Shown: positions 1 through 64,000 of the stretch, one piece after another
Layout of the letters: every line of letters begins with the position of its first letter
How positions within the stretch are numbered: the stretch's first letter is position 1
Source of the DNA: a virus
Lineage: Duplodnaviria; Caudoviricetes
Direction: 5' to 3' (one strand)
IMG/VR virus record: IMGVR_UViG_2858943916_000002
Location: 26,186 to 90,185 of that record
Length of the DNA: 64,000 bases
The notes under the pieces: generated by a model
What the model saw: only the letters and a program-made list of their open reading frames with translations
Told to the model about the DNA's origin: nothing
Database searches by the model: none
Program-made: the position numbers and the translations under genes

Positions 1-1412
1 ATACACACCAGCCCCGCTTCGAGGTAGCTCTGGACGTCCATGACCCGCGTCAGCTTGTCTTTGTCGCGGGGAACGCCCTTGACGGGGATATGCCCGCCGG
101 CGGCGATCTCCTGGACCAGTCCGGTACCGCTCGACTTGTCCTCGATGAGGAACTGCCGCAGCGGCGCCGACAGCTTCGGATTGAACGGCTTGTGCTTGGC
201 CCAGAAGTCCAGCGCCCGGCGCTTGAGCTCCGGCGCCTGCCATTTGCCGCGCAGCAGATCCAGCAGGTACAGCTTGCCGTCGTCGCCCAGGCCCCAGCAT
301 TCGAAGACGCTGTAGTCGTTGCGCTCGGCCGTCTTCTGGGCCGTGTCGGCAAACACCTTGCGCGCGACGATCCGGGGCGGCACCGCATACCGGCCGAACC
401 AGGCGCCCTTGATCAGGTCGCCACCCAGCGGCGCTGGGCGTTGCTGGTACTGCGCCGAAAACACGTACCGGCTGACGCGTGCGCCCTCCTGGTCCGTGCC
501 GGCGCCGGCCTCCATGGCCAGCAGGTCCGCCAGCGGCTCCTTGTAGGGCCAGTAGCTGAAGCGCCCCTTCTCGTCCCGGACGCTGCTGTCGACCTTGATC
601 TGCAGCTCGGCCGGCAGGCCTGCCACATACGCGTCATCGATCAGCGCCGGGATGACGATCTGTTCCCAGTCCGAGCCGAGGTTTCCGGCCTCGATGAAGC
701 CGGTCACGTCCTCCTGCGCCAGGCGCTGCATGATCACGATGATCGGCGTGTCGGGGTTGGCCCGACGGCTTTTCACCGTGGCAATCAGGTCACGGTTTGC
801 CTTGGCCCGCCGCGGCTTGCTGTAGGCGTCGCCGACCTTGAGCGGGTCATCGATGATGATGGCGCCCTGCCACCCTTCCGCCATGTGACCGGCGCGAAAG
901 CCGGTGATTTGGCCGCCGAGCGATACCGCGTACACTCCGCCGGCCTTGCGGCCATCGACCTCGATGTTCCAGCGCTTCTTGCTTTTCGCGTCCGCGGCGA
1001 CCTTAAGCGGCCACAGCTCCTGGAACTCGTCAGACTGAACCAGTTCCTTGGCCGTCTGCGAATTCAGCAGTGCCAGGTCGTCGGAATAGCTGATGTGCAG
1101 GAACCGGGCCCGAGGGTTCAGCGCCAGGCCGCGCGCCATCAGGTTGATGGCGACCAGCTCGGTCTTCGACGAGCCTGGCGGCACGTTGATGACCAGGTTC
1201 TTGATGCGGCCGTCGATGACGTCCTGCACCTTCTGCGCGATCAGCTCGTGATGCCAGTTGACCCGGAACTTGATGGCCTGGCGGTGCTTGAAGAAATACC
1301 GGCTGAAGAACAGGTGGTCCTGTTCGCATAAAGCCTTGGCCGTGGCGCGCAGGAGGGCGGGGTCAGTATTCGCCTTGCAGCTTTGCGACAGCGGCGGCGA
1401 CTTCTCTTTCAT
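1..1412 (-). CDS. terL: Terminase large subunit (runs off the left edge)
   Basis: Read manually from ATG 1412 inside the terS end: ...[15 protein letters not shown] (Walker A region) to ...[19 protein letters not shown]; absent from the ORF track because there is no stop in the window. Confidence 0.88.
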
Positions 1413-1836
1413 CCACCACCACCGTCTTCTGTTCTATCGGGCCGCCGCCGGCGCCTGTGTGCTCCCGCTTGTTCGTGAATGCGCCGCCCACCTCCTTGGC
1501 GGCCTGCTCCAGCACGCCGGCCGCGCCGATGACGTTGCCACGGCTGATGTGCTTGTCGTAGATCCTGCCGAGCTGTCGGAGGCGAAACGCCTGATCGGCG
1601 ATGGGGATCTCGGCGATTTCCTCTCGGAAGCGTTGCCGGGTGTCGTGGAATAGCTGGACCCACTTCTTGGCCAGATCTTTACCGGCGACCTTGGTCGGGT
1701 CGTACTGCGCTACCTGCATCCGCGGGACGTCCAGACCGAATTCTTCCTTCACCACCTCCGATACCTGGCTGGGGCGGTCCCAGCAGGCCAGGGCTTGGAC
1801 TATGAAGCGCTTGTGCGCCTCCGTGAGCTTTGCCAT
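1363..1836 (-). CDS. terS: Terminase small subunit (DUF2280-like)
   Basis: N-terminal HTH ([15 protein letters not shown]...), directly upstream of and overlapping terL. Confidence 0.8.
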
Positions 1837-1903
1837 ACCAATATGTTGCCAATAAACACAGAAGGCGCTAAACGGGTAACTCGACTAATAATGGGAGACG
1901 ACA

Positions 1904-2125
1904 ATGCCTAAAGCGCGCAATCCGCTCAAGAATCTGAAAATCGAGACCGCTGCTGGTACCCGTAAATGCCACGCGAATTCGAAGCACACGATTGCCGCCG
2001 GGGAGAAACACCTGGCTCAATACGACGACAGCGGAATGGTCCGCGAGAACATTTGCGCGGAATGTGCTCCGCGCGTCCTTGCTGAGATCGAAGGGCATCT
2101 GCGCGAGTTGCAGGCCAGTTTCTAA
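1904..2125 (+). CDS. Small Cys/His (putative Zn-binding) protein, opposite to late genes
   Basis: SD GGGAG before ATG; CHANSKH...CAEC motifs. Confidence 0.6.
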   Translation: MPKARNPLKNLKIETAAGTRKCHANSKHTIAAGEKHLAQYDDSGMVRENICAECAPRVLAEIEGHLRELQASF

Positions 2126-2134
2126 AGCCTTGCG

Positions 2135-2779
2135 CTACGCGGCCCTCAAGCAGCACCCGCAAGCGCGAGCAACGTCCAGCCGAGGCACGGCCGGCGCACC
2201 GCCGGCGGCTGCGGCCAGCCGCCGTACATCCGGCGACGGCCCATACCGCGCCACCACGCCAACGAATTCCTCGACGTCGTGCCCCACGATGCGCAGCTTC
2301 GGCCGGCCCGCCTTGTCGAATGCCGGCGCACCGTACGGATCGGGCGCGTGCCCGATGTGGTAGAGCTCATGCTCCACCAGCGCGCAGAACTCCGCATCGC
2401 TGCAGGTGGCGCAGTAGTCCGCCGCCAGAGTGATCAGGAACGCCGGCACACGGCCGAACCACTCGAACATCTGCTGCTCCTGGCGCACCTTCTGCCAGCC
2501 GCTGGCGCGAAACATGACCTGTTCGGCCTGGCCCAGCACCACGCGCCCGGCCTTCTGAAAGCCGGACGACGCCCAGAGGAACGCTAGGTCGGCGTCAACC
2601 AAGTGAGCGTGGTCAGGATTATGAAGCGGCCCGTCCGCGGCGAGTATCACTCGTTCAGTCCATTCCAGCAGCTGAGGCGCCGGCGCCAGCAAGCCGCCGG
2701 TGGCCTCCGCGCGCGCCAGCCACTCGGCGGGCGGCCTGGGTCGCTCCTCACCCATCGGTCGCGCTCGCCCTCCCTTCAT
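2135..2779 (-). CDS. Putative phage metallopeptidase
   Basis: VEHELYHI (HExxH) and downstream GHDVEEF motif; start may be ATG 2755. Confidence 0.8.
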   Translation of the reverse strand: MKGGRARPMGEERPRPPAEWLARAEATGGLLAPAPQLLEWTERVILAADGPLHNPDHAHLVDADLAFLWASSGFQKAGRVVLGQAEQVMFRASGWQKVRQEQQMFEWFGRVPAFLITLAADYCATCSDAEFCALVEHELYHIGHAPDPYGAPAFDKAGRPKLRIVGHDVEEFVGVVARYGPSPDVRRLAAAAGGAPAVPRLDVARACGCCLRAA

Positions 2780-2986
2780 ACTGAATCATCCACGATGCTT
2801 AACCAGCCTTGCTCCGCGCGATAAAGAGTCCCGGCCTTCCTCATTTGTCCAAGCGCCTCGCTGGGCCTGTCGTCGCTTGCCGCCGTCGATCGACAACCGC
2901 TCATCCCTCGAAGCGGCGATGCTTGTCGGTGCGCGCCATTTTCACTACATTCGGACATTACGAAATCTTACAAAAAAGGAAATCTC

Positions 2987-4024
2987 GTGCCTAACGCCGA
3001 GCAAAACCAACGAAATGAACAGGCCACATCAAGGCTAATTCGGATCCCAATAATCGTGGGGGGCTTGCTAATACTTGCCTACGGTATTTATTTTGGACTC
3101 ATCCGGAAGCAGGGAACAGGTGGCACCGATATCTGGGGTCAATTTGGCGATTTCTTGGGTGGACTGCTAAATCCGATCGTGGGTACCATCACCATCATCC
3201 TTCTCGTCCGCACTCTCATGGCCCAGTTAAATGCTGTCGACATGCAACGGGAAGAGTTAACACTGCAGCGGGATGAATTAAAGCTCCAACGTGCAGAAAC
3301 CGCGAAATCTACGGAGGCATTAGCGGCGCAAAACAATGCAATCAAGATGCAGAGTTTTGAGCAGACTTTTTTCGCATGGCACGACAGTTATCGAACCTTA
3401 GTGACTAACCTCGCGGGGACTAATGCGCAACTCAGCGGAGCCCAGAGACTTCTGGAGTTATATCAGCCTTTCAAGTCCTCATCGGTCTGCAAGGTCGCCA
3501 AAGGCGCACTAACGGAATACGACTCCATCCCGCCGGCCACCTATCCTCAAGCGATCGAGAGCTATCTGACAGATGGGAATAGATTAGTCGTCGAGCGTTT
3601 CGAGCGGGCAATTACTGCATACGAGACGATCTATAGAAACCACCACTCTGTTCTAGGCCCCATCTATCGAACGCTTTATCGACTGCTAGATTGGATAGAC
3701 AGATCATCGATTTCGGACGAAGAAAAATGGCACTATGTGGCTATAGCGCGATCCCAGTTATCCTGGGGCGAAATGCTATTTCTAGCATTTAACGGACTAA
3801 CTCCCAGAGGGCTAAACTTTGTTCCTCTCATGAACAAGTACGCATTACTCGACAATCTTGAAGACCACACGGAAGACCTGGTCCTGGTAATGCGCAAAGC
3901 CTTTCTGAAAAAGCCGCCAGAGCTTCTTAATCCGCAAATCAATGCGTGGAGGTACGAGGACGGCGCCTTTCACTCGTCCGTCGCCAAATCGAAGTTGGGG
4001 ATATTGACCGCAAGAGATATTTAA
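2987..4024 (+). CDS. Putative abortive-infection protein (putAbiC-type domain with N-terminal TM helices)
   Basis: WGQFGDFLGG TM segment, coiled coil, FEQTFF, YRTLYRLLDWID...ARSQLS...LMNKYALLDNL motifs; AT-rich codon usage. Confidence 0.75.
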   Translation: MPNAEQNQRNEQATSRLIRIPIIVGGLLILAYGIYFGLIRKQGTGGTDIWGQFGDFLGGLLNPIVGTITIILLVRTLMAQLNAVDMQREELTLQRDELKLQRAETAKSTEALAAQNNAIKMQSFEQTFFAWHDSYRTLVTNLAGTNAQLSGAQRLLELYQPFKSSSVCKVAKGALTEYDSIPPATYPQAIESYLTDGNRLVVERFERAITAYETIYRNHHSVLGPIYRTLYRLLDWIDRSSISDEEKWHYVAIARSQLSWGEMLFLAFNGLTPRGLNFVPLMNKYALLDNLEDHTEDLVLVMRKAFLKKPPELLNPQINAWRYEDGAFHSSVAKSKLGILTARDI

Positions 4025-4254
4025 GGCTTATCGAAATATGCCCGACATCTCCGGCATATAGCGAATAGCTCTATGGAATTTTCACATAGCGTGGGCTCAA
4101 ACATTGAGGTTCACATGCAGCTAGTCATGCGGCCCAGAAGGCCGCTCAATCGAATCTGGGCTGACGACTCACTTCGTTAGCCAGCTGCGACCTCGAAATT
4201 GCAACGACTTAGCTGTGACCGGCTTCCTTCTAACCAGGTTCTTCAAGAGGTTGT

Positions 4255-4503
4255 ATGAAACGAACCCATGCATCGAAACGCACCGACATTCAGATCCACG
4301 CCGATCAGGCACATCAGGGTCCGCTCTCCAACATTGCCTACGTCACATATGGGCAAACGGCAATACGCGGGGCGAATCTTTCGGCCAAAACCCTTAAGAG
4401 AATCCAGCCTTGGCTGGATCAAAATGAGATTCCTCACAAGCTCTCGGTCGACGGTGGCCAAACGTGGATCGAGAAGTTCGCCCCAGATTGGCACGTGCAA
4501 TGA
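4255..4503 (+). CDS. Hypothetical protein (cargo)
   Basis: 82-aa ORF with GAGG SD, ends at a hairpin terminator. Confidence 0.55.
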   Translation: MKRTHASKRTDIQIHADQAHQGPLSNIAYVTYGQTAIRGANLSAKTLKRIQPWLDQNEIPHKLSVDGGQTWIEKFAPDWHVQ

Positions 4504-4530
4504 AAAACGCCCCGGTTTTTGGCCGGGGCG
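4503..4530. terminator. Hairpin between convergent cargo genes
   Basis: CGCCCCGG/CCGGGGCG stem preceded by A5 (U-tract on the minus strand). Confidence 0.65.
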
Positions 4531-4582
4531 CTTCGTCAGATCGAACTTGCTACGAGTCTGGGCGAATTTTGCACAACTTGAT

Positions 4583-5230
4583 TCACAGAGTCAAGGGGGG
4601 GGCAAAGACAAAGACGATATAGCCATATACTCCTAGCCCCGCCAACAAGAGCAGAAATAGGGGCACCCGACGCAATAGTGCTCTCCTCCGCTCTACCGTC
4701 TGCAGCCGAGAAAGCGCAATGCGACTGAGGCCGACTTGAGCAATTGCAAGTGCTACGAAAAGCCAAAACAACAATTTCGGCGTGCTCGGGTGGTCGGAGA
4801 CCGCGAGCGCCGCGCAAACCGCCGCTGCGAAGAGGAAAATCGCCCCTTCCCAGTAATAGTCCGAATCCTTGAACATTGAGGCTTCCGCAGTCTTGCTGCG
4901 TAGCACCCCACGACCTGCCGCGAGCGCTGCGGCTGCTGATAGCCAGAACGATGCATAGCTGAAAACGCCTGCACGCTTATCGGCGTTCAACACGTACTCA
5001 TAGTACGGCATTGTGTTCGTCGCCAGGACAGCGCAGATAGGTACGACACTAAGAAAAGCCAGCAGCAGGATCACCGGGACTTCCCGTGAATCAAGGTCGC
5101 CTGAACTACCCGACTTGGCCTTTCCCGGGTTACCCAGAGCTGCGTCTTGCAGATTGACCTTAGGCGCTTGTGGCGTCTGAAGCTGGTGCGCGTTCCGCGA
5201 AGCCTTTCTTCTCCTTTGCCTACGATTCAC
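4583..5230 (-). CDS. Multi-pass membrane protein (cargo)
   Basis: Basic N-terminus then about 5 hydrophobic segments. Confidence 0.65.
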   Translation of the reverse strand: MNRRQRRRKASRNAHQLQTPQAPKVNLQDAALGNPGKAKSGSSGDLDSREVPVILLLAFLSVVPICAVLATNTMPYYEYVLNADKRAGVFSYASFWLSAAAALAAGRGVLRSKTAEASMFKDSDYYWEGAIFLFAAAVCAALAVSDHPSTPKLLFWLFVALAIAQVGLSRIALSRLQTVERRRALLRRVPLFLLLLAGLGVYGYIVFVFAPPLTL

Positions 5231-5283
5231 CGGCTGCTCCTACTTTCAATTTGGGAGCAAATTTTAGGAACCGTTGAGCGCTG

Positions 5284-5883
5284 TTAAACGGTCAAGTAAA
5301 CGCTGGAACCAGCCTCTGTCTGGATGTCAATCGGAAACTCCGCGCAGACAATGCATGCCTCCCGCATTTGAGTATCCAGACGATGCAAGGCGGCTCGACG
5401 CTTCCCTTCTACCAGCACCCGGTACGCGCCTCCGGCACGCTGTATGGCCGAATAAGGCAAGTCGAAGCGATCCGACAGATCACGCAGGCGCGGCCGGCCA
5501 CGCAGGATATTGGTGACCAGCAGGTCGGTCAGTTCACGCTCACAACTGTCGGCGAGCCCCTCCGGGTTAAGCCATTCCGAGATCCGACGTGCGCTGGCCG
5601 CCCCCTCTTCACCGGTTCCATACTGCGCCCGCAGGATGTGGAAGCCCACGCTATCGCCCAGCGTCCGCTCCATCAGCTTGACGATGAACACGGCCTGCGC
5701 GTGCCACTCATGCGGCGTCAGTCCTGATAGGGCCTTGCGCTCGTACTCGACGTCGAACCGCTCGCGCAGGGCCTCGCAGACCAACTGCGTCGGGTTCTTC
5801 GGCTCGATGGGCATGGCCAGCATCAAGTAGGCCACGGCGATCGCGTGCTCGGGGCACGAAAACGTTCCGGCTTCACGCGGCAT
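5284..5883 (-). CDS. Putative late-gene regulator (Q-position protein)
   Basis: Last gene of the early-right operon, strong SD AAGGAG, C-terminal HTH-like RLRDLSDRFDLPYSAIQR; function inferred from position. Confidence 0.55.
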   Translation of the reverse strand: MPREAGTFSCPEHAIAVAYLMLAMPIEPKNPTQLVCEALRERFDVEYERKALSGLTPHEWHAQAVFIVKLMERTLGDSVGFHILRAQYGTGEEGAASARRISEWLNPEGLADSCERELTDLLVTNILRGRPRLRDLSDRFDLPYSAIQRAGGAYRVLVEGKRRAALHRLDTQMREACIVCAEFPIDIQTEAGSSVYLTV

Positions 5884-6373
5884 TCTTTACTCCTTTCAAA
5901 TTCTCCAGCTCACAGCCTGGCTGTATCGGGCGGGTATAGACAGCCAAGCTCGGCACGCCCGGCTCGTCGTCCGAAAAATTTGTCGCGTACGGGTACCATT
6001 CCTGTTTCCACACGAGGAGGAATATATGAACAACCAAGTTCAGCAGCAGTTTGGCTTTCGGGTTGAAGATGCAGTAGAAACACCCTATGGTTGGACGGCC
6101 GCGTATTGGATCACTCGGCCTGGTGGGGCAGACCACGTTCGAGTAGATGTGCCTACGGTATTTCCAACATCCAAGGAGGCCGAAGAGAGTGCGCTCATGC
6201 GAGCCGAGGATCATCTTGCAGATGACTATGGCGGCATACGAAAGATCCGAGTTCCGCCAGCTCAACTCATGAGTTTTGGACCAAACGGTAAACGCTAAAT
6301 GGAGCGCTGTACGCCCCTTTGACTGGCCGTCCGTTTCAAGGTTTATCAGGAGCGCCTTGGCCATTGAGTTCAT
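5873..6373 (-). CDS. Antisense bridge ORF across cargo gene 6026..6298
   Basis: ATGA overlap with the upstream stop (6370-6373) and 11-nt overlap with the downstream start (5883); no recognisable protein family. Confidence 0.4.
   Translation of the reverse strand: MNSMAKALLINLETDGQSKGRTALHLAFTVWSKTHELSWRNSDLSYAAIVICKMILGSHERTLFGLLGCWKYRRHIYSNVVCPTRPSDPIRGRPTIGCFYCIFNPKAKLLLNLVVHIFLLVWKQEWYPYATNFSDDEPGVPSLAVYTRPIQPGCELENLKGVKNAA
6026..6298 (+). CDS. Hypothetical protein (cargo)
   Basis: Strong SD GAGGAGG; globular-looking 90 aa. Confidence 0.7.
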   Translation: MNNQVQQQFGFRVEDAVETPYGWTAAYWITRPGGADHVRVDVPTVFPTSKEAEESALMRAEDHLADDYGGIRKIRVPPAQLMSFGPNGKR

Positions 6374-6849
6374 GCCAGGTCACTCACCAAATCCACGGCC
6401 CTGAACCAACTGCCAAGGCCCGCACCGGCCGATGCTCCCGCCGTGTCTCCGCGCGGCTGCGCTGACGCGCATTCGTCGCCAAGCACCCGCAGCATCAACG
6501 CCCCCAATGCCTGCGCGGTCACATTCCCGCTGGCCGCTTCCGCGAAGTCCTTGCGGCTGTGCCGGCTCAGCCAGGGAATCACGCTGTCCGGCACAGGCTG
6601 GCCGGGCAGCGCCGCCTTCAGGCGCCCAGCCAGGATGAACAGGCTTCGACGGTTGTGCATGCGAGCGGTGATGCCTGCCTGCTCCGCGTAGGCCGTGCCG
6701 TGGTGCAGATGGCAGTACCAGTCGGACACGCCGGTCGTGGTGTCAGCGATAGACCCGGGCAGCATGCAGCCCCTGACGCAGCACATGCCGTAGCCCTGGA
6801 CCGGATGCTGGTGGCGGGTCACCGCCGCGGATGCCTCGGCGTAGCTCAT
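6370..6849 (-). CDS. Cys/His-rich phage protein (homolog of 50917..51393)
   Basis: MSYAEASAAV...GYGMC...GC.LPG...DWYC.LH shared with the prophage 2 copy. Confidence 0.75.
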   Translation of the reverse strand: MSYAEASAAVTRHQHPVQGYGMCCVRGCMLPGSIADTTTGVSDWYCHLHHGTAYAEQAGITARMHNRRSLFILAGRLKAALPGQPVPDSVIPWLSRHSRKDFAEAASGNVTAQALGALMLRVLGDECASAQPRGDTAGASAGAGLGSWFRAVDLVSDLA

Positions 6850-7835
6850 GCGGTTCGCTCCTGCTCATCACGCCGGCGACGCAGCTCGGCGAAGATCCGA
6901 TCGCGGTAGCTGGCGTAGGTCTCGCCGCCCCGAGCAAACATGCCCAGTTCACGCCCCACGCGGTCCGTCGCCGCATCGGACTTCCACCACTCGCCCCAGT
7001 CCTGGCCGGTCTCGGCACGAGGCCCCACCGCGTTCGGCACGACGGGAGCGCGAGCTGTTCGCACGCGGTTTCGCCAGGTCGCCAGCCAGTCGAGCTTGCA
7101 GCCCTTCGCTCCTGGCACGGCGGTCCAGTAGTCGCGGAATTCGTCGGCCAGTACGCGCACCTGCTCGGCGGACAGGTCGGGCCGCAGGTCGAGCGCCGCC
7201 TTGCCCCAGGACATCGGCAGAACCCAGTCTGCCGGCAGGCGAGATCCACGCTTCGTGGTGCTGACAGTGTTACGGCTTTTAGAGGTATTACCTACGAAGA
7301 TAGGTATTACCTCTTTCTTATGTTTTATTTCTGTAGGGAAAACTGGTACTGCTTCGGGTTTACCCAGGTGTCCCAAATTTGGTACTGCTTCGGGGTAAGC
7401 GGTACCAGTTTTGGGACTGCTTCCCTCAAAATCATCGGAAGCTATCCCAATTTCGGTACCGCTTAGCTGTCCCAAATCTGGTACTGCTTGGGCTTCGGAA
7501 GCTGTCCCGTTTTCGGTACCGCTTTGCTGATCCGAAGCTGTACCAGAATTGGTACCGCTTGCTGGTTCGCACAGCCGGAACACGACCACCGACTTAGTGG
7601 CCCCTGCCCGCTCGCCGCTATCGACCAGGAAACCTGCGTCGATCAGCCGGCGCAGATTGGCGAGCACCGTCTTGCGGTCTTGCCCAGTCTGCTGCGCGAT
7701 CAGGGTGGTGGATGCAAATGCGCTCCACGGCGCTTGCTTGCCGTGCGCATAATGCGCCAGTGCCACCAGAATGAACTTGGCTGGGGAATGGCAAACAGGC
7801 TGGGCCAATGCCCAAGCGACAGCTTGAGCACTCAT
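6846..7835 (-). CDS. Phage replication initiator (N-terminal HTH, O-like)
   Basis: AKFILVALAHYA...AQQTGQDRKTV HTH; internal iteron array; C-terminal DWLATWRN motif. Confidence 0.85.
   Translation of the reverse strand: MSAQAVAWALAQPVCHSPAKFILVALAHYAHGKQAPWSAFASTTLIAQQTGQDRKTVLANLRRLIDAGFLVDSGERAGATKSVVVFRLCEPASGTNSGTASDQQSGTENGTASEAQAVPDLGQLSGTEIGIASDDFEGSSPKTGTAYPEAVPNLGHLGKPEAVPVFPTEIKHKKEVIPIFVGNTSKSRNTVSTTKRGSRLPADWVLPMSWGKAALDLRPDLSAEQVRVLADEFRDYWTAVPGAKGCKLDWLATWRNRVRTARAPVVPNAVGPRAETGQDWGEWWKSDAATDRVGRELGMFARGGETYASYRDRIFAELRRRRDEQERTA
7270..7560. repeat. Replication origin: 7 iterons plus adjacent AT-rich stretch
   Basis: GG(T/G)AC(T/C)GCTT at 7345, 7381, 7413, 7455, 7480, 7515, 7551, most preceded by TGTCCCAAATTT-like 12-mers; AT-rich 7270-7335. 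Confidence 0.75.
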
Positions 7836-8155
7836 CGTCGTCCCCCAGGGGCCACAACCCTACCCTGCTCTACTACCGGTGCAACTCGTCCAATTCGTCC
7901 AGTGGCATTGCATTCACCACACATTAGCTTTTGAGGTTCACCAGAATACAACCATGCCAGGAATGGTTTGCGCACCAACTCATGGAATCGGTCGCGCGCC
8001 ATTTGATCCAGGTCGAGCTCGGCGCGCGACTCCACACCGGATACGCGACGAATGAACGCAGCGGCCTCATCGGCGCAGTGAACGCCAGCAAAAACCCAGA
8101 ACTTCGGATTTCGACTCAGCCGGACGGCCAGCCAGCAAATCGAATTGGCCTTCAT
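7832..8155 (-). CDS. Conserved phage hypothetical protein
   Basis: ATGA-coupled to the initiator; ESRAELD...FHELVRKPF motif. Confidence 0.75.
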   Translation of the reverse strand: MKANSICWLAVRLSRNPKFWVFAGVHCADEAAAFIRRVSGVESRAELDLDQMARDRFHELVRKPFLAWLYSGEPQKLMCGECNATGRIGRVAPVVEQGRVVAPGGRR

Positions 8156-11100
8156 TCGATATGCTCGAGTAAATCCCCTGCGGCAACACCCCGCTCCTCC
8201 GGCCCCTTACGGCATACACTGTTGGCTCTCACTCTGAACAGACGGGAGACGACCGACCATGAAGAAGTTAATAGTTGCGCTGAGGTATGAGCCATCCGTT
8301 GCGTTGCTCTTCGGGACGGCTGGCGTTGAATACCGCACAGATGGCGTTGTGGCTCCCGATGGGACGCAACTACCGGTGTGCCTATTACTCGTGGCATGCT
8401 CATCGGTTTCAGCCACGGACCATGGCCTTGTACGACTGGAAATTCGCCCAAGAGAGGGCGACCGAGCGCTTCCGTTCTCAGCGGTCTCAGTCCCAGCAGC
8501 ACTCCTTGCCTGGAGCATTGATTCAGGAAACGAGCGAGACTTCCCCGTGGGATTCCTACGTACCCAGGTCTAAGGCCGCGCATTGGCGTTGGGTGCAAGA
8601 GAACTTGATGCCGTAACAGATACCCGCTACTCTTGATAGTTACTTTTCTGTTACATCCAAGCGGAGTTGAAAGTGAATCAAGAGCAACACGAACTACTTG
8701 TCCAAGCTCATCAGCAAATGCTGAACCTTGCTCAAATAAACGAGGTGCAAATGAAGTTGAGCATGTCGATGCGAGAAGATCTGATGGCGGCGCAAATTGC
8801 CCTGCGCGCAGTGTGCGAAGTTCTTTCTCCCGAGGGAAAACGGCTTGCGGCTGAGCACATCCGGGAATTCGGGGAAGAGTTTCGGGATCGATTTGCAAAG
8901 GACCACCCAGACCGGGCGATTGACGGGTTCTCAATTGCAATAAATGCCTATATAGAAGGCTTGGGAGCCGCCCCCATCGCCGAGGGTGTGAAGTAGGACG
9001 CACGACAAAAGCGATTCGCCCATTCGCGCCTGCCAATCGCTGTTCAACTAGGAGATCGATTTGGATAACCCCGTCTATCGCTCCGCGATGGAAGGCCTGC
9101 AGGAAATGTATGGGCCTTTGTCTGGATGGCAAAGCAACGTAGGCGTTCGCACCAACACTTCGCCGAAGGGAAAAATCACCCTTTATCACGATCGAATCGC
9201 TTCCGGAAATAAGGCCGAGCTCGCGGTCGATCCTGAATCGATGGCCCGAGCGACCGGGCAAGGCGAAGACCAAGCCGAAGCTTTCATAAAACAACTGTCG
9301 CAGTTGACGGGGCGCGCCACCCTGACCCATGCAAGGTACAAATGGCCGCGGATCGGCTTGGCTGTGGACTCCGACGTGGAAGCAGTTTTGGAAGCTCTGC
9401 AAACTCTGTTCAATGAGGTGGCCTCGGACGCCCTCTCTTCGGATCCGTCGCCCAGCTACTGGTGGGTGAGCCACAACCAAATGCATCGCCGAGAGCTCAG
9501 CGGCGGCTACATCTGGTGTCCCCAGACCAAGAAAGGCGGCGGGGCGAGAGAAACCTGGACGAACGTATCTCGCGTGCGACGGGGAGACATCGTCTTTTCC
9601 TACGCAAAAACGAAGCTCCAAGCTGTTGGCGTTGCGCTTGGCGATGCACAGGAGGCAAGTGCTCCCAGCGAGGCGTATCACTCGTGGAACGATGCTGGAT
9701 GGCGCGTGACAATCCAGTGGGAATCCCTTGGATCCCCGTTGTCTCCCAAAGAGCATTGGGACGAAATCGGCGACCTTTTCCCTGCTGTCCATTCGCCACT
9801 GCGCGAGGATGGCGGCGGAAACATGACATACCTGGCGGCGTTGAGCGTGCCTCTGGGTTTGAAGCTGCTGGACCTGATCGGCATGACGGACGACGACGCC
9901 CTCGCGAACGTTGATCGGGAGATGGTCAAGGTGTCTGGCGTCGATAAGACCGAGGTTGAGCGGGTCTACCAAGCGCGTATAGGCCAAGGCACATATAGAA
10001 AGAACGTCATGTCCGTCGAACGCTACTGCCGCGTAACGGGTGTCAGCAATGTGGATCTGCTCATCGCGAGCCACATCAGGCCGTGGCGTCAAAGCTCGAA
10101 CCAACAACGCCTCGACGGCAACAATGGCCTGCTTCTCTCGCCTCACGTCGATAAGTTGTTCGACTCGGCCTGGATATCGTTTTCCGATCAGGGAGAGATC
10201 CTGGTTGCCAGCGGAGAGGTCAGAGAGGTGCTCATCGCCTGGGGCATTGACCCAGACATGAACGTAGGGCAATTCAATGAGGACCAAGAAAAATACTTGG
10301 CCTACCATCGAGACGTCCTTTTCTCGGAAAAGGCTAAGCAACCAGAAGAATGAGCGATCGGCCTCAATCGCAATCAGAAGAATCCACAAAGCACCTTGGA
10401 TTGAACCTGGCTGAGTTCGTACGTAATCCCACCAACCTTCACTAGACTCCCTGCAGGGAGCTTCCACATACGCAGCGATTAATCGGGAGATTTGGTCAGA
10501 ATGGCCCTCTACTTTTTGAGCTACGACTTGCGCAAATCCCGCAACTACCAACCGCTGTACGATGAACTGGCAAAGCTCGATGCCACTCGGGTCCTGGAAT
10601 CCCTTTGGGCGTTCAAACTCGCCGACACCAATTGCACATACGTTCGGGACTATTTCCGTCAATTTATCGATGCAGACGATGGGTTGATCGTGACCCAAGC
10701 TGTCGACTGGGCAACTTGGAACACGGATAAAGCCCCACCCAACACATAAGTCACGCCGTGCAGGAGGTAGCACCGCGCCCTCCTCCTGCCGGTCTAACGC
10801 CCGCGCCGCCTGTTCTAGATCAAGATGCGCATACTCAACTGGCGCCAATTTGACTTGGTCGGACACGTCGGGACGAATCCGCAACCTAGAATTGCCAACC
10901 AATTTGGCGGCCAGTTCCAGCCATATATGATCGGGATTCCCCAACCCCAACCATATGTGGAAGGAACTGACCATGGACCCGCAAGTAAGAGGACAATTGG
11001 CGACAATCACCTTCGCGCTTGGCAAACTCATCCGCTCGACCAGCCGTACCGCCGAACAGAGGCAAGACGAGGTGGAGCGGCTGCGGAGCTGGGCGGACCA

Positions 11101-11211
11101 CCAGCTCAAAGAGGCATATCGCGCGGGCGCAGATTCTGCCGGCCTCACGCCGGAGCAACAAGCCTTCCTGTCAGGAGTCCACGACACCGTAGACCAGTTG
11201 GCATGGCTCAT
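8152..11211 (-). CDS. 1019-codon antisense bridge ORF across five plus-strand cargo genes
   Basis: Stop-free in the ORF track; ATGA overlaps at both ends (11208-11211, 8152-8155); product has no recognisable motifs. Confidence 0.35.
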   Translation of the reverse strand: MSHANWSTVSWTPDRKACCSGVRPAESAPARYASLSWWSAQLRSRSTSSCLCSAVRLVERMSLPSAKVIVANCPLTCGSMVSSFHIWLGLGNPDHIWLELAAKLVGNSRLRIRPDVSDQVKLAPVEYAHLDLEQAARALDRQEEGAVLPPARRDLCVGWGFIRVPSCPVDSLGHDQPIVCIDKLTEIVPNVCAIGVGEFERPKGFQDPSGIELCQFIVQRLVVAGFAQVVAQKVEGHSDQISRLIAAYVEAPCRESSEGWWDYVRTQPGSIQGALWILLIAIEADRSFFWLLSLFREKDVSMVGQVFFLVLIELPYVHVWVNAPGDEHLSDLSAGNQDLSLIGKRYPGRVEQLIDVRREKQAIVAVEALLVRALTPRPDVARDEQIHIADTRYAAVAFDGHDVLSICALAYTRLVDPLNLGLIDARHLDHLPINVREGVVVRHADQVQQLQTQRHAQRRQVCHVSAAILAQWRMDSREKVADFVPMLFGRQRGSKGFPLDCHAPSSIVPRVIRLAGSTCLLCIAKRNANSLELRFCVGKDDVSPSHARYVRPGFSRPAAFLGLGTPDVAAAELSAMHLVVAHPPVAGRRIRREGVRGHLIEQSLQSFQNCFHVGVHSQADPRPFVPCMGQGGAPRQLRQLFYESFGLVFALPGRSGHRFRIDRELGLISGSDSIVIKGDFSLRRSVGANAYVALPSRQRPIHFLQAFHRGAIDGVIQIDLLVEQRLAGANGRIAFVVRPTSHPRRWGRLPSLLYRHLLQLRTRQSPGLGGPLQIDPETLPRIPGCAQPQAVFPREKELRTLRAGQFAPPSDLLASTCSTSFAPRLFEQGSAFADELGQVVRVALDSLSTPLGCNRKVTIKSSGYLLRHQVLLHPTPMRGLRPGYVGIPRGSLARFLNQCSRQGVLLGLRPLRTEALGRPLLGEFPVVQGHGPWLKPMSMPRVIGTPVVASHREPQRHLCGIQRQPSRRATQRMAHTSAQLLTSSWSVVSRLFRVRANSVCRKGPEERGVAAGDLLEHIE
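8259..8573 (+). CDS. Hypothetical protein (cargo)
   Basis: 104-aa ORF with GGGAG upstream. Confidence 0.6.
   Translation: MKKLIVALRYEPSVALLFGTAGVEYRTDGVVAPDGTQLPVCLLLVACSSVSATDHGLVRLEIRPREGDRALPFSAVSVPAALLAWSIDSGNERDFPVGFLRTQV
8667..8996 (+). CDS. Hypothetical helical/coiled-coil protein (cargo)
   Basis: GGAG SD (GTG 8673 is an alternative start); Q/E-rich helical pattern. Confidence 0.6.
   Translation: MKVNQEQHELLVQAHQQMLNLAQINEVQMKLSMSMREDLMAAQIALRAVCEVLSPEGKRLAAEHIREFGEEFRDRFAKDHPDRAIDGFSIAINAYIEGLGAAPIAEGVK
9061..10353 (+). CDS. EVE/PUA-like plus HNH endonuclease (modification-dependent restriction, VcaM4I-like) with an extra N-terminal domain
   Basis: YWWVS..Q....E..GGYIW.P and GDIVFS (EVE-like); R.GQG.YR, CRVTG, LIASHIRPW, RLDG.NGLLL.PH.D.LFD (HNH); TTG start with AGGAG. 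Confidence 0.82.
   Translation: MDNPVYRSAMEGLQEMYGPLSGWQSNVGVRTNTSPKGKITLYHDRIASGNKAELAVDPESMARATGQGEDQAEAFIKQLSQLTGRATLTHARYKWPRIGLAVDSDVEAVLEALQTLFNEVASDALSSDPSPSYWWVSHNQMHRRELSGGYIWCPQTKKGGGARETWTNVSRVRRGDIVFSYAKTKLQAVGVALGDAQEASAPSEAYHSWNDAGWRVTIQWESLGSPLSPKEHWDEIGDLFPAVHSPLREDGGGNMTYLAALSVPLGLKLLDLIGMTDDDALANVDREMVKVSGVDKTEVERVYQARIGQGTYRKNVMSVERYCRVTGVSNVDLLIASHIRPWRQSSNQQRLDGNNGLLLSPHVDKLFDSAWISFSDQGEILVASGEVREVLIAWGIDPDMNVGQFNEDQEKYLAYHRDVLFSEKAKQPEE
10501..10749 (+). CDS. Stand-alone Cas2/VapD-like small protein
   Basis: N-terminal strand YFLSYDL with an acidic D, Y..L..EL helix, ES.W, D.DD.L; 82 aa; no array nearby. Confidence 0.6.
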   Translation: MALYFLSYDLRKSRNYQPLYDELAKLDATRVLESLWAFKLADTNCTYVRDYFRQFIDADDGLIVTQAVDWATWNTDKAPPNT

Positions 11212-11293
11212 CGACTCCCCCGTTTACCCTCAGGGCCAAACGAGCGGTACATCCGCTCCGCGCAACGACGATCCCAGTCCTCCTGATCTCTGA
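10973..11293 (+). CDS. Hypothetical helical protein (cargo)
   Basis: SD GGAAGGA before ATG 10973 (MDPQVRG...). Confidence 0.65.
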   Translation: MDPQVRGQLATITFALGKLIRSTSRTAEQRQDEVERLRSWADHQLKEAYRAGADSAGLTPEQQAFLSGVHDTVDQLAWLIDSPVYPQGQTSGTSAPRNDDPSPPDL

Positions 11294-11363
11294 CGTCGCG
11301 GGTGTATCGGCGCAGCGCGGGCGTAATTAACCAGAGCAAGGCGCGGGCATACAGTTCACGCAT
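11208..11363 (-). CDS. 51-aa phage protein MRELYARALLWLITPALRR...
   Basis: Translated manually; 8-nt overlap with the upstream stop and ATGA overlap with the 1019-codon ORF. Confidence 0.6.
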   Translation of the reverse strand: MRELYARALLWLITPALRRYTRDVRDQEDWDRRCAERMYRSFGPEGKRGSR

Positions 11364-11712
11364 GGCAGCCCCCACTCGCGTCGGTATCTGGCGACTGCTC
11401 TTTGAACTTGCGCTCCCAGCCGATCACGAGGTAGCCAAACGGTCGGCTCCACTCCGTCACACCGGCTGGCGGGACCGCGCCAGGAATGATCTCGGCCAAC
11501 TCATATGTGAACCGCCCTGCGACATCGCCAACGGGTCGAAAGGTGGCATAGCCAATGTGGTTGCCGGCGCCATCACGTAGGCGCATGCCCAAGAGCGTCG
11601 GAGCTTCAGGGCGCATTTTTGGCCCCTCAAGCACCAGTCGAACGCCACCGCGGCCCGCAGGCTCGAGCCAGGCGTTGATATCGAGGTCAGCGTAGGTTCG
11701 GAATTCACGCAT
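11356..11712 (-). CDS. Hypothetical phage protein (MREFRTY...)
   Basis: Strong SD AAGGAG before ATG 11712. Confidence 0.65.
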   Translation of the reverse strand: MREFRTYADLDINAWLEPAGRGGVRLVLEGPKMRPEAPTLLGMRLRDGAGNHIGYATFRPVGDVAGRFTYELAEIIPGAVPPAGVTEWSRPFGYLVIGWERKFKEQSPDTDASGGCHA

Positions 11713-11968
11713 TGGAGGCTCCTTGCTGCGAATGGGCGCCCTGCCCCTTCCCCTTAAACTGGCTGCTCTCACACAAACCATCCTTGGGAAAGGAGCTGGG
11801 CATGGAAAAAACGGCGCGGCAGCAGTTCGACGACCTGCTGAAGGAATCGCACTTCTTCAACGATTCGATCAACACGGCAAAGCGAGCCGCTGGATACGCG
11901 GCCGGGCAAATCCTCGGCGCCCTCATCGAAGGGGATGTCACCATGTACGAAAAGCTCAAGCGACTCAT
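11705..11968 (-). CDS. Antisense bridge ORF B across cargo 11802..12143
   Basis: ATGA start overlap at 11965-11968 and ATGCGTGA end overlap at 11705-11712. Confidence 0.4.
   Translation of the reverse strand: MSRLSFSYMVTSPSMRAPRICPAAYPAARFAVLIESLKKCDSFSRSSNCCRAVFSMPSSFPKDGLCESSQFKGKGQGAHSQQGASNA
11733..11806 (+). promoter_or_regulatory. 74-bp cargo promoter/RBS element shared with prophage 2 (54521..54594)
   Basis: 67/74 identical by manual alignment; TAAACT -10-like hexamer, AAAGG(A/G)G SD and ATG. Confidence 0.65.
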
Positions 11969-12143
11969 GGCCGAAGACTTCCAGCGAGACTCGGACCAAG
12001 GCCCGAGCCTGGACAGTGCAGCTCGGCTGGTGCTCCATGGAATTCAGCAGGGACTCGATTCGGTTGCGCGTCCAAGCGCGCGGCTGCAGCAGACGCGGCA
12101 GCGTTCGGCCGCGCGGTCGCCGGGGAACCCAGCCGCCGACTGA
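11802..12143 (+). CDS. Hypothetical protein (cargo)
   Basis: Starts at the ATG of the shared element (MEKTARQQF...). Confidence 0.65.
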   Translation: MEKTARQQFDDLLKESHFFNDSINTAKRAAGYAAGQILGALIEGDVTMYEKLKRLMAEDFQRDSDQGPSLDSAARLVLHGIQQGLDSVARPSARLQQTRQRSAARSPGNPAAD

Positions 12144-12243
12144 TCGCTACCATCACCAGCGCACGTTGCATGGCGCGCCTGATCTGCGGCGGCCCGAAAG
12201 CCTTGGCGCCCTTCTCGCGCCCATATCCAGCCCGATTACGCAT
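11965..12243 (-). CDS. Post-cro ORF A / antisense bridge
   Basis: ATGCGTAA overlap with the cro stop; stop overlaps the ORF B start. Confidence 0.45.
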   Translation of the reverse strand: MRNRAGYGREKGAKAFGPPQIRRAMQRALVMVAISRRLGSPATARPNAAASAAAARLDAQPNRVPAEFHGAPAELHCPGSGLGPSLAGSLRP

Positions 12244-12523
12244 GGCTTGGCTCCTGCGGCGCGGCCGCGGCCAGCTCCGGCCAGAGACGCCCGTAGTCAT
12301 TGGGCCGCAAGTCCTGGCGGCGGCATTCGCCATCGGTGATCAATTCAATGTCCGCAGCGATAAGGCCGGCGAGCTTATAGCCGTAAGCGACCTGGCGGAG
12401 GTATCCCACCGACGTGCCACGTTGGCGACAGCGTGCCTGCGCTTCCAGCTTGGGGGTCTTCCTCAACCACTGGAGCAAAGGCTCCACTGGCACTCTTGTT
12501 CGGGATAAGGGTTGTTGACTCAT
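12236..12523 (-). CDS. cro: Cro-like transcriptional regulator (YdaS-type)
   Basis: GTSVGYLRQVAYG HTH, ...DLRP.D...WPEL tail, divergent from the repressor. Confidence 0.85.
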   Translation of the reverse strand: MSQQPLSRTRVPVEPLLQWLRKTPKLEAQARCRQRGTSVGYLRQVAYGYKLAGLIAADIELITDGECRRQDLRPNDYGRLWPELAAAAPQEPSHA

Positions 12524-12532
12524 CCTAAAACA

Positions 12533-12594
12533 TTACCGCAGGGTAATTATTTTGACAAGAAAAATTTACCCCTGGGTTGTTTACCTGCGGGTAG
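12533..12594. promoter_or_regulatory. OR operators of prophage 1 (three TTACC-N4-GGTAA sites)
   Basis: ttaccgcagggtaa 12533, ttacccctgggttg 12566, ttacctgcgggtag 12581; TTGACA at 12552. Confidence 0.8.
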
Positions 12595-12616
12595 CTGTCA
12601 GGCAACACTTCACACC

Positions 12617-12994
12617 ATGGAAATTGACGATATCTACGCAGTCCGCCTTCAGCGCTTTCGGACCCTGATGGACGACCGGTTCGGCGGCAAACAAGCCGCG
12701 ATCGCTACTGCGGTTGGCAAGCCAGCCAACTATGTTTCCCGCATCATCAGCGGGAATAAAAAGCTGGGCGAAGAAATCGTCCGGGAATTCGAGACATCCC
12801 TGGACCTTCCCGCGTATTGGTTTGACGGGCTAACCGATACAACGGCATGGCCCTTCCCTAGCGTCAGCCGAGCGGCGTATGAGTCGCTTACGCCCGAACA
12901 ACGCCGTGGCATCGAACAATGGGTTGCTAGGCAAGTGGAAGCATTCGGCGACACGCACACGCCGGGCGCGGGTAACTCCAAAAAGAGCGCCTAG
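12617..12994 (+). CDS. cI: CI-like repressor, HTH only (125 aa, no S24 peptidase domain)
   Basis: RLQRFRTL...KQAAIATAVGKPANYVSRII...REFE..L.LP.YWFD; divergent from cro. Confidence 0.8.
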   Translation: MEIDDIYAVRLQRFRTLMDDRFGGKQAAIATAVGKPANYVSRIISGNKKLGEEIVREFETSLDLPAYWFDGLTDTTAWPFPSVSRAAYESLTPEQRRGIEQWVARQVEAFGDTHTPGAGNSKKSA

Positions 12995-13022
12995 GCGTCG
13001 ACCGACGGCTGCATCAACGACT

Positions 13023-13310
13023 TCAGTCTACGTAGATCGGTTCCCCTGCAAGGGTAGGCTCGCGCTGCTGCGCAGCCGCGTCCTGAATTGCGTACCGCAA
13101 TTGAACGATCTCCCTGCGCGTCAGAAAATCTGGCATCCCAATCGTGGCCAACAGCGCCAACGGGCCGAGCACCACTCCCCATAAGAACCAGCACGCTCCG
13201 CATGCCCCTTTGGCATTGGCGATGTGATGCGCCAGGAATGCTGAAACGAACCAGGAGGCCACCAATAGGATGGCCCAGATCGAAGTAAGCAGAAACGCCA
13301 ACACCGTCAT
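13023..13310 (-). CDS. Small membrane protein in the immunity region
   Basis: Two hydrophobic segments, WFLWGVVLGPLALL; GGAGAG SD. Confidence 0.65.
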   Translation of the reverse strand: MTVLAFLLTSIWAILLVASWFVSAFLAHHIANAKGACGACWFLWGVVLGPLALLATIGMPDFLTRREIVQLRYAIQDAAAQQREPTLAGEPIYVD

Positions 13311-13426
13311 CTCACTCTCCTTGGAAGCTGAACCGCCAATGGGGAGCTAATCGTAACAGATTGATTCTTAAATCTCGTTCTATCTCCTAGACGCGGAAAG
13401 GGTCCTACTTTCGCTTCCCGCCAAGA

Positions 13427-13465
13427 TTACCTACAGGTATTCCTATAATATTTACCTACAGGTAA
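13427..13465. promoter_or_regulatory. OL operators / PL of prophage 1
   Basis: ttacctacaggtat 13427 and ttacctacaggtaa 13452 flanking TATAAT. Confidence 0.8.
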
Positions 13466-13482
13466 TTTTTTAGGAGACCACC

Positions 13483-13830
13483 ATGGAAGTTACCCAAACC
13501 GTCAGCGCATGGCTGACGCCCACCAGCCTGACCTCGCCCGACGAGATCACCGATCCGAACAAGGTCCGCCTCGGCGACCTGTCCTACACCAACCTGGACA
13601 TGACCGAGTGCGGCTACACGCTGATCGGCAAGGCCCGCATCACCCTGGCACTGCCTGACCGCGAACGACTGATCGATTCCAAGGTGGCGTCGATGCGAGC
13701 GGAAGTGAAGAAGATCCGCGCCGAGGCCGAAGCGAAGGCCTGCCACATCGAAAACCAGATCAGCAACCTGCTGGCGATCGAGCTCAGCCCGGCGCCGGCA
13801 TCTGAATCTGACCGCACCGAGGGGAACTGA
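13483..13830 (+). CDS. Phage hypothetical protein, first early-left gene
   Basis: GGAGACCACCATG start; C-terminal coiled coil. Confidence 0.75.
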   Translation: MEVTQTVSAWLTPTSLTSPDEITDPNKVRLGDLSYTNLDMTECGYTLIGKARITLALPDRERLIDSKVASMRAEVKKIRAEAEAKACHIENQISNLLAIELSPAPASESDRTEGN

Positions 13831-13831
13831 C

Positions 13832-14209
13832 ATGTCGAACATGTCTATTCCTACCCCATGCGGCACGGCCGCGATCCTTCGCCCCTACAACGACGAGGAA
13901 CGCCGCGCAGAGCTGATGCAAGACCTTGGCGGCGACGTGCATTTGGCGCTGTGCCGCGATCAGTTGATCCACCGCGAATACGACTTCAGCCAGCGCGCCG
14001 CCGAAGCGCTCTACGCCGCGACCGAAGGCAATCAGCTGGCCGAGGACGCATTCGCACTGGTGGTGCGCTCGGCCGTGGCACGGGATCCGCTGGCGGTGGT
14101 GGGGCTTCTCTTCCGCCAGTGGCTTGACCTGGCGGTCCGGCAACTGACCGCGGATCTTGCGGACCGGTGCGAAGACGGCCAGCGCGTGACCTTCGGGGCC
14201 CGCCAATGA
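13832..14209 (+). CDS. Phage hypothetical protein
   Basis: Tightly packed in the PL operon. Confidence 0.7.
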   Translation: MSNMSIPTPCGTAAILRPYNDEERRAELMQDLGGDVHLALCRDQLIHREYDFSQRAAEALYAATEGNQLAEDAFALVVRSAVARDPLAVVGLLFRQWLDLAVRQLTADLADRCEDGQRVTFGARQ

Positions 14210-14307
14210 CCGCCCTGCTCCTCTTCATCCTGGGTGGCCTGTGCGCCGCCTATCCCCTGGGCCTGCTCGGGGATGCCTGGATGGCCTACCGGCGGAGGTC
14301 TGCATGA
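14206..14307 (+). CDS. 33-aa hydrophobic microprotein (homolog of 58977..59078)
   Basis: MTALLLFILGGLCAAYPLGLLGDAWMAYRRRSA; ATGA overlaps at both ends. Confidence 0.65.
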   Translation: MTALLLFILGGLCAAYPLGLLGDAWMAYRRRSA

Positions 14308-14501
14308 TCCGCCGGCTGCGCAACCTCTGGCACCGCGCCCGCGTTTCCGGCCGAGACCTGGACTTCGCCGGCGTCGCCGCGATCTTCGCCGGCGCGGTGG
14401 TGCTGCTGGCCAGCGGCATGGTCGGCCCGACGCGCGACGCCCACTCCCCCACTCCCACCGCCCATGACGGGCGCCCGACGGCATACGCCGCGAAGGACTG
14501 A
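14304..14501 (+). CDS. Small single-TM phage protein (homolog of 59490..59657)
   Basis: MIRRL...TM...GPT.DA shared with the prophage 2 copy. Confidence 0.65.
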   Translation: MIRRLRNLWHRARVSGRDLDFAGVAAIFAGAVVLLASGMVGPTRDAHSPTPTAHDGRPTAYAAKD

Positions 14502-14503
14502 TC

Positions 14504-15481
14504 GTGAACGCTATTTCTGAACCTATCGCCCTGGATCGCACACGCTTCCTCGGCGGCACCGACATGGCCGCGCTGTACGGCGTCAGCAAGTGGAAGACTC
14601 CCCTGCAGGTGTGGGCCGAAAAGACCCGCCGTGATGCCTACCGCGAAGACGACCCGGCCAAGACGAAGGTGCTCAACCGCGGCAAGCGCCTTGAACCGGT
14701 CGTGGTGGCCATGCTGCGCGAGGACTACGGCCTGGACGTTGTCGCCGTGAACGAACGCTACACGCACCCCGACCACACCTTCCTGTCGGTCGAGATCGAC
14801 TTCGAGTGGCGCGTCACCGAGCAGGCCCTGGCGGCATTCCCCTGGCTCGCTCCCCTTGAGCTGGGCTCGATCCAGAACGGCGAGGTCAAGACCGTGCATC
14901 CGTTCGTCGCCCACGAGTGGGGCGACATGGGAACCGACGACGTGCCGATTCACTATGCGGCGCAGTCCATGACCGGCTTGGCCGTCACCGGCCGCGACGT
15001 GTGCCTCTACGCCACGCTGGTAGGCGTGGATGACCTGACCTTCTACGCGGTGCGCCGCGACCAGGAGACGATCGACGCGATGGTCGCCAAGGCCGTGGAC
15101 TTCTGGACCAACCACGTCCTGACCGACATCCCACCCAATCCCGAAACGTTCGACGACCTGAAGTTTCTCTACGCCCGCGACAACGGCCAAGCGATCGAGG
15201 CAACCGACGAGATCCTGGCCCAGCTCGCCGAGTTTCGCGAGCTCAGCGACCAGGCCAAGCGCATCGAGGAACGCCGCGACGAGCTCAAGTTCGGCATCCA
15301 GACGTTTATGGAGCCCAACGCCATTCTGACGGCCAAGGGCGGGCCGGTGGCCACCTGGAAAAGCCAGTCCGCCAGCCGCCTGGACGGCAAGGCCCTGGCG
15401 CTGGCTCGCCCCGATATCGCCGCCGCCTACCGCACCACATCCGAAACCCGAGTCTTCCGCCTGAAAGGAGCGAAGAAATGA
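14504..15481 (+). CDS. YqaJ/lambda-exonuclease-family recombinase nuclease
   Basis: R..FLGGTD.AA..G.SKW.TP, GKRLEP, E.KT, Y.AQ motifs. Confidence 0.88.
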   Translation: MNAISEPIALDRTRFLGGTDMAALYGVSKWKTPLQVWAEKTRRDAYREDDPAKTKVLNRGKRLEPVVVAMLREDYGLDVVAVNERYTHPDHTFLSVEIDFEWRVTEQALAAFPWLAPLELGSIQNGEVKTVHPFVAHEWGDMGTDDVPIHYAAQSMTGLAVTGRDVCLYATLVGVDDLTFYAVRRDQETIDAMVAKAVDFWTNHVLTDIPPNPETFDDLKFLYARDNGQAIEATDEILAQLAEFRELSDQAKRIEERRDELKFGIQTFMEPNAILTAKGGPVATWKSQSASRLDGKALALARPDIAAAYRTTSETRVFRLKGAKK

Positions 15482-16500
15482 GCGCATCCAAATTGAAAGC
15501 CGTGGCCACAGGCCAAGCACAGTCCCAACAACTGGCCAGCATGAAACCGAAGGACCAGATCGCCCACCTGCTGGAAAAGCGCAAGGGCGAGATCCAGAAG
15601 ATGCTGCCCAAGCACCTTTCCGCTGATCGCCTGCTCAAGGTCGCGCAGATCGCCGCCACCACCACGCCGGCCCTGGCCGAATGCGACATCCCGTCGCTGG
15701 TGGGCGCCATCGGTCAGTGCGCGCAGATGGGATTGGAGCCCAATACCGTCCTCGGCCATGCCTACCTCGTCCCGTTCAACACCAAGCGCAAGGACGCCGG
15801 CGGCAATGAGCGCTGGGTGAAGTCGGTGCAGGTGATCGTTGGCTACAAGGGCCTGATCGACCTGGCCCGCCGCTCCGGCCAGATCGTGAGCATCGCCGCC
15901 CACGAAGTCTGCGAGAACGACACCTTCGACCTGGTGTATGGCCTGGACGAGAAACTGGAGCACCGGCCGGCCATGGGCGAACGTGGCGCCGTCACCGGCT
16001 TCTATGCCGTCGCGAAGCTCGTAGGCGGCGGCCATGCCTTCGAATTCATGAGCCTGTACCTGATTGACCAGATCAAAGCGGCAACGCAAAGCAAGGGCGC
16101 CTACGGCCCCTGGAAGGACAACTTCGTGGAGATGGGCCGCAAGACCGTGATTCGCCGGCTGGCCAAGTACCTGCCGCTGTCCATCGAATTCCAGAAGGCG
16201 ACGGCCCTCGACGAAATGGCCAGCAGCGGCCGCGACCAGCACCTGGACGACAACACGCTCGACGGCGATTTCATCTTCGCCCAACCCGAGCCTGGGGCCG
16301 ACCAGGCAGAGGCAGGCGATGGCGCGCCGCAACAGCTTGCCTATGACCCGGCGCCCGTGCTGGCGCAGATCGCCAGCGCCACGAACATCGACGCCCTGGA
16401 CCTCGTCGCCGACGGTTTCCGCGACGCGCCGGACGAGCACTACGACGCGCTCAAGAAGGCCTACGACGCCCGCCGAGCGGCGCTGGATCCGGCCGCTTAG
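15478..16500 (+). CDS. recT: RecT single-strand annealing protein
   Basis: LPKHLS.DR, AQMGLEPN..LG.AYLVPF, IVGYKGLIDLARRSG, M.RKTVIRRL.KYLP. Confidence 0.92.
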   Translation: MSASKLKAVATGQAQSQQLASMKPKDQIAHLLEKRKGEIQKMLPKHLSADRLLKVAQIAATTTPALAECDIPSLVGAIGQCAQMGLEPNTVLGHAYLVPFNTKRKDAGGNERWVKSVQVIVGYKGLIDLARRSGQIVSIAAHEVCENDTFDLVYGLDEKLEHRPAMGERGAVTGFYAVAKLVGGGHAFEFMSLYLIDQIKAATQSKGAYGPWKDNFVEMGRKTVIRRLAKYLPLSIEFQKATALDEMASSGRDQHLDDNTLDGDFIFAQPEPGADQAEAGDGAPQQLAYDPAPVLAQIASATNIDALDLVADGFRDAPDEHYDALKKAYDARRAALDPAA

Positions 16501-16593
16501 CCGTTCTCCCTGGGCGGCGCCTCACCAAATGGAGGCACCCCCTGGCGCCGCCCGCCCCACTACCCAGCGATCTCAAAACCCATAGGTGAACAC

Positions 16594-16959
16594 ATGGGAG
16601 CATTTTGCGTATACGGAATGACCGAGCAGCTCGCGAAGAAAGCCGCCGAGCGGGCTTGGCAAAAATATAAGGAATCCATGACCGCGGATGTTCGCGCGTG
16701 CCTGCGGCCATCCGACCAGGCCGACTGGATCAAGGTCAAGACGGAGTACCACCTGGCCAAGGGCAATCCTGTCCAGCTATCGGCACCGTTCGATGCACCA
16801 CAGTTCGCCCGCGAGTTCATCAAGCTCGCCGCGGCCACAGGCCGAACCTCACGGCTGTGCATCATGCAGCGCGGCCCGAAGCTCGATAAGCACGGAGCGC
16901 CCCGAATCAGCAAGGCCACCAAGCGCCCGATGATCACCTGGGTTCCCTATCCGCGATAG
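16594..16959 (+). CDS. Phage hypothetical protein
   Basis: GGTGA SD; in the PL operon. Confidence 0.65.
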   Translation: MGAFCVYGMTEQLAKKAAERAWQKYKESMTADVRACLRPSDQADWIKVKTEYHLAKGNPVQLSAPFDAPQFAREFIKLAAATGRTSRLCIMQRGPKLDKHGAPRISKATKRPMITWVPYPR

Positions 16960-16996
16960 CGCACACGACGTATCACCTATCCCTATCGGAGCCTAC

Positions 16997-17785
16997 ATGG
17001 CCAAGAAATCCAAAGACGTGTACGGCGCGGACGGCCAGAGCAATCTGCTCAACTTCGACCCCGCCAAGCTGACTCTCGTCACAGACGAATCCAGCCCCCT
17101 ATATGACAAGCGCGTGCATCTGCCCGTGAACGAGGCGCTGGCGCGGAACATCGACTATCAGGGAGTGCTGGAGCCCGTGGCGGTTTCCAAGAACCCCGAG
17201 ACGGGCGACACCGAGGTCGTGTTCGGCCGGCAGCGCGTGAAGGCCGCCGTGCTCGCCAACCAGTGGCGTCGAGAACGCGGTGTGCCGGAACGACTGATTC
17301 CCGGCATCGTCTACACGGGCAAGCGCGAGAACGCCCTGGACGCGATCGTCAGCGAGAACGAAGCCCGCACCGCTGATACGCCTCTGGGCCGCGCCGAGAA
17401 GATGCGCCAACACCTTGCCCTGGGCAAAGGTGAAGACCAGATTGCGGTCATCTACAACTGCACGATCGCCACGGTCCGCGACACGCTGGCGCTGCTGGAT
17501 AGCCCCAAGGCCGTGCAGAACGCCGTCGAGGCAGGTCTGATCACCCTGACCCATGCCAAGGCACTGGTGAAGCTCAAACCTGATGAACAGCGCGCCAAGG
17601 TGGCCGAGTTGGTCGCGGCCGGCAAGAACGCCACGCCCCACCAGCGAAGCCGCAAGCAGGCCGCAGTCATGGGCGAGCGCCCCCGCGTAAGGTCCCGCAA
17701 GCAGATCCAGGCCGCTTTGGAAACCGCGCAAGGCGACTATGCCGCAGCCCTGCGCTGGGTGCTGGGAGAGGAAGACGGCGCATGA
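16997..17785 (+). CDS. ParB-like nuclease/HTH protein
   Basis: GVLEPV.V, VVFGRQRVKA, SENEAR, HTH and LTHAKAL motifs. Confidence 0.8.
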   Translation: MAKKSKDVYGADGQSNLLNFDPAKLTLVTDESSPLYDKRVHLPVNEALARNIDYQGVLEPVAVSKNPETGDTEVVFGRQRVKAAVLANQWRRERGVPERLIPGIVYTGKRENALDAIVSENEARTADTPLGRAEKMRQHLALGKGEDQIAVIYNCTIATVRDTLALLDSPKAVQNAVEAGLITLTHAKALVKLKPDEQRAKVAELVAAGKNATPHQRSRKQAAVMGERPRVRSRKQIQAALETAQGDYAAALRWVLGEEDGA

Positions 17786-17853
17786 ATGCTTCCAAGGCGA
17801 CGAGCCCGAACAGCGAAATCCAATCCCGACAGGGCAATGGGAGCGAAGAATGA
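17782..17853 (+). CDS. 23-aa linker ORF
   Basis: ATGA overlap with the ParB-like stop and with the bridge start. Confidence 0.35.
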   Translation: MNASKATSPNSEIQSRQGNGSEE

Positions 17854-18515
17854 TAGCTAGAAAGCTAGTCGAGATTTCCGCTCAACACTCGGGCCATCCA
17901 GTCCTCGCACTGCCGTTTCAGCGCCTCCACATCGGCAATGCCGGACAGCAACACATCAGAGGAGGCGCCGTTGACAATCATCATCGCCAACCCCGACTGT
18001 GCCTGACGCGCAGCCCTAACCGCAGCCGATCGTTCGGCCTTCTGCGCCATACCTTCGAAATTCGCGCACATGGATGCGAGGAGCGACACGATCGATCCCC
18101 CAAATACTCCATCGGCTCTGTCTTGCAAGGCGATCAAGCGCGTGTGCAAGAGCGAAAACTCCGAACTCGAAGGCCTGTCTCCGGCCTCCCATTGCTTGAG
18201 AAGCGCCTGCAACTGACCGCAAATCTGGTAGCACGTGTGAGCCACGGCCCAGTTTCGCTTCACAACAGCAGCCTTGTCGTCCTTTCGTCGCTCGAAGTTC
18301 TGCCAAAGAGGAACGGCTACGGCAAACATCGCCGCCCCCACAGTGCCGAACGCCGTCATCAAATCCCACCACTTAGCTTCGGCCGACATGTCAACTTTCG
18401 TGGCGAGAGCGAACCCCAAAGCCAAGCCAATGAGGGTAAGCACTGCGCCGGCAATCAAATAAAGCGCCTTCATGCTCGTCTCCATATTTGGCCGCAATCG
18501 TATCCCAGCGGCTAA
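17850..18515 (+). CDS. Antisense bridge ORF across cargo 17865..18497
   Basis: ATGA start; its TAA overlaps the AAGGAG SD of the next ORF. Confidence 0.4.
   Translation: MIARKLVEISAQHSGHPVLALPFQRLHIGNAGQQHIRGGAVDNHHRQPRLCLTRSPNRSRSFGLLRHTFEIRAHGCEERHDRSPKYSIGSVLQGDQARVQERKLRTRRPVSGLPLLEKRLQLTANLVARVSHGPVSLHNSSLVVLSSLEVLPKRNGYGKHRRPHSAERRHQIPPLSFGRHVNFRGESEPQSQANEGKHCAGNQIKRLHARLHIWPQSYPSG
17865..18497 (-). CDS. Membrane-anchored hypothetical protein (cargo)
   Basis: Two N-terminal TM segments (WWDLMTAFGTVGAA...W) then a helical domain. Confidence 0.7.
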   Translation of the reverse strand: MRPNMETSMKALYLIAGAVLTLIGLALGFALATKVDMSAEAKWWDLMTAFGTVGAAMFAVAVPLWQNFERRKDDKAAVVKRNWAVAHTCYQICGQLQALLKQWEAGDRPSSSEFSLLHTRLIALQDRADGVFGGSIVSLLASMCANFEGMAQKAERSAAVRAARQAQSGLAMMIVNGASSDVLLSGIADVEALKRQCEDWMARVLSGNLD

Positions 18516-18526
18516 GGAGTGTCAGC

Positions 18527-18622
18527 ATGAACGACCGTCAAAGCAACGAACACGTCCAAGCGGGAATCCTGCTGCTCGACTACCTGGAGGTTAGATGCTC
18601 ACACTCACAAATGAAGAGCTGA
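18527..18622 (+). CDS. 31-aa linker ORF before xis
   Basis: AAGGAG SD; overlaps the xis start. Confidence 0.35.
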   Translation: MNDRQSNEHVQAGILLLDYLEVRCSHSQMKS

Positions 18623-18825
18623 TCGAACTGACCGGGAAGGCCAGAAAGGCTGGCCAGATCGAAGCCCTCAGATTCCTCACTATCCCGTTCAAGATTCGCC
18701 CGGATGGCACCCCTGTGGTCCTTCGGGCCGCTATGGAGGCAGCACTAGGCCATGCGCCCAAGAACCAAGGATCGACACCTCCCCGCGTGCGTGTACCAGA
18801 AGCACGGCGCATACTGGTACGTTAA
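18595..18825 (+). CDS. xis: Excisionase-like protein (DUF4224-type)
   Basis: LT.EEL.ELTG...A.Q...L....IPF..RPDG.PVV; overlaps the integrase. Confidence 0.75.
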   Translation: MLTLTNEELIELTGKARKAGQIEALRFLTIPFKIRPDGTPVVLRAAMEAALGHAPKNQGSTPPRVRVPEARRILVR

Positions 18826-19720
18826 GGGCGGGAAGTGGCGCAAGATCGGCGCCGACCTGCACAGCGCGTTGACCGAATATGCACGTATCGTCTCCGCCCC
18901 AAAGGACGGCATGCCGGCATTGATCGATGATGCCCTTCCGCTCCTGACAAAAGACGTAGCCGTCTCGACTCGCAAGCAATACGAATACTGCGCAGCTCAG
19001 CTCAAAGAGGCTTTCGTCGACTTCTATCCGAACCAGGTGCGCCACGGCGACGTGGTGGAACTGCTTGACGGCTACTCTGATCGTCGAGCCCTGGCCAACC
19101 GAATGCTGACCGTACTGAAGCTGGTCTTTCAATGGGCCTTGGACCGCGGCCGAGTAGATGCGAATCCATGCGTCAGCGTGAAGCGCTTCGTCCAGAAGCC
19201 GCGAGACCGGCTGATCACGCCCAAGGAATACGCAGCCATCTACGAAGGCTGCCCGCCTTGGCTGCAATGCGTCATGGATCTTTGCTACCTGACCGGCCAG
19301 CGCATCGGCGACGTGCTGAAAATCGAAGACAGCCACGTTCGCGACGAGGGGTTGTACTTCGAACAGCAGAAGACGAGAAAGCGCCTGGTGGTCGCGTGGA
19401 CGCCGGAATTGCGCGCTGCGGTGGAGCGTGCTCAGGAGCTGCGCGTTGCCCCGACCAGAACGCCGTACCTTCTCGGTGGCCGCGGAGGCAACCTCCGGCT
19501 CCATTCCAACGTCTGGCGCATCTTCAAGGACGCTGCGGTCAAGGCCAACGTCCCCGACGTGACCCTGCACGACTTGCGGGCAATGGCGGGCACGGATGCT
19601 GAATCCCAAGGTATCGACCCGAGCGCCCTGCTCGGCCACTCGGATCCCCGAACGACCCGGATCTACCTGCGCGACAAGCGCCCTAAGCTTGTGAAAGGAC
19701 CGACGCGAAAGGCTGTATAA
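18752..19720 (+). CDS. int: Tyrosine integrase
   Basis: Catalytic R (TGQRIGD), HxxR (LHDLRA), H and Y (LGHS...TTRIY). Confidence 0.93.
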   Translation: MRPRTKDRHLPACVYQKHGAYWYVKGGKWRKIGADLHSALTEYARIVSAPKDGMPALIDDALPLLTKDVAVSTRKQYEYCAAQLKEAFVDFYPNQVRHGDVVELLDGYSDRRALANRMLTVLKLVFQWALDRGRVDANPCVSVKRFVQKPRDRLITPKEYAAIYEGCPPWLQCVMDLCYLTGQRIGDVLKIEDSHVRDEGLYFEQQKTRKRLVVAWTPELRAAVERAQELRVAPTRTPYLLGGRGGNLRLHSNVWRIFKDAAVKANVPDVTLHDLRAMAGTDAESQGIDPSALLGHSDPRTTRIYLRDKRPKLVKGPTRKAV

Positions 19721-19732
19721 GCACACAGTCCA

Positions 19733-19830
19733 GGGCGTCGAGTTTTAGACATCTAATTGACGCCCGAGCGCAAAGCCTTTGTTTATGTGGTTCTCCGGCC
19801 TATAGATGTATTCCGTCATGCCCTGCCCCG
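19733..19830. other. Right attachment junction of prophage 1
   Basis: Immediately after int; GGGCGTC/GACGCCC inverted repeat enclosing TTAGA-CA-TCTAA; pilin-like sequence begins at 19805. Confidence 0.7.
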
Positions 19831-19855
19831 CCTGACGCTGCAAATATCCCGACAC
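19745..19855 (-). pseudogene. flp: Truncated Flp/Tad prepilin: host 5' part fused to phage sequence (36 aa)
   Basis: GGAG SD, GTG start, MSGYLQRQAG-QGMTEYI (G/-1, E+5, Y+6 Flp signature), then polar YRPENHINK... instead of the hydrophobic helix. Confidence 0.8.
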
Positions 19856-20272
19856 TGCCGTTCTCCGCTCGCGATGAATGAGGGTCACAGTGTCGAGGCT
19901 GCCGCAGGGCGCCACAATTCGCGGATACCGAGCTGGATCAAAACATCGCACCATCCGGCCGAGTCGACATCGGCCCAGGACAACGCCCAAGAAAATGTTG
20001 TAACCCCTTAATTTCCATCGGGTTTTCCCTATTGCCCAGGCCCCAGGGCGGCAGTAGATTGAAGTTGCCGGGCTGTCTGACACCCATCGCGTGCGAAGCC
20101 GGGCAGGAGCGCCTCAGACTCATCGCGAGCTGGGGCGCTCTTCCATTCCACGGTCCGCAAACAGGGACCCGGCGCGCCGGCGGCATTACAAAATCTATAC
20201 ACAGTCGCCCAATCCCCTCACAGGGCCATGGCTAGCATTGCGTCTTTCGTTGCCCGATTCGATTGACGACCT

Positions 20273-21451
20273 ATGCTTGCCTACGCCCCACAGCCCAGGG
20301 CCTCGCGCCCCGTGCAGGGCGCCGCCGTCCACAATCCCGCCATCGACGCCCTGCGTGGCCTGGCGATCCTGTGCGTCGTGCTGCTGCACGTGCAGATCCA
20401 CATCCCGCAAGAACAGAGCCTGCTGGGAAAAGTGCTGCCGCCCGCCCTCTTCAACCTCGTCTTTCGCAGCGGCTACTACGGCGTCATCATTTTTTTCGTG
20501 ATCTCGGGCTTTCTCATCACGCGCGCAGCCCTCGAGCGCTGGGGCAGCCTGGAAGCCGTCCCCTGGAAACCGTTCCTGCGACGCCGGATCGCCCGCATCT
20601 ACCCCTGCCTGGCTTTGCTGGTATTGATACTGGCCGGCCTGCACTGGGCCGAGGTCCCCGGCTTCGTCGTCGACAACACCAGCCTCGCCCGGGCTGCGGC
20701 CAGCGCGCTGGCGCTGCATCTGAATTGGCTGGAAGCCCAGGTCGGCTACCTGCCCGCGGCCTGGAACGTGTTGTGGTCGCTGTCCATCGAAGAGGCGTTC
20801 TATCTGGCGTTTCCGCTGATCTGCATGCTGGCGCTGGCGGCGGGCCGGCGCGCACTGATCGTGGCGCTGCTGCTGTTCGTGGGGCTGGGTCCCTTCGCCC
20901 GGGCTGCCTTCAGCGCCAACGAAATCTGGGCCGACCACGCCTACCTGTCCGGCATGGACGGCATCGCCATCGGCTGCCTCGCGGCCTTGTACGCCGCCTG
21001 CCCCGCCCGCTGCGCGCGGCACGGCCGCAGGCTGCTGCTTGCCGGCACCGCGCTGTTCTCACTGGTGTTCCTGTTGCGCAAGACCACCCACATGCTGGGC
21101 CTGACGGGCCTGGGGCTGAACGTCACGCTGCTAGAGATCGGCGTGGCCTGCCTGCTGATAGGCTGGAGCCGTCCGCGGCGTGCGCCACGTCCCAACGCCA
21201 TCGCCGCCGCGCTGCGCTGGGCCGGGCAAAACAGTTACGAGATCTACCTCACCCACATGTTCCCCGTGCTGCTGCTGGCGGCCGCATCGTGCCGCAATTC
21301 CGGCGGCGTCGTGTCGACCTGGTGGCGGGCGGGCGCGCTGACCGCGGCCAGCGTGCTGGCGATCCTGCTGTCGGCCATGCTGGGGGGATTGGTGGCGCGC
21401 TATTATTCGACGCCCATGCGCCACTGGCTGACCCGGCCCGCCCCACGATGA
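20273..21451 (+). CDS. Acyltransferase family 3 (OafA-like) membrane protein
   Basis: IDALRGLAIL.VVLLH, GV..FFVISGFLIT, RR..RIYP, WSLSIEE.FY, SYEIYL.H. Confidence 0.9.
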   Translation: MLAYAPQPRASRPVQGAAVHNPAIDALRGLAILCVVLLHVQIHIPQEQSLLGKVLPPALFNLVFRSGYYGVIIFFVISGFLITRAALERWGSLEAVPWKPFLRRRIARIYPCLALLVLILAGLHWAEVPGFVVDNTSLARAAASALALHLNWLEAQVGYLPAAWNVLWSLSIEEAFYLAFPLICMLALAAGRRALIVALLLFVGLGPFARAAFSANEIWADHAYLSGMDGIAIGCLAALYAACPARCARHGRRLLLAGTALFSLVFLLRKTTHMLGLTGLGLNVTLLEIGVACLLIGWSRPRRAPRPNAIAAALRWAGQNSYEIYLTHMFPVLLLAAASCRNSGGVVSTWWRAGALTAASVLAILLSAMLGGLVARYYSTPMRHWLTRPAPR

Positions 21452-21578
21452 AGCGGCAGACGGCTGCTCTGTTCCACGCGGTGCGTCGGGCGCCGCTGGC
21501 ACCCATCCGGCAAGGCCACCGTGAAAAAGCATACGATCGGTTATCCTCCGCAGCAAAAACCACGAGGATGAATCGAAC

Positions 21579-22499
21579 GTGAGCACCGCTCATTCCTTCC
21601 AGACCGGCAAACTGGCGTTGGTCCTGTCCAATCGGCTGGGTGATACGTTATATCAGATGACCCTGGCCAACAATCTGCGCAAGGCCGGCCGCGACCTCAC
21701 CGTGTATGGCGTGCACGGCCACGCCTTGCGGGAATGGTTTCCCGACTTCGATATCCAGCCCCTACCCGCGGACATCGACGGCCTGGCGGGATACGACACC
21801 ATCGTGCAAATGGACCCGGACAGCCCATTCGACGGCCTGACCCGAGTCTGCAGGCGTTTTCTCAGCACCAAGGAATGGGGCAAGATCCGGGCGGCGCCGC
21901 GCAGGCATGCCTCGCCCAACGGCATCCTGGATGAATTCCGCCGGTTCTCGGTCGACGCCTTCGGCCTGACCGAATGGAGCGACGACAACGGACTGCGCGC
22001 GCCCGCGCGCTTCAAGGCCCGCCTGCACGACAAACGCGTAATCCTGCACCCCACCTCGAGCGAAGCGGAACGCTGCTGGACGCCGGGAAAATACGTCCTG
22101 GTCGCCCGTCGCCTGCGCGCCATGGGCTATGAACCCACCTTCGTGCTGGCGCCCTCTGAACGCGCGTTCTGGCGCCCGCTGCTGGAGCAGGCCCATGCCG
22201 GCCTGGTGGAAGCGCCCTCCATCGATGGTGTCGCCGCGCAAGTCTACGAGTCGGGCTGGTTCATCGGCACCGATTCCGGGATCGGCCACCTGGCCTCCTG
22301 TTGCGGCCTGCCGACGGTGACCATCGTCGACCGCCCCCGCAATATGCCGCGCTGGCGGCCGGCCTGGGCCGACAACATCATCGTCAAGCCGTGGTGGCTG
22401 CCCCTGCGGACCCTGCGCCGCAAATATTGGCGCGAGGCCACCACGGTGGCCGCGGTGATGCGTTGCTTCGGACGCATGGTGCATCGCCAACGCCGCTGA
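21579..22499 (+). CDS. Glycosyltransferase family 9 (heptosyltransferase-like)
   Basis: RLGD.L, V.LHP.SS...CW, FIG.DSG.GHLAS..GLPTVTI. Confidence 0.85.
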   Translation: MSTAHSFQTGKLALVLSNRLGDTLYQMTLANNLRKAGRDLTVYGVHGHALREWFPDFDIQPLPADIDGLAGYDTIVQMDPDSPFDGLTRVCRRFLSTKEWGKIRAAPRRHASPNGILDEFRRFSVDAFGLTEWSDDNGLRAPARFKARLHDKRVILHPTSSEAERCWTPGKYVLVARRLRAMGYEPTFVLAPSERAFWRPLLEQAHAGLVEAPSIDGVAAQVYESGWFIGTDSGIGHLASCCGLPTVTIVDRPRNMPRWRPAWADNIIVKPWWLPLRTLRRKYWREATTVAAVMRCFGRMVHRQRR

Positions 22500-22600
22500 G
22501 CGGGAAAACAAACAAACCGGTTGTCGACATGTCGGCAACCAGCCTGGCTCGGCAAGGCCGATTCCCGCCGCGCACGAGACTCCTGAACGTCGTTCTCGCG

Positions 22601-23743
22601 TCAGGCTGCCACCGCCCCGCTCCTGACCATCCTCGCCTCGTCCATCGCGGCCTCGTAAGCGCTCAACGTCTCGGCCATCTTCTGGGACAGTACCAGGTGA
22701 CGGTCGGCGAACGCCCGCGCCTGCTCCGCAATGCGGGCGGCCTGCTCCGGATGCGACCAGATCCACGCCAGTCGTTCGGCAAAACCGGCGATGTCACCCA
22801 CCGGCGCCAGCCAACCCGTGCTGCCAGGGTGAACGATCTCCGGCAATCCCCCGACCGCGCTGGCGACCACCGGACAACGCGCCGCATAGGCTTCTGGCAC
22901 GACGCGGGACCAGGCCTCGTTGACGGATGGCACCAGCACCGCGTCGGCGGCATGGATGACACTGGCGATATCCTCGCGATGTCCGGCGAATGTCACGCAC
23001 CCGCCGATTCCCAGTTCCGCCACCAGCTCTTGCAGTTTCTGGCCATACGCCATGGTGCCGCGTGTCGGCATGCCCACCACCAGGGCGTGCGCCGGCAACC
23101 CGCGCTGGCGCAGCAGATGCACCACGCGCAGCAGGTCCTCCTGGCGTTTGTCCGGGCGCAGCATGCCGATGGTCGCGACGACGAACGCGGCCGGATCCAG
23201 CCCCAACTCGCGCCGGGCCGCCTGGCGCCGCTCCAGCTTGTCCGCGCCCACGAAAAAGCCATGGTCGGCCCATTCCCCAACGACACTGATACGGTCCTGC
23301 GCGGCAAAGCCCGCCGTGACGATATCCTGGGCGCCCCCCTGGCTGGTGGTGATGACGCGGTGGCAGCCCAGGCGCCATTCCAGCCGTCGCCGCCAGCAGG
23401 TGCCCAGAGGGCGGGCGAAGTGCCAGGTCCGTACCAGCGAGCACAGGTCGCGGCATAGCGCGGTCGCCTTGGCGTCCGATGTGCCGTGCGCATCGATGAC
23501 CTGGATGCGCAGATCCTTGACCAACCGGCGCAGCTTGAGCATGCCCGACCACGAATACGGCGAACGGAAATTCATGCCGATGGTCGCCAATCCCCAACTG
23601 CGCGCAAGCTTCAGGGTTTCGCTTCCTGGCGGCGCGGCAATCGCCACAGCGTGGCCCTGCTCCCGCAGCCAGCGGGCCTGATCCAGGACGCGAAACTCCA
23701 AGCCACCCAGATTCGAGCCAGAAAGCGTGTGCAGAATTTGCAT
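22601..23743 (-). CDS. Glycosyltransferase family 4
   Basis: GGLE, LRPDKRQ, PS.NE.WS.VVPEA.AA.CPVVAS.VGGLPEI. Confidence 0.9.
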   Translation of the reverse strand: MQILHTLSGSNLGGLEFRVLDQARWLREQGHAVAIAAPPGSETLKLARSWGLATIGMNFRSPYSWSGMLKLRRLVKDLRIQVIDAHGTSDAKATALCRDLCSLVRTWHFARPLGTCWRRRLEWRLGCHRVITTSQGGAQDIVTAGFAAQDRISVVGEWADHGFFVGADKLERRQAARRELGLDPAAFVVATIGMLRPDKRQEDLLRVVHLLRQRGLPAHALVVGMPTRGTMAYGQKLQELVAELGIGGCVTFAGHREDIASVIHAADAVLVPSVNEAWSRVVPEAYAARCPVVASAVGGLPEIVHPGSTGWLAPVGDIAGFAERLAWIWSHPEQAARIAEQARAFADRHLVLSQKMAETLSAYEAAMDEARMVRSGAVAA

Positions 23744-24463
23744 GAAAATAAAAAGACCGGAAAGCGTGACGCAACTGGCGACGCCCGGTGGCAACTCCGC
23801 CCCCCGGACCAGCCCGACTCGGTTGGCGCCCAGGCAGGCGCGGCATGAGCGGGATCTCGAATCCGCAGGTCGGCGCTTGGTAAGATGGCCGTCGCGCATC
23901 CTTGCGCGGCAGGCTATCGGGTCATCGAAACCAACTGAAACGCCAATTTTGTGAAATTTAGCTATCGGTCAGGAATATAGACAGGCAAAAGGGGACGAAT
24001 TAGGCGATGCCTTTAACTATTGTTAATTTCTTTGCTGATTTCGTAACATTCTGATTCCACTCCTCCCCTCCTGTCCAAGGTGGCGCCGCCGGCATGCGCT
24101 GGCACGAAAGGGAGCAATACCCAGACAACAAGGGTTGGAACCAGAAGCCGAACGGCCTCTTGCGCCGCGCGGGCCTGTCGGCCGCAACAGCGCCGATGGC
24201 GGGAGAATTGAGGGGAAAGCCATAGGGGAATGACGACGGGCGCTCCACCCTCGCATTGCGCGAGGCATCGTCATCAGCGCTGTCCTACGTGCCGCCCATG
24301 CCGGCCCGGTCTGTGCCGACCGGGAATCAGCGCTCAGAAAATACAGGTCTTTTGCGTGCAGGTCTTTTGCGCGCCTTCGACCAGAAAAACCGCCACCCGA
24401 CGATAAACCGATGCCATGCGGGCGCCTGTCGACATGGCGCGGTGGACCGCCGCTGCATCACGG

Positions 24464-24499
24464 AAAACAAAGCGGGCCTCGGATTGCTCCGAGACCCGC
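24464..24499 (-). terminator. Rho-independent terminator downstream of the tRNA 3' end
   Basis: GCGGG..CTCGGA/TCCGAG..CCCGC stem followed by TTTGTTTT on the minus strand. Confidence 0.7.
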
Positions 24500-24508
24500 A
24501 TTGTTCTT

Positions 24509-24555
24509 TGGTAGGCCCCCCGAGAGTCGAACTCGGCACCAACGGATTATGAGTC
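24509..24555 (-). tRNA. 3' fragment (47 bp) of a CAT-anticodon tRNA (Ile2/Met type), the att core of prophage 2; not a complete tRNA
   Basis: GACTCATAATCCGTTGGTGCCGAGTTCGACTCTCGGGGGGCCTACCA: anticodon loop, T-arm GTTCGA, CCA; no D-arm or acceptor 5' half upstream. Confidence 0.88.
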
Positions 24556-24596
24556 TGCCGAGGAATCTAGGCTTTATGCGGGTTTCGGGCCGGTGG

Positions 24597-24671
24597 CCGT
24601 TCCGCAATCATAATGGCGTACCGCCGAAAAATCCCTTTAGAATCAAACACCGATTTTCCATTGCGGAACGG
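24597..24671. repeat. 12-bp inverted repeat next to att (possible integrase arm sites)
   Basis: CCGTTCCGCAAT 24597-24608 and ATTGCGGAACGG 24660-24671. Confidence 0.6.
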
Positions 24672-24691
24672 TTTTTTTTGGGGGGGCGGAC

Positions 24692-24910
24692 ATGGACGAC
24701 AACGGAATCCTGGAGCAGGTGCCCGGCCAGTACGTGGCCCAGGCCGCCCTTACCCTGCCGCCGGCGGCCACCGCCGAGGACCGCGACTACCAGGTCGAGA
24801 TCGACGCCGGGCACGCCGGTCGGGTGCGCATCACCTTTCGGCGCCACAAGGCCCGGCGTGCCAAACACACGCATTGGTTCTGGGCAGCCAAGCGAGCGGA
24901 CGCTGTCTAG
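24692..24910 (+). CDS. Small hypothetical protein next to att
   Basis: 72 aa, convergent with Rz with overlapping stops. Confidence 0.65.
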   Translation: MDDNGILEQVPGQYVAQAALTLPPAATAEDRDYQVEIDAGHAGRVRITFRRHKARRAKHTHWFWAAKRADAV

Positions 24911-25371
24911 GGCCTGACGCCGCGCAGGCCGCGGATATAGCCTTGCAGGCCGTTCACCTGGTCGGCCCATCCTGCGGCGTCGGCAGCCAGGTCTCCATAT
25001 TCCGCGTAGCACGCTGCAAAACCTCCGATCCAGTCGGGGCCGGCCTCATCAGGTCGGCGGCCGGCTCGGGGATTTGCGGGATCGCGGCCGGCGGAGCGGA
25101 GCAGGCGGTCAAGCTGAGCGCGGGCAGCAGCCAGGCCAGTTTTCGCAGCCTCGCGCGCCAGGACGGCACCACGATATTGGGCATCAGCACGGTCTTTCTC
25201 CAGTTGGTAGGCTTCGGTGATGGCGCGCTGCGCGGCCTCGGCGCGGGCGCGCTCCTTGGTGACGCCGGCGGCCTCCCGGCTGGCGCCGTACAGCACGACG
25301 CCGGCGCCCAGCACCAGCACCACCAGCGCGCCGCCGATCCAGGGCAGCGCCAACTTCCAGAACGGGTTCAT
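24907..25371 (-). CDS. Rz: i-spanin
   Basis: N-terminal TM plus coiled coil, after the endolysin. Confidence 0.8.
   Translation of the reverse strand: MNPFWKLALPWIGGALVVLVLGAGVVLYGASREAAGVTKERARAEAAQRAITEAYQLEKDRADAQYRGAVLAREAAKTGLAAARAQLDRLLRSAGRDPANPRAGRRPDEAGPDWIGGFAACYAEYGDLAADAAGWADQVNGLQGYIRGLRGVRP
24954..25190 (-). CDS. Rz1: o-spanin lipoprotein embedded in Rz
   Basis: Lipobox LTAC followed by a Pro-rich segment, nested in an alternate frame. Confidence 0.75.
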   Translation of the reverse strand: MLMPNIVVPSWRARLRKLAWLLPALSLTACSAPPAAIPQIPEPAADLMRPAPTGSEVLQRATRNMETWLPTPQDGPTR

Positions 25372-25859
25372 GCCTGCACCTCGGCGGCGGCCTGGCGGTA
25401 GAGGTCAGGCCAGGTGTGCGGGTGCGGCTTGCCCGGCCGCCAGGTGCGCAGGTACAGCGCCCATCCTGCGTCAGCATCGCCGACAGCCGGCAGCGCCTTC
25501 GGATCGGTCCACAGCAGCAACCGGGCGACGCCGGCGGCCAGCACGTCGTCATACTCCAGAGCCGCATAAATCGCGTCCGGGTCATAAGCCACACTGCGGG
25601 CGTTGCACAGCACCGCCAGGTGATCCTTGCTCGCCGGGTGCAGGAACACGCCCCACACACCGCCCCGGCTCGCCCGCGTACCCTTTTCGAATTGCCAGAA
25701 GCCCCGCGCCGGTCCGCCGATCTGCTGGCGGTGCGTGAACCGGCTTTCCTGCAGGCCGATGGCCAGCAACATCACGCGCGCCGCGGGCGTGTCCATGGCA
25801 GCCGGCAGCAGCGACAGCGCGGGGGTGATGGCGGCGGAAACGATAGTGTCCAAGGTCAT
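25368..25859 (-). CDS. Endolysin (lysozyme-like)
   Basis: LLAIGLQES, GPARGFWQFE, YLRTWRPGKP; position in the lysis cassette. Confidence 0.8.
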   Translation of the reverse strand: MTLDTIVSAAITPALSLLPAAMDTPAARVMLLAIGLQESRFTHRQQIGGPARGFWQFEKGTRASRGGVWGVFLHPASKDHLAVLCNARSVAYDPDAIYAALEYDDVLAAGVARLLLWTDPKALPAVGDADAGWALYLRTWRPGKPHPHTWPDLYRQAAAEVQA

Positions 25860-26140
25860 AGCGTGGGTTTCCTGATGTGCTTTGCCGTCACAGCGGCGAC
25901 ATAGAAGGCGGCCGACGCGGCAAGCGCTGCATCGCCGGCACTCGCCCAGCCGGCAATGAAGATCCGGCACGCCGCGCCGGTGGCGGTCAGGCTGACGGCG
26001 GCCAGGCCGATACGCTCGAAAGTGGTGTCCTTGATGGTGCGGGAGAAGACCGCCAGCACCGCCCCGCCAGCCACGATGAGCCAACTCACGAACGCCAGCA
26101 CGGCCCAGAGCGTCAGGTAAATGGTGCTGTCCATGGTCAT
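25856..26140 (-). CDS. Holin/antiholin-like membrane protein
   Basis: Three hydrophobic segments, between holin and endolysin. Confidence 0.65.
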   Translation of the reverse strand: MTMDSTIYLTLWAVLAFVSWLIVAGGAVLAVFSRTIKDTTFERIGLAAVSLTATGAACRIFIAGWASAGDAALAASAAFYVAAVTAKHIRKPTL

Positions 26141-26445
26141 GCCCCCTTACCGCGCACGCGGTCGATCACTGCCTGCCACAGCGCGCCGATGGGCGCCGCC
26201 TGCACGGCCTCCCACGCGCGCGACACGATGGCCATGCCGAACATTCCAGTCAGGAAGCCGGCCAAGCCTTCCGGAATACCCAGCAGCAATGACAGGTATG
26301 GCGACGCGTAGAAGGCCACCAGCGAACCGCTGGCCGCCATGCTCAGGCGCGCCGGCCACGAACCCTGCAGGTAGCGCATGGACACGGCCGCGCCCAGCAC
26401 CCCGGCGAACTTTGCCGCGAAGGCGTCGAAGTCTTGGATGTTCAA
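26137..26445 (-). CDS. Holin
   Basis: About 100 aa, 3 TM segments, basic C-terminus; TTG start. Confidence 0.75.
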   Translation of the reverse strand: MNIQDFDAFAAKFAGVLGAAVSMRYLQGSWPARLSMAASGSLVAFYASPYLSLLLGIPEGLAGFLTGMFGMAIVSRAWEAVQAAPIGALWQAVIDRVRGKGA

Positions 26446-26463
26446 TCGCGTCCCCTATAGACG

Positions 26464-26486
26464 AAAAAAATCCCGCACGAGGCGGG
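26464..26486 (-). terminator. Terminator between tail-tip cargo and the lysis cassette
   Basis: CCCGC/GCGGG stem plus T7. Confidence 0.6.
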
Positions 26487-26502
26487 CACTTTGGGCTAAC
26501 CC

Positions 26503-26778
26503 TTATCTCTCAAATGATCGATGCCTGATCACTGACAAATGGCCGCCGGGATCAATAGGAAATATGGGATTTGGGATAGACGGCGAAGGCAACGAAGCAT
26601 CCCCGCCGGCATAGACGATCGCGGCAACATAGCCGTCCAAATCATATGGCACGCGATACCTGCCACTCAGATTCAAGATCCCATGATGCATGTTGTTTGA
26701 CACATTGAACCCAAGGCCGAGCCCACCAAAGCCGACGCCGGCTGTCTCGATGTTGGCACCGGAAAGCGACTGTGCCAT
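26503..26778 (-). CDS. Hypothetical protein (tail-tip region, AT-rich)
   Basis: 91-aa ORF. Confidence 0.5.
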   Translation of the reverse strand: MAQSLSGANIETAGVGFGGLGLGFNVSNNMHHGILNLSGRYRVPYDLDGYVAAIVYAGGDASLPSPSIPNPIFPIDPGGHLSVIRHRSFER

Positions 26779-26871
26779 AGTTAGCTATAGGCAGCGATGT
26801 GACTTTCTCGCAGGGCGTGGGCGACTGGAAGAGTTCCGTCTTTGGCGAATGAAGCCGCAGCAATATCTTCA

Positions 26872-27348
26872 TCAGATGATGAACTCATCAAGCGTCATGA
26901 CGGCTGGCACGTTCGTCACAAAATTCATATCTCCGCGGCTACCGAGATAGACGGAGCCGGACCAAATGCGCCACCGAAACTCGTAGGTATGTGCGCCTGA
27001 AAGCGGTGTAGTGTCCCGCCATCGGAGGTAGATCGGAACTACTGCAGCATTCGTCGGGATCGATACGGCGCCCACCTGCTCCAGCAGTTGACCATCACGG
27101 AATATCCCGAATAGCACCAGGCCATCCGCTGAGCGCCCTACAATGCCGGAAAGCGCCACCTCGACACCACAGGGCTCAGTCATGCCTTCGAGCGTGATCT
27201 GCGCCCCAGCGATAGGCATCCATGAAGGCGTCGCTCCGTATGCAGCGCCTTGGGCCTGAACAATTGCGGATTTTGTACGCGTGTAGCCGCCGCCAGGTGG
27301 CCTGCATACACAGGACAACTCTTGCAGGTTGATAACAATTTCCGGCAT
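26872..27348 (-). CDS. Beta-rich protein resembling a free-standing tail-fibre tip / adhesin domain
   Basis: Position after the tail-fibre chaperone; ..SGAHTYEFRWR..SGSVYL..beta pattern. Confidence 0.5.
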   Translation of the reverse strand: MPEIVINLQELSCVCRPPGGGYTRTKSAIVQAQGAAYGATPSWMPIAGAQITLEGMTEPCGVEVALSGIVGRSADGLVLFGIFRDGQLLEQVGAVSIPTNAAVVPIYLRWRDTTPLSGAHTYEFRWRIWSGSVYLGSRGDMNFVTNVPAVMTLDEFII

Positions 27349-27422
27349 TTCTTGAATCCCCTCGTTCTCTACCGGGCAAATGTATCCAGATCGTGCCTAA
27401 CCGCCTGATCGAATCCGCTTGG

Positions 27423-27854
27423 TCAGTTCGGCGGCTCAGGCCATTGGATGGACGACGGATACCCCGATTGCGTGGAGATACGAGAAAGACTGATTCTATA
27501 CGTCTTCCACTGGCGCAACGATTCGATTTCCTCGGCCGTCGCAAGATTCAGCTCAACGGCGTCTTCGAGCGGTGCAATTCGCATGGTGGCAACATAAAGC
27601 AGCTCATCCCGACGCGCTTCTGCAGCAGTGGCCAGCTGTGCAATCGTTGGTTTCGGGGCATCGCCCCACGCCGGCAGCCCGTCATCACCAACGGCACGGG
27701 TTTTCCCATCAGGGGCAGTCCCAAGAGAGAACTCAGCAAAGGCCTCGTACGGAACGGCTACCACATCTGCTGGGAGAGTCCCAGCTTGCTCGTAGTCGCT
27801 CCGCATGTCCAACGGATAGAAGCTATTTTCTGACGGTGAAAATAGGACTTTCAT
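27423..27854 (-). CDS. Tail fibre assembly chaperone (Tfa-like)
   Basis: FSPSEN.FYP, G..R.VG.DGLPAW, L.DAVEL..AT.EE...L..WK.YRI.L.R...WPE.P. Confidence 0.88.
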   Translation of the reverse strand: MKVLFSPSENSFYPLDMRSDYEQAGTLPADVVAVPYEAFAEFSLGTAPDGKTRAVGDDGLPAWGDAPKPTIAQLATAAEARRDELLYVATMRIAPLEDAVELNLATAEEIESLRQWKTYRISLSRISTQSGYPSSIQWPEPPN

Positions 27855-27865
27855 GGTTCTCTCCT

Positions 27866-28621
27866 TTAGCGGCCAATTGCCCGCCAGTAAATGCTGCCGC
27901 TCGTCGTGGCCCGGTACAGAAAGAAGTTAGTCAGACTAGTCCCGTTTTTAGCGGCACGCGTGGTCTGCGTGATCGTTGTCGCATTGCTCGCGTACACCGC
28001 GAGTACCTCGTTCGGAAATGGAATCGGGAAGTTCGTGAGGGTATCGATGTCGGGATTGATCGTCGCGAATCCCCACTGCTCAATGTAGCCGCCCGGAAGC
28101 TTCCGAAATCCGTTGGTAGTGAGAGACTGATTTCCCCCGCCCAGCGCATCTGCCAACTTCTTGGGCGTGATGAGGACCGTATCGTCCGTTAAAGCTTGCG
28201 CCTGTGCGGTGGTCGCAATTCCGGCTCCCATGTCCGCCCAGCCAGCGCCACCAGTATCGGGATTTGTCGTATTGTTATCGACCAAGCTCAGCCAATAACC
28301 GTTTCCAGCAGCTTGCCTGACTTGGGAGCCCTTGGGGTAGCCGCCAATGGCTGCGCTGAACGCGGCATCATAGGAATAGCCTGCCCCGGCCTGCCCCCAG
28401 CGCATTGCAGCGCTCAAAAAATTGAGGATGCCGTTGAAGTCTGCGCCGTAAGGGGGTACGCCACCCGCCGCCAGAGGCGTCATCGTCAACGGTGGGAACC
28501 CGTCGGTGAACGAAGCCGCGCCAGGCGTCACACCGATCTGAGAGGCGACGGGGATGGTGTTTTTGGTGCCGCTCTGCGCGAACGGAACAGCGGATTTGCT
28601 GGGTGCGTTGCTAGCCTGCAT
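27866..28621 (-). CDS. Short tail fibre protein
   Basis: GFPPLTMTPL.AGG.PP.G.DFNGI, GGYPKG, C-terminal G..KLPGG.I.QWG. Confidence 0.85.
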   Translation of the reverse strand: MQASNAPSKSAVPFAQSGTKNTIPVASQIGVTPGAASFTDGFPPLTMTPLAAGGVPPYGADFNGILNFLSAAMRWGQAGAGYSYDAAFSAAIGGYPKGSQVRQAAGNGYWLSLVDNNTTNPDTGGAGWADMGAGIATTAQAQALTDDTVLITPKKLADALGGGNQSLTTNGFRKLPGGYIEQWGFATINPDIDTLTNFPIPFPNEVLAVYASNATTITQTTRAAKNGTSLTNFFLYRATTSGSIYWRAIGR

Positions 28622-29285
28622 GGATGAGCCCCGAGGATGTGAAAAAGACGCCGGATCCGAAAGGCTGCATCAGCGCCTCATTGAATCCGAAGGTTGTTGG
28701 TAGGTCGACCTGCAAAACGTTGGCCAGGACAGCCGCTGGCTTAGGGATCGCGCCGGACTGGGTCAATATGGCGATCTCGTACGGCTCCAGCGCGAACTCG
28801 AACACATATCGGAACTCCATGTTCCCGGTATCGGACACGTAACAACGGCCGCGGCCTTCGAAAAGGTTTGAAAGCAGCCGGTTGAGACTGGGCGACGTGC
28901 AATCCGAGATATTGGCCAGTGCCTTGACGAGGATCAGCTTGCGGTAGGCGTCATCGGCAAGACGGTATGTCTGGGTTGCCTGCGCGCCCGTGTAGAAAGG
29001 CGCCTGGTTGAAGGGCTGCCAGCTAATGGCCTCCTCATACCCTAGATAGGTCACATCCCCGGGAACGGTGAGCATGCGCCCGATACCGACGATCCTGCCC
29101 CAGATGTCCAGCCCGAAGCCCTGCGCCGTCTCCACGTTCCAGACGAAGTTGTAGAAGGCGTCGAAATCCGTGTCCGGGTTGATGTAGTCGTCCATGTTGT
29201 TGGCCAACTGGACGAGCGTCGGGCTGTTCGCATACTGGCTGATGAAGGTCCGCGCCACCAGCCCGGGTTTCGGTTGCACGCTCAT
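28611..29285 (-). CDS. Baseplate protein (DUF2612)
   Basis: SQYANSP, A.GFGLDIWGRIVG, L.DD.YR.LI..KA..NI. Confidence 0.85.
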   Translation of the reverse strand: MSVQPKPGLVARTFISQYANSPTLVQLANNMDDYINPDTDFDAFYNFVWNVETAQGFGLDIWGRIVGIGRMLTVPGDVTYLGYEEAISWQPFNQAPFYTGAQATQTYRLADDAYRKLILVKALANISDCTSPSLNRLLSNLFEGRGRCYVSDTGNMEFRYVFEFALEPYEIAILTQSGAIPKPAAVLANVLQVDLPTTFGFNEALMQPFGSGVFFTSSGLIHAG

Positions 29286-30490
29286 ACCAAGGTCACCGAG
29301 ATATCGGCCGCCGACACTGTCGGGCGCCGGTTGATGGGGACGGTCAGGCTCGCCGCCGTCGGCGTCACGTCGCCCAGGAGCAATGAAAGGATCGACACCG
29401 ACGCACCGAGAAGCGACACGGGTGCGTAGAAGCGGCTCGCGTAGATAGTGGAGCCGATCCGCGCGCGCTGGCCGCCATCAGTGCCGTTGAACGCGTCGAT
29501 GATGGCCTGCTTGGTCAGGTCCACAATGTTCGACGGCAGCGCCGGATTGTTGGCCAGCTGCACCGCGAATTTCACCGGCAGCGCGGCGGGGGTTTCCCAC
29601 TTCACCACATAGGACGGGTATGGATAGGAATAGCCGTCCCGGTCTTCGACCGTGTAAGACGTGTTGCCGTTGTAGTCCGCGCCGTTGCTCTTCTTGCGCC
29701 AGATGGCCAAGGCGATATCCGCCGCCTCGCCGCCGACCACCGCCACCCAAATGGAATGCGGCACGAGCGACACCCCGCCGATGGTTTGGGCGATGGACAG
29801 GTTGTTCTCCGTCACGTAGACGTCGATGACGCCGTCCAAGTTTGCGACGGCGGCGTAGATGGACTGGAGGGAGCTTCGGGCATTGATTGCCACGGATTGG
29901 CGCCGGCGCTCTTCGAACTCTGCCCGTGACTCGACATTGCTGCCCACCGTGCCCGCGCCGGCGTTCAAGACCGAGTCCCAACCCGGGATCGCCTGATAAA
30001 TCTGGTTCAGTGTGCCAGCCGCGCAGCTGATCGGTCCGTTGACCGAGCAGGAGAACGGCAGGTCGATGCTGCCCGAGGGTGGGATGGTGCCGGCCTGCGT
30101 GCAGAGGTAGATATTGCCGTCGACCGCCTGCGCGCGAGCGCCCACTGGGATTGTGACGCCCGTCAGCCCCATGCAGGTCGCGATCACGGTGGTGGCCGTG
30201 CCAGGCTTGCGGTCCAGGAAGTAGATGCGGCCGATGGCATCTTGCATCCGGCCAGCGGCGAAGGCCGGGTCCACCTGGTTCACATACGAGGCGAACTCGC
30301 TATTCTTGTCCCCGATGATCGCCGTGGTGGTGCTGGCCAGCTGGCCCTGGGGCGTCTCCAGGTTCTTGTTCAGGCCGCCACCGAAGGCGCTGTCCATGTC
30401 CGCCAGTACGCCGGCCAGGATCTCGGATTCTTGAGGCAATACGAGGCCTTCCGGCGTGAACTGCACGCGCGGTACTTGGGAGGTAGCCAT
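29282..30490 (-). CDS. Baseplate J/gp47-like protein
   Basis: TPQGQL, G.MQDAIG, ESRAEFE.RR, PHS..V.V.GG. Confidence 0.88.
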   Translation of the reverse strand: MATSQVPRVQFTPEGLVLPQESEILAGVLADMDSAFGGGLNKNLETPQGQLASTTTAIIGDKNSEFASYVNQVDPAFAAGRMQDAIGRIYFLDRKPGTATTVIATCMGLTGVTIPVGARAQAVDGNIYLCTQAGTIPPSGSIDLPFSCSVNGPISCAAGTLNQIYQAIPGWDSVLNAGAGTVGSNVESRAEFEERRRQSVAINARSSLQSIYAAVANLDGVIDVYVTENNLSIAQTIGGVSLVPHSIWVAVVGGEAADIALAIWRKKSNGADYNGNTSYTVEDRDGYSYPYPSYVVKWETPAALPVKFAVQLANNPALPSNIVDLTKQAIIDAFNGTDGGQRARIGSTIYASRFYAPVSLLGASVSILSLLLGDVTPTAASLTVPINRRPTVSAADISVTLV

Positions 30491-30497
30491 GGGGTCC

Positions 30498-30848
30498 CTA
30501 GAAAGTGATGGTCGACGTCTTGCCGTTGGTCAGCGTGACTTCGACATAGCCGCTCAGGCGGCGATTCTCGAATGCGGTGATGGCCGGTACGGCGTCTGCC
30601 ACATCCGGCACGGTCAAGGCCGCGGCGCGCAGCCATTCGCGCACCAGCGCCAGCGGAGGCAACTGACCCAGCACCTCGGTCCAGTACGGAATGCCCTTGG
30701 CGGTGTCATAGAACAGCTCGCCACGGAACAGCTTGATGGCGCTGGCCACGTCCTGCGCCACGGCGTAGGGGTTCGATGCCATCGCGATGTTGCCGGCCGC
30801 ATCCAGGACGAGATCCCACGCGGTCCGGTCCAACAAAAGGGTATTCAT
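30498..30848 (-). CDS. Baseplate wedge (gp25/W-like)
   Basis: Q.V....KLF.GE..YD...GIPY; ATG 30848. Confidence 0.8.
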   Translation of the reverse strand: MNTLLLDRTAWDLVLDAAGNIAMASNPYAVAQDVASAIKLFRGELFYDTAKGIPYWTEVLGQLPPLALVREWLRAAALTVPDVADAVPAITAFENRRLSGYVEVTLTNGKTSTITF

Positions 30849-31582
30849 CAGTTCGGTGTCCCGGTGTTCGCGGGGCCCGTCTGCACCCCAGGATGGGTGT
30901 GCGTCGAGCCAACGTCCTTGCCGTTGTTGCGCAGCGTGCCGAGCGTTTCCATGTTGCCCTGCCAGGTCGAGGTGCCAGCGTACGAGCCTGCCCCCTGTTG
31001 CACAGTGCCATTCAGCACGATCTGAGGCGAGTTCAGGGCACATCGCTCGCTGGCGTTCACCTCGACGTTTGGCGCCACCACAGTGACCTTGGCAGGCGAC
31101 ACAACGCTGATACCTTCCTCGGTAAACTGCACATACTGCACCGGCGCGCCGTTGAGCATGCCACCGAAGTAAAGTCCGTCGGCCATGTCGTGCGTTCGCC
31201 AGGACGCGGGGTTCGCCTGCTGCTTGCTGGACTTGACGGCCGATAGGTCTCGGCTAGCAAAGGCCGCCATCCCGATGTCGCCCACCTTTGGATCAAGGAT
31301 CACGGCATCGGTACCACCCTGCAGCCTGAAGTAAGGGAGTTGGAAAAGTCGCCCATGAGGCTCTGCATTTCCATTCCCGTCCAGCTGGTTCACGAGCGGC
31401 TGGACATCAACAAGGCCGACAGGGGAAACGCCGCCGTTGTTCGTGACCGCGATCACGCGCACCAGCGTGCAGGTGTTCAGCCTGTTCAGCATCTGGGCCA
31501 CCAGGAACGTGAACGCACCGAAGTCGCCACTACCTTCCGACGCCCTGGCCATCCCTTGATAGCCGAAGTCAGGATTGGCCAT
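30848..31582 (-). CDS. Baseplate spike (gp138/V-like)
   Basis: VDVQPLV, P.VGDIG, H...DG...GG, C-terminal HTHPGV. Confidence 0.85.
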   Translation of the reverse strand: MANPDFGYQGMARASEGSGDFGAFTFLVAQMLNRLNTCTLVRVIAVTNNGGVSPVGLVDVQPLVNQLDGNGNAEPHGRLFQLPYFRLQGGTDAVILDPKVGDIGMAAFASRDLSAVKSSKQQANPASWRTHDMADGLYFGGMLNGAPVQYVQFTEEGISVVSPAKVTVVAPNVEVNASERCALNSPQIVLNGTVQQGAGSYAGTSTWQGNMETLGTLRNNGKDVGSTHTHPGVQTGPANTGTPN

Positions 31583-32438
31583 TGAAGTCCCTTATGCACA
31601 TGATTTCCGTGACCCAGGCACCATTTGGGACCTCGGCCTCGAGAGTGTGAGACAGGCTCACCACCGTCCACTCCCCGTGGGCGGGCTCATTCACGCTGAC
31701 GACCTGCACCCTCTTCCCGACGCCCAGACGCGGCTCATACAACAGCCGGACCATGATGCCGCCACCGGTAAACGAGGGGTAGCCGACCATGTTGATCGCT
31801 GGATCGATCAGGATTGCTTCGTTCTGTCGGCTGCCGTCCCACGCCCAAATCGCGAGGATCCCGGCTTCGATCGTGTAGTTGAAACGCGCGGCCTTGGCCA
31901 ATGCTCGCAGCTGATCGACCGCAGTCCCCGGGAAATAGGGGTTGGCAAGGCTCCCCTCCACCCCGCTGGACTCGAACGCCAGCCCCATGCTCGAGGCGAT
32001 GTCTCTCGCAACGTCGACGACCTTGGTAGGCGCGCGATAGCTTCTTGGACGAACCAGCTTTAGCGCGTCACTGGCTTGGGCCAAAGCTGTGATGTAGAAA
32101 ACCACCTCCGGCGCAGAGTTGTAATCCGCCCAGGCTTGGTCAATCTTGCCCTCGTACACGACAGAAAGCGCCTGATCCGCATCGCCACCTTCCACCAGCA
32201 CGCGATTTTGCCCGCGGCGCTGGCTCAGCACTGGGCCGATGGTGGTCAGCTTGTTGATCATCTCCGGCGCCAGGCCGTAGATGCGCATTTGCATCTGCGC
32301 CTGCGCGTCGCCGTTATACGACACCATCGCCACCTGGACGCGGTACCCCCGCAATGTCACATCGGGGCCCTTTTCGTCGCCAAACTGGCCCTCGCCCAAG
32401 CTGATAGTTACATCAAGGCGGCGTTTAATGAAGCTCAT
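31569..32438 (-). CDS. Baseplate hub protein
   Basis: Position and size; IYGL...I motif. Confidence 0.75.
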   Translation of the reverse strand: MSFIKRRLDVTISLGEGQFGDEKGPDVTLRGYRVQVAMVSYNGDAQAQMQMRIYGLAPEMINKLTTIGPVLSQRRGQNRVLVEGGDADQALSVVYEGKIDQAWADYNSAPEVVFYITALAQASDALKLVRPRSYRAPTKVVDVARDIASSMGLAFESSGVEGSLANPYFPGTAVDQLRALAKAARFNYTIEAGILAIWAWDGSRQNEAILIDPAINMVGYPSFTGGGIMVRLLYEPRLGVGKRVQVVSVNEPAHGEWTVVSLSHTLEAEVPNGAWVTEIMCIRDFNGQS

Positions 32439-32734
32439 AGGTCCGAAGTCTCGATGTACATCAGCTGAAACCTGCCGCCCAAACCGGCATACCCCGGGTC
32501 GTCGCGGCCTTGGGTGTCAACAAAAGAGAGATCACCCACGAAAGCGGTATACGACTCGCGGACCAGCCGGACACGGTCCCGGCAAAGCACGGCCATAGCG
32601 ATCGGCTGGTGGTTGACCTGAACATCAACAAACAGGCCGGTGGACTTCTGGTAAACCGCCAGTTGGCAGTTTTGGCCGCCAAGCACCACGCTGCAGGTCT
32701 GTGCAGGGATGGGTCGTAAGGGAATCCGCCTCAT
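32435..32734 (-). CDS. Baseplate protein
   Basis: IPL.P.P.Q...V.LGGQ...L....G.L.F.DTQG..DP.Y.GLG.RF.L.Y. Confidence 0.8.
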   Translation of the reverse strand: MRRIPLRPIPAQTCSVVLGGQNCQLAVYQKSTGLFVDVQVNHQPIAMAVLCRDRVRLVRESYTAFVGDLSFVDTQGRDDPGYAGLGGRFQLMYIETSDL

Positions 32735-33402
32735 TGAATTGCTCCATCCAGCGGCGTCGCGTCAATGACAGCGGGGTCGGACACGTCAAAAATCTCCACT
32801 GGGGCTGGGTCCGACACGGGAAAGGTCTGGACCTGACCGCTGCTCTCTTCTTCCGTTCCATCCGGTTCAGCAGTCTCCCCGAAATCCGCTGAAGCAGTCA
32901 CGCGCACCTCTTCGACGTAAATGTCGAAGATCAACTGGCTGGGGCCCGTGCGCGGACCACGCTCGTACGAGTAGCCCACGACGTTCGCGGACGGGTACAC
33001 GATCTCTGGCGTCACCACCGAAAGCAATTCGACGCTTGCCTTCAGGCCCTCCAACATCTCGAGCAGCTCCCCCCGCGATGTCATGTCGCCACTGTGAGCA
33101 AACCGAAGAGCGACGTCGAACGGTGTGTCCACCTTGTTGAAGGATGAAAACGAGCCCTGCTCGACGGGGAAGCTGGAGATGCGCGACCCGTTTCGGAATC
33201 GGATGCCGAGGAAGGTATCGAAGATCACCGCGGCGATTCCGTTCTGGTTGTATAGGCCCCATCTCGGCACACCGAAGATCAGGGCCGCCAGCGCGCCCAA
33301 ACCGAGGTTCGCCAGCTCAGACACCGACGGAATGGTCAGGTCGCGCAATACCGCCGGAACCCCAGGAACCTGGGGCACGTTAGGAAAGGGAATCAGCGGC
33401 AT
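32731..33402 (-). CDS. Baseplate/tail tube initiator protein
   Basis: FPVEQGSF.SFNKV..PF motif, after the tape measure. Confidence 0.78.
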   Translation of the reverse strand: MPLIPFPNVPQVPGVPAVLRDLTIPSVSELANLGLGALAALIFGVPRWGLYNQNGIAAVIFDTFLGIRFRNGSRISSFPVEQGSFSSFNKVDTPFDVALRFAHSGDMTSRGELLEMLEGLKASVELLSVVTPEIVYPSANVVGYSYERGPRTGPSQLIFDIYVEEVRVTASADFGETAEPDGTEEESSGQVQTFPVSDPAPVEIFDVSDPAVIDATPLDGAIQ

Positions 33403-35042
33403 CAGAAGGCCCCAGTATTTGCTTGGCTCACCAGATTTTGGCTACCGCCCAACGCGCCCAACTCTCGAGCCAGGCTACGCCCATCAGTTGCCTGGGTATG
33501 AACCGTCACAGGCCCGTTGATGTTGACTTCGTGGTTGTTTTCGGTGTTCAGCGGCAGAGGCTTGGCCGCCGGCTGCGCCAACGGTTGGGCGGCCTGGGCC
33601 ATGTTCACCGCGCCCAGCGCGCTGTTTGCGGTCAGGCCTTCTTTGACTCGAGCCAGGTAGTTGATGGTTTCAGTGGCCGAAGGCGAGCCACCAGCTTGCA
33701 CCGCGCGCGCCTGCTTGATACCGCCGTTGTATTCGGTAATCGCCGCATCGACATTGCCGTTGTAGCGCTTCAGCAGGTCGACAAAATAGCGCCCAGCCGC
33801 ATCGATCGAATCGTAGGGATTGGTGATTTCCCCCTTCCCATACTGCTCCCAGGTGCCAGGCATGAACTGCATGACGCCCTTGGCGCCGGCCGGCGAGACC
33901 TGGTCGCTATTGCTCCTTTCGCCCTGGTTCTTGATGGCGTTCAGGAGCCCTGGCGGTAGCCCATTCTCTTGCTCGACCTTCGTCGCGTACTCGTTCAGCT
34001 TGGGATCGTCGTACCGCATCCCATCGCTGCCACCCTTAGGCTTCAGCCAGGACGGGGTGATGGCGTCCTTCGCGGCATCCATCGACGCCTTGACGGGATC
34101 GCTCGAGCTATTGATCTTGTCGCGGACATCCTTAGGCACCAGCTTCTCGATCAGCGAGGTGAGAGCCTTCAGCAGTTGCTCGAACCCGGATACGAAGCTC
34201 TTAACCCCGTCGTTGATGGCGCCGCGGTTGCGGATGATCCAGTCGCCCAGCTCGATCAGCTTTTCGACGATGAAGTCGAACGCCGGCATCATCGCTGTCA
34301 GCACGTTCACGCCCACGCTAGACAGCTTGTTCATTGCTGTGTCGTATTTCTGGCGCAGTTGCTCGGCACGATCCGACGCAGCGGCGAGTTCCCCGGCCGC
34401 CCCGGACTGCTCACGACGCCGCCGCGCAATCCCCTCCGGGCCTTCCTTGTACAGGTTGAATTGCTGGGGATCCAACCCCATCATATTTGCGGCCAGCGCA
34501 GCGCGCGAGCGGTCGGTCTTGTACAGATCCTGGACGATCTTGGTACGAGCCAAGAGGTATGTGTTTCCGTCCTTCAGGTCTTCGACCTTGCCACCAAACT
34601 GGAAGAAGGCTGCAGCCGTTTCCGGAGCCATGCCCCGCTGGAATTTGGCGACCTGGTCGGCGGACTCTCTGAGCTGATTCGTGATCCCCTCGACGGAGCC
34701 GCCGGCGTTCTTTGCGGCGAGCTGCCATTCGGCCAGATCCTTGGCGCTCATGTTCAGATTGCCAGAAAGGCGCGCCAGGCTCGCCGTCGACTCCACCGTG
34801 CTGGACACGAAGTTCTTGATGCCCATGCCAGCGGTGAACACCGCCAACAGCGCCAGAGCCTCGTTGCGTACCTTGCTGAAGAACATGGCCGCCTGCTTTC
34901 CGCGCGCCTCCATATCCCGAGCCGTTCGTGCCGTCTCTTCACGGGTGTGCTTCAACGATTCATCGGTCTCAGCGGATCCGCGCTTGAACGCCTTGGCATC
35001 CAGGCCCAGAGTGACAACCAGGGCGTCAATTACGGTGGCCAT
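33402..35042 (-). CDS. Tape measure protein with a lytic transglycosylase (SLT) domain
   Basis: VIDALVVTLGLD N-terminus; E.S.....SPAGAKG.MQFMP.T...YN.G. Confidence 0.88.
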   Translation of the reverse strand: MATVIDALVVTLGLDAKAFKRGSAETDESLKHTREETARTARDMEARGKQAAMFFSKVRNEALALLAVFTAGMGIKNFVSSTVESTASLARLSGNLNMSAKDLAEWQLAAKNAGGSVEGITNQLRESADQVAKFQRGMAPETAAAFFQFGGKVEDLKDGNTYLLARTKIVQDLYKTDRSRAALAANMMGLDPQQFNLYKEGPEGIARRRREQSGAAGELAAASDRAEQLRQKYDTAMNKLSSVGVNVLTAMMPAFDFIVEKLIELGDWIIRNRGAINDGVKSFVSGFEQLLKALTSLIEKLVPKDVRDKINSSSDPVKASMDAAKDAITPSWLKPKGGSDGMRYDDPKLNEYATKVEQENGLPPGLLNAIKNQGERSNSDQVSPAGAKGVMQFMPGTWEQYGKGEITNPYDSIDAAGRYFVDLLKRYNGNVDAAITEYNGGIKQARAVQAGGSPSATETINYLARVKEGLTANSALGAVNMAQAAQPLAQPAAKPLPLNTENNHEVNINGPVTVHTQATDGRSLARELGALGGSQNLVSQANTGAF

Positions 35043-35043
35043 G

Positions 35044-35280
35044 CTATTTTCTCGCGTTCGCTATCGCTTCTTGGTTGTGCGCGTCGACCGCGAACACCTC
35101 AAGCAGGTTGTAGAGGTCCTCGGCACCGTAGACCGTCTGCAAATCGCGCAGCAGGCTCGGGTGCCGAGAGATCACCGCCCCGATGTTGGGTGGAATGTTT
35201 CCGTACCTGATCAGCCGCGGGCCGCCGCCGTGCCAGGCTTGGAGCCCGAAGTCGATTTGGCGGCGGCCATAGAAAAATCC
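35044..35280 (-). CDS. gpT-like tail chaperone extension, reached by a predicted -1 frameshift
   Basis: -1 frame open from G GAT TTT T (35280-35273) to TAG 35044: ...IGAVIS...L.DLQTVYG.EDLYNLLEV..VD.HN. Confidence 0.6.
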   Translation of the reverse strand, partial: GFFYGRRQIDFGLQAWHGGGPRLIRYGNIPPNIGAVISRHPSLLRDLQTVYGAEDLYNLLEVFAVDAHNQEAIANARK

Positions 35281-35648
35281 ATGTGCAGCCCCAGCACGTG
35301 CTTGCGCAGGGTCAGAAGTGTCGCCACCTCCTCGATGTCATCGGCAATCAAGCGCCGCGTCACCTTGGCGCTCGGCTGTATTTCTACGCACTCCATCATC
35401 TTGTCCAGCAATGGCTTGGCGCTTTCGTAAGGCAGCTTGGTCAGGGCGGTCATGCCCAAGGCGGCAACGCCGGCAAGGCCGGACTGCGCGATGTTCTCGG
35501 GGATCTGCACCCCGGCGTTCATCAGGGCGAAAAGAGCGCGCCCCGCCCAGTCCTCGGCCTCATAGGCAGAGAGCTCGGTCAACACGAACACCTTGCCCTG
35601 GTCGCGCCCTTCGGCGCTGATGGTCACGGTTTCCTGTCTGCGCGCCAT
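35211..35648 (-). CDS. Tail assembly chaperone (gpG-like)
   Basis: GRD.GK.F..TE..A..AE.WA.RA, DIEEV.TL..LR; lies between tube and tape measure. Confidence 0.8.
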   Translation of the reverse strand: MARRQETVTISAEGRDQGKVFVLTELSAYEAEDWAGRALFALMNAGVQIPENIAQSGLAGVAALGMTALTKLPYESAKPLLDKMMECVEIQPSAKVTRRLIADDIEEVATLLTLRKHVLGLHMDFSMAAAKSTSGSKPGTAAARG

Positions 35649-35649
35649 A

Positions 35650-36081
35650 TCACACCAGTGCCGGAGAGACGTTCTGCCAGGTGATCTGGAACGTCATAGG
35701 TTGAAGGATGGAGCGGGCCGTGGGCACCATCGGCGCCTGGGTCAGCACCCCGCGCTGCAGCGTGTACTTGCGCTCGATAGAGGGGATTGCGAGGGTTCCA
35801 TTCGAGTAGAAGACCTCTCGCGAAGTCTTCATCGCGGCCATCCAGGCCTCGAAAATGAACTTCGAGGGGGAATCCGCCTGGATAGAGATCGTCTGCACGA
35901 CCGGCTGCGGCGTGAAGCCGGCCGACATGTAACCATCCACACCCATCACAGCCTGTGCGAGCTGCACCGCCTCGAATGCGAAGGCGTCGTCGGTGGCATA
36001 ACCCTCGATCTTCTGCGGCACAGGGAAGACGAGGCCGACGCCCAGCATCAGGACGGAATTGGCACTGGTCAAAGTGGTCAT
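35650..36081 (-). CDS. Tail tube protein
   Basis: TLTSANS, MGVDG..SAG, I.LQADSPS. Confidence 0.82.
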   Translation of the reverse strand: MTTLTSANSVLMLGVGLVFPVPQKIEGYATDDAFAFEAVQLAQAVMGVDGYMSAGFTPQPVVQTISIQADSPSKFIFEAWMAAMKTSREVFYSNGTLAIPSIERKYTLQRGVLTQAPMVPTARSILQPMTFQITWQNVSPALV

Positions 36082-36093
36082 GGTGTATAGCCC

Positions 36094-37572
36094 TTACAGG
36101 ACGGCCAGAGAGGCCAGGGTGATCTGCTGGACGGAACCGCCATCCATGTACCAGAACGTCATGGGCGGCGTGCCGCGCGCTTCGCGCACCTGCGGCGTGG
36201 CGTCCTTGATCTGCAGGTACCAGCCGCGGGTCTGGAGCGTTTCGGAGATATCCACGCCGGCCTGGTTGTTCACCTGGGCCTTCTGCTGCGCGGACAGCGT
36301 CACACCGGCACGGATGGAGCCGAAGTTCACGCCCGCGTTGATGGGATCCAGGCAGGCGGCATCGATCAGCGTGTACCCGTCCAGGTTGTACGGGATCGAG
36401 TTCACCTGCGTGAGCAGCGTCATCAGCGCCTGCTGGAACGCAGCGTTCTGCCAGATCTGGTTCACATAGGTGTCGATCCACTTCCAGTTGCCGCTGATCT
36501 GCCCGGGGTAGAAAAAGCGGAACTGGTCGTTGCTGGTCGCATAGTCGCCGTAGAAGTTGTAACCGTTGTCGATCAGCGTCTGCGCGGTCGTGGCGTCGGT
36601 CACCGAGAACGTCAGGCCAGACTGGCCCTTGAATGCCAGTGTGATCCGGCCGTTCGTGCGCTCGAAGTCGATCGACGCCACGGCGCCCAGGACGAAAGCC
36701 GCATGCTGGATGTCCTTGTAGACCGGCACCGAGCCCGAATATTCGTTCGCCGCTATGCGCGCGGCCCAGCTGGTGGTACTGCCCTGCTGCGCGGCCGCCA
36801 CGTCGGTATCCCAGCCCACATAGGCGAAGCGATTGGCTCGGCTGTTCGTCCAAGCCGAGAATGCGACCTTGCCATCCGTGTCCGGCTCGAACGTGGTCAT
36901 GAACGACGCCCAGTTCTGGGTGATGTCCGTGATCGCACTCATGTTCGTGGCCGGCACACCCGCGACTGCGCCTTGCGACAACACCGCACCGGTAGCCTGC
37001 GTCAGCTTCAGGCCGGCCGCGATCGTGCCGCTGCCGTAGCTGATGGTGCTTGCCGCGCCGTCGGTGGCCGAGGTGATCACGAAGCCGGCGCGCTGGGCGT
37101 CATAGGTGCAGGAGGCACCGAACGACGTGAAAGCCGCCTGGATGATCGAGGCCGCGTTCGAGAAGCTGGTAGCCCCCGACAGCGTGATGGTGCTGGAGGT
37201 CTTGGCCACACCGTCAACGGTCACGGTCAGCACGCCCGTCAGGGCCTGCAATTGCGCCAACGTGGTCGAAGCCATCGAGCCGCCGCGCAGATAGCCGGCG
37301 ACGGCCTCGGTCGGATACTGGGCGAACAGCACGTTGCCCGGCTTGCGCGTCGAGTTGTCGAAGCCGTTGAAGTAGATGCCGGCCAGCGTCGCCTCGGTGG
37401 ACGTGGCGCCGAAGAAACGCTCCACATCGCGCGCCGTGGCGAAGCTTTGGACAGTGCCGACCGGCACAGCCGTATCGGTGGTGAGGATCAGGCCGTTCAG
37501 GTCGAGCGCCGATCCGCCGGCGCCGATCACGCCAGGGACGACCTGGACGATTTCACTGGCGGGAATGGACAT
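36094..37572 (-). CDS. Tail sheath protein (DUF3383)
   Basis: IPAS.IV.V.PGV, IPYN..G, WY.DGG..Q.I. Confidence 0.88.
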
Positions 37573-37576
37573 AGCT

Positions 37577-38110
37577 TTAAGCTCCCGGAGGGTAGGTAGT
37601 GTCGACCTCGACGAAGTCAACGTGGAGTTCGTCCGCAAACTGCTGCGGCACGGTGATGGATGGGTTGAACTGCAGGACCGCGTCGACTGACCAGCGCTCC
37701 AGGTACTGATCCTCGCCGGTGATGAACGGCAGTTGCCGCGGCTCACCGGTGTAGAGCGGCTGCGCGCCGCTCGCCTTCAATGCATCGCAGCCATAGGAGC
37801 TGCGCAGCGCGATACAGATGGCCAGGGCCATGTCCTGCGCGCCGTCTCCGTAGCAATCGACCTGGGCGTTCCACTGGGTGGGCCGCGTCAGGGTCATGGC
37901 GCCGGCGTTCGGCACGTCCGCGTAGGTGGTGCGCGGAAGCGACAGCGCAGGCGCCAGGATGGGCGTGATGTACACGTAGCGCCCGGCCGGCGGCGGCACG
38001 CGGTTCTGCTGCCCGCGCGCCACCGGAACCTGGTTGCCGACGATGACCTCGACGAACGCGCCCAGCGCGTCGACCAGCGCGTCTTCGGTGAGGGAAACAG
38101 GGATGCTCAT
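37577..38110 (-). CDS. Tail terminator/completion protein
   Basis: Q.N.VP.P, Q.D.YG, PLY...P.Q, E.QY..RW.....QFNP. Confidence 0.78.
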
Positions 38111-38484
38111 GGCGCCGCGTCCATCTGAAGAGTCACGCCGACCTTGCACCAGTCGGGCCAGGTCTCGAAGACCACGGTCACCAGCCAGACCTGGCCGCCG
38201 AAGACCAGCAGATCGCCACCCTTGGCCAGCGCGCGCACAACGCCCTGGGTGTCTCCGTACATATAGACGCTGCGCTGCACACCCTGGATGTTCTGCGCCT
38301 CAAGATGCGCCAGGTCCTTGCCGCTCAGCGGCTGCACCTGGAGCCGCGCGGCCGCGTCCGGCTTGTACTTCGGCACCTGCTTGCGCCCGGCGCCGATCTC
38401 GTAGCCATCGCTGGCGCGCAGCGTGCCGTCGATCATCGGGTTCACCGTGGCGATGATCGGGGATGCCAAGCCGTGAAGATTCAA
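38107..38484 (-). CDS. Head-tail adaptor/closure protein
   Basis: MNLHG.....I..VNP, QVQPLS..DL, WPDW. Confidence 0.78.
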   Translation of the reverse strand: MNLHGLASPIIATVNPMIDGTLRASDGYEIGAGRKQVPKYKPDAAARLQVQPLSGKDLAHLEAQNIQGVQRSVYMYGDTQGVVRALAKGGDLLVFGGQVWLVTVVFETWPDWCKVGVTLQMDAAP

Positions 38485-38975
38485 GACGCTCTCCCATACT
38501 CGCCGAAATGAACCGCTGCTGCCGCGACGTATGCCTCGTGCGCCAATTCAGGGGACACAAACATCCCCAGATGCTTACGCACGCAGGAAAGCCGAATATC
38601 GGCGCGCCACTTCTTGCGCCCGGAATCCCATGAAACACCTTTAAATCCCGAGCGGTTGTCAGCACGAACCGATGTGTTCATGGCATTCTGACTTTTCGTC
38701 GCTGCACGCAGGTTGCTCCAACGGTTGTCGCCTCTGATGAGGTTGATGTGGTCAACCTCATCAGATGGCCACGACCCAGTCATGAGCAGCCATGCCAATC
38801 GGTGCGCGCGGTAAAGGCGTCCGTCCAGATAGATCTGAAGATATCCGTCCTTTACCGCCCCGGTCGCCTGTCCAACGCGCGAGGCGTACTTGTTGGTCTT
38901 CCAGCGAAACACGCCAGTGTCGGGATCGTAGGAAAGTCGTGACCGAACATATTCGGCCGTCGGCGCAGTTTTCAT
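38481..38975 (-). CDS. Free-standing HNH-AP2 homing endonuclease
   Basis: L.YDP.TG.F.W, AHRLAW, VDHIN..R.DNR..NLR, SGFKGV.W...KW.A.I. Confidence 0.88.
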   Translation of the reverse strand: MKTAPTAEYVRSRLSYDPDTGVFRWKTNKYASRVGQATGAVKDGYLQIYLDGRLYRAHRLAWLLMTGSWPSDEVDHINLIRGDNRWSNLRAATKSQNAMNTSVRADNRSGFKGVSWDSGRKKWRADIRLSCVRKHLGMFVSPELAHEAYVAAAAVHFGEYGRAS

Positions 38976-39424
38976 GTGTCGACCTCGTAGTCCACGCTGT
39001 TCATCATGTGGCCGGTATCGACCAGCGGCTTCTCGAAGCCCTTGCGCGCCACCGTGACAGGCGACAGGGCCGGGCTGTCCAGGTGTCGAATGGATTCCTG
39101 CAGCTGCCCCTTGATGCCTTCGCCCATCTGGCCGAGCGTCTTGTCGATGTCGTAGTCGTTGTTTTTGGCCACGGCGCCCAGGGCGCGCGGCCAGTCCTTC
39201 TGCTTCTCGGAGATCATCCCCCGGAAGAACGGCCGCGGCGGCTGATTGCGGTCAGGACGGCCGAACTCGTTCACGGCGGCCACAAGGGCGACCGGGGTGC
39301 CGTCTGGATAGGTCGCGCCTTCCAGGAACCCCACCCGCAACGTCCCGCCGTCCCCCAGCCTCTGGGCCAGTTCTTCCAGCCGCTTCACCAGCGCCTGGCC
39401 GCCCTTCAGCTCTACGGCCGCCAT
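38972..39424 (-). CDS. Neck/tail-completion protein
   Basis: VGFLEGATYPDG, NEFG, PPRPFFR, KPL.DTG.M. Confidence 0.8.
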   Translation of the reverse strand: MAAVELKGGQALVKRLEELAQRLGDGGTLRVGFLEGATYPDGTPVALVAAVNEFGRPDRNQPPRPFFRGMISEKQKDWPRALGAVAKNNDYDIDKTLGQMGEGIKGQLQESIRHLDSPALSPVTVARKGFEKPLVDTGHMMNSVDYEVDT

Positions 39425-39843
39425 GGGATCACCACTGGAACCGCGTAGCCCGTCGGCGCGGGCCGATAGCGGCCCACCCGGTACTTGGCCGTGGCCTCCC
39501 AATACTGGGCGCCATAGCTGGTCTGCGCGTACCACTGCGCTGAGCCCGGCGCCACGTTGTACTCGGCCGAGACCGACACCGAGCCCTCCGTGGCGCTGCT
39601 GATCCGCCCCACCAGCGGACGCGGACCCTGGCCGTTCTCGCCATAGGTCAGCGCCGCCACGTGGGCCGTCAGCAGATACAGGAGCACCTTGCGCTCGTCG
39701 ACGTCACAGACCGCGCTGCTGTCCTTGTTGCTCAGGTACAGCGTGGCCATGCTGAAGGCATGGTTCAACTGCGCATCCGTGAGCGTGGCGAAGGACGGGT
39801 AGATCTGCCGGAACTCGGCAGGGTCAAAGACGACGACAGCCAT
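39412..39843 (-). CDS. Head-tail connector (DUF4054)
   Basis: FR..YP.F, LYLLTAH, GRISSA.EGSVSV, W..QT.YG..YW. Confidence 0.85.
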   Translation of the reverse strand: MAVVVFDPAEFRQIYPSFATLTDAQLNHAFSMATLYLSNKDSSAVCDVDERKVLLYLLTAHVAALTYGENGQGPRPLVGRISSATEGSVSVSAEYNVAPGSAQWYAQTSYGAQYWEATAKYRVGRYRPAPTGYAVPVVIPWRP

Positions 39844-39852
39844 GGGCCGCTC

Positions 39853-40185
39853 CTAGTTTTTCTGATCGGGCACGCGCTCGAGGCCCTTGCCGGGCTTGTC
39901 CGGGTCCAAGCCTTCCAGGCCGCTCTTCTCGCCCTTGCGTTCCTTGGCCTTCGAGATGGCGCTGCGTTCGCCGCCCTGGGCGAAGATCAGTTCCTTCTTC
40001 AGCGGTTGGAAATCGGGGTACAGCTTCGTCCAGGCTTCCCAGAAGTCGGCGGCCACTTCGGTGAGGCCATGGCCTGCGATGGCTTCCGGGTGGTTGGCGC
40101 CATTCAGCACCACCGGCTGTTTGGCGCCCGGGACGTCCAGGACCAGCCCATTGGGCAATTTGCACGCGACGGTAACGGTCGACAT
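39853..40185 (-). CDS. Phage hypothetical (structural-region) protein
   Basis: VTVACKLP.GL.L, G.T.V..DFW..W, SGLE.LDP. Confidence 0.75.
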   Translation of the reverse strand: MSTVTVACKLPNGLVLDVPGAKQPVVLNGANHPEAIAGHGLTEVAADFWEAWTKLYPDFQPLKKELIFAQGGERSAISKAKERKGEKSGLEGLDPDKPGKGLERVPDQKN

Positions 40186-40200
40186 TTCTCTTCCTCGAAT

Positions 40201-40227
40201 AAAAAAGGGGCGCCAAATCGGCGCCCC
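40201..40227 (-). terminator. Terminator after the major capsid gene
   Basis: GGGGCGCC/GGCGCCCC stem plus T6. Confidence 0.75.
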
Positions 40228-40249
40228 TGGTCGTGGCAGCAGGCCTGCG

Positions 40250-41275
40250 TTACACGCCGATCATGCTGGCGATGGCCATCGGAACCTTGATGACGGCGCC
40301 CCAGGTGCCCTGCGACTTCTTCTGCTTGAAGCTGGAGGTGTCACGGACGATGGCATGGGCGCGCATCTTCTCGGTGAAGGCGGCGGTGCCCACGTTCTGG
40401 CCTTCGATCGAGTCGGCGATGAGCTGCACCAGCTGGCCCGAGCCCGTGGCGTACTGCACGGCGGTCTCGACCGTCAGGTTGGGGAAGTTCTTGGCCAGCA
40501 TGTCGCTGACGTTGACGTTGTACTGGTTCGTCTTCGTCAGGTTGACTTCGATCTCGGGCGACATGCACAGCTTCAGCTTGTCGCGACGCGTGACCAGGCC
40601 CCGCGTCTGCGACACCAACTGGCCGTAGATCTTCACGATGTCGTCGTAAACCGCTTGGCCATCCTTGCCCGACCAGAGGGTCACGCCGCCGACCGAGATC
40701 GGAGCCACCGGCGCCGACAGGTTCGGATCGTTCAGCAGGCCGTAGTTCTGCAGGCCGGCGATGCCGAAGAAGTAGCTGTTGTCCTGGAACTTGTTCAGCA
40801 CCAACGCGGACGCGATGTTCAGCTCCGACGCCCAGTTGATCTTCGCCTGGCCCGCCATGTCCAGCTCGCGCTCACCCCATTCCGTCATGGTCTGGTAGTG
40901 GTACGACTGGCGCTGCGGGAAGTTGGTGTTCGCGCCGGCGCGGCCGTTGTTGTTGAAGTCGCCGTAGGACGACACTTCACCCGTGGATTCCACCACCGGG
41001 AAGGTGGCGGTCAGGGTGGTCCAGTCGCCTTTCTTGGACTCGCCCAGGATCACGGCGCCCTGCATTGGCGTCGTAAGCACGCGGGTCAGCTCGGGATCGA
41101 TGTAGTTCAGCAGGTAGCTCGGGATGCCCGAGTTGCTGACCGTCACCAGCGGGCCGGCGGCATCCATGGCCAGAGCGTAATCGTGGCGGAACTCGTCGGG
41201 CAGATAGTCCATGGCGCCCGGGAACACGATGCCGAAGTGCTTCTCCAGCAGCGCGAGGTCTTGATTTCGTTTCAT
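40250..41275 (-). CDS. Major capsid protein (DUF2184 family)
   Basis: E.KKGDW, GE...YGD, Y..Q....WGE.E, N..YF.GI.GL..YG.LN.P. Confidence 0.88.
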
Positions 41276-41278
41276 GTC

Positions 41279-41764
41279 TTACCCCAGGGAAGTGGAGGTC
41301 ATTTTGATCAGTGCGCCGATCGCGCCAGCACTGGCAACCTTCCAGGCGGTCTCGGTGTGGCCAGCGATGGTGTCGCCAGCCGCGCCCGTGGATACCGTGC
41401 CGTCGGTGTTCGACGCGAACACCTTCTGGCCGATGGTCGCCACGGTCTTGGTGGCCGCCAGGAAGTCACCGCCGTCATGCAGGGTGACGCCCAGACCGGC
41501 CGGGATGATCATGGTCGCCTCGCCCAGCCAGGTGATGATGACGGCCTGCTGCTCGCGGTGCACGAAACCGGACGGAACGCCCGTGCCGGCATTGGTGACC
41601 TTGCCGTTGGCGTCGGCCCAGGCGAAGCGCCCGACCGTCACGCCGGCGGTGTCAGCCACCAAGGCGCCGGGCCCGGCCAGCACGGTGGCCCGGGGGTTGG
41701 CGCTGGCGAAGTCGCCGGCCACGCCGAGAGCCGGCTCGATGTAAACCTGTTTCTGGAAGCCCAT
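41279..41764 (-). CDS. Head decoration/cement protein
   Basis: FQ..V......GV.GDFAS.NPR; directly before the capsid gene. Confidence 0.78.
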   Translation of the reverse strand: MGFQKQVYIEPALGVAGDFASANPRATVLAGPGALVADTAGVTVGRFAWADANGKVTNAGTGVPSGFVHREQQAVIITWLGEATMIIPAGLGVTLHDGGDFLAATKTVATIGQKVFASNTDGTVSTGAAGDTIAGHTETAWKVASAGAIGALIKMTSTSLG

Positions 41765-41766
41765 GA

Positions 41767-43128
41767 TTAGATCGCCTTCGGAATGTGCGGGAAGCGGTCG
41801 CGGAAGCTCTTCTGAGCGGCCGAGTCCATCGCCACACGCGGGGTTTGCGGAGCCTGGTCTTGCGCCAGGGCCATCTTGACCAGCGCGCGATACGCCGAGG
41901 GCGGCGTATCGGTCAGATCGATGCCCTTGGCGTCCAGGGCCATCTTGTAGACCGCCTCGGCCGAGTCCTGGGCGACGATCTCGCCGAGGATGGGCCGGCA
42001 TTCTTGCTCGGCGGTGCGGATTTCGGTCCAGCGTTTGACGGCGGCCTGCTCGCCATCCTTCTGGGCCTTGGCCAGCGCCTGGTCCATGGCCTGCTTGGTC
42101 ACCGGCGCCGGCGGCGTTCCGGGGGTGGGCGTCGGTTCGTCCTTGGCCGCGGCCGGCTCGCCCAGGGCGGCCATGACGCGCGCGGCTTCTTCCGGACCCA
42201 GCTTTTCGCCGAGCATCTCGCGGATCTTGCCCATGAGCTCGTCGTCTTGGGCGACCGGTTCGGGCGTGTCGTCGTCTTCGTCTTCACCGATGGGCGCCAC
42301 GGCCGGGTCGGTGAATACCTCGATGACCGCTTTCAGGTCTTCCAGATCGGCGTCCTGCGCCAGCTTGCCCTTGAAGTGGTTCTGCATGGCGCGCACGATG
42401 CGCGGCAGCTCCGACTTCAGGCTCTTGCGGCTGACGCCCTTCAGGAAGGGGGTCAGGTCGCCCAGTGCCGCGTCCTGGGCCAGCCGGGGCCGGATATGCG
42501 CCCCGAGTGCCCCGGCGACGACGGCGGCGGTTTTCGTCAGTTTCATTTTCGGGATCTCCGAAGGGTTGAGGGTACTGCTGTCGCCTACGACGACGTCCGG
42601 GCCTGCGCGGCCCACTTCGACAAGCGCGACGTGATTGCCGCGGATGTCTCGCATTACCCCGTCGTGTGCGACGCCCTCATAGACACCGGGCGTCATGTCG
42701 GCCCGGTAGCGATAGGCGCTCGAAAGCTCCTTTTGCTCTTCGGATTCGATGAGCGCGATCGCGACGGCGTCCCACACGACGAGGGAATTCTTGAGGTACG
42801 GCGCCTGGTAGGAGGCGTTCGAACCCGTGGCCCCGACCACAAACTCTTTCTGCGGCTCGGCGGCCGAGACGGGGATGTGCTTGGACAGCAGCGGGATGTT
42901 GTTGAAGGTGGACGCGGCGCGCGCCAGCTCTTCCGGGTCCCTGAGCAGGAAGTAGATGCGGTTGGCGTCAAGGCCCAGCACTTCCCAGTCCGGGATCTCG
43001 TTGCCGCGGTAAGGGTTGACCGTGGCCTTGCTGATGTTGCTGATCTCGACGTGCATCCGGCCGTCCACGTCGATCGTGCGGACGGTGGCGCGGTCGAAGG
43101 CCAGGCCCTGACGGTTCTGCTGTTTCAT
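41767..43128 (-). CDS. Capsid maturation protease/scaffold (DUF2213)
   Basis: LAFD...R..D.DG.MHV, ELSS.Y.Y..D..PG, I.GNHVALV..GRAG. Confidence 0.88.
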   Translation of the reverse strand: MKQQNRQGLAFDRATVRTIDVDGRMHVEISNISKATVNPYRGNEIPDWEVLGLDANRIYFLLRDPEELARAASTFNNIPLLSKHIPVSAAEPQKEFVVGATGSNASYQAPYLKNSLVVWDAVAIALIESEEQKELSSAYRYRADMTPGVYEGVAHDGVMRDIRGNHVALVEVGRAGPDVVVGDSSTLNPSEIPKMKLTKTAAVVAGALGAHIRPRLAQDAALGDLTPFLKGVSRKSLKSELPRIVRAMQNHFKGKLAQDADLEDLKAVIEVFTDPAVAPIGEDEDDDTPEPVAQDDELMGKIREMLGEKLGPEEAARVMAALGEPAAAKDEPTPTPGTPPAPVTKQAMDQALAKAQKDGEQAAVKRWTEIRTAEQECRPILGEIVAQDSAEAVYKMALDAKGIDLTDTPPSAYRALVKMALAQDQAPQTPRVAMDSAAQKSFRDRFPHIPKAI

Positions 43129-43934
43129 GGGTCAAATCCCGGGATGATGCTGATGGCCACGCAGCGGCAGTTCGGCAGCTCGCCGGGGCGGATGTATTCG
43201 CCGTCGATGAGCATGCCCTTGTCCACGTCGTAGACATTGCCGTCGGCTTCCTGGTGCGACTTGCGCGGGTGCTTGCCGCCGCGCGAGTGCCGCCACTTAG
43301 CCTGTTTGATGCCCAAGCTCTGCTGGCGCACGCGCGTGATGGTGGCCGTGGCCTTGTTGCTCTGGTCGCGCGCGATGAACGCCGCGCGCCGCTTGGTGAT
43401 GCCGTACCGCTTCTGAAGGTCCTCGACCAGCCCTTCTAGGTCGCGGCCTTGGGTCACCGACCGCATGACCAGCCCCTGGACGTCCTGCAGATGCTCGGCG
43501 GCGATAGACTTGATCAGCCCGACGTTCTCCTGCACGGTGGCCTGGAACACATCGTTGGCCGCCCGGGTCAGCTGGAACTGCACGCTGAACCCCTTCTGCC
43601 GCAGAGCATTGCGCAGCGAGACGTCCGCCGCGCTCATCGAGGTCTCGGCGAACTCGCTGGCCACCGGCTGGGCCGCCTCGTCGAAGCGCCGCTGCCACTG
43701 CTTGGCCAAGCGCCGCATCATCTTGGTCAGCGCCATGGCAGGGCTTTCGTCCTGCGCGATCTCCGGCACATTGCGCCGGTACGCCGCCGTCAGCCAGTAC
43801 ACCAGGGACCGCTGCATCTCATCGATGAGGCGGTCCAGGCGCTTGCGGTACGCCGTCTCGATCCCCACGTTGGCATGCACGGGGCGCAGCGGCACCTCGC
43901 GGCCGGTAGGTGAAACGAGGTCAGGCATTGGCAT
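43125..43934 (-). CDS. Minor head / head morphogenesis protein (SPP1 gp7, Mu gpF-like)
   Basis: RA.FIARDQ..K, W.HS......R..H...DG, PG...NCRC. Confidence 0.88.
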   Translation of the reverse strand: MPMPDLVSPTGREVPLRPVHANVGIETAYRKRLDRLIDEMQRSLVYWLTAAYRRNVPEIAQDESPAMALTKMMRRLAKQWQRRFDEAAQPVASEFAETSMSAADVSLRNALRQKGFSVQFQLTRAANDVFQATVQENVGLIKSIAAEHLQDVQGLVMRSVTQGRDLEGLVEDLQKRYGITKRRAAFIARDQSNKATATITRVRQQSLGIKQAKWRHSRGGKHPRKSHQEADGNVYDVDKGMLIDGEYIRPGELPNCRCVAISIIPGFDP

Positions 43935-45474
43935 CTTCCTGCGATTCGCCGTCCAGCGGCGGCGGCGGCGCACCGGGCACCGAGTCAGGCAGCCCGTCTG
44001 CGTCGTCGTCGGTCAGGTCCAGCGAGTGGTACCCGTTCGTCTCGTCTGCGGCCACGCGCTCGCGCACTTCCTGCGGGCTGACCGAGCCGAGCTCGACCAG
44101 CACCGCGTCGGTGTCGGCGTCCAGCTTGCGAACCTCGGCCAGTTCCTTCTGGCTCAACTGCCACAAAGGCACGAAGCTGAAGGTGATGTCAGGGTCGATC
44201 TCGCCGAACTCGCTCAGCTGGATCACCTCCAGACACTGCTGCAGCGGGTCTCGGAACACCGCTTCCTGGGCCGACAGCATTTCGTCGTAGAAAACCCGGA
44301 TTTCGCCCTCGGCCGTGGCGTTCAGACCGCTCGGGGTGATGCCGGTGTACTTCACCAGCGGGATGCCAGGGACCACGCACAGCTGTTCCAGCGACTGGTT
44401 CTGCAGCGCGTCCAGGCCTGAAAGGGGCACGTTCTCGAACCTGAAGTCCTCTTCCGTCTTGTCGATTGCCCAGGCGCCGCGATTCGTCCGCATGCGGTTG
44501 AACACGTCGACACGTCTGAACACGTCATCGCCGGAATCGCCGCTTAGGATGGATGCCATATTCGTCAGGAACAGCGGCACCGAGAACCCGTCGATCAGGT
44601 TGGCCACCGCCTGGCGCGTCTTCAGCCAGTTGTCGACGTATGGGATCGTCAACTGGGTAAGGGACATCCCGCCGAAGTTGTACGACGGCTTCAGCAGGTC
44701 CGGCACCTCGCGCGACACGATGTTCAGCAGGCGGCTGCTGTGCACCTGGCGCCCCAGCACAAACCAGGACGTCGGCTTGTAGAAGTCCGGGCGCATGGGG
44801 TTGTCGCTGTTGTACAGGTACGGCGTGGTCCAGACCGGGTCAATGACCTTGAAGCCCACCAGCGAGCCCTTGGCGATCTTGGCCGGGCTCTTAACCAGGA
44901 TGGACTTCAGTTCCTCCGGCTCGGCCCATGCCAGCATGCCGCTGGGCGTCTTCACGTCGATGTAGATCTGCGACCGGCCGAACAGACCGTCCTGCAGGGC
45001 AGCCAGGCGGAACTTCGCGCGCAGGCGATGCCGGCGCATGGCCTTCTCGATGATCTCGAGCTTGTCGCCCTTGTCGTCGTCGCCCTTCACTTCCAGCTTG
45101 ATCCATTTCCGGGTCATCTCCTTGGCGATGACGTCGGACATCTTGCGGTACTCGGGGCGCTGGGAAAGCTCGGCCAGGTAGGGATAGCCGATGAAGCCCA
45201 TCCCAGCGTAGGCCTCGCTCACGTAGGCGTAGACGGGGCTCATGTCCTCGTCCATCGCCAGCATGGCGTCCTTCTTGTCATCCGGGATGACGAAAGGCGC
45301 CACAGCCGGGCGCTTGAACTCGCCCACCGGCGCGGCCACGGGCTCGGCCGGCGGCACATTGGCCAGGCCCAGGGCCTCCAGGCTGATTTTCATCCCGGGC
45401 TCGCGGCGCGCAGCCGGCTCCGCCGCGGGGGCCGTCGCCGGCGTCCTGCGGAGGATCCAGTCGAGTAGTTTCAT
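43921..45474 (-). CDS. Portal protein (DUF1073)
   Basis: F.GY..LA.L.Q..EYR, LFG, P.F..P..W, VH.SRL, P.YN..G.SL.Q, GIP.VK..G.TP.GLNA. Confidence 0.88.
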   Translation of the reverse strand: MKLLDWILRRTPATAPAAEPAARREPGMKISLEALGLANVPPAEPVAAPVGEFKRPAVAPFVIPDDKKDAMLAMDEDMSPVYAYVSEAYAGMGFIGYPYLAELSQRPEYRKMSDVIAKEMTRKWIKLEVKGDDDKGDKLEIIEKAMRRHRLRAKFRLAALQDGLFGRSQIYIDVKTPSGMLAWAEPEELKSILVKSPAKIAKGSLVGFKVIDPVWTTPYLYNSDNPMRPDFYKPTSWFVLGRQVHSSRLLNIVSREVPDLLKPSYNFGGMSLTQLTIPYVDNWLKTRQAVANLIDGFSVPLFLTNMASILSGDSGDDVFRRVDVFNRMRTNRGAWAIDKTEEDFRFENVPLSGLDALQNQSLEQLCVVPGIPLVKYTGITPSGLNATAEGEIRVFYDEMLSAQEAVFRDPLQQCLEVIQLSEFGEIDPDITFSFVPLWQLSQKELAEVRKLDADTDAVLVELGSVSPQEVRERVAADETNGYHSLDLTDDDADGLPDSVPGAPPPPLDGESQEDANA

Positions 45475-46973
45475 GCGTGCCTCAGGGCGTCAGGGTGAAT
45501 AGTCATCGGCCGCTTGGTGATCAGCTCGGCGAAGGCCCGTGAGAGCCCGTCAACCTGGTCGTCATGCTTGCCGTTCGGGAAAGACCGCAGCTCGTCGATC
45601 AGCGCCTTGTTCCAGTCGCCGCGCAGCATCAGCACGTTGCCAACGTTGACCTGGGCGGCGAACGGCTCGGCACGCACAACCTTGTCGCCGCTTTCAGGGC
45701 TGCTCACGATCCGGTAGCCGGGCATGCCTCGCGTCAGGTACAGCACCTGCGTCTTGCCGGCCTGGCCCGGGTCCTGCGGAATGCTGATGCGCACCTGTCG
45801 GCCGTCCAGCGCCGCGGTGTTCTCCAGCGCCTTGTCGCGCCGGTCGGGACCCCACTGACCGCGCACCATGTCGCCGATCACGTACTGACCGGTCGGCAGG
45901 CGCCCCAGCTTCGGGCCGGCCGTGAAGTCGCCCGCGCCGTCGGTGCTGGCGAAGTCCCAGCCGCGCACCCAGTCGATGCGGCCGACGGGCAGCGCGTCGA
46001 TGATCTGGATCTGGTCGGGCCTGAATAGGTCGCCATCCAGCGGCGTCGGCAGCTGCTGATACAGCGACGACCAGGTGCGTGAGTTGCTTTCGAACTGCGC
46101 CCAGTGCTGGCGATCGAACCATTCCGGCCAGAGGTATTCGCCCCTGGAACGCCCGAGAGGGTCGCTGTCGACCTCGCAGCGCGCCTGGATGCACAGCACC
46201 TCCCAGTCGTTGCCGTCCTTGCAGCGGATCAGGCCGCTTTCGCCCTTCCAGTCATCAGGCAGAATCCGGCCGGCCAGGTCGTCCTCGTGCCACCTGGTGG
46301 TGATCAGGACAATCCAGCCGCCCGGGATCAGGCGCGTCTTCAGGTCGTCTTCGTAGGCATCCCAGGTCTTGTTCCGGATCGTCTCCGAATTCGCCTGCTC
46401 GCGGCCCTTGATCGGGTCGTCGATGATGATGCCGTGGGCGCGGTTGCCGGTGATGCCGGACAGGATGCCGCACGCCATGTACTCGCTGCCGTTGGATAGT
46501 GCGAATTCCTGGGCGGCGTTCGAATCCGACACCAGGGCCGCGCCCCAGATGTTCCGGTACCGCGGCTGCTTGATGATCGAGCGCGTGCGGCGCCCCATCT
46601 TGCGCGCCAGGTCGTCACCGTAGCTGGCCAGGATGACGCGCCGGCCCGGGGTGGCGCCCAGGTACTTCGAGGGGAACACCACCGACGCATACGTCGACTT
46701 GGCGCTGCCAGGCGGCATGCACACGATCATCCGGCCGTGCCGGCGCTGGCTGGTCTCTTCCAACTTGGCCAGCAGCAGGCGGTGGTGCACCGCCATGGTG
46801 GTCTCGATCGGCTCGAAAAACTCGGTGTCCGGGTCTTCCTCGTCCACCGGCCGGCCGGGAACCTCGATCGCGTTGGCGTACTGGAGGATGTCAGTCCTCG
46901 ACCGCCTTCGGATCAGCAGTTCCCTGGCCGCTTCCTGTCGCGAGGGCAAGTAGCTCTTCGTCGGTGAGGTCAT
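45471..46973 (-). CDS. terL: Terminase large subunit
   Basis: MPPGSAKS, IIIDDPIK, TRWHEDDL, WD.AS, C-terminal FP.GKHDDQVD. Confidence 0.92.
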   Translation of the reverse strand: MTSPTKSYLPSRQEAARELLIRRRSRTDILQYANAIEVPGRPVDEEDPDTEFFEPIETTMAVHHRLLLAKLEETSQRRHGRMIVCMPPGSAKSTYASVVFPSKYLGATPGRRVILASYGDDLARKMGRRTRSIIKQPRYRNIWGAALVSDSNAAQEFALSNGSEYMACGILSGITGNRAHGIIIDDPIKGREQANSETIRNKTWDAYEDDLKTRLIPGGWIVLITTRWHEDDLAGRILPDDWKGESGLIRCKDGNDWEVLCIQARCEVDSDPLGRSRGEYLWPEWFDRQHWAQFESNSRTWSSLYQQLPTPLDGDLFRPDQIQIIDALPVGRIDWVRGWDFASTDGAGDFTAGPKLGRLPTGQYVIGDMVRGQWGPDRRDKALENTAALDGRQVRISIPQDPGQAGKTQVLYLTRGMPGYRIVSSPESGDKVVRAEPFAAQVNVGNVLMLRGDWNKALIDELRSFPNGKHDDQVDGLSRAFAELITKRPMTIHPDALRHA

Positions 46974-47571
46974 CGGCCTTCCGCGGCGTCGTGTTCAGGT
47001 TGATCTGCTGCGGCGTCGGCAGGATGCCGTAGGCCTCGCGCTCCAGCGGGATCAGCACCTTCAGCATGTCGGCCAGCTTCTTGGCGCCATCCAGACGCCC
47101 CGCGCTGGATATGGCGCGCCGGTAGACTTCGGCCCGCTTGTCGGCGGCCGCATCGTCCTCGCCGCGCAGGAATTCCCCCAGCTCCTGGAACAGGCCGGGG
47201 TTGTTCGTCTCGGCCTCGATCTCGCTCATCAGGGTGTCGCACAAGGTGCGCATGCGGGTCAGCGAGGTCTTGTGCGACAGCTTGACCTCGGCCACCAGCT
47301 TGGCGCCGATGGCCACTGCTTCGGTCTCGCGGTACGCAATCGTTTCATCGCGTACCTGTTTGCGTACCTCTTCCCTGCGTACCAGCTCGTCGGCCTTGGC
47401 CTGCACTTTGGCAGCCAGGTCACGGGGCCACTCGTCGCGCTTGGCGCGCTTACGGATGGCTCCCTCGGTGATGCCGTGCAGGGTGGCAAGCTCGCGCAGC
47501 GACATGACGCCCGCGCGGTAGCCCGCCTCGATGCGCTCCCAGTCGGGTGGCGCCTTCTTGGGCTGTGTCAT
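46891..47571 (-). CDS. terS: Terminase small subunit
   Basis: PDWE.IE..YRAG..SLRE.A..HGI...AI.KRAKR..W; overlaps terL. Confidence 0.8.
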   Translation of the reverse strand: MTQPKKAPPDWERIEAGYRAGVMSLRELATLHGITEGAIRKRAKRDEWPRDLAAKVQAKADELVRREEVRKQVRDETIAYRETEAVAIGAKLVAEVKLSHKTSLTRMRTLCDTLMSEIEAETNNPGLFQELGEFLRGEDDAAADKRAEVYRRAISSAGRLDGAKKLADMLKVLIPLEREAYGILPTPQQINLNTTPRKADDLTDEELLALATGSGQGTADPKAVED

Positions 47572-48046
47572 TCGGTTCTCGGTGTGGTTGCCCCCATCCG
47601 ACTACCCGCCACGGCGGGCTGGGCGCGGCGGTTCTCGTCGTGCTGGCCGCCGGCGACAAGACCGGAAAGAAGTGCCCCGCGCATTTGCCCCTGCGCGGGC
47701 GCCAGGCCAGCTGAGGCGACTCATGGGGGTGTTGTTGGAGTGGGGCCCCTCCCCCGAGCACGCGTTGCACGTGGCGCTGTCATGGCGCAGGGAGACTTCG
47801 GGCGGCGCCGGTCGGAGCCAGTGGTACGGGGCCATCCCCGTGCGCAGCGGCCGCGGCGGCGCGCTGCTGTCTGGTCGATTGCGGCGGCTGTTCCCACAGA
47901 GCAGAGGTCGGAGCATGACGTCTGCCAGTCGGTGCCCATGCGGCCCGGCGGACGGCTCTCTCTGGCCCCTGCTCTCTGGAAACAAAAGGTGCAGATGCAC
48001 CAATGTCGTCAGCTCGATCACGGTCAGACGACGACGCCCGCAATGC

Positions 48047-48077
48047 AAAAAGCCCCGGCCATTGGCTCGGGGCTTTT
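48047..48077 (-). terminator. Terminator in the late leader (tR'-like position)
   Basis: AAAAGCCCCG...CGGGGCTTTT stem just downstream of the Q-like gene. Confidence 0.65.
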
Positions 48078-48120
48078 CTTCCGGAAACGCGACATCCGCC
48101 TACGGGCATCAGTCTCGTCG

Positions 48121-48570
48121 TTAGACGGTAGTCATCACGGATTGAGGGGGATTATGCACCCGGGAGACGAACTTGGCAACATAAGACTCGAATTCGTAGA
48201 CAGCCCGGACCAGAATGTCGTCGAACTCCCGTACACGCACCCCCTGCATACGGCAGATTATGGCCGGCGGCTGTCGCAGAACGTAGTAGGAGCGCAACAG
48301 CGCCGTTTCGCGTGGCAGACCTCGGTATCCCGCCGCCGTCCGCCAGCAGGCCTCGATCAACTCTGCATCCGCCTCGTCTTTCTCCGGGCGCAGATGCTCG
48401 CTGTCTTCTCCACGCGGCAGCTTGCCGGCCTTGCGCGCCAGTTCCTGGCATACCTGATACGTGGGCGATACCGAGAATGACGGCCGATCGCGCATCACCG
48501 CGCCCCAATTTTCAAGCCGTTCGTGAAAGTCGGCCGGCAGCCGGTCCAGCAGCAGTTTGGGAATGGTCAT
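48121..48570 (-). CDS. Putative antiterminator Q-like protein
   Basis: RLENWG...R N-terminus, L...Y...P....C; last early-right gene. Confidence 0.65.
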   Translation of the reverse strand: MTIPKLLLDRLPADFHERLENWGAVMRDRPSFSVSPTYQVCQELARKAGKLPRGEDSEHLRPEKDEADAELIEACWRTAAGYRGLPRETALLRSYYVLRQPPAIICRMQGVRVREFDDILVRAVYEFESYVAKFVSRVHNPPQSVMTTV

Positions 48571-48773
48571 GGCGCGGGGCGCTCCTCGTACTTCGAACAA
48601 CGTTGGCCGATCTCTTCGCCCAGGGCGCAGCGCAGGACGCGCCGGCCGCCGAACGGGTTGGTGATCAGGCGGATTTCCTTGCAGCCCGCGCAGGTGCGCG
48701 CCGGCGGCGGTTCTTGGCGTCGCTCCAGCAGCTTGGCCGGGTCGCCGCGCTCGGATTGTGTGGCCCAGGTCAT
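48567..48773 (-). CDS. Small Cys-rich phage protein
   Basis: GDP...LER.Q....C.GC.......C....G.RC. Confidence 0.7.
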   Translation of the reverse strand: MTWATQSERGDPAKLLERRQEPPPARTCAGCKEIRLITNPFGGRRVLRCALGEEIGQRCSKYEERPAP

Positions 48774-49045
48774 GCGGCACGCTCCACGTCTCGCGCGGGC
48801 ATGGCAATTTGCGGGTCTACGTCCGCCCAGCGGTATTCGACGGAATTGCGCGCGTGCTGGATGACGCGGACGTAGCCGCCCTCACGCAGGGTTTCCAGCA
48901 GTCGCAGAATGGCCTGGCGCGCGGCGTTGCGCTCGCGGCGCGATAGGTCGCGGCCGGCGGCGGCCGCCTGCACCAGCTGCGCCATGCGGTGGGCGCGCGG
49001 CGGCTGGGATTGGAGAAGGCCCATCACCTCGGCGGCGTGTTTCAT
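48770..49045 (-). CDS. Small winged-helix-like phage protein
   Basis: MK.A.EV..L......RM..LV, ..LRLLETL...G.V. Confidence 0.7.
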   Translation of the reverse strand: MKHAAEVMGLLQSQPPRAHRMAQLVQAAAAGRDLSRRERNAARQAILRLLETLREGGYVRVIQHARNSVEYRWADVDPQIAMPARDVERAA

Positions 49046-49410
49046 GCGGAGATCTCCTGGACGGTGCCCGGGATGCGGCTGACCGCGGGAATAAGGGGGA
49101 TTTGCGACGCGGCCGCGCGCTCGGCGGCGGCGCGCAGCCAGCGGTCAGGCCGGTACTCGGGCGCGTGGAGTGCGTCGTGCGTCCGGCTCGGGGTCGGCAC
49201 GCCTTCGGCCATGCTGGCGAAGCGCTGCATGTAGCCCACGGACTCACCGCGCCCAGGCCTGGCCCAGCCGGTGATGCGGTGGATGGCGGCGACCACGTCG
49301 AAGTCGCGCACAGTCTTCTTCGGGAACTTGTAGCCCTGCCGGCGCAGCTTGCGCGCGCAGGCGTTGCGCGCTTTTCGGGCCTGGACGATCTGCTCGTTGG
49401 TTCGGCTCAT
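49042..49410 (-). CDS. Phage hypothetical protein
   Basis: Coupled ORF in the early-right operon. Confidence 0.65.
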   Translation of the reverse strand: MSRTNEQIVQARKARNACARKLRRQGYKFPKKTVRDFDVVAAIHRITGWARPGRGESVGYMQRFASMAEGVPTPSRTHDALHAPEYRPDRWLRAAAERAAASQIPLIPAVSRIPGTVQEISA

Positions 49411-50327
49411 GCTTTGCGCTCCTGCGCCACGGCGCCAAAGAGGTCGGTCTGCGGCTGCTCGACGGCCAGCGGCGTGACGACCGCCACCAGCCGCGCGCCG
49501 AATTCGTCCGGCTCGGCCCGGCGGGCGCTGATCTCGCGCACCCAGGCGTCATCCTGGAAAACCACGTCCTTCAGGCTGTCCAGCACCACCTTCTGGGCGT
49601 TGTCCAGGTCCAGGCACTGCACGGTGTCGTCCCAGGCCGCGCCTTCCTTGCGCATGCGCTTCTGCCAGTCCTGCGGCCGGTTCGGGTACAGCGTGAACTC
49701 GACCCGCACCCGGCCGGCGATCGGCTTGCGCACGCCCGCCACCAGCGCCAGCCTCTGCACCTGGGCCTTGTAGGCCTTGGCCTCGGGCGTGACGTAGGTG
49801 CTGGTGAAGGCCGGCTTGCCGCGCGGCGTGACCGTCCGGCTGGCCCAGTAGCGATTCGCGCTGATCGGGTACGGGAGGGTCAGCAGCACCGAGGGCGCGG
49901 CGCCGGGGGCCGAACTTGACGAATTGCGCAAGTTGGCAAATTCCGGCCGGGCCCAGGGATCAGCGGCCTCGATGTTAATTTTTGCCGGCTCGGCTGTAGG
50001 CGCTCCCGCGCGCGTAAAACTGGCCGGCGTAGCTCCTGCACCACCTGCGGTTTTGTAGCGCTCCTGCACCACCTGCGCACCGGCGGCAGGCCTGCACACC
50101 AGGCACCCGTCGCAGCCGCGGGCCTGGCATTGCAAGGCATTTCGGCCGCCACCACCAGGTGCGCGGATCAAGGTTTCATGCGGCGTGGCGGGGCTGTTTG
50201 CTTGCAAAACCCGCGCCGTTGCGGGCTTCTCGCTTTGAAAGTCCGGCGAATACGTGATTCGGCCCGTGCCCGCCAGCGTGCCGGCCATCGGGTCGTAGGC
50301 GTCCGTGAGGTTCTGTGAAGAGGTCAT
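49407..50327 (-). CDS. rusA: RusA Holliday junction resolvase with a long N-terminal extension
   Basis: LPYP.S.NRYW, DLDN..K...D.L...V..DD..V; ATG 50327. Confidence 0.8.
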   Translation of the reverse strand: MTSSQNLTDAYDPMAGTLAGTGRITYSPDFQSEKPATARVLQANSPATPHETLIRAPGGGGRNALQCQARGCDGCLVCRPAAGAQVVQERYKTAGGAGATPASFTRAGAPTAEPAKINIEAADPWARPEFANLRNSSSSAPGAAPSVLLTLPYPISANRYWASRTVTPRGKPAFTSTYVTPEAKAYKAQVQRLALVAGVRKPIAGRVRVEFTLYPNRPQDWQKRMRKEGAAWDDTVQCLDLDNAQKVVLDSLKDVVFQDDAWVREISARRAEPDEFGARLVAVVTPLAVEQPQTDLFGAVAQERKA

Positions 50328-50920
50328 CAGATGGATTCCTTGGCGGGGAAGTGGCGGGCCAGCTTGTCGATCACCGGCAGAATGGTCTTGGCGCGGGCGT
50401 CGTGCAGAACCTGCTGGCGATCGTCCGGGTGCATGTCGTCGTAGCCGGCCGGCAGTTCCACATCGCGCAGGCACTGCCAGCCAGGCACGCGGTAGACCGT
50501 CCAGCCGAGGGCGGCCAGCTTCCGGTCTCGGGCAGCGTCCTTGCGCGCGCCATGGAACTGCGCGCCGTCGCATTCGAGGGCCACCTTGGCGATGGGATTG
50601 CCGAAGTCGACGAAGAAGCCGGCGACAGGCAACTGCGGCCACATGGGCAGGCCGGCGCGGCGGATGTGATACCAGGCCTCCTGCTCGATCGGCGAAAAGA
50701 TCAGCACCCAGTCGCCGACGGAATACTGGTTTTCGCCATCCCAGCTTTCCAGGCCGACATCGACGCGGACCTGGAACTGCCGGTAGGCGCGGCGGATGCG
50801 CGAGAACATCTCACCCAGGTTCGCGGACCAGGTGGCCTGCTGCAGGGGGTAACGCTGCGACAAGCGCAGGTCGTCCAGGAATGCCGGCATCTCGTCGGCG
50901 ACGTGAACGGGCTCTTTCAT
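50327..50920 (-). CDS. DUF559/Vsr-like endonuclease-domain protein
   Basis: SPIE, PQ.PV..FFVDF, .ALECDG..FH....D..RD..L...GW.VYR. Confidence 0.78.
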   Translation of the reverse strand: MKEPVHVADEMPAFLDDLRLSQRYPLQQATWSANLGEMFSRIRRAYRQFQVRVDVGLESWDGENQYSVGDWVLIFSPIEQEAWYHIRRAGLPMWPQLPVAGFFVDFGNPIAKVALECDGAQFHGARKDAARDRKLAALGWTVYRVPGWQCLRDVELPAGYDDMHPDDRQQVLHDARAKTILPVIDKLARHFPAKESI

Positions 50921-51393
50921 GCGTCGATTTCCTCGGGTTGGTTTTGGTCCATCCAGGTTGTGCCCTGGCCGGCGCGTTTCGGGGTGCCCATGTGTTCCTG
51001 TGGCTGGCGGCACTCGTCGCCCAGGACGCGGAGCATGTGGACGCCCAGGTGGTAGGCGGTGACGCCGCGCACGCTGGGCACCTTCTCCAGCAGGTCGGCG
51101 CGGCCCAGGGCTTTGATGCGGTCGCGCACCTTGCGGCTGATGGTGTCGCCCTTGGGGCGATTCACCAGCCAGTAAGCAGCGGTGAACAGGGCCTTGCGGT
51201 TCTGGGCGCGCGCGCTGATGTCGTCGAATTCCGAGCGCGGCGCGCCGAAGTGCAGGCGGCAATGCCAATCCTTGCCGCCCTGGGTGCTGGAGGACATCGT
51301 GCCCGGCAAGCAGCAGCCGAAGGCAGCGCAGACGCCATAGCCCCCGCTCTCGTTGCCGCCCACGGCGGCGCTGGCTTCGGCGTAGCTGCTCAT
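50917..51393 (-). CDS. Cys/His-rich phage protein (homolog of 6370..6849)
   Basis: SYAEASAAV...GYG.C...GC.LPG...W.C.LH. Confidence 0.75.
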   Translation of the reverse strand: MSSYAEASAAVGGNESGGYGVCAAFGCCLPGTMSSSTQGGKDWHCRLHFGAPRSEFDDISARAQNRKALFTAAYWLVNRPKGDTISRKVRDRIKALGRADLLEKVPSVRGVTAYHLGVHMLRVLGDECRQPQEHMGTPKRAGQGTTWMDQNQPEEIDA

Positions 51394-52145
51394 GCCCGGG
51401 CCCCTTGCTGGTGCTGGGCGACCTTGGCCGCCGTCTCGGCCTTCAGGACGTCGAGGCGGTCACGCTCGGCCTGGCTGGCCTCTTCGGCGGCGCGCCGGCG
51501 CTTCTCGGCCGGCGTCATGGCCTTGGCCAGCATCTCGTGCAGCTTGCGGATGTTTTCGGCCGCGACCTCGTCGTCGGGCAGCCCGCCCTGAGGCGCCGGC
51601 GGCGGCAAGAGCGCGGCGACGTGCGGCGCCGGCAGCAGGCCGGCATTGCCGGCGGCGGTCAGCGCGCGCTCGCGGCGGTCGGAGTCCCAGCCAAGGGACG
51701 CCTGCCATGCCACGGGCTGGCGTTCATGCCGGGCCCGCGCCACCAGCCGGTCGTAGGCGCCCTTGAATGCCATGCGCGCGCCCACCTCGTCGCCCAGGTC
51801 CAGCACGGTGCGGCAGGCCGCGAACGCTTGGGCCGTCTCCAGCGTCCAGACGACCGTTTCCGCCTCATCGCGCGACACCAGGGCCGTGGCCCATGCTTCG
51901 TCTGCGCTGGGCCGGCTGTCGCCCGTGCCGTGGCCCAGCAGCGCCAGGATCTGCGCCGGCGTGGGCGGGTACTTGACCTCGTTGGACACGTACTGCGAGA
52001 AAGCGGCGCTTACCGCGGGGAATTCGTAGGGCTCGAGCATGCGCAGCCACAGCAGTTGCGTGGTCGGCTGCGGCGGCAGGCGGTTGTAGGCGTCGAAGAC
52101 ACCGGCCAGCAGCTCGGCGAAGGCAGAGACGTCGCGGTTGTGCAT
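51390..52145 (-). CDS. Replication accessory protein (P/helicase-loader-inhibitor-like)
   Basis: W...L..Y....V..A......PP.PA.I, P.A.EAW, ARMAF..AY.R. Confidence 0.72.
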   Translation of the reverse strand: MHNRDVSAFAELLAGVFDAYNRLPPQPTTQLLWLRMLEPYEFPAVSAAFSQYVSNEVKYPPTPAQILALLGHGTGDSRPSADEAWATALVSRDEAETVVWTLETAQAFAACRTVLDLGDEVGARMAFKGAYDRLVARARHERQPVAWQASLGWDSDRRERALTAAGNAGLLPAPHVAALLPPPAPQGGLPDDEVAAENIRKLHEMLAKAMTPAEKRRRAAEEASQAERDRLDVLKAETAAKVAQHQQGARA

Positions 52146-53017
52146 CAGGCCTGCTCCATGTCGAAGGTGCGGTTGTCCTGGCCACCGTGTCCCGCCAGGC
52201 GCAGGAACTCCTGCTTGCGTCGGTCCGCCTCGTTCAAGGGTGTTGAGCCCAGCGGGCGGCCCGGCGCGCCTTCGTTGCGGACCCATTCGGCTTTGAAGCC
52301 CTGCCACCCACGCTCGGAGGCGGTGCGCAGCGCGTCGTTCAGAGTCATCCCGGCAGCGGCGGCTTCGCGCTCCAGGCCAGCCAGCGCCGTGGCCGTGACG
52401 GGCGCCCGCTTCTTTGCGCGCAGCGCCAGGAAGTCGGTAGCCACCTGAGGGTCCACACCTCGGGCTTGCAGGTCATCGGCGTTGATGCCTGATCCGGACT
52501 TGGGCTTCGGAGTCGTGCGGCTATTGTTTTTTTCCTGCTCTTTCTCCTGCTTCTGTTCCTGTTCCTGTTCCTGGTTAAGGAAGGGTTCCGGAACGGTTTC
52601 GCAAGGGTTCCCCCATTCTTCCTGCGAAATGTCGAGCGATTCGCCCCAAACCCGCATGAAACCTAGCTTCCAGCCGCATTCATCGGGAATTGACACCGCG
52701 ATTTTCTTGGCGGCTTTTCGCTGGTTGGGGTTTTCTGGCTGGTTCCACTCCAGATGCTTCGAAATCCACACCCATTTGGTGGTTTCGCAACGGTTAGCGA
52801 AACCCTTCCGGAACAGTTCCGCGAACCCTTTCGAAACCCTTTCCGGCGTCCAGTTCAGGTCTTCCATGGCGTAGCCATCAGGAAGCCGAAACACGCCGGT
52901 GATGTTGCTGTGGGGGCTGGTCAGCAGGTACAGCGCAAGCATGCGTCCATCCTCGGACATGCTGCTCACGGTGGCGCTGGACCAGAACGAGGTATGGACC
53001 TTCCCGTAGTCGCGCAT
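52145..53017 (-). CDS. Phage replication initiator
   Basis: Y.KV...FW, R.L.LYLLT.PH.N..G.F; QEQEQE linker; C-terminal W.GF...W; internal GAAACCCTT repeats. Confidence 0.82.
   Translation of the reverse strand: MRDYGKVHTSFWSSATVSSMSEDGRMLALYLLTSPHSNITGVFRLPDGYAMEDLNWTPERVSKGFAELFRKGFANRCETTKWVWISKHLEWNQPENPNQRKAAKKIAVSIPDECGWKLGFMRVWGESLDISQEEWGNPCETVPEPFLNQEQEQEQKQEKEQEKNNSRTTPKPKSGSGINADDLQARGVDPQVATDFLALRAKKRAPVTATALAGLEREAAAAGMTLNDALRTASERGWQGFKAEWVRNEGAPGRPLGSTPLNEADRRKQEFLRLAGHGGQDNRTFDMEQA
52575..52845. repeat. Probable origin iterons in the prophage 2 initiator gene
   Basis: (C)GAA(A)CCCTT at about 52798, 52821, 52832 and inverted AAGGGTT copies near 52581 and 52604. Confidence 0.5.
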
Positions 53018-53493
53018 CAGAGCGCCTCCTGCAATTTGCTGTCGCGCGCGGCGGACCAGCGTGTGTAAGCCCATTCCCAGGTCGCGCGCTTCTCGGCCTT
53101 GGTCAGGGTCATGCCCTGGTCAAGGCAGGCGTGGCAGCGCGCGCAGCCGGGAACGGTGTAGATGTCGGGGGCCTTGATGCCCATGCCCTTGCCGTAGTCG
53201 CTCCAGTTGGCGTGACACGGCACGACGGTGTCGCGCTCGCCACGGCAGACGCCCGGGATCTGGAGGAAGCAAGGTTCGCCGCGGCACGCGGCCAGGTACT
53301 TCGGTTCGTGGCCGGGGCGCTTCTTCGGCGCGCGGCGCTTGATGGCGGCACGCTGCAGCGTGGACTGCCGCGCCAGGCTGGCGCTGGAGCCGCTGGTGAG
53401 CCGGTCAACCCCGGCGAAGGCCTGGGGGGCTCGCCGGAATGCGGTGGCGCGCAGCGCGGTTTTGCGGGTCAGGGGTGCGGAGCGCTTGAGCAT
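53017..53493 (-). CDS. DUF1364-like Zn/nuclease-fold phage protein
   Basis: YLAA.RG..C....PG.C...TVV.CH.N...GKGMG.KA.D...GC..CH..LD. Confidence 0.78.
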   Translation of the reverse strand: MLKRSAPLTRKTALRATAFRRAPQAFAGVDRLTSGSSASLARQSTLQRAAIKRRAPKKRPGHEPKYLAACRGEPCFLQIPGVCRGERDTVVPCHANWSDYGKGMGIKAPDIYTVPGCARCHACLDQGMTLTKAEKRATWEWAYTRWSAARDSKLQEAL

Positions 53494-53951
53494 CACACCG
53501 CCTTCACTTCGAGATGCACGCCGCGCGCGGCAAAGTCGTCGCGCACCGCGTTCGCATACCTGGTCAGTTGGCTGGTGTTCATCCGGGACGTGACCGGGAA
53601 CACGCGCATGGCCAGCAGCTTTTTCTCGTAGGACAGCGGCTTGATGGCGCCGTCGTAGGCCTCGCGGAATTCTTCGTCCTCGGCGCGCAGGATCGGCACG
53701 CCGTGGTGCAGCTTGCAATAGCACCGCCACCCCTGCTTGTCGTCCTCGGGCAGGGCTTCGGCGATCTCGCCGTACCACGCATGGGAGAAGGCGTTCTGCG
53801 CACGCGTGCGCGGCTTCTGTAGCTCGCGCACCACCACCTCAAAGGGATGTTCAGCATCCAGGGGCAGGCTCGCCAGGAACGCCTGCGCCGCTTCCTGCTG
53901 GCTCGGGCCCAGCAGAATGAACTTCTTTGGGTTCAACAGGCGCTGGCGCAT
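53493..53951 (-). CDS. ninB: NinB/Orf-family recombination protein
   Basis: RT..QN...HAW...IA, TSRMN..Q...Y. Confidence 0.78.
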   Translation of the reverse strand: MRQRLLNPKKFILLGPSQQEAAQAFLASLPLDAEHPFEVVVRELQKPRTRAQNAFSHAWYGEIAEALPEDDKQGWRCYCKLHHGVPILRAEDEEFREAYDGAIKPLSYEKKLLAMRVFPVTSRMNTSQLTRYANAVRDDFAARGVHLEVKAV

Positions 53952-53953
53952 GG

Positions 53954-54265
53954 CTATGCCGCCCCGCACGTGCCCTGGCTCAGCCTGGCGCGGCAGCAGT
54001 TGGCGCCGATGGCATTGCCACGGGCCAGATAGTCCATGTACCACTGCTCGACGATCGACAGGCCGAACACCTCCAGGATGGCGTCCAACTGCTCCAGCTT
54101 GATGCCGGCGTTGTTGTTCAGTACCTGGGTGATCGACGATTCATCTTTCCAGCCAGCCGCCTGCATGACGTCGGCGCGCTTGGCCTTGGACATGGTGGTC
54201 AAGGCCTTGCGGATCAGGGTTTCGCCCTGAGGCTGTGATGCGGAGGGAATCTGAGGGGCGTTCAT
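53954..54265 (-). CDS. cII: CII-like transcriptional activator
   Basis: V..A.GW.D.S.I..V..N..GIKLE.L...L..FGL..V; position after cro. Confidence 0.7.
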   Translation of the reverse strand: MNAPQIPSASQPQGETLIRKALTTMSKAKRADVMQAAGWKDESSITQVLNNNAGIKLEQLDAILEVFGLSIVEQWYMDYLARGNAIGANCCRARLSQGTCGAA

Positions 54266-54915
54266 GAGGCTTCAACGCTGTTCAAGTGAAAGGGAATGCC
54301 GCTGAAAGCGCGGCTCGGCACACTGGCGGCATGAAAAATCTGACCGAAACCGAAAAGCTGCTCATCACCGCCCAGGACATGGCCCGGCGCACCTTCGTCG
54401 ACCCCAGCGAGGCCGCGGTGCTGGCCATCTTTGAAGAGCTGCGCGCCGAGCGCGACCGCATGGCATGGGCCACCGACGACCGCGCCGGCGCGACGGTGCA
54501 CTGAGCCATGTCCATCGAATTGGGCGCCCTGCCCCTTCCCCTTAAACTGGCGGCTCTCACACTCACCGTTCTTGGGAAAGGGGATGGGCATGGACTGGAA
54601 GTTCGCCTTAGGCACGCTGTTCGCCGCGCTGGGCGGCCTGTTCGCGCTGATGAATCGGCATCCGCGCGTGTACAAGGCAATCAGCAGTGTGCTGACCGAC
54701 ATCATTGGGTTCTTGGGCACTGCGTCGATGGGCCTGTACCTGGGCATACAACTCGCGATGGATCTCATCCGAGACTCAGCCGCAAAGCAGATGCCGGATA
54801 TCACCGCGGCGTCGGTCGGGCAGTTGATGGGGAGCGCCGAAAGAGCCCTCACCGTCTTCGGCTGGGCGACAGCACTCATCTTTGCGTTGTTCGTCGGGCA
54901 TCTGGTGTTCGGCAT
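54262..54915 (-). CDS. Antisense bridge ORF across cargo 54590..54964 and 54331..54504
   Basis: AGGAGG SD overlapping the upstream TAG, ATG 54915; ATGA overlap with cII. Confidence 0.45.
   Translation of the reverse strand: MPNTRCPTNNAKMSAVAQPKTVRALSALPINCPTDAAVISGICFAAESRMRSIASCMPRYRPIDAVPKNPMMSVSTLLIALYTRGCRFISANRPPSAANSVPKANFQSMPIPFPKNGECESRQFKGKGQGAQFDGHGSVHRRAGAVVGGPCHAVALGAQLFKDGQHRGLAGVDEGAPGHVLGGDEQLFGFGQIFHAASVPSRAFSGIPFHLNSVEAS
54331..54504 (+). CDS. 57-aa helical protein antisense to the PR operon
   Basis: MKNLTETEKLL..AQD.ARR.F.DPSEAAV...F.EL.AERDR.AW. Confidence 0.6.
   Translation: MKNLTETEKLLITAQDMARRTFVDPSEAAVLAIFEELRAERDRMAWATDDRAGATVH
54521..54594 (+). promoter_or_regulatory. 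74-bp cargo promoter/RBS element shared with prophage 1
   Basis: 67/74 identical to 11733..11806. Confidence 0.65.
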
Positions 54916-54964
54916 CCTGGCCCTCCTAGCGGTCAACGAAGAGGACAAGAAGGCCAAAGGCTGA
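54590..54964 (+). CDS. Three-TM membrane protein (cargo)
   Basis: Hydrophobic segments; starts at the ATG of the shared element. Confidence 0.7.
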   Translation: MDWKFALGTLFAALGGLFALMNRHPRVYKAISSVLTDIIGFLGTASMGLYLGIQLAMDLIRDSAAKQMPDITAASVGQLMGSAERALTVFGWATALIFALFVGHLVFGILALLAVNEEDKKAKG

Positions 54965-55084
54965 CGCCAGGCCGACATGGAAATGCCAGCGCGACCACCA
55001 CGTGGCGCGCGCGGTCGCCCAGCGGGCATACCGGACAAGCCATGCGTGACGAGCAGCGCGCCGAGCAAGCAATTCGACGAGCAT
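54926..55084 (-). CDS. 52-aa post-cro ORF (Arg/Trp-rich, hydrophobic end)
   Basis: TGATG overlap with the cro stop; MLVELLARRAARHAWL... Confidence 0.5.
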   Translation of the reverse strand: MLVELLARRAARHAWLVRYARWATARATWWSRWHFHVGLASAFGLLVLFVDR

Positions 55085-55335
55085 CACGCCGCCTCCTGCT
55101 GGGCCGGCGCGGGCTCGGGAAGTTCGGGCCAGATCTCGCGCCAGTCCTCACGCATGTCCTGCCGGGTGACGGCGCGGCCCGACTCCCGCTCAATTGCGAC
55201 GCAGAGCTTTTCGCCGGCGGTTCGTTGCCCGTACATGACGTTGCGAAGGAAGGGCCACGTCGTTCCGCAACTTGCGGCGAAGGCCTCCCTCTGAGGAAGG
55301 CTGAGGGGCTTGAGGAAGTCTTTGAGCTTGTCCAT
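55084..55335 (-). CDS. cro: Cro-like regulator
   Basis: FA..CGTT..FLRNV.YG.R, IERES..AVTR..MR.DW..IWPEL. Confidence 0.88.
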   Translation of the reverse strand: MDKLKDFLKPLSLPQREAFAASCGTTWPFLRNVMYGQRTAGEKLCVAIERESGRAVTRQDMREDWREIWPELPEPAPAQQEAA

Positions 55336-55346
55336 ATGCGCCATAT

Positions 55347-55412
55347 TACATCGTTTGATGAATGTAGCAAGCATCATTTGATGAATGGCGCTCGCTCTAA
55401 CCGTTTGATGTA
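55347..55412. promoter_or_regulatory. OR operators of prophage 2 (TACATCA-N2-TGATGTA type)
   Basis: tacatcgtttgatgaa 55347, agcatcatttgatgaa 55370, ctaaccgtttgatgta 55397. Confidence 0.8.
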
Positions 55413-55420
55413 ATTCGGCG

Positions 55421-56119
55421 ATGCCCAGCACCAACACTCAAGCAGACACCCGACGCGAGAATCTCCAGGCCCTTGTCGATACTTTTGGACAAGCAGCGGT
55501 CGCGCGCTATGTAGGGAAACCTGATCGACAGATCGCTGACATCCTCGCTGGCCGAAGATCGATGGGTGAAAAACTCGCGCGCATCATGGAGGCTAATTGG
55601 CTCCAGAGTCGAAACGAGCCACTGCATTTGGATATCGCACGACAGTCGGCAGTTAAGGAAGCACGTCTCGAAGCCAGGATTTCGCTCCTAGATGATGAAG
55701 TGCCCATTCCCCAGTTCGACACTGGCGGCAAGATGGGCGACGGCCTTGAGCTGCGTGACCAGCCTGGCATGATCAAGAGCTGGCGGGTGGACCTGGAGTG
55801 GCTGAACAAGAACGTGCGGGGCGCCACCGCGGCCGGCAACCTTTGCATCGTGACCGGCTTCGGCGATTCCATGCGCCCCATGTTCAATCCCGGCGACCCG
55901 TTGCTGGTCGACCGCGGCGTTGTCACGGCCGACTATGACGCGGTCTACTTCTTCCGGGTGGATGGCGAAGGATTCATCAAGCGCCTGCAGAAGATCCCAG
56001 GAAAGGGTCTCGTCGCCCTCTCTGAGAACCCCGCATACCAGGCCTGGGTCGTCGAACCCACCATGGATTTCGAGGTCTTCGGCCGCGTGCTGAAGGTGTG
56101 GCGTAGCGAGGATTTCTAG
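55421..56119 (+). CDS. cI: CI repressor with S24 (LexA-type) autopeptidase
   Basis: N-terminal HTH; GDSM.P catalytic Ser, IKRL Lys, V.GRV. Confidence 0.92.
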   Translation: MPSTNTQADTRRENLQALVDTFGQAAVARYVGKPDRQIADILAGRRSMGEKLARIMEANWLQSRNEPLHLDIARQSAVKEARLEARISLLDDEVPIPQFDTGGKMGDGLELRDQPGMIKSWRVDLEWLNKNVRGATAAGNLCIVTGFGDSMRPMFNPGDPLLVDRGVVTADYDAVYFFRVDGEGFIKRLQKIPGKGLVALSENPAYQAWVVEPTMDFEVFGRVLKVWRSEDF

Positions 56120-56189
56120 AGTGCGAGCGCCCAACGGCTGAACCACCCCAATTCTTCCTTGTGTCAGACCTTACCTACACTGATCCTAT

Positions 56190-56531
56190 ATGACGGAACA
56201 ACACAAGCCCGGCCCACCGCTAGGGCCTGATGTCGAGATGGTCTCTTATGACGACGCACTTCGATATCTTGGCGCCTTGGGCGTCAAGTCACTTTGTCCG
56301 GCGTGTGGACACGACGAAGCCGGCATACTCACCTCTAGTGATGATTCATCCGTGCGTTGTTTCTATCTAGGGACGAAGCTCTTCCACAGCGACTACTCTG
56401 TCAGTGGCAACCTGCCTGGTGTCGCCGTTTGGATGACTGACTGCATACAATGCGGGCACATGAGGCAGTTTGGTTATGGCCGATTGGTCGATTGGGTTCG
56501 AAACAATCCACACCAGGAGGAGGTCAAATGA
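56190..56531 (+). CDS. Zn-ribbon protein in the immunity region
   Basis: CPACG...CIQCG. Confidence 0.7.
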   Translation: MTEQHKPGPPLGPDVEMVSYDDALRYLGALGVKSLCPACGHDEAGILTSSDDSSVRCFYLGTKLFHSDYSVSGNLPGVAVWMTDCIQCGHMRQFGYGRLVDWVRNNPHQEEVK

Positions 56532-57001
56532 GCAGCGTCAAGCAAATGGCTTCCCACTGGTCCAAACAGCCCCCAATTCCGGGAGGAGGTGGAATTGCAA
56601 GTGGATCGTCTGGCGGCAATAATGGAGGCATGGACCGCCTTGATCACCTTGAAAAACGTGTCGATGACATCGACGGCCGCCTCGGCCGGATCGAGAAGGA
56701 CGTTGACACGCTGAAGGGTGACGTCAGCACCTTGAAGTCTGACGTTAGCTCGATCAAAACGACCCTCGCGAGCATTGACGCAAAGCTGGATATCAGCAGC
56801 ATCCGCGCATCCGTCGAAAAAGCCCACACCGACATTTACAAGTGGATCGTCAGCATCATTGCAGTCGTGGGTGCGATCTACTTCGGTATCCAACGCCTGG
56901 CACCAGCCATGCCGCAACAAGGATATCCTCAGGCCGTCACGCCTATCGCGCCGCAGCCGGCGCCAGCCCCTTCCCCCGCACAGCCGCCCCAGGCCAAGTA
57001 G
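56528..57001 (+). CDS. Coiled-coil protein with a C-terminal TM anchor
   Basis: Heptads LEKRVDDIDGRLGRIEKDV..., KWIVSIIAVVGAIYF; ATGA-coupled to the previous gene. Confidence 0.72.
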   Translation: MSSVKQMASHWSKQPPIPGGGGIASGSSGGNNGGMDRLDHLEKRVDDIDGRLGRIEKDVDTLKGDVSTLKSDVSSIKTTLASIDAKLDISSIRASVEKAHTDIYKWIVSIIAVVGAIYFGIQRLAPAMPQQGYPQAVTPIAPQPAPAPSPAQPPQAK

Positions 57002-57028
57002 CCAGCACCGCTACCGCAGCACAGAGAC

Positions 57029-57051
57029 AGCCCGCCCCGAGCGGGCTTTTT
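57029..57051 (+). terminator. Terminator of the cI operon
   Basis: AGCCCGC/GCGGGCT stem plus T5. Confidence 0.8.
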
Positions 57052-57056
57052 CATGC

Positions 57057-57560
57057 CTACTTGAGCGGCTGCCAACGGGGATCTGGGCCGTATCGGCAGT
57101 CATAGTCCACAGCGCGTGTTAGCTGTTGCGAAGGCAGCGCCAGCGCCCACGGTTCGAAGTAGGTAGTGTTCACGACGCTCTTGAGAGTCTTCTCATCGAC
57201 CTTCAACCATTTCTCTGCCTTGAGCTGTGCTAACGCACTCGCGGGCGGCTGTCTGTTGTCTCTCGATATGCTGGCCAGCATGTACGCGGAGCTGTATCGC
57301 CTACACCCGTCAAAAAGCCGGCTCAATGCCTCCCCTGGATTCAGCCCTGCCGCTGTCAGCTTCTTCTCGTACTCAGCAACGCGGGGGCATTCCTCGTTCG
57401 CTATCTTCGATCCCGCTCCATGTGTCGAACAGAGCCCTTGCGATCGCGCATATTGCTGCACGAGCTCATGCGTTTGCTGTGGCGTGAGCGCTGAATTACC
57501 TGCTACGGCGTGGGCCCCTAGGCCCCATAGCACGACAACATACCCGGCATGCAGCTTCAT
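57057..57560 (-). CDS. Predicted secreted/periplasmic protein with Cys pairs
   Basis: Signal-peptide-like N-terminus (...AHAVAG), four Cys. Confidence 0.65.
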   Translation of the reverse strand: MKLHAGYVVVLWGLGAHAVAGNSALTPQQTHELVQQYARSQGLCSTHGAGSKIANEECPRVAEYEKKLTAAGLNPGEALSRLFDGCRRYSSAYMLASISRDNRQPPASALAQLKAEKWLKVDEKTLKSVVNTTYFEPWALALPSQQLTRAVDYDCRYGPDPRWQPLK

Positions 57561-57671
57561 CTCTGACCTCCCTCCTGGCTTGCAAGATTAGCAGGCCACA
57601 ACACTCAACGCCTGTCCGCAGCTCCCGCGCGCATGCCAGGGACGGCCTTTTCTACGCCTGTTACAAAAAAG

Positions 57672-57712
57672 ATCATCATTTGATGTAGACGGCAAATACA
57701 TCATCTGATGTA
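57672..57712. promoter_or_regulatory. OL operators / PL of prophage 2
   Basis: atcatcatttgatgta 57672 and tacatcatctgatgta 57697. Confidence 0.82.
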
Positions 57713-57758
57713 ATGTCTCCCAACACCCCACCACCCGGTGGGAAACAGGGAGAAGACC

Positions 57759-58349
57759 TTGAAACACGAGATCAAGAACCGCTGGACCGGCGCCGTGCTC
57801 TTCACGGCTGATGTGCCCGAGGGCACCGAGAGCGGGCTGATTGCTCGTGTCGCGCTGGAGCAGGCTGTGGCGCGCGGTGCCGACCTGCGCGGCGCCAACC
57901 TGGGCGGTGCCTACCTGCGCGATGCCTACCTGCGCGGCGCCAACCTGGGCGGCGCCAACCTGGGCGGTGCCGACCTGCGCGGCGCCAACCTGGGCGGTGC
58001 CGACCTGCGCGGCGCCAACCTGGGCGGTGCCTACCTGCGCGATGCCTACCTGCGCGGTGCCGACCTGGGCGAGCTCAGCAGCATTTGGGGCGCCAGCGGC
58101 AACCTCCGCGAACTTAAGGCCGTCCAGTGCGACACCTGGCCTGTGTCCTACACCGCCACGCACATGCAGATCGGCTGCCAGTTCCACACGTTGGAAGCGT
58201 GGTGGTCGTTCACGGACGAGCAGATCGCGCGCATGGATTCGTCGGCGCTGGCGTGGTGGCAGAAGTGGAAGCCGGTGCTGCACACGATCGTCACGATGTC
58301 GCCGGCCGTGCCTGGCGGCGAGAAGCCGGCCGAGCAGCAGGCCGCCTGA
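57759..58349 (+). CDS. Pentapeptide-repeat protein
   Basis: 13 (G/D)A(D/N/Y)L(R/G) repeats between an IKNRWTG.VLF head and a H.QIGC..H...W tail; TTG start with GGAG. Confidence 0.88.
57876..58070 (+). repeat. 13 x 15-bp tandem repeat array
   Basis: Five unit types in the order A B C D B B A B A B C D E; the 60-bp ABCD block occurs twice exactly. Confidence 0.92.
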
Positions 58350-58390
58350 CCTTCCCCACCCGCCCCGGGTGCCGGGGCAAGGAGACCACC

Positions 58391-58615
58391 ATGGACACCC
58401 CCAACAAGCCGAACGCGACGCCCGACGAGATCGTCAGCGAAATGCTGGTGACCGGCGGACGGTTCGCCAAGCAATTGGCGCTGCTCTGGCGCGCGGCAGA
58501 CCCCGTCAACCAGCTGTTGATCGCCGCCACGTGGCCCGGCATGTTCGCCGAGTACGCCACCGCCGTGCACTACCGCAAGATGGCCGTCGAGGCCGACCGC
58601 GCGTCGAGGAACTGA
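58391..58615 (+). CDS. Phage hypothetical protein
   Basis: GG.FAK.LA.LW..ADP.N; GGAGACCACCATG start. Confidence 0.72.
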   Translation: MDTPNKPNATPDEIVSEMLVTGGRFAKQLALLWRAADPVNQLLIAATWPGMFAEYATAVHYRKMAVEADRASRN

Positions 58616-58617
58616 CC

Positions 58618-58980
58618 ATGGGTGCCTATCACGCAGAACTGATGGACGACCTGCTGCGGGTCGCGCCGCCCTACTCCCTGCCGCGCGAGCCCGACGAGGA
58701 CGCGCCGGTGGTGACGCAGGCGCAGGCCGTGGCGGCCGTGGTGGCCTGCCTGTCGAACGAAACGCCGACGGCCTACGGGCTGACGGCGGCCGACTGGGCG
58801 GAACACCTGATGGACGAGCTGGCCGACAACCCCGGCGCCGTGTTGCTGGTGCTGCTGATCGGCTCCAGCGTGCCGAGCGTGGGCGTGTTCCTGGCCGGCC
58901 ACCTGGGCAACTGCATCGAGGGCCTGGCCAACCGCCAGCTGGCCGAGATGGACCCGGACGAAGCCGAGGCGTGCCTGTGA
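58618..58980 (+). CDS. Phage hypothetical protein
   Basis: Acidic 120-aa ORF in the PL operon. Confidence 0.68.
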   Translation: MGAYHAELMDDLLRVAPPYSLPREPDEDAPVVTQAQAVAAVVACLSNETPTAYGLTAADWAEHLMDELADNPGAVLLVLLIGSSVPSVGVFLAGHLGNCIEGLANRQLAEMDPDEAEACL

Positions 58981-59078
58981 TCGCCGTCGCCGCCTTCACC
59001 CTGTGCGGCCTGCTTGCCGCGTACCCCATGGGCCTGCTGGGCGACGCCTGGATGGCCTTTCTGAGGAAGTCAGCATGA
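58977..59078 (+). CDS. 33-aa hydrophobic microprotein (homolog of 14206..14307)
   Basis: MIAVAAFTLCGLLAAYPMGLLGDAWMAFLRKSA; GTGA/ATGA overlaps. Confidence 0.65.
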   Translation: MIAVAAFTLCGLLAAYPMGLLGDAWMAFLRKSA

Positions 59079-59293
59079 ACGAGATCAACGACGGCGGTGC
59101 GGCCTTCCCCCTCAGCCGCACCAGCAGCATCAGCAAGAACTACGAGGGCATGACCCTGCGCGACTACTTCGCGGCAAAGGCCATGCAGGGCGAGCTTGCT
59201 GCTTGCGTGGAAAAGCGGCCGGATCCGGCTGAATCCGCCAAGTTTGCCTACGCCATCGCCGACGCCATGCTGGCCGCGCGAGGTGCCCAATGA
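59075..59293 (+). CDS. Conserved small phage protein
   Basis: DGG.AFP, GMTLRDYFAAKAMQ, AY..ADAML.AR. Confidence 0.82.
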   Translation: MNEINDGGAAFPLSRTSSISKNYEGMTLRDYFAAKAMQGELAACVEKRPDPAESAKFAYAIADAMLAARGAQ

Positions 59294-59493
59294 GCGAAAT
59301 GATCGAAGCATACAAGGCGCTCAAGGACTACAGGAAGGCGGTGCGCGCCAAGTATGGGGTGAAGTGCCCAGCCTGCGCCATCGCTCGGCCCAAAGCCCCT
59401 GCCAGCATCCTGATTCCGCAGCAGCGCTGCCGCGTCGACGGCTACCGCGACCCGCGCCCTGAACTCACTGACGAGCAATGGGGAAGCGCATGA
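59290..59493 (+). CDS. Small Cys-containing phage protein
   Basis: CPAC...R.....L.PQ..C..DGY.DPR. Confidence 0.7.
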   Translation: MSEMIEAYKALKDYRKAVRAKYGVKCPACAIARPKAPASILIPQQRCRVDGYRDPRPELTDEQWGSA

Positions 59494-59657
59494 TCCGCCG
59501 CCTCCTGCGCGCCCACGGCGACCTGCTGCTCGGCGCCGCAGCCCTCTGCGCCGGCGTCTTCATGGCCTGCGTGCTTGGCCCGACGCTCGACGCCCAATCC
59601 ACCCTCACCGCCTGCGAAGGCTGCGGCAAGACCGCCGTGGCCGCGCGCCAACCCTGA
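59490..59657 (+). CDS. Small single-TM phage protein (homolog of 14304..14501)
   Basis: MIRRLL...TM...GPTLDA. Confidence 0.62.
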   Translation: MIRRLLRAHGDLLLGAAALCAGVFMACVLGPTLDAQSTLTACEGCGKTAVAARQP

Positions 59658-59669
59658 GAGACCACCACC

Positions 59670-60830
59670 ATGACCGAAGTTGTAGACGAAGTGCTCGACG
59701 CACCCGCCGCGATCATCGAATTCAACGCCGTGCAGAAGGGCCTGGCCGAACTGCGCCAGGAGCTGGCCGGCGTGCAGTTCGACGTCACCACCACGGCCGG
59801 CGACAAGGCCGCCCGCGCCGCGCGCGCCCGCTGCGTCAGCATCCGCACGTCGGCCGATGCCGCCTATGAAGGCTGGAACAAGCCGATGCTGGCCAAGCAG
59901 CGCGAGATGCGCGCCATCCTGGCCAAGATCAAGGACGAGGTAAAGGCAGTTGAAGAGCCGATCGACGCGCAGATCAAGGCCGAAGAGGCGCGCAAGGCCG
60001 AAATCAAGGCGGCGAAGGAAGCGGCCGAACTGGCGCGCCAGCAGGCCATCCAGTCGCGGATCAACGCCATCAGCCAGTACCCGGTGCAGGCCGCGGGCAA
60101 GAGCGCCGCCGATATCGCCGCGCTGTTGGCCGCTGTTGCCGAGCTGCCCATCACCACCGAGCTGTACGAACATCGCGCCGGCGAGGCCATGGCCCTGCAG
60201 GCGGACACCGTCGCCAAGCTGGAACAAATGCACGGCGCCGCGCTCGCGCAGGAACAGGAAGCCGCGCGCCTGGCCGCCGAGCGGGCGGAGCTGGAGCGTC
60301 AGCGCCTGGAGCAAGAAGCGGCCGCTGCCGCCGCGCGCAAGGCCGAGGACGAGCGCCTGGCCAAGGAGCGCGCCGAGTTGGAAGAGCAGCAGCGCCGCCT
60401 GCAGGCCGAGCGCGACGCCGAGAACGCCCGCCAAGAAGCCGCGCGCGCCGAGCAGGCTCGCAAGGATGCCGAAGCCGCGGCGGCGCTCAAGCGCCAGCAG
60501 GATGAGGCCGCCGCCGCGCTGCGCGCCCAGCAGGAAGAAATCGACCGCCAGCGCCGCGAGTTCGAAGAGCAGCAGGCCGCCGCGCGCCGCGCCGAGCAGG
60601 AACGCGCCGAAGCCGAGGCCCGCGCCCAGCAGGAGAAGGAAGCCGCCGCGCGCGCCGAGCGCCAGGCAGAACTGGACCGCCTGCACCGCGCAGCGCCGGA
60701 GATGCTGGATGCCCTGATGCAGTGGCGCGCCGCTGAACGCGACGGCGACGAGGAAGAACTGAAGCACGCCCGCGTCGCGCGCGACGAGGCTATCGCTGCC
60801 GCTACGCAGCCCGAAGTTACCCCCGCCTAA
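59670..60830 (+). CDS. Long coiled-coil phage protein
   Basis: I.EFN....LAEL N-terminus, I..IE.PID.QIK, E/A/R/Q-rich tail. Confidence 0.8.
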   Translation: MTEVVDEVLDAPAAIIEFNAVQKGLAELRQELAGVQFDVTTTAGDKAARAARARCVSIRTSADAAYEGWNKPMLAKQREMRAILAKIKDEVKAVEEPIDAQIKAEEARKAEIKAAKEAAELARQQAIQSRINAISQYPVQAAGKSAADIAALLAAVAELPITTELYEHRAGEAMALQADTVAKLEQMHGAALAQEQEAARLAAERAELERQRLEQEAAAAAARKAEDERLAKERAELEEQQRRLQAERDAENARQEAARAEQARKDAEAAAALKRQQDEAAAALRAQQEEIDRQRREFEEQQAAARRAEQERAEAEARAQQEKEAAARAERQAELDRLHRAAPEMLDALMQWRAAERDGDEEELKHARVARDEAIAAATQPEVTPA

Positions 60831-60872
60831 CCCATCCACTACGCCCGGCCGAGTCTCGGGCAGGAGACCACC

Positions 60873-61775
60873 ATGTCTGACACCACCACGATCGACCAAC
60901 AACCCACCACCGCCCTGGACCTGCCGGCGGCGAACACCAGCACCAGCGGCTTGGTGCTGCACGCCGACAACATGGAGGCCATGATGCGCGCGGCCGAGAT
61001 GATGGCGGCGGGCCGCGCCACCGTGCCCAAACACCTGCAGGGCAACCCGTCCGACTGCATGGCCGTGATCATGCAGGCGATGCAGTGGAACATGAACCCG
61101 TTTGTGGTGGCCCAGAAAACCCACCTGGTGAACGGCACGCTTGGCTACGAGGCGCAACTGGTCAACGCGGTGGTGCAGTCGTCCGGCGCCATCGCCGGCC
61201 GGTTCCACTACGAATACAAGGGCGACGGCAACACCCTGGAATGTCGCGTGGGCGCCGTAATCGCCGGCGAGGCGGATATCACCTGGAGCGAATGGCTCAA
61301 GATTTCCGACGTCACCACGAAGAATTCGCCGCTGTGGAAGACCAATCCGCGCCAGCAGATGGGTTACCTGCAGGTGAAGAACTGGACCCGCGCTTACACC
61401 CCTGGCGCGCTGCTGGGCGTGTACACGTCCGACGAGCTGATCGATGCGCAACCGCGCGAGCGCGATATCACGCCGAAGACCGCCGCCGAATTCGCTCAGG
61501 CCGCGAAGCCGCAGCCGGCGGTGCAGGTCGACCGCGACCAGATCATCCGCGACCTGGAAATGATCGCGCGCAGCAATGATCCCGCCGAGAAGCGCACCGC
61601 AGACCTGACCGCGGCCTGGATGGCGCTGGGCAAAGATGGCCGCGCCGCCGTTGGCAAGAACGAGATCACCCGCATCGAGGCCCTGGCCAAAGCCGAGGAC
61701 GCGGCGCCCGCGCAGCCCAGCCCCCAGGATAAGCCGGGCGCCGGCGACAACCCCTTCGAGGGTGTGCAGGAATGA
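60873..61775 (+). CDS. recT: RecT-family single-strand annealing protein
   Basis: VPKHL.G.PSDC.AV..QA.QW.MNPF.VAQKT..VNG.LGYEAQLVNAV, W...P.QQ..Y...K.W.R. Confidence 0.85.
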   Translation: MSDTTTIDQQPTTALDLPAANTSTSGLVLHADNMEAMMRAAEMMAAGRATVPKHLQGNPSDCMAVIMQAMQWNMNPFVVAQKTHLVNGTLGYEAQLVNAVVQSSGAIAGRFHYEYKGDGNTLECRVGAVIAGEADITWSEWLKISDVTTKNSPLWKTNPRQQMGYLQVKNWTRAYTPGALLGVYTSDELIDAQPRERDITPKTAAEFAQAAKPQPAVQVDRDQIIRDLEMIARSNDPAEKRTADLTAAWMALGKDGRAAVGKNEITRIEALAKAEDAAPAQPSPQDKPGAGDNPFEGVQE

Positions 61776-62443
61776 ACGCGCCCGCCGAACAACGCACCGA
61801 GGAATGGCGGCAAGAACGCGCCGGCAAGATCACCGCCAGCAACTTCGCCGCGGCCATCGCGATCACGCCCGCCGAGGGCGTCTACAAGAGCGGCCCGCGC
61901 AAGGGACAGTTGAAGGTGGCCGAACCCACGCTGGAACGCACAAAGCTGATGCGCACGCTGGCATTCGAGCGGCTGGCCGGCATCCCGCGCCGCGAGATCG
62001 GTGCGAAGTCCCTGTCGTGGGGCCGCGACCTGGAAGACGCCGCCAAGGAGGCCTACATGGTCGAGAAAGGCGCGCTGGTCGAGGACAGCGGCTTCGTGTT
62101 GCACCCGACGCACGACTTCATCGGCGCCAGCCCGGACGGCCTGATCGGCGCTGACGGCGGCATCGAGATGAAGTGTCCCCACGACGAGCAGGTCCATATC
62201 CAGACCTGGCTGGAAGGCATGCCAGAAGGCCACATCCCGCAGGTGCAGGGAAACATGCTCGTGACCGGCCGCCAGTGGTGGGACTTCATCAGCTACGACC
62301 CGCGCATGGCCGAGCCCTGGCGCCTGTACGTGCAGCGCATCCCGCGCGACGAAGCCTACATCAAGACCTTGCTGACCGCCCTGCTGCAGTTCGAAGCTGA
62401 GCTGCGCGCGATGGTCGACACCCTGCGGCGCAAAGCCGCCTGA
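61772..62443 (+). CDS. Lambda-exonuclease/YqaJ-family nuclease
   Basis: QRT.EW...R.G.ITAS, WG...E, GASPDGL, EMKCP, Q.Q....VTGR..WDF.SYDPR. Confidence 0.9.
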   Translation: MNAPAEQRTEEWRQERAGKITASNFAAAIAITPAEGVYKSGPRKGQLKVAEPTLERTKLMRTLAFERLAGIPRREIGAKSLSWGRDLEDAAKEAYMVEKGALVEDSGFVLHPTHDFIGASPDGLIGADGGIEMKCPHDEQVHIQTWLEGMPEGHIPQVQGNMLVTGRQWWDFISYDPRMAEPWRLYVQRIPRDEAYIKTLLTALLQFEAELRAMVDTLRRKAA

Positions 62444-62478
62444 CCCTTTCCCAACGTAGCACCCTGGAGCCCTGCCCC

Positions 62479-63006
62479 ATGTTCTCGATTACCAAGCAAA
62501 CCGCAACCCTGGCGCACATCAACGTGCGCACCGAGCGCCACGGCGAAGAGCCGGCGGGCGCCGCTGACCTGAAGATCAGCTTCACCGATGGCAATGGCGT
62601 GCTGTCCGAATTCCATCCGGTGCTGCGCTCGTTTCTCTACAAGCAAGAGGAATCCCCGGACCAGGCCGAGATGCCCGTGGGCGAGGCACTGACTGTGCGC
62701 CGCTTTGGCGACCTGATCGAAAAGCTCCGCCTCAAGCACGAGCTGGTAGGCGCCAAGGTGCTGATCGGCTTCGGCCTGGGCGGCGCTTCCGATATCGAAC
62801 TGGACCCCGCCGACGTTGACGGGTTCGCCGCTGAAATCATGGAAGGCGGCAGCGTGATCCTCACCTTCCGCGTGAAGTGCCACCCGAGCGGCGAGCAGGT
62901 CAAGAAGCTCTACGAGGTGCTGGGCAACGAGATCACGATCAGCATCACGCCCGCCGTCGACAAGCAGGGCTCGCTGGGCCTGAACCTGGAGCCGGAAGCG
63001 GCGTAA
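62479..63006 (+). CDS. Conserved phage hypothetical protein
   Basis: N.R.ERHG.E..A.DL, GGS..L.FRV. Confidence 0.75.
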   Translation: MFSITKQTATLAHINVRTERHGEEPAGAADLKISFTDGNGVLSEFHPVLRSFLYKQEESPDQAEMPVGEALTVRRFGDLIEKLRLKHELVGAKVLIGFGLGGASDIELDPADVDGFAAEIMEGGSVILTFRVKCHPSGEQVKKLYEVLGNEITISITPAVDKQGSLGLNLEPEAA

Positions 63007-63084
63007 CCCTTTGGCCGGCCCGGCGGCGGGCTACCTCAAGCACCCCCACCGCCGCCGGCGCCTGGCCACCTGATACCGAAAAAA

Positions 63085-63555
63085 ATGCCCCACGCCCGCA
63101 AGCCCCGCCGCAACAAGCGCTACGTGAAGCGCCCTACGGTCATCCCCATGCTGGTGAAGTCGCAGTGCGCCATTGGTCCCCTGGAAGACTGGTTGCGCCA
63201 GATCGAGATCCACGAAACCGTCGACTCGGTGCAGGGCGAAGCGATCCTGCGCAGCCACGGCGACGGCTTCGCCTATCCCGCGGCGGGCGCGGTGGACGGC
63301 GTCGCGGACTTCTTCGAAATGTGGGCGACGCGCCACGGCAAGACGCGGGATGTCTCCGCGCTGCGCCAGGTGGCCGTGCGCCTGGCCAACGGCGCGCCGA
63401 TCGATCACCCCCTGATGGAGCGCGTGAAAGCGCTGCTACCAACCCTGCGCCGTATCGGCGCCTTCATGAACTGCGACGACGCCGAGGATCTGATCCGCCA
63501 GACCCAGATCAAGGCCGAACTCGAAGCCGGCGCCGCGCGCGCCCAAGGAGCCTGA
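63085..63555 (+). CDS. Phage hypothetical protein
   Basis: Basic N-terminus RKPRR.K.Y..RP. Confidence 0.7.
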   Translation: MPHARKPRRNKRYVKRPTVIPMLVKSQCAIGPLEDWLRQIEIHETVDSVQGEAILRSHGDGFAYPAAGAVDGVADFFEMWATRHGKTRDVSALRQVAVRLANGAPIDHPLMERVKALLPTLRRIGAFMNCDDAEDLIRQTQIKAELEAGAARAQGA

Positions 63556-63556
63556 C

Positions 63557-64000
63557 ATGTCCACCCCCCAATCCCGGCTGTTGAAGCTCGCTGACGAAGC
63601 GGTCGCAGATTACAACGCGATGCACGCGGCTGGCGGCGAGGCCGTCTATCCCTCATGGGTCGAAGACGTGCGCCTGTTGTGCAATGCCGCCCCTGCATCC
63701 CCCGTATCCACGGTGGAGGATGCGCAGGACGAGCGCCAGGCGGATGCTTGCCCCCGTTGCGAAGGTAGCGGCGGGATAACCGTGATGAGTGACAACAGCC
63801 CGGACGCGCATGACGTGGTTGTCTGCTGCGACCACTGCCAGGGATCGGGTGCAGCGGTGGACGCCGCCAAGTATCTCGCTGCCGCGCTGGCTGGCGAGAA
63901 GTACCGGCATATGCAGGTCTTGGCCGAGTACCGGAATTTTCACCGCAGCCTGTGCGCGCGCTTCGGCTACGGCCACGACGAAGTCCACTTCCGCCGCGAT
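63557..64000 (+). CDS. Phage protein with CxxCxGxG Zn-finger motifs (runs off the right edge)
   Basis: CPRCEGSG and CDHCQGSG; AAGGAG SD. Confidence 0.65.
   Translation, partial: MSTPQSRLLKLADEAVADYNAMHAAGGEAVYPSWVEDVRLLCNAAPASPVSTVEDAQDERQADACPRCEGSGGITVMSDNSPDAHDVVVCCDHCQGSGAAVDAAKYLAAALAGEKYRHMQVLAEYRNFHRSLCARFGYGHDEVHFRRD

Follow-up and report, generated by a model that had tools for sequence, protein, structure and literature searches.

The window (the whole stretch of DNA analysed, 64,000 nucleotides) carries an Achromobacter-type prophage, and backward accessory genes, which we call cargo, sit inside its early operon. The minus strand of the early-right operon is a gap-free series of overlapping ORFs running from cro (12523) to the Q-position gene (5284), in total 11 ORFs and 7240 nt. 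All 11 are present at the coordinates of Table 1 with an ATG start and a single terminal stop, and at each of the ten junctions the ATG overlaps the preceding stop. The first junction, between cro and the next ORF, is ATGCGTAA, those at 11712 and 11363 are ATGCGTGA, and those at 11968, 11211, 8155, 7835, 6849 and 6373 are ATGA. The earlier note had claimed such a junction-by-junction overlap, with no nucleotide outside an ORF, and the coordinates, starts and stops confirm it; its "11 nt" at the last junction (5873/5883) is correct as an overlap (ATGCCGCGTGA), but is not the gap that the wording could suggest. When a chain was strictly defined by ATG starts and by stops that end at -1 to +10 of the following ATG, only two of this length occurred in the entire 64-kb window: the present one and one in prophage 2 (53951-48121).

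Table 1. Chain ORFs, bridges, cargo and contrasting genes in the window.
Feature	Position	Strand	Remarks
cro-like first gene of early-right operon, 95 aa	12236..12523	-	phrog_35 'transcriptional repressor', 8e-8
Bridge ORF F1, 92 aa, antisense to cargo F 3' half	11965..12243	-	AGGAG upstream; ATGCGTAA overlap with cro stop
Cargo F, backward gene behind cro, 113 aa, function unknown	11802..12143	+	coding score +0.18 per codon
Bridge ORF F2, 87 aa, antisense to cargo F 5' half	11705..11968	-	junk-like translation
Probable operon gene, 118 aa	11356..11712	-	AAGGAG before ATG; coding score +0.09
Linker ORF, 51 aa, crosses cargo E 3' end, hands over to large bridge	11208..11363	-	ATGCGTGA at start, ATGA at end
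Large bridge ORF, 1019 codons, across cargo A-E	8152..11211	-	GGGGGAG before ATG; ATGA at both ends
Cargo E, 112 aa, not codon-aligned with bridge	10955..11293	+	coding score +0.09
Cargo D, 85 aa, Cas2-like fold family, codon-aligned	10492..10749	+	phrog_1090, 1.7e-15
Cargo C, HNH_2 nuclease, 430 aa, codon-aligned	9061..10353	+	PF13391, 3e-11; pN/pS 0.086
Cargo B, 109 aa, not codon-aligned with bridge	8667..8996	+	coding score +0.10
Possible cargo A, 109 aa, gene call uncertain	8287..8616	+	GC3 pattern favours frame
Real operon gene, 107 aa	7832..8155	-	phrog_19763, 4e-12; ATGA coupling at both sides
Replication initiator, 329 aa	6846..7835	-	HTH_36; phrog_11896, phrog_6643, phrog_1032
Probable operon gene, 159 aa	6370..6849	-	pN/pS 0.07 vs L004
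Bridge ORF G, 166 aa, codon-aligned with cargo G	5873..6373	-	relatives' 51-aa linker ORF plus insertion
Cargo G, 90 aa, function unknown	6026..6298	+	pN/pS 0.38
Q-position gene, 199 aa, last chain ORF	5284..5883	-	AAAGGAG before ATG; pN/pS 0.18
Backward AbiC-like gene behind Q-position gene, unbridged	2987..4024	+	putAbiC, 1.3e-15
PL-operon bridge ORF, 258 codons, over backward membrane-protein gene 17865-18497	17739..18515	+	codon-aligned
Prophage 2 bridge ORF, 268 codons, TTG start, over backward membrane-protein gene 54590-54964	54262..55068	-	ATGA with next gene 53954-54265

Six of the 11 chain ORFs were taken as ordinary overlapping phage genes, three by a PHROG match and the others by conservation or coding score. 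The cro-like gene is divergent to an HTH_3 repressor-like gene (12512-12994). Pfam and PHROG searches gave no match for the 118-aa gene, the DNA of which is conserved in the relatives L003, L004 and L005, or for the Q-position gene, for which a Q function is putative. The other five ORFs (F1, F2, the 51-aa linker, the large bridge and G) are antisense to cargo and encode no conserved protein. Counting the relatives as well as the window, there are 14 bridge starts, about half of which follow a clear SD-like motif; bridge ends are mostly ATGA or a short overlap with the next ATG. The opposite, plus-strand cargo genes are real where testable, judging from the family matches of genes C and D, the latter reaching only 2e-4 against Pfam Cas2, below the Pfam cut-off. 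Possible cargo A has no Pfam or PHROG match and a negative coding score in both candidate frames, and family searches with cargo F gave no match. A promoter-like site lies by cargo E, at 10904-10931.

The large bridge ORF is not a normal gene. Pfam and PHROG gave no match for it (nor did a family search match the linker ORF preceding it), its coding score is -0.17, its cysteine content is 2.6% compared with 0.7% in real proteins of the contig, and its pN/pS is 1.44-1.52 compared with 0.09-0.16 for the opposite HNH gene. Its frame contains no internal stop, when each of the other five frames contains 24-42. One account of such a frame would be a chance shadow ORF, with the tight junctions being normal phage-operon overlaps. 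At 63% GC, TTA, CTA and TCA are scarce in a genome, and the codon-aligned antisense frame therefore often has no stop: shadow ORFs of 300-500 codons are common on this contig, and 9 of 28 control genes of at least 300 codons lack all three codons. Yet no part of the region is poorer in GC than the cargo block (about 56%), in whose genes other A-ending codons account for 17-25%, and 11-15 stops would be expected in the bridge. When the cargo genes were resampled synonymously, the prediction was 10.7-14.5 stops and the product P(0) was 1e-8 to 4e-7. The openness of the stretches between and beside the cargo genes adds a factor of 1.8e-4. In the HNH gene, none of 65 candidate codons is TTA, CTA or TCA (7.7 expected), and none of the 13 in cargo D is an antisense stop. 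Furthermore, about 590 nt outside cargo genes and the two crossed genes B and E are not codon-aligned and are still open. Both Ile-Asn pairs of cargo B use the rare ATA where ATC or ATT (expected in 94%) would create an antisense stop, and synonymous codon permutation of B and E broke the bridge in 2000 of 2000 trials. The earlier note proposed codon shuffles as a check, and here none of 300 resampled versions kept a bridging chain. Chance does not suffice to explain the large bridge; shadow ORFs are already contradicted for it and we regard them as very improbable.

Resampling and permutation leave the small frames compatible with chance. The F1 ORF (coding score -0.15 per codon) hands over to F2 by an ATGA at 11965-11968, within cargo F, and the strict chain there survived codon resampling in 11% of cases and synonymous permutation in 33%. 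Bridge ORF G corresponds to the 51-aa linker ORF of relatives with an in-frame net 345-nt insertion carrying cargo G; the 51-aa ORFs of L001 and L005 match it at the N- and C-terminus. Cargo G is codon-aligned with only four candidate codons, and its pN/pS of 0.38 compares with 1.04 for the antisense frame, on 9 substitutions only. Taken alone, neither small bridge goes beyond chance, and neither does that of prophage 2, where the cargo lies directly behind cro and the frame stays open in 27% of permutations; for these three, randomisations reproduced the bridge in 11-100% of cases. The uniform relay described before is overstated: of the three bridged blocks, F and G are each compatible with chance. 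The claim that the same design recurs elsewhere held in part. In the PL operon, one ORF, flanked by a ParB-like gene and by the genes for excisionase and integrase, covers a backward gene with antisense stops at none of 37 candidate codons, but its overlaps are of 44-47 nt and not ATGA. Prophage 2 has one bridged cargo behind cro, but its chain consists mostly of real same-strand genes, as judged by eye from the translations.

Exact stop-to-start bridges over unrelated cargo were found in five relatives with the same backbone and at three other prophage loci. The former (L001-L005) carry other cargo, each with a bridge of 279-929 codons, at the end of which a short ORF is coupled to the initiator; in L002, a divergent gene D allele (72% nucleotide identity) is still stop-free. 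The latter have a different backbone and a 66-98% HNH homologue, and their bridges (780, 584 and 719 codons in L029, L030 and L028, respectively) extend between the stop of the upstream gene and the start of the following one. Junctions are looser in some relatives and in PL, with 10-47-nt gaps or overlaps and TTG starts. In 13 codon-aligned cargo genes at nine loci, six of the genes having a mutual identity of only 15-22%, TTA, CTA and TCA occupy none of 417 candidate sites where about 52 were expected, a result that measures consistency across loci and gives no unbiased P value, because the bridged set was chosen after the open frames were seen. Other A-ending codons make up 13-25% of the four-fold families of these genes. 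That unrelated cargo at eight other loci gives the same outcome, with ORF ends on the stops and starts of neighbours, also speaks against shadow ORFs, as do unbridged HNH homologues in two Pseudomonas prophages and at one chromosomal site, each with 6-21 of the avoided codons, which show that the gene family is not intrinsically free of them. These Pseudomonas prophages bear the same kind of backward cargo without bridges, so the device is not obligatory.

Could the bridges, wholly or partly, encode functional proteins, as true antisense overlapping genes? In favour are their SD-like motifs and ATG starts, their annotation by gene callers (P0001 is an A. xylosoxidans 'hypothetical protein'), and the exclusion phenotypes that both strands give in the early-operon overlap of phage Fc02 (PMC9936078). 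However, the composition is that of antisense translation, the pN/pS and the lack of a family match point the other way, and relatives share only the part of the bridge opposite the HNH gene, the remainder following whichever cargo is present. We find this reading quite improbable. It is also highly unlikely that the open frame serves the cargo, either by translated antisense shut-off of defence genes in lytic growth or as a hitch-hiking mobile module. The antisense frame of the HNH gene is open in three different backbones, and the ends of cargo and bridge coincide, but transcriptional interference requires no open frame, the frame runs on through unrelated flanks that differ between phages, and HNH homologues outside these prophages lack it.

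Our results support the view that selection maintains open frames across the large cargo block and that the protein sequence of these frames is not conserved. The earlier proposal of selection on bridge ORFs stands for this block, from the resampling, the pN/pS, the codon avoidance and the recurrence in relatives, and not for F and G, which lie within chance. Selection acts, for the large bridge at least, on synonymous codon choice in the cargo, excluding the three codons from codon-aligned genes and favouring special codon pairs in non-aligned ones; neighbouring cargo genes also tend to have the same codon phase, which adds to openness. Naked antisense RNA is a classic substrate of Rho and RNases. 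Rho suppresses antisense transcription, and coupled translation shields rut sites (PMC12360218). Windows of 80 nt with a C/G ratio above 1.3 make up 18-28% of the bridge RNA compared with 0-7% of real genes. With moderate confidence, we favor the explanation that stop-free bridges let ribosomes escort the early mRNA through backward cargo, most likely against Rho or RNases. Ribosomes started at cro would terminate and re-initiate repeatedly along the whole chain, so that the early RNA, antisense through the cargo, would never be left naked and polarity on the replication and Q-position genes would be prevented. Genes further down the chain, with starts that overlap the stop before them, would also receive ribosomes from the relay. 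We infer from the sequence that the frames are translated, that the transcript is single, and that Rho or decay is the pressure.

The pressure for translation across cargo might also be other than Rho, such as ribosome hand-over or protection from RNase E or RNase III, which we consider unlikely but deserving of attention. One variant is that RNase III cuts the duplexes that early RNA would form with abundant mRNA of the cargo. All downstream starts overlap the stop before them, and some, such as that of the 107-aa gene at 8155, lack a good SD; the cargo block is present in RNA libraries, as unstranded contigs, so that sense transcripts may exist. Ribosome loading itself has been proposed to protect narnavirus RNA (PMC8316113). 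Yet strong SDs at several downstream genes (AAGGAG at 11712, AGGAG at 6849, AAAGGAG at 5883) mean that hand-over is not strictly needed, and the present results do not separate such pressures from Rho. An unrecognized antiterminator or internal promoters may also be at work. Searches of PHROGs, Pfam and Rfam gave no N-like gene, but N proteins are poorly conserved; a put-like RNA had no match here and there was no excess of intrinsic terminators. The escort model fits the unbridged genes as contrasts, both the Pseudomonas HNH homologues and the AbiC-like gene behind the Q-position gene, which has 22 TTA, CTA or TCA codons and 14-22 stops in every minus frame.

A literature search found no paper describing the bridge-frame design, in line with the earlier note, which knew of no description of it as a system; the codon rule on its own, however, has been published for ambigrammatic narnaviruses (PMC6884476). 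The latter, Culex narnavirus 1 with its reverse ORF and relatives (PMC6884476, PMC8316113), are the closest published parallel. They too have a kilobase-scale stop-free frame opposite a real gene, mostly codon-aligned, avoid the three codons with a stop as reverse complement, and have a proposed function that lies in the act of translation and not in its product. In contrast, the prophage is dsDNA, its frame is part of a polycistronic operon, spans several genes and spacers with two genes non-aligned, and is coupled by stop-start overlaps to real genes at both sides; Rho polarity, the pressure proposed here, is absent from the eukaryotic hosts of narnaviruses. In Rho-dependent control by uORFs (tnaC, Bordetella cruR; PMC12360218), ribosomes on nascent RNA likewise mask rut sites, and translation of a functionless peptide decides downstream transcription. 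Yet known cases are short regulatory uORFs in operon leaders, whereas the prophage bridges are constitutive frames of up to 3 kb within the operon that overprint genes of the opposite strand. Antitermination by lambda N/Q and HK022 put also carries early transcription through inserted or terminating sequence to replication and late-regulator genes, but its target is RNA polymerase and open frames are not required; the unbridged AbiC-like cargo would be consistent with a Q-type mechanism that takes over at that point. In P. aeruginosa phage Fc02 (gene 10, olg1/olg2; PMC9936078), backward lysogeny-type exclusion genes are overlapped by an early-operon ORF, but over a few hundred nucleotides; that ORF is regarded as a functional gene that has an exclusion phenotype itself, and neither stop avoidance nor ribosome escort is claimed. 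Finally, the rarity of TTA, CTA and TCA favors long codon-aligned antisense frames in GC-rich genomes generally. Such shadow ORFs have random ends and rarely extend beyond one gene, whereas the prophage bridge, in a relatively GC-poor island, runs across five genes with their spacers, exceeds the expectation from composition by many orders of magnitude, and docks on the stop and start codons of its neighbors.

The early-right operon reads, from 12523 to 5284 on the minus strand, as a chain of 11 ORFs, each started by ATG and holding a single, terminal stop. All eleven coupled ORFs listed in the earlier note are present, and stop and next start overlap at 10/10 junctions: by ATGA six times, by ATGCGTGA twice, by ATGCGTAA once, and by 11 nt at 5873/5883. 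A strict search of the whole window, requiring an ATG start and a stop whose end lies at -1 to +10 from the ATG that follows, returned two chains in total, this one and one in the second prophage. The window sequence, part of a 90-kb record, has a GC content of 63% and is most closely related to prophages of Achromobacter xylosoxidans and A. ruhlandii. Six of the ORFs were taken as ordinary operon genes, and the other five, which we call bridges, resemble antisense translation opposite backward accessory genes, the cargo (A-E opposite the large bridge, F and G opposite small ones). Beside the chain, the longest ORF of the repressor-like gene has a TTG as its start, in a 12-nt overlap with the cro ATG; its real start is probably an ATG near 12617, with about 93 nt left for divergent promoters.

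Positions of the features discussed; coordinates are those of the window unless a relative (L) is named.
Feature	Position	Strand	Remarks
Repressor-like gene	12512-12994	+	longest ORF
cro-like gene	12236-12523	-	phrog_35; ordinary operon gene
Bridges	11965-12243, 11705-11968, 11208-11363, 8152-11211, 5873-6373	-	resemble antisense translation, opposite plus-strand genes; 8152-11211 is the large bridge (1019 codons)
118-aa gene	11356-11712	-	DNA kept in relatives; ordinary operon gene
107-aa gene	7832-8155	-	phrog_19763; ordinary operon gene
Replication initiator	6846-7835	-	ordinary operon gene
159-aa gene	6370-6849	-	ordinary operon gene
Q-position gene	5284-5883	-	ordinary operon gene
Cargo A, B, E	8287-8616, 8667-8996, 10955-11293	+	A uncertain
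Cargo C	9061-10353	+	HNH_2 nuclease
Cargo D	10492-10749	+	phrog_1090
Cargo F, G	11802-12143, 6026-6298	+	opposite small bridges
AbiC-like gene	2987-4024	+	between Q-position gene and late genes
Prophage 2 chain	48121-53951	-	11 ORFs
Membrane-protein cargo	L001 9930-10592; L003 6909-7541; L004 7155-7727; L005 6410-7093, 7160-7810; window 17865-18476		opposite early operon
L029 bridge			780 codons; ATGA at both ends
L030 bridge			584 codons; stop-to-start
L028 bridge			719 codons; stop-to-start; HNH identity 98%
HNH homologues	L033 5001-6161; L034 5001-6194		unbridged

The large bridge has no internal stop, against 24-42 in the other five frames. It is the longest ORF of the 90-kb contig, exceeding every real gene, and sits in the GC-poorest part of the region. 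Were it a chance shadow ORF of a GC-rich genome, its length should follow from the composition and codon usage of the opposite strand. Synonymous resampling of A-E, with codons drawn from the contig's own control genes, gave 10.7-14.5 expected stops against none observed (product P(0) 1e-8 to 4e-7), a length that this explanation leaves unaccounted for, and dinucleotide shuffles of the five stretches between or beside the cargo genes contribute a further factor of 1.8e-4. The codon-preserving randomization proposed earlier as a check spoke clearly for this bridge: 0/300 resampled versions retained the bridging chain, lenient junction rules included.

A shadow of one codon-aligned gene, that is, one sharing its codon register with the bridge, is rejected as well, as the frame crosses A, B, C, D and E, and two of these are off-register. 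In codon-aligned genes antisense stops can only come from sense TTA, CTA or TCA; C, D and, if real, A are aligned and have none of these codons, even though 17-25% of the codons in their four-fold families end in A. The genes B and E lie out of register (start position modulo 3 of 0 and 2, respectively, against 1), and synonymous permutation of the two broke the frame in 2000/2000 trials. Gene B uses the rare ATA in both of its Ile-Asn pairs, where ATC or ATT (94% expected) would give a stop. Selection for a stop-free operon strand across the large cargo block is well supported, and we hold it with high confidence.

The small bridges, taken alone, are not beyond chance. For cargo F the same kind of randomization went the other way, as the strict chain survived in 11% of the codon-resampled and 33% of the permuted versions, frequently enough to allow chance; for the prophage-2 cargo, 27% of the permuted versions were open. 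Codon-aligned cargo G has just four candidate codons (Leu or Ser codons where TTA, CTA or TCA is possible), and its frame was open in 2000/2000 synonymous permutations, which are uninformative for codon-aligned genes. Bridges F and G fit what is expected of chance shadow ORFs, their length being explicable by the composition and codon usage of the opposite gene. The unbroken relay claimed in the earlier note is thus true as a description; its statistical weight lies in one block and the comparative data, because the small bridges do not exceed chance. The second prophage, said to follow the same design, does carry a bridged cargo gene directly behind cro, and its chain is otherwise an ordinary, tightly packed operon. 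Its ORFs are apparently real same-strand genes of the replication region, judging their translations by eye, and one, at about 50327-50920, resembles by eye a Vsr/DUF559-type endonuclease.

Wherever testable, the plus-strand genes are real; gene A is uncertain. Gene C matches HNH_2 nucleases (3e-11), gene D is a member of phrog_1090 (1.7e-15), coding scores are positive for B, E and F, and gene G has a pN/pS of 0.38 against 1.04 in the antisense frame (only 9 substitutions). A self-trained gene caller was crude, choosing the 166-aa bridge over cargo G and missing the 107-aa and 118-aa genes, and was not used for strand decisions. In gene C the HNH_2 domain is limited to residues 323-374 of 430 aa; its ~130 N-terminal residues appear to be an extra domain, because most homologues, 300-330 aa long, align with the C-terminal two thirds. 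Gene D (85 aa) lies directly behind the HNH gene, has a sub-threshold match to Cas2 (2e-4), and its allele in the relative L002 has a DNA identity of only 72%, against about 97% for the flanking HNH gene. Among RNA contigs, four runs matched: the cargo block appears in two metatranscriptomes and parts of the backbone in two transcriptomes of related strains, all unstranded and possibly of DNA origin. In the contigs of the two metatranscriptomes (bioreactor and food fermentation) the cargo block, 8243-10430, is deeper than its flanks, which would fit cargo expression in lysogens, though unstranded contigs may derive from DNA.

Could the bridge itself be a true antisense protein-coding gene? We rejected this, as its frame shows no purifying selection and its product no family and no full-length homologues. 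Between the window and L001, pN/pS is 1.44 in the bridge frame and 0.086 in the HNH frame, with 60/80 substitutions at HNH third positions and no stop created; against L002 the values are 1.52 for the whole bridge and 0.16 for the HNH frame. Pfam and PHROG searches with the large bridge product gave no match, and a search of 5.8 billion proteins returned only two relatives, both aligning with just the 45-53% of the query that faces the HNH gene; the relative P0002 is a 643-aa antisense ORF. The product is enriched in Cys, His and Arg and depleted in Lys and Thr. Such frames give rise to large, spurious entries in protein databases. The ORF at 8001-10748 of L001 (P0001), which overlaps the called HNH gene, is filed in GenBank under A. 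xylosoxidans as NH44784_037811, a hypothetical protein of 915 aa.

A megablast of the 7.2-kb region against a phage collection gave no match, and a search of genome contigs with the HNH protein found one close relative only. Five relatives share the backbone and differ in cargo (L001, from A. xylosoxidans NH44784-1996, and L002-L005, from IMG/VR), with initiators 96-99% and flanks 92-96% identical. In all five the operon-strand frame is open over this different cargo: a junk-like ORF of 929, 883, 389, 279 and 491 codons, respectively, runs over the backward genes just upstream of the initiator, and is followed by an ORF of 43-107 aa that is ATGA-coupled to the initiator. In L003 the slot of cargo G has a bridge of 398 codons. 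The 166-aa ORF of the window corresponds to the 51-aa linker ORF of L001 and L005 plus a net in-frame insertion of 345 nt with cargo G. In another backbone, HNH homologues with 66-68% identity (98% in L028) lie between YdaT-like and downstream genes and are bridged stop-to-start, as seen in L029, L030 and L028. Across all the relatives' spans the bridge frame has 0 stops, against 6-35 in the two other same-strand frames.

The cargo of L001-L005 is mostly one membrane-protein family, whose members are 15-22% identical and all codon-aligned with their bridge; PHROG left most cargo strands of L003-L005 undecided, and these were set by eye from translations and a shared motif. The backward cargo immediately ahead of the initiator is usually a member of this family (~200 aa, very divergent, with A.W.QA..S..AI in common), which is present too in the PL operon before xis/int; it may have a role in superinfection exclusion. 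Over 13 aligned cargo genes (2955 codons), TTA, CTA or TCA occupy 0/417 candidate codons, against 52 expected from a model calibrated on control genes, a consistency measure rather than an unbiased P value because the cargo set was recognized by its open frames. Adjacent cargo genes share one codon phase in 6/9 pairs, against one third expected (binomial about 0.04), which is only suggestive of a common phase among neighbors.

Some cargo elsewhere is unbridged. The AbiC-like gene lies backward as well, flanked by minus-strand genes, but at a site past the Q-position gene; it carries 22 of the avoided codons (TTA/CTA/TCA), and every minus frame has 14-22 stops. It matches putAbiC (1.3e-15) and has a GC content of 49%. 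HNH homologues lying backward in the PL operons of two Pseudomonas prophages (L033 and L034) contain 21 and 11 avoided codons and have no bridge, and a chromosomal homologue contains 6. The HNH family is therefore not intrinsically stop-free on the reverse strand; an open reverse frame is tied to certain phages and, within them, to a certain position. In both Pseudomonas prophages the HNH homologue adjoins a second accessory gene (DUF4145 or DUF6602), the pair lying backward within the operon from RecT/YqaJ to the integrase, and these phages must cross backward cargo by other means.

Rho suppresses antisense transcription inside genes, ribosomes trailing the polymerase shield rut sites, loss of translation leads to polarity, and in lambdoid phages N guards the early operons and Q the late one (PMC12360218). 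Here the early RNA is relatively C-rich antisense to the cargo, where 18-28% of its 80-nt windows have a C/G ratio above 1.3, compared with 0-7% for real genes, and intrinsic terminators are not in excess in the locus. The ORFs at the head of PL gave no match to an N-like protein in PHROG, N proteins being too divergent for negatives to count, and Rfam gave no match to an antitermination RNA (put/nut) over the 64 kb. Continuous coupled translation would escort the early transcript past the cargo as far as the initiator and Q-position genes. RNase protection of the early RNA, or a hand-over of ribosomes to the coupled starts, would leave the same footprint. Ribosome escort against polarity seems the best explanation and, mechanism included, somewhat likelier to be right than wrong. 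Behind the Q-position gene, Q-type antitermination or a separate late promoter might take over, a switch that would fit because the cargo there is unbridged.

A broader proposal, to which we give even chances, is a design rule for some temperate phages, in this case Achromobacter prophages with two or more backbones: accessory or defense genes would be able to enter essential early operons backward only where the operon strand remains translatable. Selection would purge TTA, CTA and TCA from the cargo and favor neighboring cargo genes in one codon phase, the junk frame would be docked on the flanking stop and start codons, and ribosome escort against Rho would stand in place of N-type antitermination.

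Rho efficiently kills untranslated antisense RNA, and it is therefore a standing puzzle that defense genes expressed in lysogeny lie backward within operons that are read through at induction. The design rule, if true, would explain this and provide, besides N- and Q-type antitermination, a route based on translation, with selection acting over kilobases purely for the absence of stops. Operon structure and Rho dependence would become readable from sequence alone via bridge frames, and phage-borne defense genes would be under a measurable codon constraint, which bears on analyses of their codon usage and on design rules for prophage engineering. Gene calling is affected too: bridge ORFs receive annotations as large hypothetical proteins, which can push out the real genes.

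Full-text literature searches brought up no account of bridge frames in phages. Two principles that are already known, ambigrammatic coding and the use of translation against polarity, seem to operate here in a setting for which we found no published description. The overlap of stop and start at 10/10 junctions is that of a translationally coupled operon. Pseudomonas aeruginosa phage Fc02 also has an early-operon ORF over backward exclusion genes, but there it is regarded as a functional gene (PMC9936078). In ambigrammatic narnaviruses the reverse ORF, codon-aligned with the sense gene, stays open because TTA, CTA and TCA are avoided (PMC6884476), and translation of the reverse ORF itself appears to be required (PMC8316113). 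The likeness lies in the same three avoided codons, at 0/417 here, and in a frame that stays open over HNH homologues (66-68% identity) and membrane-protein cargo (15-22%) with a bridge pN/pS of 1.4-1.5. If the design rule is true, these prophages would hold a DNA-phage counterpart of the narnavirus ambigrams. Narnaviruses are RNA viruses with long ORFs on both genome strands, whereas the present locus belongs to a dsDNA prophage, equipped with integrase, RecT, terminase and related genes, and its frame spans several genes and their spacers and is docked into an operon: the locus works like an ambigram, outside the narnavirus group.

Follow-up and report, generated by a model that had tools for sequence, protein, structure and literature searches.

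The closest described analogue of the locus reported here is found in the ambigrammatic narnaviruses (Culex narnavirus 1 and relatives; PMC6884476, PMC8316113, PMC8155312, PMC7010960), in which, according to these reports, the forward gene avoids the codons CUA, UUA and UCA and thereby keeps a complementary-strand frame of about 3 kb free of stops, and the reverse product is unconstrained, the proposed purpose of the frame being ribosome association and not its product. Long antisense frames are also described in GC-rich genomes, either as shadow ORFs aligned codon by codon to genes that lack TTA, CTA and TCA (PMC3454372; PMC8850804) or, in Pseudomonas aeruginosa, as the very long olg1 and olg2, reported to be translated and under purifying selection (PMC8850804). 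It is further established that Rho acts on nascent RNA that is not being translated and that ATGA overlaps link adjacent ORFs (PMC12360218, a review; PMC13323073, where purine bias and runaway transcription are treated). A literature search returned no description of bridging frames over backward phage genes within the limited collection searched.

We analyzed a stretch of 64,000 nucleotides (the window) from a 90,185-bp viral contig. The window contains a lambdoid-type prophage, the early-right operon of which lies on the minus strand and comprises a cro-like gene, small genes and O-like replication genes, identified via phrog_35, O-like phrogs and HTH_3. On this strand the ORFs form a chain without a break from 12532 to 4583, which includes the ORF 8152..11211 (minus strand; 1019 codons, or 1023 from stop to stop, 8152..11223). 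This frame, hereafter the bridge, contains no stop codons, crosses five backward (plus-strand) genes and spans 96% of a 3.2-kb cargo slot. Like the narnavirus reverse frame, it stays open over some 3 kb by avoidance of CTA, TTA and TCA and its product is unconstrained. It differs in residing in a DNA prophage and not in a single-gene RNA virus genome, in covering five genes in three phases together with their spacers, and in being coupled at its start and stop inside a polycistronic operon, where the likely benefit would be downstream gene expression. Whereas known translational coupling joins real genes, what appears to be kept here is a meaningless frame that serves only to carry the coupling past backward genes.

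Junctions of the bridge and its proposed role

As read from the sequence, the TGA of the bridge (8154-8152) overlaps the ATG (8155-8153) of the backbone gene 7832..8155 (minus strand, 107 aa; phrog_19763, 4e-12), and the next operon gene, also ATGA-coupled, encodes a lambda O-like replication initiator (6846..7835, minus strand; phrog_6643, phrog_1032, phrog_678). At the other end, the bridge ATG (11211-11209) overlaps the TGA (11210-11208) of a small relay ORF, 11208..11375 (minus strand; 55 codons from GTG 11375, 51 from ATG 11363), which is antisense to the 3' end of the cargo gene g5 and conserved only with the same g5 allele (locus L003). The relay ATG at 11363 overlaps in turn the stop of the backbone gene 11356..11781 (ATGCGTGA; minus strand, 141 aa, no family), which belongs to the early operon, precedes the cargo slot and shows 91-98% identity in loci L002-L004, L006 and L040-L045. 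Both exact ATGA overlaps with neighboring phage genes described in the earlier note are thus present, the partner being a real gene at the 3' end and the relay ORF instead at the 5' end, and both (11211/11208 and 8155/8152) have the form of junctions in coupled operons. The GGGGGAG proposed as a Shine-Dalgarno (SD) sequence was located at 11221-11215; its distance to the bridge ATG is just 3 nt, a spacing that counts against the coupled-bridge reading given next. Promoter and terminator scans stayed at background level, with no terminator between g5 and gene 11356..11781.

We assign a probability of roughly 0.6 to the reading, inferred from the sequence, that a translationally coupled bridge lets the operon from cro to the replication genes be translated, and hence transcribed without Rho polarity, across the cargo. 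A swap-in slot, flanked by the small genes on one side and the replication genes on the other, holds five opposite-facing accessory genes; those aligned codon by codon with the bridge would stay stop-free on the operon strand through avoidance of TTA, CTA and TCA, and in the non-aligned genes and the spacers stops would have been removed by codon and context choice. Ribosomes would enter the bridge by ATGA from the relay ORF, which in its turn is coupled to the last backbone gene before the slot, and would exit by ATGA onto the next backbone gene. After induction, the operon RNA polymerase would have 3.2 kb of antisense cargo to traverse, and ribosomes on a continuously translated frame would stay behind it, preventing Rho-dependent polarity. 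The bridge would pass these ribosomes to the replication genes, its proposed role being ribosome transit and not a protein. Relief of polarity would be unnecessary if an N-type or Q-type antiterminator acts on the operon.

Openness may instead be selected for a reason other than Rho polarity, namely protection of the long early transcript by ribosome cover, either from RNases or from pairing with the cargo mRNA (RNase III), or only the delivery of ribosomes to the replication genes by termination-reinitiation. We regard this as rather unlikely, even though the evidence on openness and coupling fits it equally well. GC skew stays within about 0.1 in the operon-sense RNA, which has no marked excess of C or deficit of G and hence no evident strong rut signal, a point against relief of polarity; the ribosome association proposed for the narnavirus reverse frame (PMC8155312, PMC8316113) points in the same direction. 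Nothing here separates such reasons from relief of polarity, and an AbiC-like backward gene outside the early operon (2987-4024), which is unbridged, fits both views.

Openness of the bridge frame

The bridge is the longest open frame among the six frames of the whole contig, which extends what had been noted for the window, and it lies, as also claimed, in an AT-rich stretch (GC 0.559 in the bridge region against 0.632 contig-wide). Two of the cargo genes, encoding an HNH protein (start at 9061) and a Cas2-like protein (10492), begin at 1 modulo 3 and are codon-aligned with the bridge; g1 (8259) and g2 (8667), at 0 modulo 3, and g5, at 2 modulo 3, are not. As the five genes occupy three phases and are accompanied by spacers, half of the bridge is non-aligned, and frame arithmetic gave 517 aligned codons (431 in the HNH gene and 86 in the Cas2-like gene) and 503 non-aligned ones, matching the earlier estimates of about 517 and 500. 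Over 8152-11211, the three minus frames contain 1 (terminal), 34 and 42 stops. Within the 503 non-aligned codons there are none in the bridge frame, compared to 19 and 24 in the other two minus frames, or about one per 21-26 codons; the earlier note had anticipated one per 30 or so. Motif avoidance at the DNA level was discarded, given that the trinucleotides in question are found 34 and 42 times when the strand is read in its two other phases, and so was avoidance of rare codons by the cargo, because g1 uses such codons at 10 of the 22 Leu and Ser positions in its own, non-aligned frame.

Probabilities of openness were computed segment by segment, for genes, spacers and the aligned part. Synonymous shuffling, as suggested earlier, gave a clear signal for g2 (mean of 4.5 antisense stops expected, 0 observed; P = 0.00098), whereas P was 0.11 for g5 and 0.17-0.18 for g1, which on its own carries no significant signal (P 0.17-0.8 across three homologues). 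For the spacers, P ranged from 2e-3 (Markov) to 1e-4 (permutation), and resampling of the non-aligned half as a whole gave P of about 4e-8. The aligned part yielded 0.0013-0.0066, varying with the reference codon usage, and the excess in this half alone is modest (P about 0.004-0.03) when the contig's mid-GC3 genes are taken as the reference.

The avoided codons were counted directly. TTA, CTA and TCA are absent from the 76 Leu and Ser codons of the HNH gene, in which other A-ending codons reach 18% and CAA exceeds CAG, and from the 14 of the Cas2-like gene. The HNH genes of this prophage clade have none either, whereas 19 distant HNH homologues (GC3 0.48-0.65) contain 2-19 of them, or 5-19 when the ORF is full-length, and their antisense open runs extend over merely 6-167 codons. 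The suspected depletion relative to homologues is therefore real, and a shared open antisense frame in homologues elsewhere, which the earlier note would have taken as evidence against selection, is absent. In a pool of ten backward cargo genes that are covered by bridge frames, taken from the window and L004, L005, L041, L042 and L045 (also given as nine related loci), there are 0 such codons among 391 for Leu and Ser (other A3 0.20), a count affected by selection since these genes came to notice via their long covering frames; no backward gene lacking a long covering frame was found in the slot. Tiling of the cargo in the operon sense takes 0.62 ORFs per kb in the window and mostly 0.9-1.8 in the relatives, rising to some 3 where the slot is short, in L047, which requires 4 ORFs for 1.26 kb, and in L048. 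Control values were 7.8 per kb for the AbiC-like gene, 3.6-10 for the distant HNH homologues, and 1.3-3.9 for the antisense of higher-GC backbone blocks.

These counts bear on the possibility that the bridge is an ordinary shadow ORF, its aligned frame opened by the codon usage typical of GC-rich hosts and the remainder by luck in a very large scan. This explanation, already disfavored, appears improbable to us, although several observations agree with it: 30 of the 91 contig genes of at least 100 codons outside the cargo block wholly lack TTA, CTA and TCA; these codons make up just 4.6% of Leu and Ser codons in mid-GC3 genes, against which the aligned part is borderline; a 795-codon shadow ORF at 59442-61829 covers two high-GC3 genes; and the neighbors of the HNH gene in relatives are frequently in its own frame. 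As in shadow ORFs, 517 of the 1019 codons are antisense-aligned to genes devoid of the three codons. However, the frame continues through non-aligned genes and spacers, where chance is a poor account, just where the region is richest in AT; the cargo is lowest in GC and yet has the fewest operon-sense stops; codon usage at matched GC3 does not suffice, the distant HNH homologues and controls being closed and the contig's low-GC3 genes having 21% TTA, CTA and TCA among their Leu and Ser codons; and the ends of the bridge are exact coupling junctions, which recur in L005 and L048 between unrelated flanks, with the same pattern over unrelated cargo. The bridge is thus not an ordinary GC-rich shadow ORF.

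Recurrence over different cargo and divergence of the product

In L005, an independent phage, the bridge starts by ATGA on gene 7322..7915 and ends by ATGA on gene 4133..4987, the latter methylase-like judging from a reading of its sequence, so both flanks differ from those in the window. In L048, a homologue of g1 sits backward between cro and cII, and the bridge over it ends by ATGA on cII. Coupling is looser elsewhere, which weighs against the proposed role, with 50-125 nt left uncovered at either end of the bridge in L041 and bridges ending 11 nt inside the next gene in L004 and L002. Two further bridge frames were found in the window: 17691..18515 (plus strand, 274 codons between stops), which covers the backward gene 17865..18497 with its 0 of 40 Leu and Ser codons of the avoided type, and 54262..55083 (minus strand, 273 codons), which spans the cro-cII gap of a second prophage. 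A megablast search against the phage collection gave no match.

We lean slightly toward a general rule for temperate phages, by which genes inserted backward in early operons would rapidly become ambigrammatic, leaving the operon strand translatable throughout. Under such a rule, synonymous sites, phase to neighbors and spacers would all be shaped from the upstream stop to the downstream start, the opposite strand would partly dictate the codon usage of the cargo, and bridge frames would reveal, from sequence alone, where transcription is obliged to read through. The rule would also expose a vulnerability, since phage replication should be crippled, by way of Rho, by a single stop that is silent for the cargo. 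The bridge reading itself, if right, explains how backward defence cargo resides amid essential operons without splitting the operon in two, and it predicts that genes acquired horizontally are constrained in codon usage and phase by the strand opposite them. It would also allow transcription-translation coupling and Rho polarity to be tested in the early operons of phages with single silent mutations. Long "junk" ORFs opposite prophage accessory genes would then be functional elements of a non-coding-like kind, and it would be wrong either to annotate them as proteins or to dismiss them as artefacts. In practice, the 1019-codon frame is likely to be picked by gene callers in place of, or over, the real nuclease gene.

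The product of the bridge is not conserved. Its identity to the L005 antisense frame is 36.7%, compared to 66.9% for the HNH protein; 122 of the 133 HNH-synonymous codon changes between the two alter a bridge residue, and the seven spacer substitutions all fall at the first base of bridge codons and change the residue. This divergence (37% vs 67%) argues that openness is selected and not a protein, as the earlier note had proposed. A functional overlapping protein of 1019 residues would have counterparts in olg1 and olg2, antisense genes of a related GC-rich genus that are reported to be translated and under purifying selection (PMC8850804), and the length, SD-like motif and coupled start of the bridge would suit it, but it is highly improbable, as the sequence is unconstrained and varies with the cargo (relatives with other cargo have wholly different bridge products or split bridges), matches no family in Pfam or PADLOC, and resembles in its amino-acid content (L 11%, R 10%, K 2%, N 1.7%) what is usual when a gene is read out of frame.

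The cargo genes

The converse assignment, with the bridge as the real gene and the plus-strand genes as its shadows, was rejected on the basis of the HNH_2, PADLOC HNH, 6YEX and phrog_1090 matches and the g1 homologues; substitutions in the HNH gene occur at third codon positions, which also supports the plus-strand gene as the real one. This gene, 9061..10353 (plus strand), matches Pfam HNH_2 (3e-11), PADLOC HNH (2e-23) and, over residues 132-422, PDB entry 6YEX, "HNH endonuclease" (1.7e-66), which we take to be the EVE-HNH enzyme VcaM4I. With an HNH catalytic domain, a preceding reader domain and, at the N terminus, a further domain of some 130 aa, its product is predicted to be a modification-dependent nuclease of the EVE-HNH type, and the label of a five-gene defence block holds for this gene only. 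The Cas2-like small protein (10492..10749, plus strand; likely start at ATG 10501) is a clear member of phrog_1090 (1.7e-15), its matches to Pfam Cas2 (2e-4; 21.9 bits against a gathering cut-off of 23.8) and PADLOC Cas2_II (1e-3) being weaker. The gene g1 (8259..8573, plus strand, 104 aa) has homologues over its full length at 52-54% identity, and only near-identical copies were found as relatives of g2 (8667..8996, plus strand, 109 aa, helical-looking).

Two RNA-library contigs (X15 and X16) cover the region from 8243/8247 to about 9590 deeper than its flanks. They are compatible with cargo-sense expression; being unstranded and perhaps derived in part from DNA, they say nothing on the bridge, and the stretches they leave uncovered do not count as evidence either. 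The spacer 10354-10491 shows period-3 substitutions; hidden plus-strand coding was discarded as their explanation, that frame having stops at 10402 and 10480.

The gene g5 (plus strand, 106 aa) is a swappable allele. Its start, previously given as 10955, was corrected by alignment to ATG 10973, so that the gene spans 10973..11293. It is preceded by a conserved 120-nt 5' region (10856..10975, plus strand) with a promoter-like site at 10904-10931 and an SD; alignment and blastn showed this region to be common to relatives with differing g5 alleles and to end exactly at the g5 ATG.

The antisense frame, its operon and its cargo

The bridge ORF (8152..11211, minus strand) runs from ATG to TGA for 1019 codons and from stop to stop for 1023. 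The earlier note had called it the longest ORF of the window (contig bases 26186-90185), and the statement holds for the whole contig, as none of the six frames across its 90,185 bp contains a longer stop-free stretch. At 1019 codons over five genes, it is the largest such frame encountered in this analysis. The AT-rich setting that had been described was also found, with 55.9% GC under the bridge versus 63.2% in the contig.

The minus strand corresponds here to a lambdoid-type early operon of a prophage with an Achromobacter host, in which a cro/repressor-like HTH gene (12236..12523, minus strand; phrog_35), located opposite a plus-strand HTH_3 gene, is followed by several small coupled genes, the slot where cargo genes are inserted backward, the gene at 7832..8155, and an O-like replication initiator (6846..7835, minus strand). 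From 12532 to 4583 this strand is tiled without gaps by 13 overlapping or abutting ORFs, and the path of the operon transcript to the replication genes includes 3.2 kb of antisense cargo. Both ends of the bridge had been described as ATGA overlaps with neighboring phage genes. The two junctions exist, and the downstream partner at the 3' end is a real gene, a member of phrog_19763, whereas the upstream partner at the 5' end is a short ORF (11208..11375) antisense to the end of the fifth cargo gene, g5; this short ORF overlaps, in its turn, the stop of the backbone gene 11356..11781. Only 3 nt separate the SD of the bridge from its ATG.

On the plus strand, the cargo includes g1 (8259..8573), with homologs over its full length at 52-54% identity, and two genes, g2 (8667..8996) and g5, of protein-like appearance and with near-identical relatives only. 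Between these are encoded an HNH nuclease (9061..10353, plus strand; Pfam HNH_2, 3e-11; PADLOC HNH, 2e-23) and a Cas2-like protein (10492..10749, plus strand; phrog_1090, 1.7e-15). Residues 132-422 of the nuclease match PDB 6YEX (1.7e-66), which we take to be the EVE-HNH enzyme VcaM4I, and its N-terminal ~125-130 residues (window 9061-9450) have no counterpart in this relative. In the related loci L002, L003 and L006 the nuclease has a different, short N-terminus in their place, similar to the beginning of a distinct 220-aa gene in locus L004, and these sequences suggest that the 5' end of the nuclease gene has undergone domain shuffling.

A conserved plus-strand leader of 120 nt (10856-10975), aligned across five loci, carries a promoter-like site and an SD, is 96-97% conserved, and stops exactly at ATG 10973, for which reason this codon was assigned as the start of g5. 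The other copies lie at 7725-7844 in L002, 8098-8217 in L004, 4573-4692 in L006, and 7644-7840 in L045. Depending on the phage, the shared leader is followed by one of at least three small genes (g5 alleles) that are unrelated to each other, and the region resembles a swap-in slot in which the start signal is held in common. Contigs from two metatranscriptomic libraries, each of a different study, have their starts at 8243 and 8247, shortly before the g1 ATG (12-16 nt). Over 8243-9590, the segment from g1 to early HNH is deeper than the flanking phage genes in these contigs, which are unstranded and may contain DNA, so at most they hint at cargo expression beginning near 8245.

Absence of stops against chance and codon bias

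The division of the frame proposed in the earlier note, about 517 codons aligned with plus-strand genes and about 500 not, was matched by counts of 517 and 503. The aligned part corresponds to the HNH and Cas2-like genes, and it is open because neither contains TTA, CTA or TCA, the codons that become antisense stops in this alignment (0/76 and 0/14 of their Leu+Ser codons, respectively). In the HNH gene, A is the last base of 18% of the other four-fold codons, and CAA is used more than CAG. The three codons represent 4.6% of Leu+Ser in contig genes of mid GC3 and 21% in those of low GC3, and how surprising their avoidance appears depends on the reference gene set; resampling gave P = 0.0037-0.013 for HNH.

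In the non-aligned 503 codons, where stops had been anticipated, the other two minus frames contain 19 and 24, whereas the bridge frame contains none. The synonymous shuffle suggested at the outset was run as permutation within each gene, and yielded probabilities of no stop of 0.17 for g1, 0.00098 for g2 and 0.11 for g5, with the g2 permutations averaging 4.5 antisense stops versus none observed. For the five spacers the joint probability was 2e-3 (Markov) or 1e-4 (permutation). Combination of the gene-wise values with that of the spacers results in P ~ 4e-8 for the non-aligned half alone.

Avoidance of the motifs as such was ruled out, as the other two phases contain the identical trinucleotides, 34 and 42 times respectively, and so was rare-codon avoidance, given that g1, in another phase to the bridge, uses TTA, CTA or TCA for 10 of its 22 Leu+Ser codons. 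The reading of the bridge as an ordinary shadow ORF is disfavored. Elsewhere in the window, a 795-codon antisense ORF (59442-61829, minus strand) lies over two plus-strand genes sharing a frame, with GC3 of 0.85-0.88, and appears to be an ordinary shadow ORF of the high-GC3 type.

Recurrence over different cargo

Related prophages have a common backbone and differ in the content of the slot. TTA, CTA and TCA are missing from the Leu+Ser codons of every backward slot gene that was encountered in them, in L004 (220 aa, 0/40; 163 aa, 0/34), L005 (248 aa, 0/40), L041 (two membrane-like genes, 0/42 and 0/38), L045 (0/33) and L042 (0/36). Pooling of ten backward slot genes gave 0/391, with A3 at 20% in the other boxes; flanking operon-sense genes showed 3/40, 6/54 and 4/38. 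An operon-sense HNH_3 endonuclease gene is also present beside backward cargo in the slots of L041 (7927-8571), L042 (7827-8471) and L047 (5179-5823).

Two operon-strand ORFs tile the 3.2 kb slot of the window (0.62 per kb), and two to three tile the slots of L002-L005, L041, L042 and L045 (1.2-3.4 kb). Two ORFs were required for 0.67 kb in L048; the weakest case was L047, with four over 1.26 kb. The controls required more: the antisense of backbone blocks, of higher GC, took 1.3-3.9 tiling ORFs per kb, and distant HNH homologs 4-13 per ~1-1.7 kb. A backward AbiC-like abortive-infection gene (2987..4024, plus strand; Pfam putAbiC, 1.3e-15), placed outside the early operon, between it and the packaging genes, serves as an internal negative control: its count of TTA, CTA and TCA is 22/65, it has no bridge frame, and 14 ORFs were needed to tile 1.8 kb. 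At the stop-to-stop level, the window contains two further bridges, at 17691..18515 (plus strand) over the backward gene 17865..18497, and at 54262..55083 (minus strand) in a second prophage, where it spans the gap between cro and cII.

Junctions also recur. In L005, whose flanking genes are unrelated to those of the window, the ATG of the upstream bridge overlaps the TGA of gene 7322..7915, and the TGA of the downstream bridge overlaps the ATG of 4133..4987, in our reading a putative methylase-like gene. In the HNH homolog of this locus (6001-7292) the reading frame changes near residue 63-68, through either a frameshift or a sequencing error; the aligned antisense frame is open in both of the resulting pieces, and the two bridge ORFs overlap there by 73 nt. 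L048 is a different lambdoid phage; here a g1 homolog lies backward between cro and cII, and its bridge has one internal stop and an ATGA end on cII. Coupling is looser in L004 and L002, where the bridge stop falls 11 nt within the next gene, and in L041, with gaps of 50-125 nt.

The earlier note had reasoned that the same open frame in homologs from other contexts would argue against selection. In 19 distant HNH homologs on contigs from metagenomes and viruses (33-47% identity; GC3 of 0.48-0.65 and similar A3), the aligned antisense frame is open for just 6-167 codons around mid-gene, and 2-19 TTA, CTA or TCA codons are present (5-19 where the ORF is full-length), versus zero in the HNH genes of the window, L001-L004, L006 and the 66%-identical L005. 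Because the distant homologs carry stops there, the open antisense frame is not a property of the gene family, and is limited to this prophage clade.

Target of selection and possible role

The HNH proteins of the window and L005 share 66.9% identity and their antisense readings 36.7%, and 122 of 133 HNH-silent codon changes alter a bridge residue. Profile searches with the bridge translation produced no Pfam or PADLOC match, and its composition (Leu 11%, Arg 10%, Lys 2%, Asn 1.7%) is of the out-of-frame type, in agreement with the initial impression of antisense translation. Bridges over differing cargo are unrelated sequences. In the spacer 10354-10491, each of the seven substitutions that separate the window from L001 changes a bridge codon at its first base (positions = 0 mod 3). 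Read in this phase, the plus strand has stops at 10402 and 10480 (Tyr in L001 at 10480), and the sole minus ORF sharing it has 31 codons. The same spacer contains the palindrome CTCCCTGCAGGGAG at 10447-10460.

As the product is unconserved, it is the lack of stops and the junctions that are constrained rather than a protein, and, unlike olg1 and olg2 (PMC8850804), the bridge is not an overlapping gene maintained by purifying selection. Stop depletion, recurrence over cargo and the unconserved product support the proposal that the open frame itself is selected, and we put the probability that an open, coupled frame on the operon strand is under selection at about 0.85.

Rho acts on nascent RNA that is not being translated, and stop/start overlaps couple the translation of neighboring genes (reviewed in PMC12360218 and PMC13323073). 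As both are established, we infer that ribosomes may follow the polymerase over the cargo via the bridge. Ribosomes trailing in this way would spare the replication genes from polarity, and the bridge would deliver them to the start of the next gene. Computation of the skew in the operon-sense RNA did not reveal a strong C-over-G bias. Alternatively, the open frame could shield the transcript against nucleases or keep it from base-pairing with cargo mRNA, which would leave an identical sequence signature; ribosome transit against Rho polarity is the reason for openness that we somewhat favor.

Full-text literature searches found no description of a stop-free frame of this kind over backward phage genes. 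Among described phenomena, the ambigrammatic narnavirus genome comes closest, with avoidance of the same codons, an unconstrained reverse product, and a role of the reverse frame that has been proposed to act through ribosome association. Unlike narnavirus frames, the bridge belongs to a DNA phage, crosses several genes in three phases plus their spacers, is coupled into an operon, and plausibly serves the expression of downstream genes.

What the first reader, a model, noticed from the sequence alone, without database searches (positions are those of the whole stretch)
9061..10353. Prophage-borne EVE-HNH modification-dependent nuclease with an unknown N-terminal domain of about 130 aa
Residues from about 133 on match, from memory, the VcaM4I-type EVE-HNH architecture that cuts 5mC/5hmC DNA. 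The first ~130 residues (MDNPVY...EALQTLF) are extra and unrecognised. They could be a second reader or a regulatory domain. Carriage by a temperate phage suggests defence against modified-DNA competitors.
Basis: partly seen in the sequence, partly recalled or inferred. Interest (0 to 1): 0.7.

Follow-up and report, generated by a model that had tools for sequence, protein, structure and literature searches.

The report
Modified-DNA nuclease with extra plug-in domain
A prophage gene encodes a well-known type of nuclease that cuts DNA carrying modified cytosine. It is fused to a small, previously unannotated domain that also occurs next to or fused with other nucleases and methylases of this kind, and is probably an extra DNA-recognition module.

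Summary
ORF 9061-10353 (+, 430 aa) starts at TTG, with AGGAG 6 nt upstream. Residues 132-422 align with the solved EVE-HNH enzyme VcaM4I (PDB 6yex, E 1.7e-66). All four catalytic residues and the flipped-base pocket are kept.

The first ~125 residues are real and translated, not a mis-called start.
- They match, from residue 1, a rare family of mostly stand-alone 106-129-aa "hypothetical" proteins. No Pfam, NCBIfam, PADLOC or PHROG model covers this family.
- With the family alignment they fold at pLDDT 94.6.
- The best structural match is the DNA-binding C-terminal domain of phage T4 MotA (Z 6.9-7.3, moderate).

This module ("N-dom") recurs in DNA-modification conflict settings:
- fused to an EcoKMcrA-type HNH, in the place of McrA's reader domain;
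- next to a VcaM4I-like gene;
- next to SRA-HNH genes;
- next to a C5 methyltransferase;
- inside DISARM operons.

A 96-99% identical EVE-HNH core exists without N-dom, with the border in the linker. AlphaFold gives no fixed docking.

Best reading: a type IV restriction enzyme with a plug-in second DNA-recognition module. The function is inferred, not shown. The scan has met EVE-HNH genes often, but not this N-terminal domain on other DNA.

The parts
9050..9054 (+). Shine-Dalgarno-like AGGAG, 6 nt before the TTG start
   Evidence: Read directly from the sequence.
9061..9432 (+). N-dom, residues 1-124. A new small alpha/beta domain (H4-17, four strands, H58-65, H69-83, strand 97-100, H103-126). 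Conserved residues: G28, R30, T40, Y42, G49, N50, E53, A55, T83, W95, P96, R97, G99.
   Evidence: 35 hits in 1.8 billion representative proteins, nearly all stand-alone proteins of about 120 aa, E down to 9e-22. Alignment A1. AF2 pLDDT 94.6, pTM 0.86. Best fold match T4 MotA C-terminal domain, Z 6.9-7.3. No Pfam family for any of 31 members.
9433..9453 (+). Inter-domain linker, residues 125-131. It holds the module border at nt 9438.
   Evidence: pLDDT below 50 at residues 125-128 in the full-length model. Contig X18 and proteins P0003/P0004 carry the same core, but different sequence upstream of this point.
9454..9882 (+). VcaM4I-type EVE (PUA-like) modified-cytosine reader, residues 132-274. 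Pocket: P154, W209, Y257, E145, W152.
   Evidence: Alignment to 6yex. Residue roles taken from PMC7897488. W134, W135, W152, P154 and W209 are invariant in 67 relatives.
9883..9936 (+). Linker helix, residues 275-292. It corresponds to VcaM4I's auto-inhibitory helix 148-178 but is 13 residues shorter.
   Evidence: Gaps in the alignment. The helix's role is from PMC7897488.
9937..10353 (+). HNH (beta-beta-alpha-Me) nuclease domain, residues 293-430, plus stop codon. Catalytic residues H338, N355, D364, D368.
   Evidence: Pfam HNH_2 at 323-374, E 3e-11. PADLOC HNH E 1.9e-23. Equivalence to VcaM4I H224/N241/D250/D254. These residues are invariant in alignment A4.
8667..8996 (+). Upstream 109-aa helical ORF of unknown family on the same strand. 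Possibly co-transcribed; not shown to belong to the system.
   Evidence: No family hit. Kept together with the nuclease gene in related phage L038. RNA-library contigs X16 (8659-9572) and X15 (8819-9590) bridge it to the nuclease gene.

Best explanation
[quoted passage not shown] By homology, the EVE domain (132-274) flips 5mC/5hmC-type bases into a pocket formed by P154/W209/Y257. The HNH domain (293-430; H338, D364, D368) dimerises and cuts nearby DNA. The added N-terminal module (1-124) is an independently folding, flexibly tethered domain of a new family. It most likely binds DNA and adds affinity, or sequence or modification selectivity, to targeting. This would parallel the NEco domain in EcoKMcrA and the extra reader in ScoMcrA. 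The domain is a plug-in: the nuclease core works as a unit without it, and the same module is combined with other HNH nucleases. Shown: the architecture, the homology, the conserved residues, the modularity and the genomic associations. Inferred: DNA binding by N-dom, the substrate, and the defence role.
For: 1. Core identity: E 1.7e-66 to 6yex over the whole VcaM4I chain. Catalytic and pocket residues are conserved.
2. N-dom is a real domain. It aligns from M1 with a family of stand-alone proteins. AF2 pLDDT is 94.6. Base composition by codon position looks like coding sequence and matches the core. The fusion is kept in P0005 (62% identity), P0002, L038 and L033.
3. P0131, P0138 and P0154 are N-dom plus an EcoKMcrA-type HNH (6ghc, E 1.3e-28) with no other domain.
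4. Genomic company. A stand-alone N-dom gene follows a 550-aa VcaM4I-like gene in L019 (E 4e-96). It sits divergent to SRA-like plus McrA-HNH genes in L026 and L039. It sits next to a 680-700-aa C5 methyltransferase in one Pseudomonas prophage lineage. It lies inside DISARM operons between DrmB and DrmD in three taxa.
5. Fold. The best and clearly separated match is the T4 MotA DNA-binding domain, with 99 of 103 residues aligned at Z 7.3 and 6.9, against 5.0 for the next unrelated chain. The double-wing proteins PSPTO_3016 and YjbR follow at Z 4.9 and 4.7. MotA binds modified T4 DNA. NEco was itself reported as MotA-like (PMC6182155, PMC7145662). Double-wing YjbR-EVE-nuclease fusions are described in PMC7641849.
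6. Plug-in behaviour. P0003 and P0004 have a 99% and 96% identical core without N-dom. The border is at nt 9438 in the linker. The full-length AF2 model has pTM 0.49 with confident domains and a disordered linker.
7. The family is mostly basic, median pI 8.9. Conserved R30, R97, Y42, W95, N50 and E53 alternate along neighbouring strands, so they should lie on one sheet face.
Against: No DNA-binding or cleavage data exist for N-dom or for this protein. The fold match is only moderate (Z about 7, 8% identity), which the tool notes can be reached by unrelated folds. N-dom shows no sequence relation to NEco (hhalign probability 0.2%), and no Pfam double-wing family matched any member. The window's own copy of N-dom is acidic (pI 5.3, net charge -3), unlike most of the family. 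Most family members are stand-alone, and many sit in contexts without a nuclease, for example the conserved Herminiimonas locus. The basic function may therefore be something other than targeting a nuclease. Some of the associations are single lineages: the C5 methyltransferase pairing is one related prophage group.
Confidence: 0.5

Rival explanations
1. N-dom is a regulatory domain rather than a DNA reader. It might keep the nuclease off by auto-inhibition, or sense a phage or host protein or a small ligand and release the nuclease. Stand-alone copies would act in trans on neighbouring HNH enzymes.
For: VcaM4I-type enzymes are auto-inhibited and toxic when deregulated (PMC7897488). Here the inhibitory linker helix is 13 residues shorter, so an added control element is conceivable. 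Stand-alone N-dom genes lie beside HNH nuclease genes. The fused copy is acidic. The invariant R30/E53/R97 plus W95/Y42 cluster could be a ligand site.
Against: A 99% identical core exists without N-dom, so no co-adapted interface is apparent. N-dom is combined with two unrelated HNH families, HNH_2 and McrA-type. In the 232-aa fusions it is the only non-catalytic domain, the usual place of a reader. AF2 gives no confident docking (pTM 0.49). N-dom also occurs next to a methyltransferase and in DISARM, where there is no HNH to regulate.
Confidence: 0.22
2. N-dom is a passenger. A small phage or mobile-element gene, for example a DNA-binding regulator, became fused in frame to the nuclease gene by recombination. 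It contributes little to nuclease function.
For: The fusion is rare: none of the best 80 VcaM4I-like loci has N-dom fused or within 5 kb. The module border is sharp and recent. Most family members are stand-alone. The region is a recombination hotspot.
Against: The fusion persists in lineages only 62-66% identical, with the N-dom motifs intact (P0005, P0006). Synonymous and non-synonymous changes between the window and L033 number 9 each, which by my rough estimate of site numbers suggests purifying selection. An independent fusion to McrA-type HNH occurs in three diverged proteins. The repeated nuclease neighbourhoods argue for a functional link.
Confidence: 0.13
3. The annotated start is wrong. 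Translation begins near residue 120-131 (for example GTG 9418), and the upstream 120 codons are not part of the nuclease.
For: An in-frame GTG exists at codon 120. VcaM4I-like proteins normally start just before the YWWV motif.
Against: There is no Shine-Dalgarno motif before GTG 9418, whereas AGGAG precedes TTG 9061. The upstream codons encode a conserved protein family aligned from residue 1 that folds at pLDDT 94.6. The frame is continuous in P0002, P0005, L038 and L033. NCBI annotates the 437-aa form. A short isoform made in addition cannot be excluded.
Confidence: 0.03

Closest known systems
VcaM4I / TspA15I / CmeDI group of EVE-HNH modification-dependent restriction endonucleases (PDB 6yex; PMC7897488, PMC6765204)
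   Same: Homologous over the whole VcaM4I chain (E 1.7e-66). Same order of EVE, linker helix and HNH. Same catalytic residues (H, N, D, D) and same flipped-base pocket (P, W, Y, E, W). No cytosine-5 methyltransferase in the phage record.
   Different: It carries an extra 131-residue N-terminal domain of an unannotated family. The linker helix is 13 residues shorter. Two base-contacting positions differ: T11 becomes M141, and the wedge residue Q128 becomes M255.
EcoKMcrA (NEco reader + HNH; PDB 6ghc; PMC6182155, PMC7145662)
   Same: Relatives of N-dom (P0131, P0138, P0154) are fused to an HNH homologous to McrA's (E 1.3e-28), in the position NEco holds. Both NEco (per those papers) and N-dom (this work) have T4 MotA's C-terminal domain as a distant structural neighbour.
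   Different: There is no detectable sequence relation between N-dom and NEco (hhalign probability 0.2%). NEco did not appear in the fold-search lists. The window's enzyme uses the HNH_2-type nuclease and keeps an EVE reader as well.
ScoMcrA (SBD + SRA + HNH) and YenY4I (PUA-like + DUF3427 + PD-(D/E)XK): type IV enzymes with two recognition domains
   Same: One nuclease domain is combined with two separate putative DNA-recognition modules.
   Different: The extra modules differ. Their reader functions were studied experimentally, while N-dom's is inferred.
MmcQ/YjbR (double-wing) - EVE fusions, some with nucleases (Bell et al. 2020, PMC7641849)
   Same: A small MotA-like alpha/beta domain sits in front of an EVE domain, sometimes with a nuclease. 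It was proposed there to add sequence specificity.
   Different: N-dom does not match Pfam PF04237 or any other family. Structural similarity to YjbR-type proteins is weak (Z 4.7-4.9). The nuclease here is HNH.
Phage T4 MotA C-terminal DNA-binding domain (PDB 1kaf, 5jlt)
   Same: It is the best structural match (Z 6.9-7.3; 99 residues aligned, covering nearly the whole domain). MotA binds DNA that contains modified cytosine.
   Different: Sequence identity is 8% and there is no sequence-level relation. MotA is a transcription activator with an N-terminal sigma-binding domain. The match is moderate and may reflect fold only.

Membership tests
VcaM4I/TspA15I-group EVE-HNH type IV restriction endonuclease | Sequence homology across EVE, linker and HNH to a characterised member | tested here: met
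   Residues 132-422 align with 6yex_A 2-307, E 1.7e-66, 228 bits.
VcaM4I/TspA15I-group EVE-HNH type IV restriction endonuclease | HNH active site (VcaM4I H224, N241, D250, D254) | tested here: met
   H338, N355, D364 and D368 align with them. They are invariant in 67 relatives.
VcaM4I/TspA15I-group EVE-HNH type IV restriction endonuclease | Flipped-base pocket (P24, W82, Y130; E15, W22) | tested here: met
   P154, W209, Y257, E145 and W152 are conserved. T11 and Q128 are replaced by M141 and M255.
VcaM4I/TspA15I-group EVE-HNH type IV restriction endonuclease | Two-domain architecture of about 300 aa with nothing else | tested here: not met
   The protein is 430 aa with an additional N-terminal domain. 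It is a variant architecture on a member core.
VcaM4I/TspA15I-group EVE-HNH type IV restriction endonuclease | Cleavage stimulated by 5mC/5hmC, and restriction of modified phage | not testable with these tools
   This needs enzyme assays and phage plating.
VcaM4I/TspA15I-group EVE-HNH type IV restriction endonuclease | No cognate cytosine methyltransferase in the element | tested here: met
   No PF00145 match in the 90-kb virus record. The host chromosome was not available.
Double-wing / MotA C-terminal-domain-like DNA-binding fold (including MmcQ/YjbR, PF04237) | Structural similarity over the whole domain | tested here: inconclusive
   1kaf_E Z 7.3, 5jlt_A Z 6.9 (99 residues, rmsd 3.3-3.4); 2kfp Z 4.9; 2fki Z 4.7. 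The next unrelated chain scores Z 5.0. Foldseek found nothing at E <= 1e-3.
Double-wing / MotA C-terminal-domain-like DNA-binding fold (including MmcQ/YjbR, PF04237) | Sequence match to the Pfam family models | tested here: not met
   No Pfam family matched N-dom in any of the 31 members at E <= 10. Only the HNH families matched, in the three fused members.
NEco (EcoKMcrA N-terminal modified-cytosine reader) | Sequence or profile similarity to NEco | tested here: not met
   hhalign of profile A1 against EcoKMcrA residues 1-143 gave probability 0.2%. A profile search of PDB sequences matched only the HNH part of 6ghc.
NEco (EcoKMcrA N-terminal modified-cytosine reader) | Position directly N-terminal to a McrA-type HNH | tested here: met
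   This holds for relatives P0131, P0138 and P0154. It does not hold for the window's protein, whose nuclease is HNH_2.
NEco (EcoKMcrA N-terminal modified-cytosine reader) | Structural similarity to NEco | tested here: inconclusive
   NEco chains are not among the rows listed by the fold searches. The tools state that absence from a list does not exclude a family.

The most novel reading that the evidence does not exclude
N-dom is a new, non-PUA class of reader for modified cytosine, or another DNA modification. It would be a MotA/NEco-like double-wing domain that bacteria and phages use stand-alone, beside methyltransferases and DISARM, and as the targeting module of HNH nucleases. The Achromobacter prophage enzyme would then be a dual-reader type IV enzyme needing two marks, or a mark plus a sequence.
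Probability: 0.3. Interest if true: 0.75.

Novelty: new variant of a known kind. Interest (0 to 1): 0.55.

Why it matters
Type IV restriction enzymes are both phage-defence genes and laboratory tools for mapping 5mC and 5hmC. Their usefulness depends on the reader domains. Known readers are few: SRA, EVE/YTH/ASCH, NEco, winged helix, DUF3427 and SBD. This work points to a compact 120-residue family that no domain library covers. It repeatedly sits where a reader would sit, and it has a natural pair of near-identical enzymes with and without it. That makes its contribution directly testable. It also shows that prophages swap such modules at a precise linker border within a variable cargo slot between cro and the replication genes.

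Tried and rejected
Contexts of the metagenomic stand-alone homologues could therefore not be fetched. I used a degenerate DNA pattern on genome and viral collections instead.
- The search for related loci with alignments A1 and A2 failed for lack of conserved stretches. With the window's own N-dom it found no relative in species genomes.
Rewriting it with N{123,123} worked.
- A MAFFT alignment mixing many core-only sequences with N-dom sequences misplaced the N-dom rows (A3). It was replaced by A5, with 8 diverse core sequences.
- Foldseek against PDB gave nothing at E <= 1e-3.
- NEco was not listed in any fold search, and hhalign against the NEco sequence was negative. I did not build an NEco profile.
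- The ESM Atlas gave only unnamed clusters; one weak row (score 0.84) had DUF5655 on 15% of its members. I did not use this.
- Megablast of 8000-12000 against the phage collection found no match.
- The promoter and terminator scan of 8100-11000 was at chance level.
- RNA evidence consists of contigs from metatranscriptome libraries only. They show that the N-dom and EVE parts are contiguous in those libraries. They show neither a transcript start nor an expression level, and DNA carry-over cannot be excluded. Parts of the gene without contig cover are not evidence of anything.
- A Cas2-like partner was considered and rejected as obligatory, because related phage L038 keeps the nuclease gene but loses homology 80 nt into that gene.
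Full report
**Observation**

An ORF occupies exactly 9061..10353 on the + strand (430 aa). It begins with TTG, and AGGAG lies at 9050-9054, 6 nt upstream. Pfam recognises only HNH_2 at residues 323-374 (E 3e-11). PADLOC gives HNH and restriction-enzyme models over 296-426. NCBIfam and PHROGs add nothing for the N-terminus.

**The core is a VcaM4I-type enzyme**

Against all PDB sequences, residues 132-422 align with the whole chain of VcaM4I (6yex_A residues 2-307) at E 1.7e-66. I mapped the residues named in the VcaM4I paper (PMC7897488) onto that alignment.

- Catalytic residues: H224, N241, D250 and D254 correspond to H338, N355, D364 and D368.
- Flipped-base pocket: P24, W82 and Y130, plus E15 and W22, correspond to P154, W209, Y257, E145 and W152.
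- All of these are invariant or nearly so in 67 relatives.
- Two base-contacting positions differ: T11 becomes M141 and the wedge residue Q128 becomes M255.
- The linker helix, which is auto-inhibitory in VcaM4I, is 13 residues shorter here.

**Setting**

The window is part of a 90-kb IMG/VR virus record. The gene lies on the strand opposite the early lytic genes. It sits between a replication-initiator gene (6846-7835, -) and cro/cI-type regulators (12236-12994). The window also holds RecT, ParB, a tail protein with tape-measure and lysozyme-like parts, tail sheath, baseplate, portal and large terminase genes. No cytosine-5 methyltransferase (PF00145) is present in the record, as expected for a type IV enzyme. 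A related phage contig, L038, shares 6369-10571 at 97.6% identity. It then diverges 80 nt into the downstream Cas2-like gene, and 10572-12264 is replaced. The slot between cro and the replication genes is therefore a variable cargo site, and the Cas2-like gene is not an obligatory partner.

**The N-terminal 131 residues are real**

- An exhaustive HMMER search of residues 1-131 against 1.8 billion representative proteins found 35 hits with E down to 9e-22. Nearly all are stand-alone proteins of 99-129 aa, and they align from their own first residue (MDNPVY here; MENPxY/F in the best hits). TTG 9061 is therefore the natural start.
- An internal GTG at codon 120 (nt 9418) has no ribosome-binding motif.
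- The fused form recurs in an NCBI Achromobacter xylosoxidans protein (P0002, 97% identity), in two IMG/VR contigs (L038, L033), and in P0005 (62% identical overall, N-dom motifs intact). P0006 (66% identity) carries part of N-dom as annotated.
- Between the window and L033, the N-dom codons show 9 synonymous and 9 non-synonymous differences. By my rough estimate of site numbers, this points to purifying selection.
- GC by codon position looks like coding sequence and matches the core.
- With the 31-sequence alignment A1, AlphaFold2 gives pLDDT 94.6 and pTM 0.86 for a compact alpha/beta domain.
- None of the 31 family members matches any Pfam family outside the HNH parts of the three fused ones. 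All database names are "hypothetical protein".

**Fold of N-dom**

Foldseek found nothing significant. VIA-align against 48,161 PDB representatives, and against Foldseek's top 1000 chains, put the DNA-binding C-terminal domain of T4 MotA first. Scores were 1kaf_E Z 7.3, 5jlt_A Z 6.9 and 6k4y_M Z 6.4, with 99 residues aligned at rmsd 3.3-3.4, covering nearly the whole MotA domain. The next unrelated chain scored about 5.0. Other small proteins followed: YgaC (Z 5.9) and the "double-wing" proteins PSPTO_3016 (4.9) and YjbR (4.7). This is moderate evidence of a shared fold and is no proof of function.

Three points from the literature make it relevant.
- MotA's domain binds T4 DNA containing modified cytosine.
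- The modified-cytosine reader NEco of EcoKMcrA was itself reported to resemble MotA (PMC6182155, PMC7145662).
- Double-wing YjbR domains fused to EVE domains, sometimes with nucleases, have been described and proposed to add sequence specificity (PMC7641849).

At sequence level, N-dom is unrelated to NEco (hhalign probability 0.2%).

**Company that N-dom keeps**

A degenerate DNA pattern built from two conserved motifs retrieved 26 confirmed loci in species genomes and 9 in viral contigs.

- P0131, P0138 and P0154 (232-237 aa) are N-dom followed directly by an HNH homologous to EcoKMcrA's (6ghc, E 1.3e-28). N-dom there sits where NEco sits in McrA.
- In Pseudomonas paralcaligenes (L019), a stand-alone N-dom gene follows a 550-aa protein whose residues 242-547 are VcaM4I-like (E 4e-96).
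- In L026 and viral contig L039, N-dom lies divergent to a 325-355-aa protein with an SRA-like region and a McrA-type HNH. PADLOC calls it a type IV methyl-directed restriction enzyme.
- In one lineage of Pseudomonas prophages (L009, L032, L036, L037), N-dom lies divergent to a 680-700-aa cytosine-5 methyltransferase. These methyltransferases are 77-97% identical, so this counts as one association.
- In L014, L028 and L005 (an Anaerolineales MAG, Variovorax and Azohydromonas), N-dom lies inside a DISARM operon, next to DrmB (E 1.5e-80), a NERD-helicase and DrmD (E 1.6e-250).
- About a dozen Herminiimonas/Oxalobacteraceae genomes carry N-dom in a conserved chromosomal locus, followed by an unknown 127-128-aa gene.

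The family is thus tied to DNA-modification conflict systems and repeatedly to HNH nucleases. It also exists alone.

**Modularity**

- P0003 and P0004 have cores 99% and 96% identical to the window's, but a different, short N-terminus.
- A soil metatranscriptome contig (X18) matches only 9438-10345. It has loose ends on both sides, and the letters upstream encode the P0003 N-terminus. The module border therefore lies in linker codon 126.
- The full-length AlphaFold2 model has confident domains (mean pLDDT 84.8), but pTM 0.49 and a disordered stretch at residues 125-128. No fixed docking is predicted.
- Among the best 80 VcaM4I-like loci in species genomes, none has N-dom fused or within 5 kb. 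The fusion is rare.
- Other family members carry other add-ons: DUF7662, a second Pfam-recognised EVE, and a C-terminal DUF1643.

**Interpretation**

The core is, with high confidence, a VcaM4I-type modification-dependent endonuclease. For N-dom I favour a tethered DNA-recognition module (about 0.5). The reasons are these.

- It combines with two unrelated HNH families, and also with a methyltransferase and DISARM.
- It needs no co-adapted core.
- Its best fold match is a DNA-binding domain for modified DNA.
- The family is mostly basic (median pI 8.9).
- It has a conserved Arg/Tyr/Trp/Asn/Glu set on alternating positions of adjacent strands.

Against this reading, there are no biochemical data, the fold score is only moderate, and the window's own copy is acidic (pI 5.3). 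A regulatory or auto-inhibitory role (about 0.2), a passenger fusion (about 0.13) and a wrong start (about 0.03) remain as rivals.

**RNA evidence**

Contigs from two metatranscriptome libraries bridge the upstream 109-aa gene, N-dom and the start of the EVE domain (X16: 8659-9572; X15: 8819-9590). This is compatible with one transcript. It does not show transcription start or level, and DNA carry-over cannot be excluded.

**Novelty**

The EVE-HNH enzyme is a known kind, and this scan has met it often. The scan had not met the N-terminal domain on other DNA. I found no description of it in the papers searched. This is a new variant of a known kind. It offers a natural with/without pair of enzymes that makes the domain's role directly testable.

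Noticed in passing
window 10492-10749 (+): An 85-aa Cas2-like ORF lies directly downstream (Pfam CRISPR_Cas2 E 2e-4, below the family cut-off; phrog_1090 E 1.7e-15). There is no PADLOC hit. Homology with related phage L038 stops at 10571, inside this gene, so it is not an obligatory partner of the nuclease.
   Followed up: partly
window 9438 and 10345: These are sharp borders of an exchangeable EVE-HNH cassette. A soil metatranscriptome contig (X18) matches only 9438-10345, with unrelated sequence on both sides. Its upstream letters encode the N-terminus seen in P0003 and P0004.
   Followed up: partly
L014:2559-2996, L028:1089-1463, L005:2825-3256: A stand-alone N-dom gene is embedded in DISARM operons, between DrmB plus a NERD-helicase and DrmD, in three distant taxa. 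As far as I know, no such small gene is among the named DISARM components (from memory, not checked here).
   Followed up: partly
L009:5625-5981, L032:3451-3810, L036:6500-6859, L037:7250-7609: In one Pseudomonas prophage lineage, the N-dom gene is divergently paired with a 680-700-aa cytosine-5 DNA methyltransferase.
   Followed up: partly
L007:5110-5493 and 11 other Herminiimonas/Oxalobacteraceae loci: A conserved 127-128-aa gene of no known family always follows the stand-alone N-dom gene in a fixed chromosomal locus. The locus lies near two-component-system genes in some genomes and an autotransporter gene in others.
   Followed up: no
L019:1843-3495 (-); P0071, P0079: The 550-aa VcaM4I-like protein has a 241-residue N-terminal extension. 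By eye, part of it resembles the ~100-aa insert between EVE and HNH in the Aeromonas/compost proteins P0071 and P0079, which may be CmeDI-like (both are Aeromonas or compost-metagenome proteins; not checked). Other relatives carry DUF7662, a second EVE or DUF1643. The family collects accessory domains.
   Followed up: no
window 8152-11211 (-): The 1019-codon antisense ORF noted by other readers is codon-aligned with the EVE-HNH and Cas2-like genes. The EVE-HNH gene has no TTA, CTA or TCA codons, which is what keeps that antisense frame open over it. The homology evidence is all on the + strand.
   Followed up: partly
window 10572-12264 and 12511-13471: These stretches are replaced or absent in the otherwise 95-98% identical phage contig L038. 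The cro-proximal region is a mosaic cargo hotspot.
   Followed up: partly
window 9061-9432: The fused N-dom copies of this prophage lineage are acidic (pI 5.1-5.3). The family median is pI 8.9, and the fused copy in P0005 is net basic by my count of charged residues.
   Followed up: no
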